A stretch of 62,970 nt of DNA, filler included, from Nemertoderma westbladi (Eukaryota > Animalia > Xenacoelomorpha): NCBI GenBank assembly GCA_032718475.1. It is 3 parts of 3 records of this genome, joined end to end, with 100 filler letters (N's around TTAATTAATTAA, not from the genome) between each part and the next. Parts side by side here need not be neighbours in the genome. Positions count along the whole stretch, not along the records: positions 19,949 to 50,008 come from JAUCBJ010004898.1; 2 more parts are not named here. One strand, written 5' to 3'. Shown here in pieces: positions 1-62,970 of the stretch (position 1 is its first letter; every line of letters starts with the position of its first letter). A model generated the notes under the pieces. That model did not search any database and was not told where the DNA came from. It worked only from the letters and a program-made list of their open reading frames with translations. A program made the position numbers and the translations under genes.

Positions 1-2
1 TG

Positions 3-54
3 AGTACTCTGCGTTGATACCACTGCTTAAGCAGTGGTATCAACGCAGAGTACT
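3..54. other. Back-to-back library adapter dimer (SMART / PacBio ultra-low-input amplification adapter); technical artefact
   Basis: 29-54 reads AAGCAGTGGTATCAACGCAGAGTACT and 3-28 is its exact reverse complement. Confidence 0.97.
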
Positions 55-762
55 TTTAGGTTGGGGGAACCGATGGTGTCAATGTTAGTCAAGCTACCAG
101 ATAGGAGGGAAACTGGACGCAATAAAAATTATCGGTAAATCGAAAGAACTCTACCAATCAGTGTGAGCGCTAATCCGTGAGCAGAACAATGAACAGAAAA
201 AAATATAAAATTAGTGACGGAATGGTAATTAATTATTCTCACCATTGGCAAAAGTGCACACCTGATGACGGCATGAATGCATATTCATATCCATCTAATT
301 CTGTTTGAATTGTACAGCGCAAAGATCGCACAACTTGAAATGAAGACTCACAAGTTTGTTTCTGTTTTTAAATGAAGGGCCCTAATATTTGGTCATGCCG
401 TGGAATCAATCTGATTTCAATTGCTGTTAAGCTATTCAACATAATAAAATGTAGAACTGTATAAGGGATCCTATTGAAAGGCACGTCATCGATCATAGTA
501 GCCAAGAGCTCCGAAACTAAAAGCATGGTGTTCAGTAATTAATAATCTAACGGTTTGGAAATCACCTGGAATCACAGGTTTTCTGAAGGTAATTTTATTC
601 TGAGTTCCAGAGTTGATCCTGTGCTGGTATGTGGCAGTGCCTGGGGGGCTCTCGTTACTGAAGCTACCAGATCCATTTATGGCCAATACTCCAGGATACT
701 ACACAGCAATAATTACAAAGAAAAAGAAAACAATGCAATGATAATATCATATTCTCAAAACC

Positions 763-1047
763 CAGCGCCATCTTACAGCGCCATCTTACAGCGCCATCTT
801 ACAGCGCCATCTTACAGCGCCATCTTACAGCGCCATCTTACAGCGCCATCTTACAGCGCCATCTTACAGCGCCATCTTACAGCGCCATCTTACAGCGCCA
901 TCTTACAGCGCCATCTTACAGCGCCATCTTACAGCGCCATCTTACAGCGCCATCTTACAGCGCCATCTTACAGCGCCATCTTACAGCGCCATCTTACAGC
1001 GCCACCTTACAGCGCCATCTTACAGCGCCACCTTACAGCGCCATCTT
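763..1047. repeat. 13-bp tandem repeat (CAGCGCCATCTTA)n, ~22 copies
   Basis: Near-perfect array read directly; explains the repetitive ORF 555-1103. Confidence 0.97.
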
Positions 1048-1203
1048 CCATCTTACATGGTGACTTGCCCACTGCGCTGTTATCTTGGAACATATCAATC
1101 TGAGCATGAACTTGTTCTATATGACAGCCAGCCTTCGGATTATCAGTCTGGCAGTGTATGGATACTGATGTTGGAAACATGATACAGCAAACAGGATATA
1201 AAG

Positions 1204-1266
1204 TGAAAATAACTTAAATGAAAATAACTTAAATGAAAATAACTTAAATGAAAATAACTTAAATGA
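1204..1266. repeat. 15-bp tandem repeat (TGAAAATAACTTAAA)x4
   Basis: Read directly; follows a TATAAA at 1197-1202. Confidence 0.9.
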
Positions 1267-1542
1267 CAGCTCTGGGATCGTTTTACCTAAAATGCCTAAA
1301 ATTACGATTATGTATGATCACGAACGCTCATGATCACGATTACGAACATGATTCATAAACACCCAAACAACCCGATATCATATTTAATTAACGATGTTCG
1401 TTCTCACCCTAAACATTTTTTCAACAAGTTAAAACGGCCTAGAGATTTTTAAAATCAATCCGTACCCTATAGTGACCCGATATTGTTAGACTTTAAATAA
1501 AAATTGTTTTTATTTTGTAGGTTCAATAATAATATCATAAAT

Positions 1543-1809
1543 ATGAAGCGGTCATTGTTTTGTTTCCTGTTGATAACGTTGGTAGCGGCGGTATCCAGCA
1601 TCTGCCAGGACGCTTGCAGCGCCAAATGCGAAAGTAATTGCGACCAATCGGTGAGGAAACTTTGTACGACCTATTGTACCAGCTGCTGTTATCATATCGA
1701 TAACAGTGTTCTACAAATACCTGCATGTGCAAATGCGAAACCATTTCCAAACGTAAATGACTGCGTATCCTACGCACACACGTGTACTGGATGTCATGTA
1801 ATAAATTAA
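1543..1809 (+). CDS. Secreted cysteine-rich peptide precursor, 88 aa (signal peptide + 12-Cys mature peptide); antimicrobial- or toxin-like
   Basis: Splice acceptor ttttattttgtag ends at 1520, ATG at 1543. Hydrophobic signal MKRSLFCFLLITLVAAVSS; 12 Cys in the mature part; AATAAA at 1800-1805 and 1987-1992. Confidence 0.8.
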   Translation: MKRSLFCFLLITLVAAVSSICQDACSAKCESNCDQSVRKLCTTYCTSCCYHIDNSVLQIPACANAKPFPNVNDCVSYAHTCTGCHVIN

Positions 1810-2539
1810 AATTAGACATTATTCATTATAATACCATGCCCTGGAATATAGTGTCTTAATTCGGGGTAAGTCCACTATCCAGCATCACCAACCGTCCCCA
1901 AATTTAGAATTACTTCATTCAATCTCTTGTTAGAAACGTTGGAAATTGTTTTTTTACCTAATTTAATAATAATTTTATGACTGTGAAATAAATAATGAAC
2001 TTTCGAATACTCATATCTAAGCTGGTTCTCTACGAAATTATAATGTCAAATTTGGAACCCTTGGGCTTTCCATTATTCTATGCCACAAAATCACGAAAGG
2101 TATCAAATTGGTAATGGAGGGGCACTTTACTCTAAAGTTTGAGCAAAAGGATGAAAATGAAATTGAAAAAAGCACCTACGCCTACTCGGTAGGCCAAATA
2201 ATATTACATATTTAATTAAGACCTGAATTCTAGGGATGTTGATGAGTTATGACACTACATTCCAGGGAGCCTCATACTGTTACTGTTCTCATATTATAAT
2301 GGTAAAGGGCGCCTCTAATTGTGGTAGGTTTATTAATGGTCGAATAAATTAAATTAAGATGATGAAATCAGTTTAATATCAGTAATATCTATATTAAATA
2401 ATATGTCAAACAATATTATTTTATGTTATTATTTTGATTTGTACTGTTTATGTACCGTTGCGGAAATATTGCGTTACTTCCTGTATTCAGATAACTTATC
2501 TCCATTAGCTAGCCAACTAGTATGCTATTGTTGCAACTT

Positions 2540-3580
2540 CTTCGGCAACATATAATAACATTATTTATACCTTTGTATCAAAAATTATATGACCTTCCAC
2601 TCCATAGTTTGCATAAGTTTGAAGTCTCCTTACTTATATTTGATGTCTTTTATAATTCTCATCACCCTCTAGCTTATCTTCTCCGAAAAACAGCCGCCAT
2701 CCATAACCACAACACCCGTGCGTCCTCCCAGGGTTGTATCCATAACCACAACAACCGTTCGTCCTCCCAGGGTTGTATCCATAACCACAACACCCGTGCG
2801 TCCTCCCAGGGTTGTATCCGCCATCCATAACCACAACACCCGTGCGTCCTCCCAGGGTTGTATCCGCCATCCATAACCACAACACCCGTGCGTCCTCCCA
2901 GGGTTGTATCCATAACCACAACACCCGTGCGTCCTCCCAGGGTTGTATCCATAACCACAACACCCGTGCGTCCTCCCAGGGTTGTATCCATAACCACAAC
3001 ACCCGTGCGTCCTCCCAGGGTTGTATCCGCCATCCATAACCACGACACCCGTGCGTCCTCCCAGGGTTGTATCCGCCATCCATAACCACAACACCCGTGC
3101 GTCCTCCCAGGGTTGTATCCGCCATCCATAACCACAACACCCGTGCGTCCTCCCAGGGTTGTATCCATAACCACAACACCCGTGCGTCCTCCCAGGGTTG
3201 TATCCGCCATCCATAACCACAACACCCGTGCGTCCTCCCAGGGTTGTATCCATAACCACAACACCCGTGCGTCCTCCCAGGGTTGTATCCGCCATCCATA
3301 ACCACAACACCCGTGCGTCCTCCCAGGGTTGTATCCGCCATCCATAACCACAACACCCGTGCGTCCTCCCAGGGTTGTATCCGCCATCCATAACCACAAC
3401 ACCCGTGCGTCCTCCCAGGGTTGTATCCGTTTACCTCAAGAACGTTTAGAAGTTGCACGTCGATCTATTTCTTTTCAGGGTCCCAAAATATGGAATTATC
3501 TTCCAAACCATTTGCGTAGTTTGGGTTCAAAGTCTCTTTTCTACAAATCTTTAAAGAATTATATGCAAAACGAAAAATAA
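2540..3580 (+). mobile_element. CR1/L2-group LINE, 3' end of ORF2, interrupted by a minisatellite
   Basis: Collapsing the repeat gives ...AAIHNHNTRASSQGCIRLPQERLEVARRSISFQGPKIWNYLPNHLRS...FYKSLKNY*, the typical HxTR...GPKxWNxLP C-terminus. Confidence 0.8.
2694..3429. repeat. Minisatellite of mixed 39-bp and 46-bp units [GCCATCC]ATAACCACAACACCCGTGCGTCCTCCCAGGGTTGTATCC
   Basis: About 17 near-identical units read directly. Confidence 0.97.
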
Positions 3581-3944
3581 TTAATTCTTCTGTTTTATTG
3601 TTTCTTATCTTTCATTGTTTGTTTCTGTTACATTTAAAATTAATACTTTATTTACATTACCATTATTGACAAAGTTCTGGCGGATGCTAGAAGGCATACT
3701 CGGAATACCCGCTATGTGGCTGTGCTTTACTTTCACTTTCGGCAACCGCCTGTCTGACTGCCTGACTGTTGTACTGATTATTACTTTATGCTGGTTTTTT
3801 TATCTATTTGCTATATCTCTACTGCAAGAGTATACCATGATTATGGACTGGCGATATACAGATATAGCAATCGGAATTAAAACACGCCATAAGGTAAAGT
3901 CAATTATAACCAAATAATATAATTATTATTACAGGTTTCGCCAG

Positions 3945-4230
3945 TCAAAATATAGTCAGACAAAATATAACCGACAGTCTGACAGCCAAACAGAAAATTC
4001 TAAGTCATCAAATGTTATAACTGAAACTCGAAATGAATTCTGCTACCAGGAAAACCCCTATAGCTAAACATTTAGCTAGATGCTGTTCCTTTTTCTTATT
4101 TTTAACATACAAATAGTCGGATGGTCAGAAAGACCGACAGACAGACAGACTAGATTTCATTAAAAGTTCAAACTGACCTCAGAATTGAAATCAGCAACCA
4201 GGAAAACCCCCACAGCAAAAATCTTCGCAT
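3945..4230 (+). repeat. Dispersed ~120-bp-unit repeat family with (GACA)n core (also 35675-36355, and inverted near 17480-17580)
   Basis: Shared AGACCGACAGACAGACAGACTAGATTT...AACTGAC..CAGAA..GAAATCAGCA...AAAACCCC. Confidence 0.65.
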
Positions 4231-4699
4231 TGTTTTGTTCTTTCATATTGATAGATATATATTGACAGACATTCTCACATATTAACAGACAATTTTTGCG
4301 CGCAAGGTGCAAATTTTAAAGGCAATTATCTCGGAATGGAATTTTTTCATTCCAATTAAACACAAAAATGCTACTCTTCTGCCAATCTTTAATATATTTT
4401 GATGAAATTTGGACATTGTAATCACAAGATTCGTGTCTTCAAAAGTATTGGTCAGAATTGTAAAATTTTGATCCTAACTCATTTTTTGAGAGTTCTGCTG
4501 GTTTGTCCAAAGATGTTATGAAGGGAATTGTTAATTTTGATTCCGAGAAATGTTAATGTTGGGGTTGAAGGTATTAAAGTGCCATCAACATTTATGAATG
4601 TAGGCATAGAGATGATGCGCTGCGACTCTTAGGTGGGTGGAAAGACCACTCTGTTTTACTTGTAGATGTGTCCATTGTCCAAGTCGATATTCCGTAATT

Positions 4700-5300
4700 C
4701 ATTAGTAACTATTTCCACCATCATTTCCAATGTTCTGATCTCAGGTGCAGTAGCAGGATGTCATCAGCACCATAACAAAGGACAAAGGTCCAGTTACAGT
4801 TAAAAGCGATTCCAAATCCTTATGTTTTCAGTTCTAAAAGAACATCACTTAAGTATAGATGGTGAACAGATAAGGAGATAACATGGATACCTGTTTCATT
4901 CCCTTTTTGAGTGGGATTCCTGTAACTTCACAATAATATTATCAAAATTCAGGTAAATTAAAAGGCATGATAAATTGAATGTGGCGAGAATATTAGAAAA
5001 ACAGTTTTGTAAGGACTTTAAGCCACAAGAAATTTAAAAAAAAATGACCACACTCCGACATTTTTTTTTTTATATCTTGTGGCTGACAGTCCTTACACCA
5101 CTGTTTTTTCTAAAATTCAGGTGGATTAGTGTCCTGAGGTAGTAATGAGCTTGCGCCAGGCATACATGGGGGGGGGGGGGGGGGGGTAGGAATGTCTTTC
5201 AGCTTTGTAAAAAGAATTGTGTAGTCTACATTGTGAAATGCAGAAGTAACATCCAGTTGACACAGAAAGGTAGTGAGTGTCTCCTTACTGACGATTGAAT
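4700..5300 (-). pseudogene. Degenerate non-LTR reverse transcriptase fragments
   Basis: LDVTSAFHNVDYTILFTKL (ORF 5110-5322), GMKQVSMLSP near 4875-4905 and ADDILL near 4750-4770 on the minus strand. Confidence 0.55.
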
Positions 5301-7319
5301 TCCAGGATTTCAAGCAGTGCATTTATTGTAATATCTGAACCTAGTTTACGTTGGTACGCAGTTTTCAAATCTGGCACATCGCCGCCGTTAAGTACTCCGA
5401 CAAGGTAACTGACTCATAAACCTTAGCAAGGGGTTCCACTGTTGCTATTGGTCGATAAGAATAATTGGCTAGTAAGCGGTTTTGTGGTTCCAAAGCACTC
5501 TGTAACCTGTCCAAGACGAAAGCAGGAGTTCATCACAGTGGCAAGAGCAGAACTGATTGTCCCAGGATCTGAAGCAACAGGTGCTCAGTAACTAGAGAGG
5601 AAAATCGGGGGCCTTTCCCTTGGCTATGGAACTGATTGCTTGTTGGATCCCACAAGGGGACAATGTCGGCAGTACTTCCACTGATAGTGATTGAGTTCTT
5701 CTAATGTGTCTGATAAGGGAACATTGTTGGTGCTATGGGCACTAATTTGGAAATTCTCCTTTATAATTTCCTTTACCTTAGACGGAGGCGGGGTGGTGTT
5801 CCTAGGATTTATACCTTTCTAAAACCGCCATGGATCCCTATGGTGATTCAAGACTGTCTTGTTCACCGATAACAACATGGTTTCTAGTAAGCCAATTTTT
5901 TTGTGTCACAGTCCTTTCTTTGATGGTTTAAAGGCAGATTTTGTATCAGTATTACCAGGTTTCCCTTCCTTTGTCCACAGAGAATAGACTTGCTTCGTTA
6001 CCCGTTTTTCTACTACTTTCAGTAGTGTTGAACGAATGCGCAGGTTCTTTGTGCATCGTATTTGTTTCAATTGGGATAAAACAGCATTTGCATTTGCTGA
6101 ATCAGCTAGAATCATTTCCAGTTCTCTAGCAAACCTACAAAATATGTTCTCTGTTAATGTTGTCACTTTCAGGGTACAAGTGTATCACTACATCTCACAC
6201 CATATCGTTACTAAAGGGTCTGTTTCAATATTTAATATAGTATCGGATGCACTTTTGATACACATTTGTTATATTTTTTACTTTTTGTTGTACGAAGTAT
6301 GAGTCTTTCCATGACATCGAACGTAGATAAATTTCTGATTACGAATATTGTTTTGAAAAGCTTTTCATAACAAGTTCCTTCCGGTTGTCGAAGATGCGAA
6401 AATAAACCGCTTTTTATTTCAAACCCTGTGCATTTGTTATGATGTCATACGATGTGTTGCATTCGTTACATAGAATTTTCATACATATGGTAGAATAAGA
6501 CCAATTTAAATAATAAATGTCACAATAAAAGTCGAAATTATTTAATCAACGAGATTACTAAAAATTAATTAGCCATAAAATCCAAATTTCTTCATAATTA
6601 TAATTATATTGGATATTTTTATACACACAATCCTTATCCGCGTTTTCATGAAAAAAGTATTATTTACCTGAAGAGCGCATGTATGACACTTCATTTGGTA
6701 ATTTCCAAAGACAGAGATTTGACAAATTAGTTGTGCCACATATGATCTTGTTTTGACATAACGGACCAATAAAATGTAAACCTTGAGGCCTTTTATTTTA
6801 AAACTTACAAAAGATTACCATATTGGTCGTCGTCGTCTAATCTGTATTAAATACGTCTAAGCAGAAATGATTGCAAACCGCTTAATTTATAGTGTCGAGA
6901 CCAAATAGCTTGAGGGTGCACTGCCAGTATCCTTCAATGGTACGGATCTCCCGTCGATGATATTTCTTTCCCCTCCCTGCCTTTGTAATTAACCTTTTCA
7001 ATGGGGGTTATTTCGAAATTCGAATAATCATAGTTTTCATTTTGACAAAAATGTTTCTCTATAATCGTTTGTGGCTTATGATTCATTATGTTACACTTAT
7101 ATTGGAATGGCCTTGGTATAAATGTTTCTGTTGATCCAATTCCTTGTAAGTTACATATTTTACATTTCGCTAAGTATTATTATTATATCTTCGTCATCAC
7201 AGGTAAAGCACTGTTTAATTTCATATTTAGTTTTCAAAATACCCTAATGGAACCAAAGCCCAAATGGACTACATCCTTATCAAAGCCGTATCCTGCGAGG
7301 CATACAGCTCGTTCAAACG

Positions 7320-8404
7320 GTGGAGACATAATCGAACCACAGAATCGTGACTGCAGATGTCAAACTCAGTTTGAGAGCCAGTAAACCCAGGACAAGCAAG
7401 CGAATCAACAGTGACTGGGAGAAACTCAGAACTGACAATGCAGTAAAGGATGCTTACACAGTAGAAGTTCAAAACCGCTTTGAAGCACTTCAGTCAAAGG
7501 ATGAAGACCAGTCTACCGAGTCTTCCCACAGTTATGACATTTGTGGACTTCAAGAAAACATTCGACTCCATCCATAGAGGTAAAATACTTGAAGTCCTAA
7601 GAACTTATGATATACCAGAAATAAATGACACTCATTATATTGGTGCACTGACAGAAGCTCAGGTACTCTAACCAGATGGTGATACTGAGTTCTTCTCAAT
7701 CCTGATTCTATATTTGTTTGTAGATTTTTGGGTGTTTTTGGTGTTTACCTTGACTTCTCAATCCTGGTTGGCATACTTTAAGTTGGCACATTGGCGCCAT
7801 TACTATTCATAATTGTGGCCATCCTCATTATGCAATGCAAGGAAAAGATTTGGGATTCACACTACAAGAACGCAGAAGTAACTACAGTCACAGACACCGA
7901 CTTTGCGGGTGACATCGCCCTGCTCTCTAATACGCTAGCAGATGCACATCTTCTACTGAATAAAGTGAAGAGGGCTGCTAAGGAGGTTGGATTGCATATA
8001 AATGCTACCAAGACCGAATTCATGACCTTTAATGTTGATGGAAACTTGACAACCATTGACAATAATCAACTAATGAAGGTTGACGACTTCCAGTACCTTG
8101 GGTCATGGATAGAGAGCAGCAAATAATACATAGAAGTTAGGAAAGCAAAGGCTTGGGTAGCTCTATCAAAAATGGATACCATCTGGAAATCAGATCTCTC
8201 CAGGCACCTGAATACAAGTTCTTTCGAGCCACAGTGGAAAGTTTATTTTTAAATGGGGGTGAGACCTGAACTCTGATGAAACCAATTTGTAAGGGATACT
8301 GGACTTGAGAGAAACGAAATTGTGACAACTATGGAGAATCGGGAAGCCTGGAAGGATCTCATTTCCACTGACCGAGTTCGCTCGACCTAGTAGTAGTAAT
8401 AGTA
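7320..8404 (+). mobile_element. RTE-clade LINE family A, 5'-truncated with several internal deletions
   Basis: VEVQNRFEAL, FVDFKKTFDSIHR, LAPLLFII, DTDFAGDIALLS, FQYLGSW motifs; ends in a (TAG)n tail; same family as 31686-35035. Confidence 0.9.
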
Positions 8405-8604
8405 TGTATATTATGGTATTATGTAGTGTGACCTTTTCAATCCGATTACTGATTCTTTTTGATAATGCTACTTTGGACAAATTAGGCGTCTAGGCATTCC
8501 TTGTGCCCAATATCGTTTCTTTCTGTGATTCATTATTCAATAATCATGTGTTTTGTCAATATTACCTATTTTGTCATTAAACAATAACTAACTAATGAAT
8601 TAAA

Positions 8605-8835
8605 CGGAAGGTGTCTCGGATAATTCAGTGTGATGGAATAATTTGAATCCTGCGAATTCTACTCACCAATTGTCGGTATCCCAATTGTCCGGGTCCCAAT
8701 TATCCGGGTCCAATAAGAATCCGGATAATTATGGAGCTCGGACAATTCGTAACCATTTTTAAAGTCATAATTTTTGTCCGGGTCCAAATTGTAGAATTCC
8801 GAATAGTCCGTGTCAGAATTGTCCGGATCCCTTAG
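8605..8835. mobile_element. Small MITE-like element with AATTGTCCGGGTCC subterminal repeats
   Basis: Repeated (A)ATTGTCCGG motifs in both orientations; imperfect termini, no clear TSD. Confidence 0.35.
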
Positions 8836-9176
8836 GTTTGTAGTCTTTATTAAATCGTTGTTGGGTTGTTTGGTTAACCCTTTCCGTCCTGTAGCAGAAT
8901 AAAAGTGTCCTGCGAAAGCACTGGGATGTTTGAGCCGATTTTAAATGCGAACAACCCTCTTTAAATTTCTTCAGTATTTCGGCTTCATGCATCTAGAGAT
9001 GTGGGAGACCCAAAAAAACGTCATAGGGCATTCTGTGATTGCGTAATGACATACCAGGTATGTTAAGACATGGCATACCTGGTATGTCATGACAGTGCAT
9101 ATAATTGACATATTTAGTATGTCATGGCAGTGCAGATAATTGACATATTCAGTATGTCATACAGTTCTCGATATTT

Positions 9177-9590
9177 GACAAGAGAAATATAACATAACCG
9201 ATACACAATATATATACATACAGATACACGATATACAATATAACCGATATATATATATATATATTATTTATATATCATTTATAATATATATACATATATA
9301 TTACATATAGACAACAGAAATATAACATAACCGATACACAATATATATACATACAGATACACGATATACAATATAACCGATATCTGTATGTATAATGTAT
9401 ATTACTAGAGAAATATAACATAACCGATACACAATATATATATATACAGATACACGATATACATATATATATATATCGGTTATATTGTATATCGTGTATC
9501 TGTATGTATATATATTGTGTATCGGTTATGTTATATTTATCTTGTAATATACATTATACATACAGATACACATATATATGTATATATCTC
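9177..9590. repeat. AT-rich composite repeat: three direct copies and one inverted copy of a ~70-bp unit with (TA)n
   Basis: AGAAATATAACATAACCGATACACAATATATATACATACAGATACACGATATAC near 9183, 9316 and 9409; reverse complement near 9475-9545. Confidence 0.8.
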
Positions 9591-9646
9591 GAGTTTATAT
9601 TGCACTTCAGTTGAGAATGAAATCTTTTAGTTAGAAAAATCGTCCT

Positions 9647-10483
9647 TCAATTACCAACGCCACCATCAAAACGTTTATGATAAACCTTAAAACAATCCAA
9701 GCATAATCCGGGGAGGTCAGTGCAATCTTCACATTGGTATCTGCTTGCTTTACGTACGCCTTTCTCGTAGCATACCCTACAGCGCTTTTGAGGACGCCTA
9801 GTCTTATCAGTTGGATACGGGGTGGCAATTGGTGATGCAACCCTCCGGTAATCACGAATTTTATTCTTCCTTGCACATGCCATTAGAATAGTCAAACCAA
9901 GAAAGGCTTTCATTTCTAGTTGTGTAACATCTTTGATCTTTCGAACATCAGATCCTCCACTTGTGCTTGGCTGTGGATCATCGGGTTTACTTTCCGTCGC
10001 CTTTATTTTATCATTCGTACATTTACAAAGCAGGTCAACTAAAGAATCTGTTATATATAGGTCCACATAACCACCCAGGTCTACATCGTATGTATCGATT
10101 CCATTCCATCCGCTCGGCGGTAGATTTCCTCCTCTAAACGTATAATTAACGCCGTCGACTTCGTCCTCATTGACTTTGATCTCCTTCCAACCGTCGCTAC
10201 CGGTACCGGTATTATTGCTGTTTATAATTATAAGTCTGAAATTATTCCCTCCAGATATCTCATCGACATCGCTACTCGTACTGTCGCTGTTTCCAACATT
10301 AACTTCGCCTGATTCGCTGTTCTCCGAATCTGAATCTCCGCCATTGTCGGAAACGGAATAGGCCTAATCAGATAAATTTCCAAATTCGCTCAAATCACCA
10401 TCACTCGACACATCATCGTCATCTTCATCAAACCCCAGACGCTTCAGTGGACGTATCTGACGTTTAGGGTAACTCTTATCCAT
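9647..10483 (-). pseudogene. piggyBac transposase remnant (acidic N-terminus + start of core fused to C-terminal Cys-rich domain; DDD core deleted)
   Basis: DVTQLEMKAFLGLTILM joined within ~30 aa to RCRVCYEKG...YQCEDC...LCLDCFKVYH; in-frame stop in the N-terminal part. Confidence 0.85.
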
Positions 10484-10774
10484 GATTATACAGCGAGGTT
10501 GTACATAGCAGTTACTACTACAAGTACAATAGCAGGTACCGGCAGACCGGTACCTACTTAACCTACATCAAACATTGATATACAGTTCCTATAAATTCAA
10601 ATTTCCCGCCTACATATGGTCAACATAGGGCACTGGAGCCATAGAAAACTGTCCTAGGACTGCACTGATATCCTGAGGCGTTAGTAGAATAAAGTACAGA
10701 ATTTGACATACCAAGTATGTCACAGTGCCTTAACGCAAGGCATACCAAATATGCCATAGGACGGAAAGGGTTAA

Positions 10775-11160
10775 GCCTTCATACCAAGAAGAGCATGCAT
10801 AATCCATCGTGTGCCATTGTATTAAAGAAGAACAAAGCAAATTGCGAGAGTCGGTGTTTAAACTATTTTTATTTCTGTATAGAAACCTAAGCCTACTGTT
10901 AACTTTCGAGAAAATATTTTTCACTGTACTTTCTCCTGATAAGCAGTTATCCAATGTGGCGCCTAAATATTTAACTTCCTTTTTATTTTCAATCGTATGT
11001 CCATTAATAGTGACTTCAAACTTAGTTACCTTCTTTAACTTTCTTTTGGAACCAAACAAAATACTTTCAGTCTTACCGTAGTGAATGGATAGCTTATTAT
11101 CAACCAACCACTCATTACAGGATTCTAGAACTGCACTTAACTTTTGGGAAATGTTTAAAA
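10775..11160 (-). mobile_element. CR1-group LINE RT fragment (target of the piggyBac)
   Basis: WLVDNKLSIHYGKTESILFGS...VKYLG...DYACSSWYEGL; the frame is broken exactly at the TTAA. Confidence 0.85.
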
Positions 11161-11504
11161 CCGTAAATTGTTAACAAAAATAAAATTGATAACTAAATTA
11201 TTTGTTATACAATATACCATGTCATGGAATATAATGTCGTTATTCAGGTATTACCCCCACCCCCCAATTTTTCTACAAATCTTAATGAGATTGCATAAAT
11301 ATGAAACAGAGAAAGTTTCACCTACGTCATCCTTAATAGGCTGGCCAAAATTTATATTTACCCTTTCATTCTTTCGCTACAACCGTTTAAAAAAATTCTT
11401 CATATCATTCATATTTCATATTTAGAGTAGGTTGGGAAGCCATGAGGAGGTAAATTGCGGACATACAAGGAATCAGGTTGTATTTCCAGGTCCATCTTCT
11501 ATCT

Positions 11505-11580
11505 GAAACGCTAGCTGAATGGTGAGAGCGTCAGACTTCCAACCCGGAGGTCACCAGTTCGATCCCACATGGACGTGACG
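11505..11580 (+). mobile_element. tRNA-derived SINE head or tRNA pseudogene
   Basis: A-box TAGCTGAATGG (11512-11522) and B-box AGTTCGATCC (11556-11565) at tRNA spacing; acceptor and anticodon stems poorly paired. Confidence 0.5.
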
Positions 11581-12978
11581 TAATTGCCCACTTTGCAAAT
11601 CTGTGCCAAACAAAAGTTATAGTGATTTGTTGGTACTGTTAGAAAGCTGGCCTTGGAAGGATTCGAAATATGTTACATAATCTGAATTTCGTTGAAAAAA
11701 GCTGAGAATTATTAATTATTGTATGTATGTTCATTATTTTCATTGTTTTATTATTTACCATATCATAAAAGGTATATAAATCAAAATATTTTTTACACTG
11801 TTTATGTATTTATTGGTAATTATTAAAAGGTATCATTATTATATTACAGTACAAATAATTATTAGCACAGTAAAATTAGTTATTACTTTATTAAGATATT
11901 AAAAAACCGAGTAAATTTCGCCCTAATGGCTCTTCAGCAGTAAAATAATTTAGATGGCCATTCAAAAAAAATTAATTTAATAATTATTTACTTTTTACAT
12001 TTAATAAATTATTTTACTGTGCTAATAAAATATAATTATTTTTACTGTAATATAATGATACATATTATTAATTTTAATAATAACTAAAGAAAACTGAAAC
12101 TGGCTACAATATACTTTCATTTATATTGTTTACATCGGTTGTCAGCTTAATTCAATAACATTCTGCAATATTCTTAATTATAAGTAACAATTAGTTTACA
12201 GCATATTATTAATAATATTACAGCATGTTTCTTAGCTGCATATCTTATGTTTTAATTGTTTGATTTTAATTCAATTACTTAACGATTGATCACAAACCCA
12301 CAAATTCCCCTTATCCCCTTATCCACAGTCAAAGTGTACACTCTCCTATAATACTAAATATATTTCGGAAAATTGTTTTTGTAACAACTGCCACGCGCAA
12401 GAACTATCTTACTCGCTCACACAGTAACTTGGTTTATTACAGTTTAAAGTCCTGGGTTTGCCCGTCATATCTATATATCCACGCTTAGAACCAATTTATT
12501 GCAATTCCATAAAAATGTACATGATAACAAAGATATCTCACCTTATATCGTGTTTGCTAGTTAAAAATATTATTTTTGTTGTTGACATTTCAGTGGCTCG
12601 TTTAAATACGTGGCTATAGAGGACTTTGTAGTTAACCACTCCTAACAAACTCTACATTATTCTTTTAAATACATACAATGTGTCATCTTGTAACATTTAA
12701 AAAAGATGCCTTATTTCGATTTAGTTAGAAAATGTCTTTCTGAATATATACGTTTAAATACGATAATGAAAGAGTGAGGATTCCTTCTTAAATTTTTATA
12801 AACTGAACAATTTTCCAAATAATCGAACATTTATAGTTTCTTTCTGTCCCAGTTTTGTATGCTCAAAGCTAACTAATTATACTCACCTCAAAATGACAGA
12901 ATATGGTACCGGTATGCCTGCGCTTCACTTAACTAATTAACTATCATACTGATCATATACCTATTATAATACATATTC

Positions 12979-13125
12979 ATGGCATATGATTGGCTAAACA
13001 TCGGAGAAGACGTGACATGTTTCTTTTGTTCTCTCAATGAAGATAATGAACCATGTAATGTTTGCCGAGAAGTTCATCGGTTGTCCTCTTGGGCTCTTGA
13101 CCAATCAGCTCCAATAAAGAAAGAG
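12979..13125 (+). CDS. Probable first coding exon of a host gene (49 aa, CxxC-x8-CxxC motif)
   Basis: MAYDWLNIGEDVTCFFCSLNEDNEPCNVCREVHRLSSWALDQSAPIKKE followed by consensus donor GAG|GTAAGT, phase 0. Confidence 0.55.
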
Positions 13126-13772
13126 GTAAGTAGACTACTACTTAAACAGACTGCATAAAATCCACTATTATTCGTTTGATTGTGTAATTGATAGGAGGCC
13201 TCCGTACCAAATACTACCAACCCGTTCTATCTATATAATAGATTTTAAGGACGGTTTGTATCTATTCTTGCATGTCTGTATGCTTCCATGTACGTACACA
13301 AATCTACAAAAACATCTGGGAGGTGCACCAGGTTGGATTTGAACCATAGTCCTAATCGATTGTTGGTTTATCTATCTGTTTACAATATCAACTTTTGTTG
13401 CAGTTATCGCAAGGTTATTGTCAACTTATTTAGGGTTGTAATAGGCTTATTGTACCGTATTATATAGAATTGAGTTAAGTATTCGATTAGGGCACCAGGC
13501 CGCTCTCTGCCGTGCAATCGATTCATCATATAAACTGTAGGATGTACAGGGTCGGATTATGGGTACAGATGCGGCTGGCGGGGGCCCGAAAGTTGGGATA
13601 GATTTGCCGAACATTATCTCATTGATTACAACCTTATTTATTTCTTTATTACTGACTGATCAATAAATATTTGTTTCTCACAACTAATACGAGTTCGTGC
13701 AGCAGAACTGCAAGCTTCTCATTGCACAAGAGTTGCATCAAATCTATATATATTTTTTATTCCTTAGACTAG

Positions 13773-15267
13773 ACATCCTCTACCGCAGTGCTGACACATC
13801 CTCTACCGCAGTGCTGACACATCCTCTACCGCAGTGCTGACACATCCTCTACCGCAGTGCTGACACATCCTCTACTGCTTACACATCCTCTACCGCAGTG
13901 CTGACACATCCTCTACTGCTTACACATCCTCTACCGCAGTGCTGACACATCCTCTACTGCTTACACATCCTCTACTGCCTACACATCCTCTACTGCTTAC
14001 ACATCCTCTACTGCTTACACATCCTCTACTGCCTACACATCCTCTACTGCTTACACATCCTCTACTGCTTACACATCCTCTACTGCTTACACATCCTATA
14101 CTGCTTACACATCCTCTACCGCAGTGCTGACACATTCTCTAACGCAGTACTGACACATCCTCTACCGCAGTGCTGACACATCCTCTACTGCTTACACATC
14201 CTCTACCGCAGTGCTGACACTTTCTCTAACGCAGTGCTGACACATCCTTTACCGCAGTGCTGACACATCCTCTACTGCTTACACATCCTCTACCACAGTG
14301 TTGACACTTTCTCTAACGCAGTGCTGACACATCCTCTACCGCAGTGCTGACACATCCTCTACTGCTTACACATCCTCTACCGCAGTGCTGACACATTATC
14401 TAACACAGTGCTGACACATCCTCTACCGCAGTGCTGACACATCCTCTACTGCTTACACATCCTCTACCGCAGTGTTGACACTTTCTCTACCGCAGTGCTG
14501 ACACATCCTCTACTGCTTACACATCCTCTACCGCAGTGCTGACACTTTCTCTAACGCAGTGCTGACACATCCTCTACCGCAGTGCTGACACATCCTCTAC
14601 TGCTTACACATCCTCTACCGCAGTGTTGACACTTTCTCTAACACAGTGCTGACACATCCTCTACCGCAGTGCTGACACATCCTCTACTGCTTACACATCC
14701 TCTACCGCAGTGCTGACACTTTCTCTAACGCAGTGCTGACACATCCTCTACCGCAGTGCTGACACATCCTCTACTGCTTACACATCCTCTACCGCAGTGC
14801 TGACACTTTCTCTAACGCAGTGCTGACACATCCTCTACCGCAGTGCTGACACATCCTCTACTGCTTACACATCCTCTACCGCAGTGCTGACACATCCTCT
14901 ACTGCTTACACATCCTCTACCGCAGTGCTGACACATCCTCTACTGCTTACACATCCTCTACCGCAGTGCTGACACATTCTCTAACGCAGTGCTGACACAT
15001 CCTCTACTGCTTACACATCCTCTACCGCAGTGCTGACACATCCTCTAACGCAGTGCTGACACATCCTCTACTGCTTACACATCCTCTACCGCAGTGCTGA
15101 CACATCCTCTAACGCAGTGCTGACACATCCTCTACTGCTTACACATCCTCTACCGCAGTGCTGTCACATCCTCTACCGCAGTGCTGACACATCCTCTACT
15201 GCTTACACATCCTCTACCGTAGTGCTGACACTTTCTCTAACGCAGTGCTGACACATCCTCTACCGCA
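13773..15267. repeat. 1.5-kb minisatellite of interleaved 23-bp (ACACATCCTCTACCGCAGTGCTG) and 18-bp (ACACATCCTCTACTGCTT) units
   Basis: Read directly; a variant unit ACACTTTCTCTAACGCAGTGCTG recurs periodically. Confidence 0.97.
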
Positions 15268-15299
15268 TGCTCTGCTACTCCATGCTACTCCATGCTCTG

Positions 15300-16563
15300 T
15301 GGAAATCAGAATGGGTTCCGTAAAGGTCGTGGGACCATGTAGCCCATTTTGGCACTTAGAAGGATAATTGAAGAATTATCAAAAAAGAAAGACAGGCATC
15401 TGGCTGTTATCTTTGTTGACTTCTTCAAGGCCTTTGATTCAGTCTCTCGCTCACGTATGTTCAGCATACTTTCATTATATGGGATTCCTGATGAAATTAT
15501 TGCAGCAATCAGATCAGTATACGATGGTTCGACAACATTTGTGTCTACTGTTGACGGTGACACAGAACCATTTGAAGTGTTATGGGGCGTCCTCCAAGGA
15601 GACACACTTGCACCTTTCTTGTTCATTATTGTGGTTGACTATGTTCTACGCATGTCCTTAGATCATCATAATGATGATGGGGTGATGATAACTCCACCTA
15701 CTGGCTCCAGAAGTCGAGGAAATCCTGCCAAGTACCTAACTGATCTAGACTTTGCTGATGACTTAGGAGTACTCTCAGAATCACTAGAGGGAGCCCAACG
15801 GCTCCTCAGCTCATTAGAACATGCTGCTTCTAGTGTTGGTCTTTTTATTAACTCCAGAAAAACCAAAATTTTGACAGTTAACTTTGAAAGTCCTCAGCAA
15901 GTCTCTGATCGGATGAGCATAAGCTCAAAGGATGGTATGCTTGAGCATGTGGACGACTTCTGTTACCTGGGATCATGGATCCGGAAGTCAGGTGAGGACC
16001 TTCGAATACGTAAGGGAAAGGCATGGGCAGCCTTGAATAGGCAGGCTTTCCAGGATTTGGAAGTCACCGAGAATTAATCGGAAACTTACGGTCCGATTAT
16101 TTAGAGCAGCAGTAGTTCCAGTACTCCTCTACGGGAGTCCATGCTGGGCTCTAACTGCTGAGGACACCAAATCTCTGGATGGCACATTCACAATAATGCT
16201 ACGCCGGGTTCATTGTGTCAAGTACAATGCACACATCTCCAACCAGACACTATATAACATTGGAGGTGTCTCATTGGTTCCCCCAAGAACAAAATCGCCT
16301 CCGCTTTGCAGGACATTGCTTTCGCCGTGAGGACCAGCCAGTGCATAATCTTGTACTTTGGCAGCCTCATGGAGTGAATAAGCATGGTGGACAGCCAATG
16401 ACTTTCTTGAGACGCATCTTAAAGGACACTGGAATTGAAGATGCGGATGATCTAGCAAATGTCATGGGTGATAGGGAGTTGTGGCGGTGCAATTTTGTTG
16501 ACAAGCCGGCACAGCATTCTTAAAAAGTGCAGCTGCCAATGCAGCATGCCGATCCTAGTAGTG
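15300..16563 (+). mobile_element. RTE-clade LINE family B, 5'-truncated
   Basis: NQNGFR, FVDFFKAFDS, GVLQGDTLAPFLF, DLDFADD, YLGSW, RFAGHCFR; ends GCCGATCCTAGTAGT. Confidence 0.93.
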
Positions 16564-16760
16564 TTTTCGATGTTCGAGTCAAAGCAATTAATTCGCCACA
16601 ATGGGTGGAGTAAGTTCTAATACCGGTAATATAGTGAGGTTTAACACATACTTATTCTGGTGCTTTTCTATATCCGGGTCGGCTAAACACTTATTTACAG
16701 TGCGGTGCGACAGAAATTATACTCCCCATAGGAAACTGAACTCATTTAAATACCATTTAA

Positions 16761-17340
16761 GGGGGGGGGGGGGGTAACTCACCCCCCACCCCCCCCCCCC
16801 CCCCCCCCACTATGAACCTTTTTTTTTAATGGCTGCCAATTAGTGCGAAATGATAATATTGCTATTCTGTCATGGCCAACCACTGTATGGAAGGCCAATT
16901 AGCCTCTATACTGTAGGAAAATTTGAAAATTTATTGCCCCCCCGCCCCTCCCCCTAGCGGCTGGCGGCGGAATTTAAGATGTCACTAAAATTGCTACTAC
17001 AGTCCCTCAATCTTGGTCCAAATTTCTTGAAACCAACTTTTTTGGACTCAGCGTCATCGACGCTCATCATCAACTCAGAGTTATCTTTTCGAATTTTTAT
17101 TTAGCCATTTTTATGTAATGAATTAATTTATTAATTAATTATCATATTTTCAATTAAAATTGGCTAATTAGCACAAATGGTTATATTTATCAAAATTGCC
17201 ATAAGATAACTTTTAAAGAGCTTCCAAAGCTCGTTCGAATGAGCCAAAAACGAGGAAAATTGGTTGAAAAATGACGGAGGAGTAGTAATTTGAAAATGAA
17301 AAATGTCATTCCGAGAAAATGCCCTTCAAAGTTTAAACCA
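16761..17340 (-). mobile_element. Non-autonomous DNA-transposon end, probably Kolobok-related
   Basis: Starts TTAA|GGG; internal motifs CAGCGTCATCGAC and GAGAAAATGCCCTTCAAAGTT resemble the reverse complement of the Kolobok right arm (30150-30270); boundaries uncertain. Confidence 0.35.
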
Positions 17341-17721
17341 TGACCTACTTACTAGGTACTATAGATATATATTATAGTAGGTCATGTTTAAACATTCCCG
17401 CCAAAATTGGCTGTATGTGTTCTGGTTCGTTAAATTATTTCTGGCACGAATGATGCACACCACCGAGCTAAAATATTCATTACGGGGTTTTCGGGTCGCT
17501 CGGGTCAGTTTTAATTTTTGGTGGAATCTAATCTATCTGTCTGTCTGTCGGTCTTCTGTCTTTCTTACTATTTGACGGACAGACCGTCATACGGATAAAC
17601 AGTGATAACTCGAGAACTGAAAGAGGTCTCACTAAGCGGTTCTTCAGATTTGTAATCCTCATTAAATTCTGCACTAGATGAAATAAAGAAACAACAATTT
17701 GAAAATGTGACCTGAGGGGGG

Positions 17722-17766
<45 letters not shown>

Positions 17767-19335
17767 TTTAAGGATGCAAGGCAGAGAGATAAGCCGTGGT
17801 TAGTCCATATAAAACATTGGTGCCGAAACGAAAATTCCACTGGCCCAAATGCGGGATAGATCCCCCCATAACCTCCGGACAGTGTGAATTCAAGGAATCA
17901 ATTACGACTACGTCAAGGTGGAACTTGTGCTTAATGTGGTCCGCGCCGTGTGTGTTGCGCTGGTTCTGGTAGTGTCGTTCCATTGTTGGACTGTTGTTGT
18001 TCATTGACTGTTAGTTTATCAAATGTAAAACATGTAAACCAGACTACAGTAATGGATGATGGTCTGAAGTAGTGCTGGTTGTGTCTGAGGCACTACTGGA
18101 GGTTTAACAACGAGTATATATTCCATTCCAATAAGATTGGTTGTTGTTGTATACGTACTACCATTGCGTATTGTACAGTGCCACACCTTTAACAGCCCAT
18201 AGGATGTGCTCTGAACAGGTACAGTAGTTATATTACAGCAGAATAATCGTATGTTACTGATAGCCAGTAGGACTTAGTAGGTTTGCCAACTGGTGTAATT
18301 GTAATGTAGCAAGTTAGAGTGTTCCGTATATGACACACAGCAAGTTTAGAGATATGAATTCGGCATTAGCTAATCTATTTTGTAATAATAATAGCTCCAA
18401 GTAGTTTGAACTTTGTACATTATTATAACGTTTCACATACATTTTATAATAAGTGTGGTGTTACAGTATTTGCGGAATAACTGCAATACTACCAATAAAT
18501 TGTATTTAATTCGTCCTCTTACTACAGTAGGCCAATACCGTACAAAAGCAGTTATCGAAATGGCGAACTCTCTTGGACTTCTATTTCTATTCAAAACGAA
18601 ATATAAATAATATAATCAAACTATCCAATATACATTATGTTTATCGTTTAATTATTTATTAGTTATATTATGTATTACGATCAATAATTGAACATCTTAC
18701 ATTTTTGTCTATATATTTTCGCTATTATTTAATTATCGTTATAAGCTACAGTAGTTTTGCAGTGTCCATACTTACACTGTTGTCGCTGTAAGTTGGATGC
18801 TTATTGTATATGATGGCACATAGCATTCGAGTATGGGATCTTATAGACCATATGGTAGGTAACTATAGAAACCAGCCAAAGCGAAGTCTATGTTGGTGTT
18901 TGAGTGGGTCATGTACATTCTGAATGTACCTGTTTTTTTTTGTCGGGTGAGAACTCGGACCGAGAATGAAAATTCGGTCCGAGATCTCGGGCAGAATTCT
19001 CATTGACTTTTGGCACCAACGGCGGACTTTAACTTGGCATAAACAGCAACGGTGGCTGGTGTCCCTGTAATGGGACTACCCGACTAGCCATACCGACTAC
19101 ATTATTAACTGTTTTAATTAATCGTGTCAATTTAAGATCCAATTTGTAGTAATTCTTATTATTAATAATAATAAATAAAATAAAATTAGAAGTGGGTGAT
19201 TAAAAATAGTGACTGACAAAGATTTAAAATAGTGTAAATAAATTGTTTTTAGTGAATTGCAAAATATAATGAAAAATGATTTAAACTAGTGAAACGGAAA
19301 TAACTTGCACCTATTTTTACTTACTTTGTCTACAG

Positions 19336-19480
19336 GCATGGAAGAGCTCTAACCAAGGACCAGCAGTTATTGTTGAACAAACGCCTTTTACTGATAACGT
19401 AAAACACGGAACATATGATGAATCTGAGGTGATGGTTCACTACAGTCCAGATGAGACACCAATAGATTCATCAGAGGAGA
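19336..19480 (+). CDS. Probable internal coding exon (phase-compatible with exon 12979-13125)
   Basis: Acceptor tttttacttactttgtctacag|, open frame AWKSSNQGPAVIVEQTPF...DSSEE, donor |GTAAGT at 19481. Confidence 0.45.
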
Positions 19481-19539
19481 GTAAGTTGATAAAAATATCC
19501 AAAAATTCAATGTTGGTTAACTCGCTCAACAATGAGGCT

Positions 19540-19751
19540 GAAAGAGAGTGGGTAGCTTTGGGACTGGGAGTGGAAGGAAAACCAATGGAGGCAAAAAAAA
19601 GGGTGGGTAGCTTTGGAACTGGGAGTGAAGGAAAACCAATGGAGGCAGAAAGAGGGTGGGGAGCTTTGGGACTGGAGTGAGTGGAAGGAAAACCAATGGA
19701 AGCAGAAAGAGGGTGGGCAAGCTTGGGACTGGGAGTGGAAGGAAAACCAAT
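19540..19751. repeat. ~60-bp purine-rich tandem repeat, ~3.5 copies
   Basis: GAAAGAGGGTGGGTAGCTTTGGGACTGGGAGTGGAAGGAAAACCAATGGAGGCA repeated with variants. Confidence 0.8.
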
Positions 19752-19848
19752 CGAATGATAGGCCTAACCAACATACTATATAGCATGTCCTGGAATGAAG
19801 TCATTTTTGAGGTAATGTAAAAGTGTCACTTTCCATCAATCAAAAATA

Positions 19849-19948
19849 NNNNNNNNNNNNNNNNNNNNNNNNNNNNNNNNNNNNNNNNNNNNTTAATTAA
19901 TTAANNNNNNNNNNNNNNNNNNNNNNNNNNNNNNNNNNNNNNNNNNNN
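19849..19948. other. Artificial contig linker N44-TTAATTAATTAA-N44
   Basis: Six-frame stop linker flanked by Ns; identical to 50009-50108. Confidence 0.97.
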
Positions 19949-20119
19949 CTTAGATTCAGTTTTAATTTGGGTTTCGGGCCGCCATTTCACTTTGAATTAG
20001 GGTTTCTGACCACCACTCTCGTAATCTGGGATGAAAATGCTTTGGGAGGGGGGAGTTGGGGGTGTTGTATATGGCGCTAGGCGAAAATGCCCGGGGCGCA
20101 ATCATTTTCGCCTGTGACA

Positions 20120-20240
20120 CCGGTAGAAAGCTCGGTGTTTGTCTGTGTTGTCTCCAACTGATGTTTACGGCTGCCCTTAGTCTTGTGTAGCAACCATAAA
20201 TTCGTTGTTCAAGTGAATTCGTCAGTGTCCAGGTCACACG
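20120..20240 (-). mobile_element. RTE family A short fragment
   Basis: TWTLTNSLEQRIYGCYTRLRAAVNISWRQH matches the family A protein at 31703-32296. Confidence 0.75.
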
Positions 20241-20427
20241 TACCCCCGTTAAAAAATACTGTACTACTTAAACTCAAACAATACCAGAGGATTTTTGGAA
20301 TCCCGCTGGCTACTACTAGATTGACACTGGTTTTGCATAGGTAGGCTTGCATTAATGCAGACTTGCATTAAAGTCTCCCAGGAATGTTAAGAATGCATGC
20401 TGATCCACTCCATCAGTAGCTCATATA

Positions 20428-21190
20428 TCATAGACAAACGACAGCAGACAACCGACTGAAAACAAATGACGACAGATAACCAACAGCAGACAGTAAACAA
20501 CCCACAGCAGACAACCGGCAGCAAACAAATGACAACAGATAAGCGACTGCAGACAGTAAACAACCGACAGCAGACAACCGACAGCAAAATAACGACGACC
20601 GTTAACCGACAGCGGACAGTAAACAACCGACTGAAAACAAACGACAATAGTTAACCGACAGCAGATAGTAAACAACCGACAGCAGACAACCGACAGCAGA
20701 CATACGACAACAGATAACCGACAGCACACAGTAAACAACCGACTTCACGCCCATGTAAAGAATATATATATATATATATTATTGGAAAATTAAATATGAA
20801 GAATTTGTCATTTCTACATTTATTCTTAAAGTATTTTATAGCGCTTATATATATGCTGTCACATGTCTGCTGTCGGTTGTGTTTGTATGCTGTCGTTGTA
20901 CGCTGTCTGTTGTCGGTTGTCTGCTTTCGGTTGTCAGCTGTCGGTTGTATGTTGTCGGAAGTGCGCTGTCGGTTGTCTGTTGCCTGCTCTCGGTTGTCTG
21001 CTGCTGTTTGTTGACGGTTGTTGACGTTGGTTGTCTGCTGTCGATTGGCTGCTATAGGTTATTTACTTTGGTTGTCTGCTGTCGGTTGTCACCTGTCGGT
21101 TGGCTGCTGTCGGTTATTTACCTTGGTTGTCTGCTATCGAGTGACTGTTGTGTGCTGTCGGCAGTCGGTGGTCTGCTGTATGCGTAACCT
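20428..21190. repeat. Foldback-like element: two oppositely oriented arrays of ACAACCGACAGCAG around an AT-rich core
   Basis: Plus array ~20430-20743, AT-rich core ~20750-20855, reverse-complement array ~20860-21180. Confidence 0.7.
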
Positions 21191-22478
21191 TTACATCCTT
21201 CCGACACTGACTAGCTGTTGTAGTTAATTTTTGTGAGTCGGGACTGTCAGCTGGCTGCTAGTTAGTTCACGAGATAGAAGGCAAAAATTATAATGTGCCA
21301 AAATACATCAGAGAGAAAAATAATGTAAATTATTATATTTTTTATAACAATATATAATGTATATTGTATATGATTAACGTTGTATGTATATTACAGTGTA
21401 TACTACATGCAATAACACATCACTGTAAAATAAAGTTATATTATTGATCCATTTTTTTGCTTCTGTGCTATGCTGTGAAGCAATTAATCCTAATGAAATG
21501 TATTATTCATGTTAATTATACTCTCGACATGTGGTATCAGTTAAGTCCTTCTGCACAGTGAGGATTACTCTAACTCTATATTGCCTAAACCACTACAACT
21601 GTATGGTAAATTGGTTATGAGATTGTAGAAGTTGGGAGTAGGTGACTCATCAGTCCATTCAATATTAGGCTGGAGAGAGAGGCCGCTTTCAGATGTCCTG
21701 AATCCAATAATGGTGGCAACCGTTTTTCCCTTAGTTGTTGCTTTAATTCAAATTTTTCAGATTGAAAAATTCCCGTTTTGGATTTCTCATTATTTGTGTC
21801 ACCTTCACATGCTATTGTGTTGAACCATTAATATTATATACCTACATTGAACCATTTTGGTCAGGTCAGGGTGCCCAGATCGGCCGCCACTATGGCAGTA
21901 ATTTTGACTACCTGTAGCTGTTTAAGGGAACCAGTACGTGGTTGAGGTCTAAAAAAACGATTTTGGGTTTTTCATCATTTCTAAATCAGAATTTCATGGA
22001 GATTCTAAAAATCAAACTTTTGTTTCAATAGCATTTATAGTTCACGAGAAATTTTGCATTTTGTTACGGTTAGTCAAAAGAATAATTTCGTAATTCAGCC
22101 CATTCTGATAATTTTTCATTTCATTTTTGTAATAATTGACTCCACAGCAGGCAATTATTGTAGTTTACACATGGTACATATATCATAAGTCTTAGAGGGA
22201 AATTTGAACTAGGTTACATATAGGCTATACAGCTATAAGTGTGCCGGTATCATTCTGTCATTGTTGTCTAATGCTGTCAGGCTGTTTGTAACTTCAATTT
22301 CGGGGAATTTATTGTTGTTACTCTAAATATATGTGACACAATGAATGTTTTGCTATCCTGCAATGTAGGTTCGCTTTTACTAGGTTTGTAGTAAGTCTTA
22401 TGAGATTAGCTAAGTTAGGCCTATAACACAGTACCGGTAATTTACCGGTAATCTGAATTACTTATAAAGCTGTATAGA

Positions 22479-23037
22479 TGTGACGGGATCCAAGGAGGAT
22501 CCCGGTTTATCCGCGGTTATTGCAAGCACGCGTCCCCGCCGTTCGTATGTGAAAAGAGTTCGAGAGTTCTGATGTTATTAGTTCTCCGATGTATGTATAA
22601 TATAAATGTTAAGATGGATATAGTATAAATGGATAGATGGCAATTGAAGTACTAATAATATATACAAATAATGGTGGTACGAGGCGAGGACGGTCTTAGA
22701 AGACTCCGCTCTACCCTAGCTAACCGACTAACACAAATGAGATAACTGAATAACTGATTACTGATACCTAATAATATATTGCACGGTTTGGCCGTTGTTA
22801 CAGTACCTAGCCGGTGCCTTCCCCCCATTGGCTGATATCCCTGTTGGCGCCCTTTAGAGTGTTTCCCCTCACTCCTGCTATTCTCTCTCTGTCAGGGGTG
22901 TGGCCCCTGACCCCTATTGTGTGTTTCTCCTTCCCACTTTGTTGGGGTGGCACGAGGTTGGGTAACCAACCTCGTGGCCCCCAATATTGCTTAACGGCTT
23001 ACTTTGTGGGGTGTTAGCGGAATTGAATAAGCTAACA
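22479..23037 (-). mobile_element. 3' LTR of a BEL/Pao retrotransposon (~559 bp)
   Basis: TG...CA termini; polypurine tract GGGGGGGAG at 23038-23046 (minus) directly abuts it. Confidence 0.8.
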
Positions 23038-23774
23038 CTCCCCCCCATGCTATCTTCCCGGTGAGAAGATAGCATCCTCCTCAAGTGCGCTACAATTCCG
23101 CTGGATCCCGATCTAGTATCGGGTGTGGGGTGGAATTATTTTCTCTCGGAGCCGGCTTTCCAGGCCGCTCCCTATGGGTATGATAATGCTACCCGGTTCG
23201 CCTGGCGTCCCATGTCGGGCCGATCGTGCGCTCCTCTCACACGACTTTTGTTTCCCCAACACTTTCGCCACTTTAACTCCACTCTGTTCTCACCCTGACT
23301 CTCCTCTACTTCTCCTCTCTTTCGCTCTAACTCTCGGACTTCCCTGTCCCTCATTCAGCCTCCTATCCTCCCCCCCCCCCCACACTTGAATTGCATCCGC
23401 ACTCGCTCCGCACTCCGCACTATTACTCTGTCTCTCGACCCCTCTTTGGCTAACCTCCTCATCTCTGACGAGCCCCATCCCCCTCTCCTGTGCCGTCGCA
23501 CTCAGGAAATGTGAAGTCATCTAGTGCCTCGTTCGTCATAGTCAGTCCTCCCCGGTCCAGTAGCTAATTGGGAAAAGGTTGAATGACTATAGTACTTACT
23601 TCGAATGTATATTCTCGTAGATTTCTGATTGCTACGTACGTACATACAAATTGCACTTATTTGATTATTTAGATTACTTGAATTTGTACTTAATAGTTCG
23701 CACGTCTCACGTGGCGCCTTCCAGGCGTACCACATCGAAGTCTCAGTTTATCCCTCCTGACTTTGGGAACCACC

Positions 23775-24335
23775 TCAAGTCTTTTCCTTTGCCGCCGTCG
23801 GCCCATCCTTCTTCCCATACGTTCCCAGGTCAAATAGGAAAATGTCCCCATTTGGCGCGGCCAAATGTAGGAGTATGGTCCTGGCCGATCCTGCCGATCT
23901 TCTCCTTGAACCCTCCTCGTCTTCCACGGTCCCTTCGTCGTCTAGGATCATGTATCCTCCCCTGTTGACAGACTCTATGAACCTCTTCCAATCTTTCCTC
24001 GGTGACTCTCTCGCGTACTTCGGAATCCCGAACTTCGCCTCGTCTCCTTTCACCACGTAGTGGAAATGCTCGAAGATCGCATTGTCCAGCGACGGCGTCC
24101 CGTAGGTCCCGACCAGCCGCTGTTCATGCATCTCCCTGAAGTGGTCCTGTAGCGCTCGTGCTGCGTGACCCTTTCCTAACCGGTCGTAGTATCCCCTCGT
24201 CCTCTCTTCCGGATGCCTCTTGGTGAAATCCACCAGTATCTCCTTTCCTCCTGACTCCGCCTTTCTCTTCCTGATCAGTTTCCCCGCCATTTCGAACTCT
24301 CCCGATCGCTCACCTATAAGGTGGTGCCTTACCAA
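23775..24335 (-). CDS. Extra ORF of the BEL element; partial DEDDy (RNase D/WRN-type) 3'-5' exonuclease-like
   Basis: YMILDDEG (ExoI DxE) followed by ILLHLAAPNGDIFLFDL; lies between integrase and PPT/3' LTR, same strand; truncated before ExoII/III. Confidence 0.55.
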   Translation of the reverse strand: MVRHHLIGERSGEFEMAGKLIRKRKAESGGKEILVDFTKRHPEERTRGYYDRLGKGHAARALQDHFREMHEQRLVGTYGTPSLDNAIFEHFHYVVKGDEAKFGIPKYARESPRKDWKRFIESVNRGGYMILDDEGTVEDEEGSRRRSAGSARTILLHLAAPNGDIFLFDLGTYGKKDGPTAAKEKT

Positions 24336-24789
24336 GGCACAGTATAAGTGAGTGATGCAGCTAGGATGGTCTGTACGGTCCGATAATGGCCTATTCCTTA
24401 TCTAATTTTGCCTTATAGCCTAAATTCCTACTACTTAATTTTGAAGCTACTTAATGTACCCTAATTTGCAATTTTGTCAGTTACTTTTATTATGTTCCAG
24501 AATAATCTCCCTACTGTTACCATAATTTGTAACTTTTTAGCCCTATTCTTATTTTATTTATTTAATTTTTTTTTTAATTTAATTCTACTGTGCTACTACT
24601 TACTATTACCTATGGATTATTCTAGTTCATAATCCACATTCTGACCTACTCTATGGGCCTGTGCAGTACAGCAGTATATGTCGCGTGGCCTACACGATCT
24701 ATCCAACTGTACTCATATGCCCCCCCCTCGCTACTAACTGCTAACTAATATCCATATTATACATATCCCTTCTACCCCTATTACTAATC

Positions 24790-25225
24790 GGTACTACGTA
24801 CCCTCTAACTCTTACTCTCTCTCTCTCTAACTAGCGGTACTACGTACCCTCTAACTCTTACTCTAATACCTCTATCTAGCGGTACTACGTACCCTCTTAC
24901 TACTCTGACTCTACTAACCACCGGTACTACGTACCTTACTACTTCTCTAACTCCACTAACTCCACTAACTCTCTCTACTAACTAATGGTACTACGTACCC
25001 TCTTACTAACCTCTAACCCCACTAACTCTCTCTACTAACTAACGGTACTACGTACCCTCTTACTAACCTCTAACTCCACTAACTCTCTCTACTAACTAAC
25101 GGTACTACGTACCTCCTAACTAACTAACTGACTCTAACTTTTGGTATTACATACCTTCTAACTAACTAACTATTTCCAGTACTACGTACCTCCTAACTAA
25201 CTAACTATTTTCGGTACTACGTACC
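24790..25225. repeat. Array of 10 GGTAC-TAC-GTACC hairpins with CTAA/CT-rich spacers
   Basis: Copies at 24790, 24836, 24881, 24923, 24987, 25044, 25101, 25143, 25178, 25213. Confidence 0.9.
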
Positions 25226-25361
25226 TCCTAACTAACTAACTAATTCTAACTCTAATTATTTTTCTTTTATTTTTATTTTATGTGTGGGAAGGGCGTCTCG
25301 CCCTCAATCCCACCCCCCTCAGTCCAAAACTTGGACGACTAAACTTCTCTCTAACTCCATT

Positions 25362-26285
25362 CTAAGGTGCCCCTTCTAGTAGACAGCACTTCCCTACAGC
25401 CCTCCTGTAGGTTTTTCTGTCTTTCGCACCTATCTTGCCACCTATCCGCACTTCTACCGATCGGACTCTTCCGTCCTCATCGGAGTAAGTGCCCACAACC
25501 CTCGCCAACCGCCACTGGTTGTTGATGATTGTATCATCCGTGACGATCACAAGATCTCCCTCTCTTAACTCCCTGTTCCTCTTCCTCCACTTGCTTCTTT
25601 TGTGAAGCGTGGGTAGGTATTCCTCAACCCACCTCCTCCAATACTCTGCGCTTATCGCCTTAGCGACTTTCCAACTCTGGCGGGAGTTTATGTCATCTGG
25701 GTCTACACCCCGCATATCGATGGTCGCTGGCCTTTCCATTAGAAAATGGCTGGGCGTCAGCACATCTAGTGACTCAGGGTCATCATTCTCCGGATATAGC
25801 GGTCTGCTATTAATGATACCCTCACATTTCGCAAGTACTGTTCTCAGGACGTCCTCCGTAACCATATGGGTGTTCATCAACTTCGTCATAAGACGCTTCG
25901 AACTTCCCACGAGTCTCTCGACGCATCCTAGTGTATGCGGTGCATACGGCGTCCTCCTCTCCCACTTTACTTGTCATCGCCTCATGGCTGCCCTGACTTC
26001 CTCCCCTTCCAGGATGTCCAAGGCCTCTGCCATCTCGTTCTCCGCTCCCACAAAGTTGGTTCCATTGTCTGAGTATATTACTGCGATCATCCCACCTTTG
26101 CGGTCTCTAAACCTCTCTAAGGCATTGATGAATGCCGATACGGTTGCATCTTGGGCGAGTTCTATCCCTACCGCCTGCGTGTTATTGCATACGAAGATGA
26201 TACCGTAGCGTTTCTCCGTGTGCCGCATCACCTTGATCTTTATCGGCCCGAACATGTCCACACCGCAATGCGTAAATGGCGGGTC
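25362..26285 (-). pseudogene. BEL/Pao integrase and C-terminal domain, frameshifted and 5'-deleted
   Basis: PFTHCGVDMFGP, YSDNGTNFVGA, EGIINSRPL, LTPSHFL, YWRRWVEEYLPTL, WRLARV, DGRVRSVEV. Confidence 0.92.
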
Positions 26286-26287
26286 GT

Positions 26288-27551
26288 GCTGTACGAACTG
26301 TACTTGCTATAGCAAACGAGCTAAACCTCGAGGTGCACCAAATGGATGTCCAAACTGCATTCTTAAACGGAAGATTAGAAGAAAACATATATATGAAACA
26401 ACCAGAGGGTTTTATTAAAACTGGCAATGAACATTTAGTTTGTAAACTTGAGAAAAGTATATATGGACTAAAACAAGCCGCACGGTGTTGGTTTGATACA
26501 ATGGATGATTACTTGAAGACAATCGGATATATTCCATCTCATGGAGACCCTTGTGTTTACACTAAATATATTGGGAGTAATTTTATCATATTAACATTAT
26601 ATGTCGACGACTTAATAATGGCATCTAATAACCTAGAAATATTAGATAAGGATAAAATAGTACTAAAGACAAAGTTTATAATGAAGGATTTGGGAGACAT
26701 GGAATACTGCTTGGGGATAAAGATAACAAGAGACAGAAGTAACAGAACAATGAAACTTACTCAGCAAACCTACCTAGAATCTCTACTGATGAGATTTGGC
26801 ATGGAAAACTCAAATCCGGTGTCGACCCCTCTGGAAACAGGTTGTGCACTTGCACCTAATGATTACGATGCTGTCAAACCAAGTGTATACCAAGCAATCG
26901 TAGGATGTCTCACGTATGTTGTTTATGCTACACGACCAGACCTAGCAAGCGCCCTTAGTCAGGTAAATCAGTTCTGTTCCAATCCTGGGGAGGAGCATTG
27001 GAAAGCTATCAAGCGTATCAAGGGACAATGACATCAAAGGGACAATGGAAATTGGGTTAACTTTCAAGGGGAGCTCGAATTCCAATGAAATCGTACTGAC
27101 CGGGTATTCTGATTCGGACTGGGGAGGTAACTTCGACAGGAAGTCTCAATCTGGATACTTATTTTTCTTAAATACATCTTTAATTTCTTGGTCCAGCAAG
27201 AGACAAACAATAGTCGCTCAGAGTACCACCGAAGCAGAGTACGTCGCAGCGAGTTATGCGAGCCAAGAACTTGTTTGGTTAAGGACTTTATTATCTTGTA
27301 TCGGGCACAAGCAAATAAAACCCACAATTCTGTATGAAGATAACAATGGTTGCATTCAACTATCGAAAAACCATCGATTCCATGGGCGTACAAAGCACAT
27401 CGAACTCAAATACCATTTTGTCCGTGATATGATCGCCAAGAACCATTTAAAGTTGGAGTATTGTAGTTCTAAAAGAATGCTAGCCGATATAATGACCAAA
27501 CAGTTACCGAAAGCAACATTTGAAAACCTAAGAAAAAGTTTCATGGACTAA
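26288..27551 (+). pseudogene. Ty1/Copia RT + RNase H, 5'-deleted, one frameshift near 27030
   Basis: HQMDVQTAFLNG, SIYGLKQAARCW, LYVDDL, TRPDL, GYSDSDWGG, STTEAEY, EDNNGCI, RTKHI, LADIMTK. Confidence 0.95.
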
Positions 27552-27565
27552 TTAGCGAGGGGGAG

Positions 27566-27783
27566 TGTTGGAAACTAAGATCAGTTCGCTAATTATTATT
27601 ATTTAACTTTTATATGACCTAAGTTACCTTTTCTTGGTGAAGGTGTATTCTATTAGTATTATAATCGTTTATGACTTACTGTTGTGCTCTTACCGGTACA
27701 TGTTCTGATAGTTTGAAGATTATGGTTTTACAAACAGCGTTTACTTTTCAATAAATATTAATTTTATTGATAACCTATTATCA
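27566..27783 (+). mobile_element. Copia 3' LTR (right end uncertain)
   Basis: PPT GAGGGGGAG at 27557-27565, then TGTTGG; AATAAA near 27750; candidate ...TATCA end at 27783. Confidence 0.6.
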
Positions 27784-29651
27784 TGCCACGTCAAAGGACA
27801 TCATGGGTGTCTAAAAGACGAAAATTTAGAATAGATACTACCAAAAGTTCGAAAAACATGTAGAAAATGTTTTAGATACCGGTATGTTTCTGCCTCTCAA
27901 CGTAAGCTATCAACTCCAATTACCAGCAGATGTTCAAGTCCTGCTCCTTCCCAAAATTCACCTGAAACCGGAAATCAAATAATTGACATAGCTTTACTAA
28001 ATGAAGCAATCAAAGATGTTCTGTGCTGCAAACTGTGCTATAGCGGGGATATTTATATTGGTAAGGTTTACCAAAGAGGACTGGCTGCTAAACTCAGTAT
28101 TGTTTGTAAAGCCTGTTCAGGTTTAGACTCTACTAGGCCAAGTCGATCATCTAATCTCACCGAGTTCTACACTTCTCAAACAATAATTACGACTGACTCG
28201 AGGCATACCAGTTTCGAATCTAATATCAGACTGGTCTATGGTCTAGGTGTATTGGTATTGGTAATAGTGGGGCCTCAAATTTATTGGCCATTATGAAACT
28301 TCCTCCACCACCGGCACATTTTAGCCATATCTATCGAATTATTGTTCCTGCTGTAAAAGCTGTTGCCATGGAAAAAATGGATTCAGCTGCCAAGGAGGTA
28401 ACTGAGCTCAACAACTTACATGAAGATGAAGACCAGCTGGAGGATAATGATGATGAGGATGACACTGACAGTTGTGGTTTGAATAGTGAGCGAGAGTTGG
28501 AACCAAGCAATGTAGAAAAACTAACAGATTGTGCTGTCACTTTAGATGGCACCTGGCAAAAACGAGGTCACACATCCATGAATGGAGTTGTTTCTGTTGT
28601 TTCTTTCGATACAGGTAAAATCCTGGATGTTGCTTGTCTTACCAAATTTTGTTTCAGATGTCAGAATCTCAAGAATAAATCCCCACAGATAAAAGCAGCC
28701 CACAAGGAGTTTTGTGTTCGGAACCACTCAGGTAGTAGCGGTCAGATGGAAGTAGTTGGGGCGAAGATTATTTTTCATAGAAGTATTACAAAGCATAAAC
28801 TCCGTTATACAAAATATCTAGGAGATGGTGACAGTTCATCCTTTGTAAATGTTGCAGAGAGTTTACCCTATGGCGAAGAAATAAAAATCGAAAAACTCGA
28901 ATGCATCAATCATGTCCAAAAAAGGTTTGGTTCTCGATTACGAAATTTATGGAGAATTTATAAGAAACAGAAATTATCCGATGGCAAGACCATGGGGGGC
29001 AAGGGCGACTGACCATCAATCTTATAAACCAGCTCCAGTCGTACTATGGCAATGCCATCAGGAAGAATCCTGGAGATGTGAAAGCAATGCGGAAAGCAAT
29101 TTGGGCTACCTTCTTCCATTACAGTTCAACGGATGAATTTCCAGAACACCATTGTTGCCCTAAAGATCCTACAACATGGTGTAAGTACAACAAGTACAAG
29201 GCGTGTGGATCTGGCGAATATAAACACCGTAAAACTATCCCTAGGCCTATTATGGATTTGATGAAACCAATTTACAATAGTTTATCCCATCCAACATTGC
29301 TATCAAAATGTGTTCATGGTAAAACTCAAAATATCAATGAAAGTTTTAACAGCTCTATTTGGGTTAGAATCCCTAAAAGAGTATTTGTTGGTCTTGATAC
29401 CCTAGAACTTGGTGTTTATGATGCTGTTGCAACATATAATGAGGGTGCGGTAATCAGACTTCGAGTTTTTGAGAAACTTGGTCTACATCACGGAAATCAG
29501 ACAGGGGCTAACGAAAATCGACCAAGAACGTGTAAAAGATGCTGAAAGGTTACTCAAAATGGAAAACTCGGAAAGGGAAGCTCGCCGTGAACTGAAGCGA
29601 TCATCTCGAGCAATCGAACAAGATGAGGACTATGGTGCTGGAGAACACTAG
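27783..29651 (+). pseudogene. Kolobok-type transposase in several frameshifted pieces
   Basis: MPRQRTSW start, CxxC...CxxC, LDGTWQKRGH, GSSGQME, YLGDGDSS, ECINHVQKR, HGKTQNINESFNS. Confidence 0.88.
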
Positions 29652-31264
29652 CTTTCTAAATGTATTCTGGTAGGCAAGTAAACATAACGGATAATTTTGA
29701 TCGCCTTCAGAAACATATATTTGAAATATAAAGAATTAAATAAACGGAATTACTCGGAAAAAAAAATTAAAACTTTTTGAATTTTTTTTTCAATTTTTTT
29801 TCAATTTTTTCCATTTTTTTTCTTCAATTTTTTTTCCATTTTCTTCAAAATTTTTCTTTCCAAAGTTAATAACTACTTGACGGTAAGAATTTTTTTAAAA
29901 GTCTTGAAATTTTTTTTCATTTTTTTTTGAAAACTTTAAAAAAAAATTTATTTTATTTTTTTTTTTAATTTTTTTTTTCAACTTTTTCAATCCAAAATTA
30001 CTGACTACCTGATTTTTTCATAGTTTCCATGAAATTTGAATAATTAATTTTGATCATCTGATCAACAAAGAGGTTATTTTGAAAATTACCACTATCAGAA
30101 TGGTAGTTTGCCTGCAATTATAAGCAAATACCGCCATATTTTTATTGTTTAGAACTTTGAATGCGTTTTTCTCAAAACGAAATTTTTTGACACAAAGGTA
30201 CAGTTTTCTCGAAAAGTACTGAATGAAATTTCACAAAATTTGGTACACATGTCAAGTCGACGACGCTGAACATGTGGAACAAGAATCTGCTCCTATAATT
30301 TATTTGCAAGGAAGTTATTAGTAATTAAAATGAATGAAAATATTATTAAACTATTTATAATACTAAAATTATTAACTAATTGTTAACGAATTTTAATTTT
30401 TTTAGTTCCACAAGTGCAGCATAAGATTTTAAGTAATTAAAAAATAATTATAACTATTCAGATAAGTTCACTCTAGATAAGTGTACCTTTGTATCATTAG
30501 TAATTCAAAGGGAATTCCACCACGTACTGGTTCCCTTAACCCATCAGTAAGGCAGCCAGCCAGCCAGATCTGCACTACTATTCTCATTAGGTAGTAGCTG
30601 TCAATGTGTGACTAATCGATCGGTTTAACTGATCGATTTGCCAGCTCTCTCTTAGTGAGGCACTAACTAACACAATATTGGGGACTCACCTATATGGTTC
30701 ATCCCTGTATAATCTATGCACAATGGATATAAGCCATATATTTTATTTATGCACAACACGCTTACCGTATGACAATTTGATAGATTGCGCAACACGTGAT
30801 CCTTCCTTTATTTGGCTGCCAGGCCATATTGCTACCTTGACTTTGCTAGGTAGCAGTCCCCTTTAGGGGAGGGTGATAATAAATTGCTGCCGTTGTTATA
30901 CGGCTGATGGGTAATATGGTGTTATATTGGTTTCTGGGTTAGCGAATTGCATATAGGGATATTCACGTAACAACAGCGTTTATGCAGTAACAATCTTTAA
31001 TTTGTTATTGCAATAACATCCTTTTTGGCCTTGCAACTCGCGGTCAGAATTGTGTAGAGAATGTCACAATCGGCCACTATAGCTACTTTTTTTTTTACCT
31101 GCAGGGGCACTAATTAAATTCATGTTTAAAATAAATACAAATAAGGTGGAGCACAACGATATATGATATAACTCTTATCATTCAAATTACATTCACCTCA
31201 TTCAATTATATTAATTATATCATGAATTTTATACCTTTAATTTTTTAGACCCTTATACGTACTG

Positions 31265-31680
31265 TAGTGGAAATAGATATTATAATAAATTAACGAAAAC
31301 CCACCCATTCTAAATAGTGTACTGTTCCTTGCGCACATCTGGGGACATTAGTTTTTAGTGCAGAGAGTATTATATTAGGCCCTACGTTCTACTTATGTAG
31401 GTAGTTGCAATAGACGTTAAGAATATATAATAAATTAACGAGAACACACTGTTCTAAATACTGTTTCTTGCGCACCTCTCTCTGGGGACATTAGTTTTTG
31501 TATTGTTTTTCTGTAGACCATACGGTATGTAGTTGCAATGGACAATGGACATTAAGGAAATTTTTTATATTGACGAAAACACACCATTCTAAATACTGTC
31601 CCTTGCGCACATCTGGGAACATTAGTTTTTTAAGTGCTGAGAGTATTGTATTAAATTAGGCCTTACGTATAGTTGCAATG
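31265..31680. repeat. Diverged ~140-bp tandem triplication
   Basis: TTCTAAATA..CTTGCGCACATCTGGGGACATTAGTTTTT recurs near 31310, 31455 and 31590. Confidence 0.75.
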
Positions 31681-32313
31681 AATGTTACTACTACTACTAC
31701 TACTAGGTCGAGCGAACTTGGACAGTGGAAATGAGATCCTTCCAGGCTTCCCGATTCTCCATAGTTGTCGCAATTTCGTTTCTCACAAGTTCAGTATCCC
31801 TTTCAAGTTGATCTATATATGTTATGGCCGGTCGTCCACGACTACGCTTTCCATGAGTTGGCTGCCAGAAAAGTAGATCTGGTATGACCTCGTCTTTACC
31901 TCGCCAGCAGTGCCCACTGAATCTTAATCTGCGTTCATGGAGGGTGGTTGATACATGTGGTATTGTACCATAAAGCTCGGCGTTTGTCATGTGTTGTCTC
32001 CAGCTGATGGTTAGGGCTGCCCTTAGTAGTCTTGTGTAGCAACCATCGATTCGGTGTTTGGATTTTATCGCCAGTGTCCAGGTCTCACCCCCGTATAAAT
32101 ATACACTTTCCACTGTGGCTCGAAAGAACTTAGTCTTCAGGTGCCTGGAGAGATCTGATTTCCAGATGGTATCCATTTTTGCTACCCAAGCCTTTGCTTT
32201 CCTAACTTCTATGTCCTTTTTGCTACTCTCTATCCATGATCCAAGGTACTGGAAGTCATCGACCTTCCTTAGTTGATTATTATCAATGGTTGTCAAGTTT
32301 CCATCAACATTAA

Positions 32314-33460
32314 CCCTATTAAACCCGGGGGGGGGTCAATATGACCCCCCCGTGGTTTTTTTATTATAATTCTGAAACAAACGCAGTTGAGAATCTGAAA
32401 TTTTATGACTTTTCCTAAAAATCTATTGTCTTCCTAGTAGTGAAAACCGTTTTGAAAAATATTGGGTAGTTTTCGAGTTATAGCACCATTTTTAACCCTA
32501 CTTTTGGCACTTTTTTTGAGACGTTTTTTGAAAATTACATTTCATTAAATATGAATTGTAACATCTCTATTTTTGATTTACACCGGTTTTTTGGTGTTAG
32601 AAATTGGATGGAATTCATATAAATTGATTTAGAAATTTCAAACTTGTTTTTTTCGGCGGGTGCCAATTTTTGGTGCCAGCACCAAATTTTGAAATATGTC
32701 AATTTTGTAAATTGATTGTGTGAAACTTGTTTTTTACGCAATTGGAGTTTTTTGGGGTTCTGGTTTCGATTAAATATATACGAGTTGCACCAAGCATATC
32801 AAACTTGTATTTTTCGGTGGTGGGTGCAAATTTTGGTGCTAGCACGAAATTTTGAAAATCCATTCAATTGATACAATTGTTTGTGACAATTTATTTCTTG
32901 CGTTTTAGATGTTTATGGCTATTCTGAATTGAATGGAATATATAATTTTCGAACTAGGCATCTCAAACTTGTATTTTTCGGAAGTGGGTGCAAAATGTGG
33001 TGCTAGCACCAAATTTTGAAAACCATCATATTTATAAATTGATTGTGTCACCTTGTTTCTTGCGTTATACGGGTTTGTGAGGGTTGTGAATTCAATGGAA
33101 TCAGTAAAAATTTCATAAGAGTTTTCAAACTTGTATTTTTCGCCGGTGGGTGAAAATTGTTGTGCCAGCACCAAATTTTGGAAAATAAGCAAATTGATCA
33201 GTAAATAGTATCATCTTGTTTATTGCGTTATACGGGTTTATGAGGGTCCTGAATCCGATGGAATCAATAAAATCAGCACTGGACATCGCAAACTTGTACT
33301 TTTTGGTGATGGGTACGAAATTTGGTCCTAGCACCAAAATTTGCCAAATTACGCCGAAAAATACAAGTAGCAATGATGGGGCATTTTAGAAATGTATTCC
33401 ATTAGAATCAGCGCCCTAGAAAACCTGAAAATGTGAATTTATAGCATCGTATAAGTGAAT
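32314..33460 (+). mobile_element. piggyBac-like non-autonomous element (left TIR only) with internal ~120-bp repeats
   Basis: TTAA|CCCTATTAAACCCGGGG inserted at a TTAA of the RTE; repeated CAAACTTGTATTTTTCGG...GCACCAAATTTTG units; near-identical copy at 57803-58236. Confidence 0.75.
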
Positions 33461-33840
33461 TACATGAATTGGTAGCATTTATATGCAATCCAACCTCCTT
33501 AACAGCCCTCTCCACTTTATTTAATAGAAGCTGTGCATCTGCTAGGGTATTAGAGAGCAGGGCGACGTCATCCGCAAAGTCGGTGTCTGTGACTATAGTT
33601 GCGGGATATCTACTACTTCTGCGTTCTTGAAGTGTGAATCTCAGATCTTCACCCTTTGTGGCCGTCCTCATTGCGTAATCCAGCACAATTACAAACAGTA
33701 ATGGTGCTTATGTGTCACCTTGCAGTACGCCAGCCAGGGTTTGAGAAAATCTCAGTTTCACCATCTGGTGAGAGTACCTGTGCTTATGTGTCACAATATA
33801 ACAATCCAATGCCAGCAACAATTACTTCTGGTATTCCATA

Positions 33841-34382
33841 CTACTACTAGGATCGGCATGCTGCATTGCAGCTGCATTTTTAAGAACGCTGTGCCGGCTT
33901 ATCGACAAAATTGCACCGCCACAACTCCCTATCACCCATGACATTTGCTAGATCACCCGCATCTTCAAGGCCAGTGTCCTTTACGATGCGTCTCAAGAAA
34001 GTCATGGGCTGTCCACCATGCTTATTCACTCCATGAGTCTGCCAAAGTACAAGATTATGCACTGGCTGGTCCTCACGACGAAAGCAATGTGCTGCAAAGC
34101 GGAAGCGATTTTGTTCTAGTGTCAAGCTTGGGGGAACCAATGAGACACCTCCAATGTTATATAGTGTCTGGTTGGAGATGTGTGCATTGTACTTGACACA
34201 ATGAACCCGGCGTAGCATTCTTGTGAATGTGCCATCCAGAGATTTGGTGTCCTCAGCAGTTAGAGCCCAGCATGGACTCCCATAGAGGAGTACTGGAACT
34301 ACTGCTGCTCTAAATAATCGGACCTTAAGTTTCTGATTAATACTCGGTGACTTCCAAATCCTGGAAATGGTACTCCATACAG
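33841..34382 (-). mobile_element. RTE family B 3' fragment inserted into RTE family A
   Basis: Close match to 16020-16560; (TAG)n tail; 5-bp TSD CCATA at 33836-33840 and 34383-34387. Confidence 0.88.
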
Positions 34383-35044
34383 CCATAAACTCTTAGTATT
34401 TCAAGCATTTTACCTCTATGGATGGAGTCGAATGCCTTCTTGAAGTCCACAAAATTCATGACTGCGGGGAGATTCTTTGACTTAATTCCTTCAATCAGTC
34501 TCTGTAGTGCAAGTATCTGAGCTATTGTTGAACTATTTGGTCGAAATCCGTTTTGGTTCTTACGCAGTAGTTTCTCTATGTGAGGCCTAATCCTATATAG
34601 AATCATTTTATTGTATATTTTGGCAGCTACCACAAGCAGATAGATCCCACGATATTTTGTTGGTTTAATGCTTCTAATGCTTTTAATGCTTCTTTAGAGT
34701 TCGGCCGGTGTGAAGTCCCCTGTTTCTATAGGTAGTGTCTTGTCATATATTTTCCTTGTAGGACTGACTTGCCAGGTAAGTCTTGATTGTTGCTGTATGT
34801 GAGCAGTTGTAATTGCTTCAGTTTTATCCTGTATGTACTTTTCCTGGCTGATGTTGTAGGCCAATTTAAGATCGTCCTTAGCATTCTCAACCTTGTTAGT
34901 GTTTTCGGTTGTTGGTTGTTCGATTTTAACTTTGTAGGCTATCTTAAGATCTTCTCTCTTACAAGTAACCTCAGAGTTTTGCCATGGCACATACTGTTTT
35001 CGTTTGGGTTTCTGGGGGATAATTCTACAATTTTGACTCATTAA

Positions 35045-35432
35045 GCAAAAGGGTCCCGAATGAGTTTTTTTAAACCTTTATATTTTTGTGATTTTGAGTG
35101 CTTTTTATATTATTAATGAATGTGCTAGAACCTTAGTAGATTTTTTATGGTATAATGCTAGTATTTTTTACCAGCTAGTAATTTTTGGAAATTATTTTGG
35201 TCATTAATATATTCTTCAACAGTTTAACCTGAAATATCATGGACTTTCACATTTTTTATAATTTCTAAAAATACTAGCTAGCAAAAAAAACACTACCGGT
35301 AGCTATCATAAAAAACATATCTACTAATGTTCTAGCACTTTCACCAATACCAAAAAAATTAAAAAAAACTCTAAAAAAGGATTGGTGAAAAATGGCTGGG
35401 GTGTCGACAGGGCGAAGTAGGGACCGTGTTGC
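35045..35432. mobile_element. ~390-bp MITE with TTAA TSD
   Basis: TTAA|GCAAAAGGGTCCC ... GGGACCGTGTTGC|TTAA, plus internal inverted symmetry. Confidence 0.6.
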
Positions 35433-35674
35433 TTAACCCCTTAGAGCCTATCACCTCCAGTGCATGTCACCATGGACAACACTAAGACGTGCAGTGGACG
35501 TCATGCTGCAATACATGTTTTATCGGAAGGGTCTTGGTCTAGGTATACTGGTGGACAGTATTAAAGACATTTAGTGCTCTTCATGGGAAAAAATCCATTC
35601 TGTACTGTAGATTGTAGACTGTATTATCAATGTTAGGTATATGGCGTAATGCCAACCACAGTACAGTAGTACAG

Positions 35675-36355
35675 ACTGACAGTAAGACCGACAGACAGAC
35701 AGACTAGATTTATGTAAACGTGTAAACTGACATCAGAAATGAAATCAGCAACCCTTAAAACCCCCATAGGATAGTGAAGGAGGGGAGTCCCCGGAGGTGA
35801 TCCTTACTTTCTTAAGTTTTGACAGACTGACTGACAGAAAGACCGACAGCCAGACAGACTAGATTTATTAAACGTGAAAACTGACATCTGAAATTAAATC
35901 AGCACCCATTAAAACCCCCATAGCGAGAATGTTAGTTAATTTGAATTATTTTTTATGTTTTGACAGACTGACTGACAGAAAGACCGACAGCCAGACAGAC
36001 TAGAATTATTAAACGTAAAAACTGACATCTGAAATGAAATCAGCACCCATTAAAACCCCCATAACGAGAATGTTAGTTAGTTTGTATTCTTTTTTAAGTT
36101 TTGACAGACTGACTGACTGACAGAAAGACCGACAAACAGACAGACTATATTTATGTAAACCTGAAAACTGACATCAGAAATGAAATCAGCACCCCTTAAA
36201 ACCCCCATAGCGAGAATGTTAGTTAATTTGAATTATTTTTTATGTTTTGACAGATTGACTAACAGAATGACCGACAGACAGACAGAGTAGATTTATGTAA
36301 ACGTGAAAACTGACATCAGAAATGTAATCAGCACCCCCATAGCGAGAATGTTAGC
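35675..36355 (+). repeat. ~121-bp tandem array, 5-6 units, (GACA/GACT)n core
   Basis: Read directly; same family as 3945-4230. Confidence 0.9.
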
Positions 36356-39149
36356 GACAAGTTATAATTATTAACCATATTTCGTAAGATATATTTTAAA
36401 ACATTTATTTATTATTAATTCTGTACGCGCTTTTGAAGACCTTTAGCAGTTTAACCTGCCAAAATTTATATGTCTTTTGGTTTATAAATAGACTTTAGAA
36501 ATTGACAAATATTTAATACCAATAAACACAACATTAGCAGAAGCCAGCCTAGTGCGCGTCCATTCACCCGCTGGATATACCCGGGAGACTGGATTCTGAG
36601 GGCTTAGATTATTATTGCAGTGTAAGCTTACTGTATTATTCGATTGATCGTTAATAAATAATTTCTGACTAATATTATTCACTTTCGGGAAATATTAACA
36701 GTTCCTTTAGGACGTGGCGCTCTATCTAGGTAAACAGAGATATGACTTATACTAATCACAACGGTAAGTCGGTAAGGCTTATGATTCACGTATGAGGCGC
36801 ATTCTTTAGGAAATGCTTAGTTATCAGTCACAATCATGCACACTACCGGTAACACACAATACTGCTCACTAAATTGCCGACCATCAATGAATTTTATCAT
36901 ATATAAAGAGAACAGCAACTGACTCATGTAGTGCTTATCAAATAGCATTAAATTCACTACAAACCACAATAATATAAGTCGCAATCGCTATATATAACCC
37001 GTCTCTCTAACCTGTAGTGTATCAAGAAAATTGGGAAATTTGGGTTCTTTATAGATGTTCTCCAAATAATATTCAACCAAAACACAACAGTAAATAGCAG
37101 TATAATAATGTATGTTGAACCGATAATGTAAGACTGAAGTGAGATAAGATAACAGTTATACGCTCTATAATTTAAGCCTACTAATGTTTCTTCTAAAGTA
37201 TGAAAACGAGTTGACTCTAGAGCCGGTGTTCCTGGCCTAGATAGAAACAACACAACAGTAACAAAAACACTCTCGGACTCTAACACCGTTGCAGGTATCT
37301 TTTTACACAGAGAGGAATAGCTCTCATTGGCAGAACACCAGATTCCACAGGTTCCACGAATATCTAAATGCCGAACTATCAGGATTTTTGCAGCCCTTGG
37401 CCAACACACAAAATGAGTCACTCCGCTCGGTTGCCCTGGTTGCATACTCTGCTGCTATAGCTCTGGTTGGCCGATAGAACATAGTAAAGAGCCCCTCGTA
37501 TAACAAATCAGCCAATCAGCCGGTCGCTTTGCATCATTCGAGTTAGAGAGCTTTTTAGAGTATTCCAGCGCCTGGGGGGGAACTGGATTGCAAAGCAAAA
37601 GGGCCAGTTATATCCCACAGAAGCTTTTACAAATTCAATAACTGAATAACCAGATAACGGAAAGACAAACCGAATTGAAACGTTTAATTACTAATAATAA
37701 TTGAGAGGTGATTGGAAATCAAGGATATATGTTATGTTATGGTAGGCACAGGCAAATTAATTGATGTCTGTTGAGATGTATTGAAGGAGCACTATTCCTT
37801 CTACAAGACTACTACAGTTATGTCCTTGTGGGCTAGCCTACTAGGGACTGGCTTGGTCATGGTCAATGACTTTAGCTTGCCTTGTTAGTAATGTACAACT
37901 TGAAGAATAAATTATTGGGCACGACTGCCCTTGCCATGCCTTAGGCTCAATGGGTAGAATGGAATCAGCGTATGAATTTACAATGTTAATTATGTTTAAA
38001 TCAATGAAAAATACCTTTATTAACGCAAATCACTTAAAAAATATAAAACTATAATGGAATGGGGTACATGGATTCCAGATATCTAATTTCTGTGCAAAAT
38101 AACTTTAATCGTATGGTGCTAAATAATTAATTTCCATGGAGAAACCGTTCAAAATGACTCAACCATACAATTTAGCTGAAGAAATTAATTTAGATTATGG
38201 CTTCCGACATTTATGGCTTCCGACACACACACGTACACACCACCCCCCCCCCCCCCCACACACACACACAGACTTTTGAAAAACGGCCATAGTATAATTA
38301 TATCAGTTCGCTGATGGTTAGTTATAAAACCCGAAAAAAACGAAAAGGACGAAATTATTTACGAAAATATCGAAATTATAAAACTTTAAATAAAATCTAA
38401 CTTTCCAGTGAGATCGGTATTATTAGAAGGCACACTTTACATTTTTTAATTAATAAAATCCGATAATTTCGCCCCATTTTCGACACTAAAAGTAATTTAA
38501 TACCAAATACTGGCTCTGCTGATTGGTTGTTAGGGGTGATCCAATGATTGCAAAACACCACAAGATGGCGCTCAAATTAGGACAGTACAGTCAGAGTGTA
38601 GGCCTACTGCAGTTATAGCGACTGTTGGACTGCAATTCTGTAGTTACGTTCACCTGTTCACATCCGCCGCGCCGCGTCACTTGCCTGACAGTCACTGTAG
38701 GCCTACAGTGCACACCTAGGCCAGGTAGCGCTAAAGGTACTGTATGCCGTAATGCAAACAACATTTCATATGGGAATTACATCGTTGCAGTCAGTTGCAT
38801 CAGTACACGAATACAGTGAACAGCCTAATATTACATTACAGTACTGCAGTATGCCGTTATCACCTGACAGTAGTCAGCTAGCAGGAAATCAGGTTGGTCA
38901 GACAGAAGGATACCGGTACTCCAAACTCTGATATTGTTACGGTGCCGCTGGTACCGACAGTGACTGTTGATAATGTAGCGGGTGAGCTTGGTGATTCGAA
39001 TACACCAATGTGTCTAGGGTTTAAGCCCAGACTGGGCAGATGAAGATGGTAAAGGTAATGGGGAGTCTACTCCTAGACCACCTATCGTCAATTCATGTTT
39101 AGCGTTTCTCCTACAATGTTATTCATCTACTACATTCGATGTAGGCAAG

Positions 39150-40436
39150 TTGGCGTGTTTGCAGCGTTTCACGTCTGATGATATTTGGCAAGCCAAAGTT
39201 ATGCTATTTTCGGGTTCTGAAAAGACATATATCGGTATGACTAACAGGCGTGACACCTCGGAACGTAGCGCTGGTGAGGCGAACATGAAGGACATGTGGG
39301 ACAAGATACGAGAGCTTGATCGTGCGGGTACGTTACCGGTAATAGCGGTTTCGGCGTTGGAGGCTTTGTCCCTGCCGCGCTTCCCCTTAGGTGGGTCCTA
39401 TTCCGGGGAGGACGATTCTGTTGCTCATGCGGAGCAGACAGCAGGTTTCGGAGTTCTGGATGGTAGAATCTCAAAATTAGAATCTAGTTTTAAAGATCAA
39501 TTAAGGAAGATGGAGGTGTCGTTCGTAGCCGAGTTGGTGAAGGTGCGTGAGTCAATTCATAACGCTAGTAACAACAGTAATGGTAGCGGTACTGAACAGG
39601 CTGGTGCCGGTACCGGTACCGGCACTGCCTCCGGGACCGATATCTTACCACTGTTACAGCCACCGCCATCAGTGGAGCGTTCGTTCAGAAATGCTGTTAT
39701 ATCACGACAGCGCCAGTCTGTGGTGCCGCAACCACCTGGTGTCAGCTATAGGCCGCCACAGCAGCCATCTATTGTTCAGCCTGCTCCTGGTATAGGGTAT
39801 AACCCGCCGGTAAACTACGGACAGTCGGGGAGATACGGTAATCGGTATCTGGGTCAGAAGAGTAATAACTACTACTCACCGTTGAGGGGGACACCGTCTG
39901 GCTCTCCCTCACCCGCAGTGGTGTTCCGAGGCAGTGTGAAACGTCCGCGACGAAATTCTGATTCTGAGAATATACAGGAGGTGGAGGAGTTGGATAACGA
40001 TGGTGGTGGTCGTTGGGAGGAACCCAGGTCGCGCCGTCAGCGTAATAATCGAAATCGTGGCCGTATGGTTGTCGGTTCAAACGAAAAGACTGAGGGAGAA
40101 ACTGAGGGTGGGTTGTGTGCGGCCCCAACGGAGATGTTCGTGTTTCGGTGTCATCCAATGACAACAGAAGCCGATATTGTCAAGTGTCTATCCAAACAGA
40201 ATGTTAAAGTTCCGATCTCAGGTGTTAAAAAAGTATCGGTTCAAGATTCGAGAGCAGCGAGCTTCCGGGTTTCGGTCAATACCAACCAGTTGGACGTTGC
40301 TTTCAGTGCGTCCACATGGCCTACCGGAGTTTATGTACGCGAGTGGGACTACCGACCCAGGCAGACTGGAAGTTTCGGTCGGGGTGGTTCCGGGCAGGTT
40401 CGAAACAACTCCACTATGGGACAATCTATGCAATAA
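39150..40436 (+). CDS. LINE ORF1 protein (coiled coil, low-complexity region, C-terminal RRM-like domain); true start probably upstream near 38851 behind a frameshift
   Basis: In-frame upstream IVNSCLAF..DIWQAKVMLF; C-terminal FVFRCHPMTTEADI...SFRVSV...WPTGVYVREW; 37 nt before ORF2. Confidence 0.82.
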   Translation: MACLQRFTSDDIWQAKVMLFSGSEKTYIGMTNRRDTSERSAGEANMKDMWDKIRELDRAGTLPVIAVSALEALSLPRFPLGGSYSGEDDSVAHAEQTAGFGVLDGRISKLESSFKDQLRKMEVSFVAELVKVRESIHNASNNSNGSGTEQAGAGTGTGTASGTDILPLLQPPPSVERSFRNAVISRQRQSVVPQPPGVSYRPPQQPSIVQPAPGIGYNPPVNYGQSGRYGNRYLGQKSNNYYSPLRGTPSGSPSPAVVFRGSVKRPRRNSDSENIQEVEELDNDGGGRWEEPRSRRQRNNRNRGRMVVGSNEKTEGETEGGLCAAPTEMFVFRCHPMTTEADIVKCLSKQNVKVPISGVKKVSVQDSRAASFRVSVNTNQLDVAFSASTWPTGVYVREWDYRPRQTGSFGRGGSGQVRNNSTMGQSMQ

Positions 40437-40473
40437 GTACATCAGGTTAATATACGGACAATAATAAATAACA

Positions 40474-43400
40474 ATGGCGTCACAAAGTAACTTACCTAAC
40501 AGTACTGAACTTTTTTGTGTAGCCTCGTATAACCCAACCGGTTTGGGATTGGCTAAGGTTGATTTTATAAATACCCTATTATTGGGCTCTAATGTTGTGT
40601 GCCTACAGGAGCATTTTCTATTATCTGGTAATTGTTATAAATTTAAAAAAATATTTCCGAACTGCGATAATAGTGTTGTACCAGCGACTTACATTAATGA
40701 TGAAGTCACCCGCGGGAGACCTAGCGGTGGACTTTGCATATTATGGAAGAAATCAATTACTAAATATGTATCTGTAATAAAAACTAATAATAGAAGGTTG
40801 CAGGCGATTTCTTTAAATTTGCCAGGTAGGAAACTGTTATTAATAAATTCGTATTTTCCGGTAGACAATCAGCACAGTGCCACACTCTCAGACGAATATT
40901 TAACTTTGTTGAATGATATTAAAGACATTATACAGATGTCCCAGTGCAGTAATATTCTATTGGTTGGTGATTTAAATGCAGACTTTTTTCGAAACTCATT
41001 ACATGTGCGTAATATGAAGGAATTTCTAGATGATATGTTATTACATTGTTTATGGAATATATTTCCGATTGACTATACTTACGAATTTTTGTCTGATAAT
41101 ATAATTCAACGCTCCACTATCGATCACTTTATAGCCAGTCATTCATTCTATTGTAAGTGCTTGTATAGAGGCCGATGTCATACATTCAGGGGAAAATCTT
41201 TCCAACCACAGTCCCATTTATTTGAAGTTTAACATTGATAGTATTAATGTAGTTGGGACCGCAGTTCAACCACCCATTAAGCATTGCTATGGCAAAGCTA
41301 GTACCGAGCAAAAAAATATTTTTCATTCCGAGTTGGAAAGATCCCTAAATGATATTTTATTGGAAAATCAGTGCTATATGTGTAATGATTTATTATGTAC
41401 TAAGCCTGAACATCGTTTAATGATTGAAAAATACGTTTTGGAAATTTTAGAAGCAATTGATAATGCGGCGTCTAGCCTGCCAAATACGAAAGGTACAATT
41501 CAACGTCAAGGTAATAAAGGTATAATACCTGGTTGGAATGAACAAGTAAAAGATTTTAAATCGAATTCGATGTTTTGGCACGATATGTGGAGCGCTGCAG
41601 GTAAACCTACTGGTGCAGGTAGTTATTTATTTCATATGCGTCGCACTTCTCGTGCACAATATCATTTTGCAGTTCGTAGGTTGAAGAAATCTCAAGATAT
41701 CATCAAACGCGATAGAATTTTACAGGCGTGCTTAAACGGAAATGATAACCTTTTTGATGAAATCAAAAAATTTCGCGGTAACCAACAGGTACTTGGCGAA
41801 TCAATAAACGGTGTTAACAACCCAAGTGACATTGCGAATAACTTCGCCAAAATTTACAAGGAATTGTATAATCAGAATTATAGCGGTGACACAAGTGTTG
41901 ATGATATCGAAAATGATATAAATTGTAGAATTAGAAACCTAATTGGTAACAATAATGTATCGGGTACAAATTGTGCAGGTTATCGAGAGGTATTGTCGCC
42001 TCGTATAATACATGAGGCATTGTTGCGTTTAAAAAACGCCAAATCAGATGTCAGTTATAGTCTTGACTCAGGGTCTTTAATTAATGGTGGCCATATTCTA
42101 GAACATCATTTATCTATATTATTTAACTCTTTTCTTTCACATGGATTGGTGTCAAAGTGTCTTTTATTGGTTTCTATTATTCCGATCATTAAAAATAAAT
42201 TAGGCGATATATCTGATGATAAGAATTACCGTGCAATTGCAATATCTTCTTTGATTCTGAAAATTTTTGAATGGGTATTATTATTAAGTGAAGGCGATAA
42301 GTTATGTTTTGATGACTTACAATTTGGGTTCCGTCCAAATTCTAGTACTGTAATGTGCAGCTGGTCGGCTTCGGAAGTAATCAATTACTATATGAGACAC
42401 TCATCGCCCGTATTTGGTTGTTTGTTAGACTTTACAAAAGCGTTCGACCTTGTTGAATGGCTAAAGCTGTTCCTTGAACTATTAAAAAAGGGTTTTTCAG
42501 TTTTATATTTAAGGTGCCTCATTTTTATATACAGAAACCAAGTTTGTGCAGTAAAATGGTTGAATTGCAGCAATTTTAATTTTTTAATTTCTAATGGGGT
42601 CAGACAGGGTTCTGTTTGCTCGCCGACATTGTTTGCTCTGGTGTTAAATATTCTAATTGAATCTCTACGTGACTCCAAAGTAGGTTGTTTTATAGGGAAT
42701 TATTATTTTGGTGTTTTGGCATACGCCGATGATGTACTGTTATTGTGCCCATCTGTGGTTGGATTGCAATATATGGTCGATTTATGTCAAATTTTTTGTG
42801 CTAAATATAACTTGCGATTAAGTACAAATGTTGATCAGGATAAATGCAAATGTAAGTGTATACCATTTAATTTTAAGTGGAGTCCACCCGGTGCTAGGAT
42901 TAGAGTAGGTACAATTCTTCTCCCGTGGGCAAGAGAAGCTGTTCACCTAGGTATTACACTTGACTTTAAATGCACTTTAGCCAAGGACATTTTACGTAAA
43001 CGCGGCCAGTTTATTGGGAAACTCAATAACATTAGGCAAGAGTTTGGCTTCTCGCACCCTGGTAATCTAACATATCTACAAAAGTTATACACTATGTGTT
43101 TTTATGGTAGGTAGCAATGCATGGAATTTATGGTCCGATGAATGTTCTAGAATCTTAACCAGCTGGAACATTAACGTTAGGATTATATGGCAGTTGCCTT
43201 ATAATGCTCATAGGTATATTGTACAAGAAATTGTAGGATTTATACATCCATGGGTTATTTTATGCAAAAATTTTGTTGGTTATTGTAGGTCTATTTTTAA
43301 TGCTGATAGGATGTGTATTAGATTCCTAGCTAACTTAATGCTATTTGATTGTACAGTAGGAGTACTAGCGGAAGTAATTTACGTCAGATTGGTAATGAGT

Positions 43401-43597
43401 GCGGGGTGTCGGATTTATCTTTGTTGTCCACCCGTACTGTAGACAATAAACTATCATATGTACGCACTCCGCCGGGTGAGGAGTGGAGAGTTAATAGCTG
43501 CAGAGAAATCGTAAACTCAATTGTAGGTGTAACTAATATACCTGGTTTTACGCATGATGAGCTTAGAGATATTTTGAATTATATTTCTTCCACTTAA
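40474..43597 (+). pseudogene. ORF2 APE endonuclease + reverse transcriptase, three frameshifts
   Basis: CLQEHF, GRPSGG, GDLNAD, IDHF; PGWNEQVK..FWH..W; QFGFR, LDFTKAFD, GVRQGSVCSP, YADD. Confidence 0.92.
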
Positions 43598-44339
43598 AGG
43601 ACTATAGCTTATTTGTTATATTTTCTATATATATTTCTTCCACTTAAAGGACTATAGCTTATTTGTTATACTTTCTTTTTTCTCTTTTTTCTTTTTCTGT
43701 TTTGTTACGTTCTGTGCGGTTTATATTAAGTCTTGCTGTAATTATTGTGCCTATCTTTCGTTCACGTGAAATTTAAATGTAGCTAAATTTATATATTATG
43801 CACTATTATCACTTTGTATGTACGCTCTACTGTACCTGTGCTATTTACTTGGTATTGCTGTACTTATATGTGTTTGCCCACGTTATAATGTACGAATAGA
43901 ATAATAATAATAATAATTGGGTTAGGGTACCGGACCGCTTCTTTCAACTTTGCCGCTTCAGGCTGTACCGTACCATATGCTTGTACTGTACAGTAATACA
44001 CCAGTAGGCCCCTATACTGATCTGTTGATGGTGAGTCATTCATCCAAGCTGCCATTATTGGTCAACACCCAACAACCAACCAGTAGACAGTATATTTGGT
44101 ATTAAATTACTTTTAAGGTCGAAAATGGGGCGAAATTATCGGATTTTATTAATTAAAAAATGTAAAGTGTGACTTATAATTATACTCATCTTATTGGAAA
44201 GCGAGATTTTGTAGATTGTTTGATAATTTTGATATTTTCGCTGATAAATTCGTCTTCTTCGTTATTTTCGGGTTTTATAACTATCCTTCGCTGATGGCTC
44301 GCCATTCGTGTCTCGCCCCACACCCCACGGCCCAGACCC

Positions 44340-45290
44340 ACAACCATTGGATTTACTAAGAATCTCTTTACACTCCAGCCTGCTTTGCTACATCTGCCCA
44401 GCTAGCTGGCCATAGTGGACCCAGTGGTCACAAGTCCCAGATAGACCATATCCTGTTTCGTAGGAAATACAGGAGCTCTATACAAGACTGTAATGCATTT
44501 ACACTACGACCCTTCTCCAGTGATCACCGCCTTTTTGTGGCCAAGGTAAGACTTAGTCTGCGTGCTAGTAGAACAACGAAATCTGCCTTGCCGCGGCATG
44601 ACTGGTCCTCTCTGTTGCAACAGCCAAGTGTGGGATCCAGCTTCACACTACAGCTGAGCAACAGGTATTATGAGGTTCTTGCCTCTGAGGCAGCAGATCA
44701 CTGTGAGGGCTATACTGCCTTCACAGAGGCAGTTAAGTTAGCCGCTGCAGAAACAGTTCCTGTATACCCTCGAAACAGGAAACGGGCCCCCTGGACTGAC
44801 AACAAATTTCAGAAGTGCCGAAATGACCTCTACAAGGCGCAGAAAGAGTCCCGACTCAAACAGACTACAGCGGCCAAGAATGCAGTTAAGGCTGCATCTA
44901 GGTCCCTGAACAGGCAGTTGAAAGATGAAATGATTGCAGCAATCAGATCAGTATACGATGATGGTTCGACAACATTTGTGTCTACTGTTGACGGTGACAC
45001 AGAACCATTTGTAGTGTTATGGGGCGTCCTCCAAGGAGACACACTTGCACCATTCTTGTTCATTATTGTGGTTGACTATGTTCTACGCATGTCCTTAGAT
45101 CATCATAATGATGATGGGGTGATGATAACTCTACCTACTGGCTCCAGAAGTCGAGGAAATCCTGCCAAGTACCTAACTGATCTAGACTTTGCTGATGACT
45201 TAGGAGTACTCTCAGAATCACTAGAGGGAGCCCAACGGCTCCTCAGCTCATTAGAACATGCTGCTTCTAGTGTTGGTCTTTTTATTAAAA
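44340..45290 (+). mobile_element. RTE family B fragment (APE end fused to RT by internal deletion)
   Basis: SQIDHIL and SDHR before ORF 44537-45322; RT part nearly identical to 15490-15850. Confidence 0.88.
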
Positions 45291-45469
45291 AATGTTGGTC
45301 GTTTCCTGCTTATCTACGCTGACCAGTCTGTAGCATCCAGTCTACCATTAGGGGGAAAATGTCGGAAAGTAATAATTTAGTACTTTTTGTAATCATTTAG
45401 AGATGATACTTTGGCAGGTATCTACTACAACATAATGTTGTACCATAGTAAAGGGCTGCCAAGTAAATG

Positions 45470-47690
45470 TAATAATAATATATATTTATAATGCGCTTAT
45501 ACGCGATGTTCTAGGCGCTTTGGTACAAAGAAAATATGAACATCAATATACGTAGAATACACCATACATACAGACTAATGTAACATGAATTGCATAAAAA
45601 CTGACTATAATATAATAAAATATTTAATAGATTGCACTAGATTTGCAGTAAAAATTTACAGTTCATAATAAAATAAAAATTGTTACGAAATTGAGATTTT
45701 AGTATATATTCCATCCTATGGGTATATATTCCATCCTATGGGTATATATTCCATCCTATGGGTATTAAAAACATACATGAGAACATAAAATACAGTACAT
45801 ATAAATAAAACAACAATTATTCCATGGTTAAAAATCAATAATACGAGAAAAACAATATCAATATTAAGTAAATAAAAATATATTATGTACATATACTGTA
45901 TGATACATAAATAAAACAATTCAAACGGCACTTTTAATTTTTTCTTAAAGATTAATTTTAAAAATAATTTACCAAAATACAAAACCAATAAAAATAGAAA
46001 TAAAACGAAATGAAATGAAATAAATAAAATCAGAGGCAATAAAATATTAACTAAAAGCTTCAATAAAATAATGAGATTTTAACAAATGTCTGAATGACAA
46101 TAAACTGGAAGTCATTCGGTAACGAATTCCATACCAAAGGGGCGGCTACTGAGAATGCACGTCTACCGTAATTTTCAAGATTGTAACGTTGTGTAGACAA
46201 TAACATTGTAGTACTAGAACGTCATTCACGGGTTGGACAGTACAGAGATATTAATTCACTAAGATATGTAGGCGCCATTCCATTAAGACATTTAAATACC
46301 AGTACAGCAATCTTAAAGTTGATTCTGTAAGGAACTGGCAACCAGTATAGATTTTTCAACACAGGAACATTGCAGAGTAATCGAGCACAACTGTTTTGTA
46401 CGTACTGTAGTTTCCTAATACTCCGTTGTGGTAGACCATAATATAGTGCATTGGTGTAATCTAACTTGTTGGAAATAAACGCATGAACTAAGATTTCAAG
46501 ATCACGTCTGGGAAAAAACCGTTTAACCTTAGAAATATTTCTCAAGTGATAAAAATAAGTCTGCACAACTTTACTGATTTGTTTCTTGAGAGTAAGATGC
46601 TAGTCAATTAAAAAACCGATGTCTCTAGCAAATGGACAGAATTCGAGGAGATCGTCACAGACTTGCATACCTGGACTCTCAATAAGACGGCCAAACTGAG
46701 ATTGAAGAATTAGTATCTTAGTTTTATCAGTGTTTATTTTTAATAGGTTCTTATTCATCCAGAACTGTATATCCTTAAGTCAACATTCTGAGACTCGAAC
46801 TGTTTCATCAAAGTTAGATGGCTTAAACGCGATGTAAATCTGAGTATCGTCTGCGTATAGGTGATATGATAGGTTGTGCCTCTTAATTACGGTCGACAAA
46901 GATCTTGTGTAAATGGTAAAGAGCAGTGGTCCCAACACTGATCCTTGCGGAACTCCGAATCATAATCTTTTTTGTTCAGAAAATGAATTTCCTATTCGTA
47001 CTTGCTGTGATCGATCGGTTAGATAAGATTCGAACCACTGTAACGCTGGACCAGTAACTCCTATTTCGTTTTCTAAAATCGACAATAACTTATGATGGTC
47101 AACAGTATCAAATGCGGCACTTAAATCTAATGTTATTAATAAGACTGCCGATCCATCATCGATGCTTCGCAAGGCATCATTTGATACACGTAACATTGCT
47201 GTTTCGGCGCTGTAATATTTTCTATATGCACTCTGACGCGGTTCGCAAAGAGAATTCAAGTTCATGCGGTGTATTAGCTGATTTGCCGCTACTTTTTCTA
47301 CTCTTATTAAGAATCTCTACATTCAGCAACCTTTCTTTGAGTAGTGGATTAAGAATGGCGTTTTTGAATAGTGTAGGTACTGTTGCCATTGTGAAAGACA
47401 AATTAATTATTAACACAAAGATTGGTAACAAAACTCCCATGCAGCATTTCAACATTGATGATGGCAAAGGGTCATTGAAGTTAAGTTTCGAATCATTCAA
47501 TAAAACATCATCATGAGAAACAGATGTAAATTCATTGAACTTTTCACCTGAATATACCGGATATTGATCACAATCGTTAACAGTAAAATCTGAATTAGTT
47601 TCTAAAACCTCACGAATTCCTGATACTTTACCATAAAGGGTAAAGAGGGTTTTAGACTGTTTGTTTGAGAGAACGCTCATCATGTGACGT
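45470..47690 (-). mobile_element. L2-clade LINE, 5'-truncated, with 3' UTR and tail
   Basis: [50 protein letters not shown]; minus-strand 3' end AAAGCGCCTAGA...AAGCGCATTATAAAT + (TAT)n. Confidence 0.9.
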
Positions 47691-47775
47691 TGTGTTCTGT
47701 TAATTAAGTTAAGTTAATTAATTAATTTATGTTTGAAATAGTGATGAAGATTATTTACTATATATAGTATAGTAG

Positions 47776-47950
47776 GGTCAGTAATGGTTGACCGATGCGC
47801 CTGTAAATAGCCTCTCGTCAACAAGTGAACCCCACCGACTAGCGGTACTGACTGTTTTTGCTGACGGGGCTCTGTCGAACAACGCGTCCCTGATAGCAGT
47901 AAAGGGGGTCTCTTTATTGAGAGGCAGTATTATTATTGCCGCGGAACTGC
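47776..47950 (+). ncRNA. Candidate conserved structured RNA element, copy A
   Basis: Aligns by eye to the reverse complement of 51505-51699 with compensatory stem changes; function unknown. Confidence 0.55.
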
Positions 47951-49062
47951 CCCAACTCATCACCTCTCCCGTTTCCGCTCTCCGACGAAAATGAACATAA
48001 AATCAACACACACCAACCCGCTACCCTACCGACAGCCGACACCCACCCACACCTACTATCTGAAAGATTGTACCCAATACAAAAAAACAGGATAAGTTGA
48101 ATCACACAACTAAAGCGGTAAGCTTGCAAGACGAATGCATGATTTACTTAGAATATCGGTCATAATCTCATTTCATGGAATACTGTACATATTGTACAAA
48201 ACTTTTACTAAATTAATTGCAATGCTCACCTATCATTTCGCCGAGTGTCAATACATACTCTTACATACTCATGCATGTTAAAAATTAAGGTTAATGGTAC
48301 TGTACAAATCTGACGAATACTGGGATTGTAATTCATCTAGCATGATATAAACTAACGAACAAATTGGCAATTAATATGGCTGATATTTACTTCCTTTTCA
48401 TGTATATTTTTCAGAAATATTTCAAATGCATTAATTTACATATTTTCAGGCCCTTTCATCCCATTTTACCAAATTTTACTTTCAGGGATTTTAAGTTCCA
48501 TGCGGTATAGGGTTCCGCAACTTTTAGTGGCAACACTAGAGACATCTAACCCAGGGTAGGGTATTCCTTAAATACCCCCTGTAGGTGTTGGGCTGGGCTC
48601 CTATGGGTAAGATACAGCATAGCGCACTACCCAACTAACAAATTTCCACTAAATCTTCCACTTTCTTCTCTAAAACGCTCAAACTACCGTCCCAACTTCA
48701 GAAAAACAGAATAAAATTGGATTAGTTAGTAATAAATACTATTACTATTTAATAAAGGTTCTATACCTATAATGATAACGGACAATATCTCTACTAAATA
48801 CCCAACAAAACAATCCATCTAAGCACTTCTTCCCAATTAACAGATTACCATTGCATCTCACTATACCACATCAAAAATCAATGTCACACCACCACTGCCA
48901 TTTCATTACATTTATAATGATATCAACAACCCAAAGACCATTTGCTATCATCTCATTTATAAAGCGCGATTTTATTGATGGAGATAAAATTATACCCCTG
49001 TTATATTGAGTATTCACCAAGCATCAACCTGAAAAGAACAAACCAACAACATCTATGGGAAA

Positions 49063-49093
<31 letters not shown>

Positions 49094-50008
49094 AATAAAC
49101 ATGTCAACTGTTGATTTATGACTCCAGCTAATGGACTATAAACAAACACCAGTGACTCTCGAATTACAGACCTTCCAACCACCACACAATGCTCCCATTC
49201 CTACACCATTAATGAAACACTCATAACCGACCTTAGAATTTTCCTCCCCTCCATTCCCCACACGGCGGGCAGCATTATTAGTCCTTCAGAATATGAGTCA
49301 TCAATATCAAATACTGTCAACCCCTACAGGCAGCAGACCAACTATCCCACTGACTTATACAAAATGAAACAATAATGACGAGAGCAATATAAGAGATAGA
49401 GGTTACACATTTAATACTACTAACAATTTAAACAACCCCCCCCCCCCCCCCCCCCCCCTCCCTTATACTACTAACCATTTAATACCCCCCTCCCCATCCT
49501 CTATCGCACTACGTCTACTACTACAGTACTAACCGCGTCAAACAACAAACCCCTCGACCCCCCCACCCCTCTATCACTACTACTAGTGATTAGTAGTAGT
49601 CTACTACTAACCATTAAACACCCCCCCCCCCCACACCAACTACTGTAGGTCTACTACTAACCACTAAAGGGTAGTTGTGCATGGTAGAACCGCTGTGACT
49701 CATCCTCAGAGGATGTGGTGATTGGCAGGTTGACGCCTGTAGCATTATATATATAGTATAGTAGTATATTATTATAGTATATTATAATTGCCACCTCAAT
49801 CCTTCAGCCTCTACCGGAACAATTTACGTGATTCTTATTTACACACTTTCTAACATTGCATTTTCTATTATATAATATACACAATACACGTGTTTAGTTT
49901 GAACGGTGTCAGATATTTCGGGGATTAGAACGGGATTTTCACCGATTTCAGGATTTCAATTTTTAATAAATCGATGTAAGTGTGAAAGCAACTTTGTAAC
50001 CTTTTATT

Positions 50009-50108
50009 NNNNNNNNNNNNNNNNNNNNNNNNNNNNNNNNNNNNNNNNNNNNTTAATTAATTAANNNNNNNNNNNNNNNNNNNNNNNNNNNNNNNNNNNN
50101 NNNNNNNN
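50009..50108. other. Artificial contig linker N44-TTAATTAATTAA-N44
   Basis: Identical to 19849-19948. Confidence 0.97.
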
Positions 50109-51504
50109 ATCATCATCGTGTCTGCACGGTACTTCACATAGCGCCCCATTTGGTGATCTCCAGCGAATGTTTGGATTTGACCTGACCAAATTGGTTTACT
50201 ACGGAAGATCCGCAGTGGGCACACCTGGGCGGGTGTGGGCCACTCGGAATCCGACGAGGCGGTGCACATATTGACATTTGGCGTATATACATTTCTTACA
50301 GTAGGGAGCCACTGGGTTAAGAGTTTATACGTTATACTTAATATGAACTAAAAGAAGAAAGTGTTGGCGATGTATCTGAAAAATAAATAAATAAACGTTG
50401 CTCTTTGTATCTCAAGTTGATTTGGATTAGGACAATGTGATACTTTTAACTCCTGCAATAGTTCAGGTGGTTTGATGAGACTGCTTAGGGGTGGGGTGGG
50501 GTGTGGGGGGGGGGGGGGGGGTAACTAAGAAAATGTGACAAAGAAATGGAAAGAAAGTCAATGTTATAGTAAATGGATTTGTGTTATGTAATACTCTGTA
50601 GCAGCTGCTGGCTCCGAGGTAACTAATTTTGTATAGCCTGGGACTGACTGTCTCTGGGTAGTATATTGAAGACATAAGTCTGTGAAGGGGAGATAATGTT
50701 TACTTTAGCTTTGATTTATGTTGTCAGCCCGGGGCGTCCTTCCGGTTCAATGAGTTATTGGGCAGATTTATTACATTGCAAGACTGTTTGATGCTTATGG
50801 TATATGGATCGAGGTGAAGTTATTATTATAAACATTGTCAAATTAAACAGAGTTATCAGGATGGAAAACTCATTTTGTATAATGTAGTATCCTCAGACCA
50901 CACCTGTGACAAAAATTGATGGATTGGGATAAATAGGGCTGTAGGGTGGGAGTTGGTGTGTATGCCGCCTATGGAATAGGAATAATATAACTGTTTTAAT
51001 TATAACATTGACCTGCGGAATCAATGAGAATTGTATGGAAGTAGAAATCTAATATTTATATCAAACACATGCTTGGTACTGTATCAGGGGATTGCCGCCT
51101 GTCAATATGTACACGTTCTCTGAACCCAGAGTTATACTGCCGTATTTGGGCGAATACGACAGGCTACTGTACTATACAGTACGTTTGTTGTGGTTAGTGA
51201 CGGGTTGTTAGTATATCATGCAAAATGAATGTAGGACTTTGTAATTATTTTGCCAATATTGGGACCATGCATTTTCTAACTTACAGGTTTCGTTGCATTG
51301 CTTGGATAAAACTTATCCTGTATTCTATAATGCGTGGTATTTTACTCTCCGACATCGGTAGAGGTGAAGAGGTGTGTTGTTGGTCTGCCTCTGCGTCATT
51401 GGGGCGGGGGGGGGGGGGGGTGTTGGGGCAAGTGTCAGATTCATCTATTCGTGTTGATGGTTGGTGAGGATTCTACTTCTGGCTAGGTCTGGCCTAGAGT
51501 AGAA

Positions 51505-51699
51505 GCAGTTCCGCGGCAATAATAATATTGCTCCTCAAAAGAGGGCCCTTACTGCATCAGGGACGCGTTTTTCGACAGAGCCCCGTCAGCTGAAACAGCC
51601 AGTGCCGCTAGTCGGTGGGGTTGACTTGTTGACGAGAGGCTATTATGAGGCGCAATGGGATACGCATTGCGTATCTTCTTCTGTCAACCAATACTGGCC
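51505..51699 (-). ncRNA. Candidate conserved structured RNA element, copy B, ~270 nt downstream of the SAP-SGNH ORF stop
   Basis: Same strand as the ORF; homologous to 47776-47950 with an added GATACGCA-A-TGCGTATC hairpin. Confidence 0.55.
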
Positions 51700-51970
51700 A
51701 TTTGTATACATTGATATTAATAAAAGCATAAAAATTGCTGTTAACTATGATAATATTAGAGATTCTGTAAATATGAAAAATAATTGATTATACATGTAGT
51801 TGCTCAAATTAAAATCAATATCACAAATGCTGAGTGAGTCATTAACTAATATAGTATCTTTAGTCAGTGTGAATAATAATATTACCATAAAAATATTTAA
51901 AATAGTGAATGCTGTATATTAGTCATTGTGGTTTAATTGGGGTGTTTGTATGCATAAATAATATATTGAT

Positions 51971-54415
51971 TCAGGTATCTATTGCCTGTAAAAAATGTAT
52001 TAAAGCCCCTATTACGCGTTTATTGCACCCGGTAGGTTTACTAAGAGTGGTATCCACTAGAACTGTTGACTGTACCTTGGACTGTCGGATGGCACTCGGC
52101 TGAGGTTTTGGGTACGATCCTGGCTGAGGTTCCGGTTGGGAACCACAATGAGGTTCCGGGAAGGAATGAGGCTCGGGATCATGGAAGGAACCACGCTGAG
52201 GTTCAGGGTAAGAACCACGCTGAGGTTCCGGGTAGGGACCACACTGGGGTTCCGGGTAGGAACCACGCTGAGGTTCCGGGTAGGGACCACGCTGGGGTTC
52301 CGGGTAGGAACCACGCTGAGGTTCCGGGTAGGGACCACGCTGGGGTTCCAGGTAGGAACCACGCTGAGGTTCCGGGTAGGAATGAGGCTCGAGTTCATGG
52401 GAGGAACCACGCTGATGTTTAGGGTAGGAACCATGCTGAGGTTCCAGGTAGGAACCATACTGAGGTTCACGGTAGGAACCACGTTGAGGTTCACGATAGG
52501 AACCACGCTTAGGTTCATGGTAGGAACCCCACTGAGGATCCGGGAAGGAACCACGCCGAGGTTCCGGGTTGGAACCACGCTGAGGTTCCGGGTTGGAACC
52601 ACGCTGAGGTTCCGGGTAGGAATCACGCCGAGGTGCATGGTAGGAACCACCCTGTGGATCAAGGAAGGAACCACGCTGAAGTTCCGAGTAACCTGTCCCG
52701 GTCCGCGGCTGATATGCTGAAGACGGAGGCTGTCTGAATCGTGAGTTACCATTGTTTGGGTTGTATGGTGTCTGTATGAGACCCGCCTGATGTGTTGGCA
52801 TCGCGTTGGGTAGCCGCCACGGCGCTGGCCGCGAGTAGATCACCGGTCGAGTCGGAATGTCGCCTGTGGTGGAATTATCAGGAGCACGATCACGCTCAGA
52901 TTGCGGTCTTACCTTGTCGATAATAGATCGCACTAGTAGGCGAATATTGCTTTCTTTAATGTGTTTATTGTCATATAAATGAGTAAGTAAAATGTTCGAA
53001 TGATCAACATATGTGCAGTTATTCTTACTCGTTATTCCACTGATCAACTCATTTAGTTTATCCACCTCCTTGTCTTTTCTACATAGTACCGATGATACAA
53101 CTACATGACACCTCGGCCATGTTTCCTTTGCAAACTTTACTCCATTTTCTATATATTTACACACCTGATGGGCCGACTCCTTGTCGAAGTCATTAGTTCC
53201 GGTTAATATAAACACAGAGTCGATGTTTTTGTGTTTGTCCGACGCGGACTTTAATACGGATTCTATTTGAGCCGCTTTGGAGCACGGTACCATCTTGGCG
53301 TCTCGACGTATTTTTCGGGGGTATATATATTTTCTGTTGCTGTCCATCACCAGTAGGCAGCGTATATCCTCGTATTTGGATGGATTTTGTGCGGTGAATG
53401 GAGGGGAGCTAGGTTGATCTGTAACTTCGGTGCTATCATGGTGCTCCGGTTCCCTTACCTCGGGTCCGGTATTCACCTCAGCCTGTTGCGAGTCTATAGG
53501 CAACTCTACTACCGATTGATTTCCATCGACCTTTGTCTCCTCTGATTGAGTCTTATTCGACAGCAGGTCTACTTCACTAACCGTATCGTAGTTGGGTAGA
53601 TCTGTTTGCGTCCCATTTGCATTTCCAGGAGTTAAGGTTAACTTACTTTGCTCCTGACTTTCTTGTTTGTTGTCCATATTATTATCGTTTGAAGTATTGT
53701 TGCCTTCTTCCAGTAAATGTACGCGATCCTGTAGTTTCGATATTATCTTCATATTGTTCCTATTGGTTTTAAGCAACTGTCCCCATTGTAGCTCCAGTGT
53801 TTTCATCCTCTGGTCTAGATCTATGTAGTTTGTAGGCTGTGTAGCAACATTGGAATGTGGATCTGGATATGCATGTTGAGTCATCATTTCGTCGCCGCTT
53901 TCGCTGTCTGTATCCGAAACATTATTACGAGAGAATGTGACGGTGTCATTCAGCGGCACTGCGACCTCGAATTTGTTGACATAGGAGTCATCCGGACTTC
54001 CGACGACGACATCCGCTATCAGTGGATCGTCACCGCTGATGTTGACTGATCCTATAGGTATAGGCCTATAGGAAATAGGGGCTGGAGATGGGCTGGGTAC
54101 CGGTAGGCGTGGGTCTAGATTTTGGTACTTTCCTGGGGCAGAGTTCCGTCTACCAGTACCCGTAGGCCTACTTGTACATGATTCCCTAACAAAGCGTACC
54201 TGCGCGTGTTCATGTAGTCGCTGTACAAAATCGTTTCTTGAACCAGTTGTTTCCATACCAAGTCTAGTTAATTCGGCCTTCAGATCCGGTACAAACCATT
54301 CTTCATAATTTACAATTCCGGTATCGGTACCGGTATCGGCGGTTTCAAAAGTATCGGTATCCGATGTGCTGGTTAACTCTAATCGCGATCTTTCGCGATC
54401 CACTGTTGCCGCCAT
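51971..54415 (-). CDS. Intact 814-aa LINE ORF1-like protein: SAP domain, coiled coil, SGNH/GDSL esterase, C-terminal octapeptide repeats
   Basis: SAP-like WFVPDLKAELTRLGMETTGSRNDFVQRL; heptads LDQRMKTLE...LQDRVHLLEE; SGNH blocks LLVMDSN, TGTND, DNKH; (EPQRGSYP)n. Confidence 0.85.
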   Translation of the reverse strand: MAATVDRERSRLELTSTSDTDTFETADTGTDTGIVNYEEWFVPDLKAELTRLGMETTGSRNDFVQRLHEHAQVRFVRESCTSRPTGTGRRNSAPGKYQNLDPRLPVPSPSPAPISYRPIPIGSVNISGDDPLIADVVVGSPDDSYVNKFEVAVPLNDTVTFSRNNVSDTDSESGDEMMTQHAYPDPHSNVATQPTNYIDLDQRMKTLELQWGQLLKTNRNNMKIISKLQDRVHLLEEGNNTSNDNNMDNKQESQEQSKLTLTPGNANGTQTDLPNYDTVSEVDLLSNKTQSEETKVDGNQSVVELPIDSQQAEVNTGPEVREPEHHDSTEVTDQPSSPPFTAQNPSKYEDIRCLLVMDSNRKYIYPRKIRRDAKMVPCSKAAQIESVLKSASDKHKNIDSVFILTGTNDFDKESAHQVCKYIENGVKFAKETWPRCHVVVSSVLCRKDKEVDKLNELISGITSKNNCTYVDHSNILLTHLYDNKHIKESNIRLLVRSIIDKVRPQSERDRAPDNSTTGDIPTRPVIYSRPAPWRLPNAMPTHQAGLIQTPYNPNNGNSRFRQPPSSAYQPRTGTGYSELQRGSFLDPQGGSYHAPRRDSYPEPQRGSNPEPQRGSNPEPRRGSFPDPQWGSYHEPKRGSYREPQRGSYREPQYGSYLEPQHGSYPKHQRGSSHELEPHSYPEPQRGSYLEPQRGPYPEPQRGSYPEPQRGPYPEPQRGSYPEPQCGPYPEPQRGSYPEPQRGSFHDPEPHSFPEPHCGSQPEPQPGSYPKPQPSAIRQSKVQSTVLVDTTLSKPTGCNKRVIGALIHFLQAIDT
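52095..52690 (-). repeat. Coding 24-bp tandem repeat, ~24 units, encoding EPQRGS(Y/F/N)P
   Basis: GGTAGGAACCACGCTGAGGTTCCG variants on plus; frame preserved throughout. Confidence 0.95.
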
Positions 54416-54586
54416 TTTAGACGATCGTTGATAATAGCATCAGTCAGATGGAAGAGTCAGTCTTGCAGTATCGGTATCCGATGTGCTGGTTAACTCTAAT
54501 CGCGATCTTTCGCGATCCACTGTTGCCGCCATTTTAGATGATCGTTGATAATAGCATCAGTCAGATGGAAGAGTCAGTCTTGCAGT
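54350..54586. repeat. 117-bp tandem duplication spanning the ORF1 start and leader; candidate divergent promoter region
   Basis: 54350-54466 and 54467-54583 differ at one base; each has GCCGCCATTTT (YY1-like) and TCAGT (Inr-like) motifs. Confidence 0.9.
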
Positions 54587-54821
54587 CAGTCAGTGCTTCA
54601 AATTTTAGTTTTTTAGTTTCAGTAATTGCAGAATTACTGGACAACAATGAACTGCAACAATACCGCAGGTCTGCATTTGTCTAATATTCTATTATTCCAT
54701 TATTATTCCAGTTATATCCCAGTTATTCCATTATACTATTCCAGTATCTAAATCAAAAGTACATAATGACCAGGATGAAAAAGGCAATGCAAATGCTAAC
54801 CGAAACTCAAACCTTAAACTG

Positions 54822-57723
54822 ATGACATTTAATTGTGATGGCTTCAGTAGAAACAAAACTTACATATATAATGTTATGGAAGAATGCAAACCAGACATAA
54901 TTAGCATTCAAGAGCACTGGCTTGGTCCACAACAAGCTGATTTTTATTTCATGCGTTCTAAGGTTCATTCTGAGTACTCATGCATCACATTTACAGTTTC
55001 TAATGAAATGCTGATACCGAAACCGCGTGTGAGAGGTGAGGGAGGAACAGCACTATTTGTAAGAAACTGCCTTATACCCTACTGCAAGCCATTAAACACT
55101 GGGTCAGATAGAATTTGTGGTATTCTGCTTCAATCACTATTTGAACAAGGTATTGCGATTATAAACGTGTACATGCCTGCAAATTGTAACCAGGCTGATG
55201 ATGAAACAAAATATTCAAAAGTAATTGAACAATTACTCAATCCTGGATGACTGCACTAACAACAACTTAGCTCCTGTAATTACGGGGGACATAAATGGTT
55301 CCATAGGTGTTGGGAAGCTACATCCCCGGGGAGCTAAGAAATACTCAAAATTTGGTAAACTATTCAATGAGAAGATTATTGAACCAAATAATTTCATTGT
55401 GGCTGATTTAACATCAAAGGGTTCAGGATTGAACTTCACATACAGCTTGCATCGAAACTTCGATGATTCACTAATAACAAGCTCAATTGATCATATTATT
55501 ATTCCAGATACTTGGTTCCCTTATCTAACATGTGCATCTGTTGTTAAACCAGTTGCAATGAACCTTTCTAGGCACACACCGGTGACTGCATCACTACAAT
55601 TGGAACAATCTAAACTTATAACAAACGGGTGCAAGAAAGTTAAATTAAAGAATACTCGCTGGAATTTCCATTCAGCATCAACAAGTCAAATTATTAATTA
55701 CAAGGAGGAAATAAAATCCGGAATATTACAACTCAATGTTACAACAAACTTCCTTAATTTGGATCAACGAACTGAAGGTCTAGTGCAGATAATTGGAAGA
55801 GCTGCAAGGAATTACATTCCAATGTCTTTTGTTAAATACAGACCCCATAAGAACCCTGGATCGTTTCAGACTCATATCCGGAGCCTGGTTAATTCAAACA
55901 AAAACTCGAAGTCCTTTTGGAGGAAAATAAAACCTAAACGTGAACACATGTTTACTGATAATCAGTTATCACAAATACACAAGGATGTCTCAAAACAGTT
56001 TTCAAAGGAATCTGTAACCACATTAGAAGACCTGAAGTCTGAAGGACCATCTAAGATGCATCAAACTGAAACAGACATCAAATGCCACTCAAAAATGGAA
56101 AGTGAAGATGGTGCTATTGATCCCGCAGATATAGAGTATTTGATAAATAGTCTGAATCGTGGGAAAACAAACGATATTTACAATATAAATGCTGAGTGTA
56201 TTGTTTATGCCAATTCACCAATTCTTTGTAGTTTTATTGCAGCATTATTTAGCGATATTTTGAAGGCTGGAATCTGCCCAAAGGTATTCTCTCTCAGCAC
56301 CATCACGCCAATTCCAAAAATAAAATCAAAGCGTACAACAATTACGGTTTCACCTGAGATATCATTTCGCTATATTATCATCACACTGACGATAGCTAAA
56401 CTCTGGGAGCTATCACTGCTAAAGGACTTATCTTTGTTGCCAACTAATAATCTCCAACTTGGCTACAAGCCTGGTTCTGGATATGACATAGCACATCTAG
56501 TCGCTAATAGTGTTCTCAATAAGTTCACGAGGAAAAATTCACCTGTATACTTGATGAGTGTGGATCTCATGTCTGCTTTTGATAATGTCTGCCATGCCAA
56601 GTTATTTGAGAAGCTCAGAAAGACTGAGTTAAATCCCAATATTATCGATGCTTTAGATTCTTTCTACTCCCAATCCAAAGCATTTATAACAGCTGACGGT
56701 CATAGAATTAAAACTCCAATCCATATTCAGAAAGGTGTACGTCAAGGGGGAATCCTATCTCCTCTTTTATTCAATTTCTACTTGAAAGACCTTATTGATG
56801 AGATGGAACAAAGCGGCTTGGGTGTTCATATAGGGCAACAGTCATTTGCAGTAGTAAATTATGCTGATGACATAATATTAATTTCGAACATGAAAATAGA
56901 CCTCATAAATCTGCTGAACATATCATCGAACTATTTTCAAGAACACGACTTGCAGCTAAATGTAACAAAGTGTCATTTTATTTCGCTAGATACCAAGGGG
57001 AAGGCCATATTAGACGACAATATAGTTTTCAATGGGGAGACAATTACATCAACGCTAGTATGCAAGTATATGGGATTGCCTATTCCTTGCGATCAAGCAT
57101 CAATGTTTTCTTTTCTAAATGGGAAGATTTGGGGTAATGCAGCTCAAATGACCCGGAATGGGTTTTCAATTACCGATGTCCCCTTAAAAATAACCAAACT
57201 GATATGGAATGTGATTTGTATCCCAAGTATTATCTATGGAGCAGCAAGTCTATCTTCTAATAACATTGATGTTATTGCGAAACAGATAAGAAAGGCTATG
57301 CGCTCGATTCTACATTTAGACAACAAGATATCAAACTATATGTTATATAAGTTGTTTGACTTGAATATAGAGGTGCTACTAAGGCTACAACAATTCAATT
57401 TCACCCATCGGATATTCAATACCGGAAATTCTAAGATAACATGGCTCTTCACGAATATCCTCTGTGATCATTGTATTGGGTCTACCATAGATATGTTCTC
57501 TTCTTATAAAATTTCGTCATGGGAATACGAGTTACCTAACTTATTGTCCCTAGCTGTGTCAAGTTATTCTACCAAACACTGTGGCAACAAAGTTAAGAAA
57601 ACATGTAATGATCTTATGTCTCACAAAGAGGAGTTTTTATCTATTTATTGTATTGATATTTTAAATAAATATAACTTAAACACTTTTGCACGACTATCAG
57701 TACTAAAAGAAATGTTAATGTAA
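54822..57723 (+). CDS. Non-LTR retrotransposon ORF2 (APE + RT), RTEX-like; one frameshift near 55240
   Basis: LMTFNCDG, IQEHW, GGTA, NVYMP, GDIN, IDH; QLGY, DLMSAFD, GVRQGGILSP, YADD, KYMG; (TA)n tail near 57788-57802. Confidence 0.88.
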
Positions 57724-57802
57724 ATTTTAATTTATAATGCCAATTTTGAATGGATATTATTATAGCACCGGGGCCATCACGGATTTTAATATATATATAT
57801 AT

Positions 57803-58236
57803 AATTGCGTAAAAAACAAGTTTCAAACGATCAATTTACAAAATTGACTTATTTCAAAATTTGGTGCTGGCACCAAAATTTGGCAGCCACCGAAAAAAAA
57901 CAAGTTTGAAATTTCTAAATCAATTTATATGAATTCCATCAAATTTCTAACACCAAAAAACCGGTGTAAATCAAAAATAGAGATGTTACAATTCATATTT
58001 AATGAAATGTAATTTTCAAAAAACGTCTCAAAAAAAGTGCCAAAAGTAGGGTTAAAAAATGGTGCTATAACTCGAAAAGTACCCAATATTTTTGAAAACG
58101 GTTTTCACTACTACGACGACAATAGATTTTTAGGAAAAGTCATAAAATTTCAGATTCCCAACTGCGTTTGTTTCAGAATTATAATAAAAAACCACGGGGG
58201 GGTTCATATTGACCCCCCCCCCCGGGTTTAATAGGG
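57803..58236 (-). mobile_element. piggyBac-like element end (same family as 32314-33460)
   Basis: Reverse complement of ~32314-32745; ends ...AATAGGG|TTAA (58237-58240). Confidence 0.8.
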
Positions 58237-59931
58237 TTAAGTACTTTAATCTACATTAAGTACTTTGTATCAAGGTTATTTAACTTATTATAAGCGAGGA
58301 ATGGAGTTGACTTTATATTGCTGCAGTTTAAATCTTTACGCGAATGTGTATTATACTTTACATTATTTATTTATACTTTACTTTACTTACATTATTTATT
58401 TATACTTTACTTTATGTATATGTATAGATTACGTTTTTACACGATCGGTATATATTTAGTTTAATTTTATAATGTAGCAGTTTAATCCTTACCACGAGCA
58501 TATACGTTTTATTATTGGAGATAAAGCATACAAGATTTGCATAGATTTTACTGTACATATTACTGTAGTACATTAGTATTATTTAGCATTCATACTCAAT
58601 TATACAAAAAAAATTGCTTATTTGGCTTGACGTTTGTTTCAATATATCGCTTTATTGCTTTACTTAATTAATCATCTTACATTTCTACTGCCACGTAAAT
58701 AGCAGATCTGCCCACCACCAAGTCCAAAATTCTATAGTATCATGATTTTACTACAATTGTAACTACTTGGCGCATTGATTCAGCTGATTGAATGACAATG
58801 CAGCTGCATGATACCGGCCTCCTAATAATAATGGTATACGGATTGGGTATAAGGTATGCAAAATATAATTGGTTGCAATCTACTCGTAATAATAAAGTTA
58901 TCTCAAAGTTATCTGGCAATCCCCTGTCATTGTTTATAAGCTTCTCAAAGTGGGCCTTCCAACCATTGATGCGTTCAGCTGGAGATTCAGCATTAACATT
59001 TGTGGATGGTTGGTCCCAGTGAGAAGGTTTATTTATTGCCATGCCTGGGCTGATTGCCTGCTATCATCAGCATTGTTAATGGCATGAACCTGCTTATTGA
59101 TAAGCTGCTTCATATTATCAGAGTACTGCCTGTTAAGGGACTTAGATGCAGCCTTAACTGCATCCTTAACTGTCCTTCATTGATACCGTCACCAAATCAT
59201 AATCAACCGCTGGCACCGCATAGTCCATCACAAACACCAAAACCTAGTCCACTGCTACATAGTCCAGTAATTTAATATTTTAAGTATTTTAAGGTAGAGC
59301 AATGCAACTTACGAGATTCGGTATGTACACCATTTTTATCCCAGAATACAGAATCTTTACCCTACTGTTAACTTATATTAAATTATTCTTCACTCTTTCT
59401 ACAGACAAGCGGGTTATCCAAATAAATAATAAATGATTAACTTATTTTTTAATTTCCATCTTATGTCCATGTGTATGTTATAGCGTTTGTGAGATATGGA
59501 CAGGATCTTTGGACAGGATCAGACATCTCTCATAAGAGCACTGTCATCGGCATAGAAAATGAGTTTAAAACTTGGGTGTTATACTACTATCATGTCATTT
59601 ACATAGCTTGGTCTGGTGGTGAGATTCCTGGGCTTCCAATTAGGAGTCCCTGGCTCGATGCCTTGATGGGGGCAGCACTATTTGGGCACAGTGCTATAAA
59701 TGCTGCAGCCTAGCCTAACACTGGCTTTTAACCTTGAATGGTCGATAAATGGGAACCAAGGCAAGTTGGGAAAGAGAGGGGAAATGTTTACTGTGGAAGA
59801 TCACCCATGATGGTGAACAGCCATTCCTTGAGATTTTCTTTGAAAAGATTTTCCCATTCATTTACCTAGCATACAAAAAACAGAGGACCTAATATACTAC
59901 CTGGTGGTAGACAACAGGTAATCTTTTGTAT

Positions 59932-61234
59932 GGGTAACAGACGTTTCGGTCTAAGACGTTTTGGCCTAGGACGTTTCGGCCCAATAAATGAAATACAAGA
60001 TTTGCTTGTCGGACGTTTTGGCCCAAAGATTCACTTTACTCCCTTAAATAAGCTATTAATAATAAGTTATTCAATATATTTGTTTTGTAGTTGTTACGTT
60101 CGTTACAAGAGGAGTTGTCAGTAGGAACTGCTCCGACACTTGTTTCAAAGTCGTCAAGATCGAAGTTCTACATTATATTTATAAATAATAACTAATGTAA
60201 TATTATTATTATTATTATTTATTAATATAAATTTACACCATACTGTAACTTAGAACAAAGATAACATATGCTGACAAATTAACTTTAGTTAATACAGTTA
60301 GATAGTTAAAAGTAAGTAATAGTAAAGGTAATAGGTAAAGTAATAAAGGTAAAGTAATAGTTAAAAACATACGTACAGTATTTTAAAATGTGAGTCAATA
60401 AATAAAGTACATTAAAATACACCGAATTAAAATTATTACTGTATTTTAATGTTAGACTTAAAAATATAATAGATAAGAAATATTCCATTAAAGGAGCATT
60501 GCTAATAATTATGAGACAGACTGGATGTCATATGGAATGAGATAAAATATATGCGTATTAAATTTAAATTTAGATGAAAGATGAAATATATGGGTATTAA
60601 ATTTAAATTTAGAGGAAATATATGCGTATTAAAAGGACCAGAGTGGATGTGAAGTGAAATAAAATATGTATTAATAAAAGCATTATACGTCGTTATCTAT
60701 GGGTATAAATCATCTATCATCGAGATGAGAGTTATTGTTTCAACAGATCATTAAGACATAGCTGCAACACACTGTCCAGCTACAAGAATTATCAATTGAG
60801 TAATGTTTAATTAAACTAATGAAGTATCTCCAAAATATATCGATCAGACGAGATTTAAGCCCTAAATGGTTCGTGAAATTGATTCGCTTTAGTAGTTTAT
60901 TAGCAATGTGGTACTCGGTACCAAACGTTTTGTTCTGACTTGCATTTTTTCGGCCGCAAAACATAATGGGGCAGAGCACCACATGCATAATGTTTATTTT
61001 ATTTTGATTAAATAAATTAAATAGCCATTTCATGAAAGATATTTCATTAAGTGTTTGTATGTTATTGTGAAATAATTATAATTTTAATGAATAGTTATTA
61101 TCATATCAAACAAGTTGGCCTTTTCATTCGGTTACAGTCATGGGCCGAAACGTCCGGGCCGAATCGTCCGGGCCGAAATGTCCGGGCCGAAACGTCCTGG
61201 ACCGAAACGTCCTAGGCCGAAACGTCTGTATACC
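59932..61234. mobile_element. Non-autonomous TIR element (MULE-type) with 15-bp subterminal repeats
   Basis: TSD (C)TTTTGTAT at 59923-59931 and 61235-61243; GACGTTTCGGCC repeats on the left, GGCCGAAACGTC repeats on the right. Confidence 0.85.
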
Positions 61235-62084
61235 CTTTTGTATAGTTCACTGCGATTTGGTAATTACTACAGTTTGAAATTTTCTGATAAACCAGTAGTC
61301 TATCGATCACACATCAGCCCTAGCGTTCCTAGCGGCTAGCAGGGGGGGATCCAGAGGGGGGCACGGGGGGCACATGCTCCCCCCCCCCCCCCCGGCAATT
61401 TTTGAACTGTGACTGTAAGCGTTTCGTTCCGTATTTCTATGATCGTTATGGGAGTGCCTAATACCACAATTTTTCCATTTGCCTCAGCAACCAAGCTAAT
61501 AATACGTATCAATCCCAGTAAAGTACCTACATAACTTCCAAAGGAATAAGTGATTGACAGCACAGAGACTTCAATGGGTGGTAGCCAGTAGTAGTGGAGG
61601 GATGAGTCAGTGTCCAACCAATGTGTAGTGTAGATGTCTATAAATTCCTGATAGGCTTACTGCAGTTAATTGGTGCCTCAGATGGATATTGGATAGTTCC
61701 AACTTCCAAGGCTGCTTGCTATTACCATAGTTACCTGTCTGGCACCTTTAGCCCCCTACCCCTGTTACTGTGTTAAGAGTAGTCAGTTTTCATTATGTTA
61801 CTATTAGTATTTAGGTGAGATTCAGAAGTTTTTTAGTCATTATAAACTACCCCGCGACGACGGCAGGGCTTACATTGCATCATTGCTTTATTACGCCTAT
61901 GTAATAAATATTGGTTTTGAAATTAAGTGTGTAACTACTTAATCTGTTAAGTAGGGTTCGTCTATGTACATTTATTATTAATTTTAATTAATTATAATAA
62001 TACTATTATTATTTTATTAATAATAATTTTATTAAGTTTTAATAATGATTTTTATGATAAATAAATGATATAATCAAATAAATG

Positions 62085-62390
62085 ATATTATTTTTATTTT
62101 AAATTTAATTATATTATTTTTATTATAAATTTAATTATATTACTTTTATTTTAAATTTAATTATATTTTTTTTATTATAAATTTAATTATATTATTTTTA
62201 TTATAAATTTAATTATATTATTTTTATTATAAATTTAATTATATTACTTTTATTTTAAATTTAATTATATTTTTTTTATTATAAATTTAATTATATTATT
62301 TTTATTATAAATTTAATTAAATTATTTTTATTATAAATTTAATTATATTTTTTAATATTAATTAATTTTTATTAATTATATTAAATAGGC
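62085..62390. repeat. AT-only ~25-27-bp tandem repeat
   Basis: TTATAAATTTAATTATATTATTTTTA variants. Confidence 0.9.
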
Positions 62391-62413
62391 CTATTTATTA
62401 ATTTTATTAAAAT

Positions 62414-62970
62414 CTATATCCGAAACCTCTTCCGTTTTGGTGCACCACACATCAACTGAATCGGTGCATTGTCCAATCCTGTGTGATACCCGCCATACGC
62501 AACATGATGTCCGATGCTGATGAGCTAGTAAAGTTCTTCAATTGGTCCCCTGCCAAAGAACATGCGCTCATGTTAAACACACCTAAAGAAAAGCAGTTGA
62601 AGCTAAAATCTTTATGTCGGACACGCTGGGTGGAGAGACATGTGGCATTCGATACACTAATAAATCTTCTACCTCACATCATAACCACCTTGGAAGACTT
62701 TGCAACAAAACCGAGCACTCGAAAGCCTGGAATGCCATCTGCATCATCTCTTGTAAAGACCGCCACTGACTTTGGATTCATTGCAGCCCTCTTTATTGCC
62801 CGCAGTTGTCTTTTGTATATTAAAGGCATTGCCAAGTCTCTGCAAGAAAGGTCTCTCGATGTCGGACGTGCCTTCAATCAAGTGTCTCTTGTAAGAGAAA
62901 CTCTCTCCGATGTTCGCAACAACATTGATAAATTCCACAATGACCTATTCGACGAAGCGAGAAAGATGGC
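62414..62970 (+). CDS. hAT transposase fragment (P52rIPK/THAP12-like), open to the window end; not in the ORF track
   Basis: WCTTHQLN (CxxH), FFNWSPAK, LKSLCRTRWVERH, SLQERSLD. Confidence 0.88.

Follow-up and report, generated by a model that had tools for sequence, protein, structure and literature searches.

A candidate self-processing RNA at the 5' end of an abundant non-coding mobile element of Nemertoderma westbladi

Non-autonomous retroposons without a Pol III head need some other route to a precise 5' end, and the routes known are ribozymes of the HDV-like and twister types. Six LINE clades carry 5' ribozymes (PMC5786205), and where the DNA upstream of a ribozyme varies and that downstream is conserved, the ribozyme has been read as a retroposon head (PMC6765202). 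In HDV-like ribozymes P1 has 6–7 bp (PMC3774820), and a structured insert at J1/2 is normal (PMC4908430). The U20·G25 pair is described as a family signature, kept in all natural variants, and a G·G mutant is 470-fold slower, not dead (PMC3386971); G25 is also given in PMC13635239 and bioRxiv 2022.05.31.494017. Among R2 ribozymes a third have mismatches in P2, P4 may be missing, and one active case has a mismatch in P3 (PMC3774820). Bipartite derivatives that lack ORFs usually retain the 5' end of the LINE together with the ribozyme there, and have been described for RTE, Ingi, Vingi, and R2 only (PMC5786205); retroposon 5' modules serve to head the templates in gene insertion (PMC13708176). 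The element head described here sits at the position expected of such a ribozyme but breaks the U20·G25 signature, and it would prove to be one of three things: an HDV variant found in nature that departs from the accepted consensus, a catalytic fold of a new type, or a start module without catalysis; in the first case, descriptor searches would miss ribozymes of its kind. New small-ribozyme classes are, to our knowledge, rare. A search of titles and abstract openings of open-access papers returned no account of the motif.

The window, a stretch of 62,970 nucleotides from N. westbladi (assembly GCA_032718475.1), joins three contigs through N spacers with a 12-base linker at 19849–19948 and 50009–50108. 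The head is present in it twice, on separate contigs, as copy A at 47776–47950 (+) and copy B at 51505–51699 (−), both delimited by pairwise alignment and by a step in contig depth at 47776 and 51699, respectively. An earlier note on this DNA had described the two as a structured RNA motif much more alike than their flanks, and the alignments agreed: BLAST matched the copies at 86.5% over 163 nt (E 8e-50), 153 of 170 columns were identical in a global alignment, and the 150 nt upstream aligned no better than shuffled sequence (score 40.5; shuffled mean 51). The weak downstream homology noticed at the same time was also recovered, as a faint block 100–300 nt past the head with 64% identity over 180 columns and a score (94) above all 100 shuffles (maximum 83.5). 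Identity between A and B is 90% in the head and 57–64% in the body. Copy B is near the family majority and carries 25 extra bases near its start, including a 7-bp hairpin at 51675–51659. Neither BLAST nor a model search detected a third copy in the window; a weak model match at 37463–37512 (E 2.6) was inspected and dismissed.

We aligned contigs of four DNA runs (X1, X2, X3, and X5) on each copy; the runs represent at most three samples, since X1 and X3 share one, and the best-matching sample may be the source of the window. Summed contig depth does not equal copy number; the position of the depth step, in contrast, was exact at both copies. From bin 47755–75 to bin 47776–96 depth rose from 40 to 6642 in X1, 42 to 3202 in X2, 123 to 10184 in X3, and 0 to 476 in X5, with a peak along copy A of 36,392 in X1; from inside copy B to past 51699 it fell from 5902 to 212, 1918 to 256, 8665 to 756, and 69 to 11 in the same order of runs. 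Loose contig ends before 47776 were mutually discordant (agreement 0.59 among five contigs and 0.65 between two), loose ends at 51699 came from 8, 3, 2, and 1 contigs in X1, X2, X3, and X5, and in all four runs many AT-rich flanks, differing among contigs, were joined at the first base of the head. A 17-bp sequence that occurs exactly twice in the window lies at 47759–47775 (+), abutting the depth-defined 5' end, and at 49748–49764 (+). Recurrence as such is common, as 231 of 8,249 window 17-mers recur 200–4000 nt downstream; unlike chance recurrences, this duplication sits exactly at an independently set 5' boundary. Since the pair abuts that boundary, we place element A at 47776–49747 (+; 1,972 bp), with a 3' boundary, inside a TA run, that is uncertain by a few bases. 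The exact depth step, the varied flanks, and the 17-bp target-site duplication together led us to conclude that the motif is the first 175–195 bases, the 5' end, of an abundant non-coding mobile element, and the proposal that it is a cis-acting retroelement RNA is supported to this extent. Depth in the upstream flank of copy B (51706–51730) was 212–756 in X1–X3, as against 40–123 beside copy A, and copy B may therefore be nested in a further element of moderate repetition. Loose ends at 47810–47889 and 51561–51640 revealed, in all four runs, a head of diverged type; it lacks the 3' junction domain and runs on into a short G/T-rich repeat, and both altered ends occur on one X5 contig.

A long duplication without terminal repeats is a sign of target-primed reverse transcription. 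In element A the 5' head and the 3' end resembled each other at chance level only (755 of 2,000 shuffles), and no terminal repeats were found; with a duplication of the variable-length type around copy A, dispersed copies, and no coding capacity, the A/B family is likely a non-autonomous non-LTR retroposon. The body of element B (50109–51504, −), likewise non-coding, has faint homology to body A, and no duplication was found around element B before the contig ends. Element A ends in a predicted stem-loop before the TA run (49670–49747, +; folding z −1.5); this 3' end matched none of the LINEs in the window, and the TA run overlaps the duplication. An inverted repeat of short, repeated C-rich units also lies within element A, at 49576–49675. 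The longest open frames in the element bodies are 77 aa (element A) and 79 aa, and frames from the first ATG span 5–48 aa. No protein remnant was detected in either body against Pfam (read through stops), the LINE proteins of the window, or 120 RT homologues, in a search in which a control region gave matches; with neither an ORF nor a Pfam or RT remnant, we rule out protein coding, an explanation that would have undone the structural proposal, as the source of head conservation. Like the bipartite ORF-less derivatives RIME, NARTc, SIDER, SIDE, and Bov-A (PMC5786205), the element is non-coding, of high copy number, and flanked by a target-site duplication, and it shares a 5' hallmark among diverged bodies; unlike them it is about 2 kb long and no parent LINE was found in the window. 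As in those derivatives, one contig appears to join head and 3' end directly: this X5 contig exits the head at 47899 and its next 22 letters, compared by eye, match 49733–49754 at 21 of 22 positions, suggestive of a short copy of the element made up of head and tail. A sharp 5' end, high copy number, and a conserved head on exchangeable bodies are also features of SINEs. Element A is much longer than the usual SINE and, unlike in SINEs, a head derived from a small RNA is absent: ARAGORN found no tRNA gene in the head and Rfam no tRNA, 5S, 7SL, or snRNA head, and we rejected these classes.

Comparison with Rfam, one of the checks proposed with the motif, disclosed no known family. Nothing in the whole window reached gathering score, and at E ≤ 10 there were only xanthine, mir-606, and STnc410 matches, all at chance level; the weak mir-606 match stems from the C-rich inverted repeat. 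Schistosoma Perere-3 carries twister variants at its 5' end (PMC8501958), and these too lie beside the target-site duplication of an element that is not site-specific. Unlike them, the head, compared by eye with the table of that paper, has neither the UAA site, nor the AA of an L4 (UCCCAAGC) closed by P4, nor GAGGG; its 3' domain holds UCCC/AGGG and GC/GC look-alikes without the 3' strand of P4. The same Rfam library detected a twister in a viral contig (L024) and none in the head. For hammerheads, including non-circular permutations, both CUGA sites lack the final GA of the CUGAnGA block (by eye, with the rules given in PMC10085705), and the GAAA block reads GAAC in 32–89% of depth. We therefore rejected both classes, in agreement with the earlier failure to fit canonical hammerhead or twister cores. 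Likenesses to pistol, hatchet, glmS, RNase MRP, telomerase, HEARO, and c-di-AMP RNAs were also rejected, as core parts are missing and Rfam gave no support. The head would act by analogy with the twister and HDV-like ribozymes that begin other non-LTR elements, yet it departs from every one of these families in one or more defining features.

For the HDV-like heads of R2, R4, RTE, LOA, and L1Tc/ingi (PMC3774820, PMC4035085, PMC4908430), the likeness consists of the exact 5'-end position, a 7-bp P1-like helix from base 1, a variable hairpin insert at J1/2, C22 and G25 in L3 and, as in the silkmoth R2 ribozyme, the absence of P4. Unlike these heads, the present one has a G for U20, an A·C first P3 pair in most copies, a P2 of 4 contiguous bp, a J4/2 one base too long, a stronger competing fold, and an extra 68-nt junction domain. 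The P1-like helix (helix a), which the earlier note had missed, pairs 47776–47782 (+) with 47847–47853, opens with a G·U pair at base 1, and has 7 bp in both copies, as expected of an HDV P1 of 6–7 bp starting at the first base of the element. It ties for the most stable helix common to A and B, its third pair (47778/47851) is U-A in copy A and C-G in copy B, and no variants in it are listed in the runs; shuffles gave a 7-bp helix from base 1, no more than one G·U being allowed, in 891 and 1,045 of 20,000 cases (4–5%). Around it an HDV-like arrangement (fold H) can be drawn with a core at 47830–47869 (+), which fits a relaxed descriptor only and excludes helices c and d described below: P2 (47830–33/47866–69), P3 (47834–36/47844–46, directly before the 3' strand of P1), a 7-nt L3 (47837–43, whose C and G occupy HDV positions 22 and 25), P1.1 (47838–39/47854–55; A-U plus C-G), and a putative catalytic C at 47861. 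The pairs of P3 are all perfect in copy A; the first is A·C in copy B and in 79%, 81%, 64%, and 11% of depth in X1, X2, X3, and X5. In place of U20·G25, both copies have G·G. The HDV consensus places the catalytic C in a 4-nt J4/2. Here the joiner has 5 nt, and the following P2 its 4 bp rather than the at least 5 of the family. A strict descriptor, composed from the HDV consensus, fitted neither A, B, nor a metagenome locus introduced below (L008) on either strand, and Rfam gave no match of the head to an HDV or other ribozyme model at E ≤ 10. A relaxed descriptor anchored at base 1 fitted A and B and 1 of 20,000 shuffles for each; it was loosened after the sequence was seen, and this frequency therefore overstates its support. 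The earlier statement that an HDV core could not be fitted thus stands for the strict descriptor and fails for the relaxed topology with helix a.

A second arrangement (fold R), exclusive with fold H, combines helix a with two helices from the earlier note, both present in both copies: its long helix, c, in which 47809–47820 (+) pairs with 47862–47871, and helix d, in which 47836–47842 (+), with a bulged U, pairs with 47872–47877. Calculated stacking is −13.2 kcal/mol for c and −7.0 for d, as against −9.9 for P2, with P3 and P1.1 of fold H outside the comparison, and fold R is predicted to be stronger than fold H. Helices a, c, and d cross one another and may be unable to form all at once. We consider it likely that the head folds into a pseudoknotted RNA.

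Searches for relatives returned one locus of interest. A three-block pattern gave 10 metagenome loci (7 distinct), 9 of the 10 chance-like, and another pattern gave none. L008:189–300 is intergenic, on a metagenome contig of 73% GC, ahead of a broken LuxR-like gene; in it helix c is extended, the 3' strand of d is present, and helix a, of 8 bp and unrelated sequence, opens with a G·U pair at the spacing seen in copy A, 3 nt past d. Its chance probability, a product of three marginals, is 0.7–1.7e-4 per match and about 1e-3 over the matches, with thresholds set to what L008 meets. It has neither P3 nor P1.1 of fold H and no Rfam match, and BLAST against plasmids and phages gave short chance matches, as did the head against plasmids. 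The pattern matched by L008 found one locus, chance-like, in all GTDB genomes, which counts against L008 as a member of a conserved bacterial family. On its sequence, L008 is a possible distant relative of the head, bacterial-looking and unreplicated in GTDB. Pattern scans of viral contigs gave 0, 0, 0, 9, 4, 28, 19, and 12 loci, none with the fold, and none of 37 distinct viral segments passed all three helix tests. A sequence-only model (R1) built from three sequences was run on 61 genomes from a single bacterial class, of which 6 gave matches at E 0.02–0.09, the chance level; it matched none of 3 plasmids. Two known RNAs turned up beside these searches: a type-P5 twister ribozyme at L024:644–709 (53.1 bits), unrelated to the pattern match on that viral contig, and an ASdes sRNA at L010:3151–3218 (89.1 bits).

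The reading we tentatively prefer, at a little less than an even chance, is that the head is a self-cleaving 5'-processing ribozyme, situated 5'-terminally in the element and not between ORFs. Of the two catalytic folds considered, each is unlikely when taken singly: a deviant HDV-like double pseudoknot is the less doubtful, and the a-c-d fold as a different core somewhat more so. That the latter is a new self-cleaving class, in which mutually crossing a, c, and d cut before a G·U pair both in an animal retroposon and in the GC-rich bacterial L008, seems to us improbable. The observations underlying the preferred reading are the sharp 5' boundary, unrelated flanks, 17-bp duplication, lack of coding, and helix a from base 1. 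The predicted cleavage site is directly 5' of the head (47775/47776 in A; 51700/51699 in B). An element without a promoter of its own would be transcribed by read-through from promoters neighbouring its copies, the head would cut just before G1 and so give every RNA the same 5' end, and a LINE protein would bind the 3' stem-loop and, through target-primed reverse transcription, insert a copy of the RNA in AT-rich DNA. Internal promoters also yield sharp 5' ends. The head might instead be a structured but non-catalytic 5' module, in which such a promoter fixes where the RNA begins and the fold shields its end or serves the LINE protein as a binding site; we think this unlikely, though it is the foremost of the alternatives. 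The boundary, duplication, and conservation data fit it equally, no known catalytic core is complete in the head, and the trypanosome Pr77 hallmark combines promoter and ribozyme, with some well-folding copies that do not cleave (PMC4035085). Against it, no head derived from a tRNA or other Rfam RNA was found, and it leaves unexplained why the best helix opens on a G·U pair exactly at the first base and why helix a is placed 3 nt after d, or directly on the P3-like stem.

It is improbable, in our estimate, that no RNA structure has been selected at all, A and B being subfamilies of a young repeat that recently exchanged a GC-richer head, with helices that arose by chance. The statistics of pairing lean this way. 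All pairings named in the earlier note can be drawn in both copies, as claimed; the covariation drawn from them did not exceed chance, with three Watson-Crick double changes in shared helices of at least 4 bp against a null mean of 1.46 (P = 0.19; 1,500 simulations), and in one of the two compensatory pairs that it lists (47846/47851) the changed base also belongs to helix a (47778/47851), which is longer and more stable. Two-copy covariation is no evidence of structure here. Folding of whole copies, by ViennaRNA, which ignores pseudoknots, was no better than that of shuffles (z −0.58 for A and −0.85 for B). Of 33 variants listed, which are unphased and under-reported near contig ends, five exceeded 10% in X1–X3, all outside helices a, b, c, and d; with so few common variants, the invariance of the helices says little. 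In helix c three of four variants keep pairing and one breaks it at 1–2%, and in helix d two become G·U, a third moves the pairing register, and a change present on a single contig disrupts a pair. The 3' domain (47883–47950, +) is predicted, from folding of A and B, as a four-way junction closed by 47883–86/47940–43, with a first-hairpin loop (47896–47900) complementary to the tail (47946–47950) in a predicted pseudoknot; there, five variants of low depth disrupt pairs in CCCU/AGGG, GCAGU/ACUGC, or CCUC/GAGG, and another disrupts the last hairpin. Against chance helices stand the rarity of the relaxed HDV fit among shuffles, the avoidance of helices by common variants, the recurrence of three helices in L008, and the single dominant fold of the 3' domain in copy B, where the junction has a frequency of 0.52 (z −1.8; copy A is similar, z −1.4).

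We regard as quite improbable that the head, or its 3' four-way junction, is an IRES that comes from an autonomous LINE and drives translation of an ORF behind it. HDV-like heads of R2 and L1Tc have been proposed as IRESs (PMC6765202), and the 3' domain is predicted to form a multi-branch junction and a pseudoknot. However, no ORF lies behind either copy, and Rfam gave no match to an IRES family. This 3' domain also bears what we take to be a loose resemblance to the pseudoknot domain of the HCV IRES. The original suggestion was of an intergenic IRES following ORF1. A position after an ORF1 is true of copy B only, and incidentally: the ORF1-like gene at 51971–54439 (−), with weak SAP and GDSL-like matches that are both below Pfam cut-offs, is a neighbour outside the element and has no homologue among 6,666 candidates. 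Copy A is preceded by an antisense fragment, which we take to be L2-like, and not by an ORF1. Neither copy lies between two ORFs or ahead of a translated ORF, and the motif is entered from many unrelated flanks; because ORF1 only neighbours copy B and no ORF follows, the intergenic IRES is unsupported.

The group I consensus comprises a P4-P6 domain, the P7 register, and J8/7, and a remnant group I-like core (P3/P7 pseudoknot) co-opted by the retroposon is very improbable, since what we take, by eye, to be a resemblance of 47832–47841 to J6/7-P7, with helices a and d crossing in P3-P7 order, is set against the lack of P4-P6 and J8/7, a 3' strand of d out of P7 register (by eye), and no group I, lariat-capping, or GIR1 match in Rfam at E ≤ 10. 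Among the neighbouring genes, the SAP and GDSL-like ORF (−) stands head-to-head with an endonuclease-RT pair at 54651–57723 (+), across a gap of about 210 bp, and a 117-bp tandem duplication occupies 54350–54586 in the region of that ORF. A near-complete LINE, with ORF1, endonuclease, and RT in shifted frames, lies at 39018–43442.
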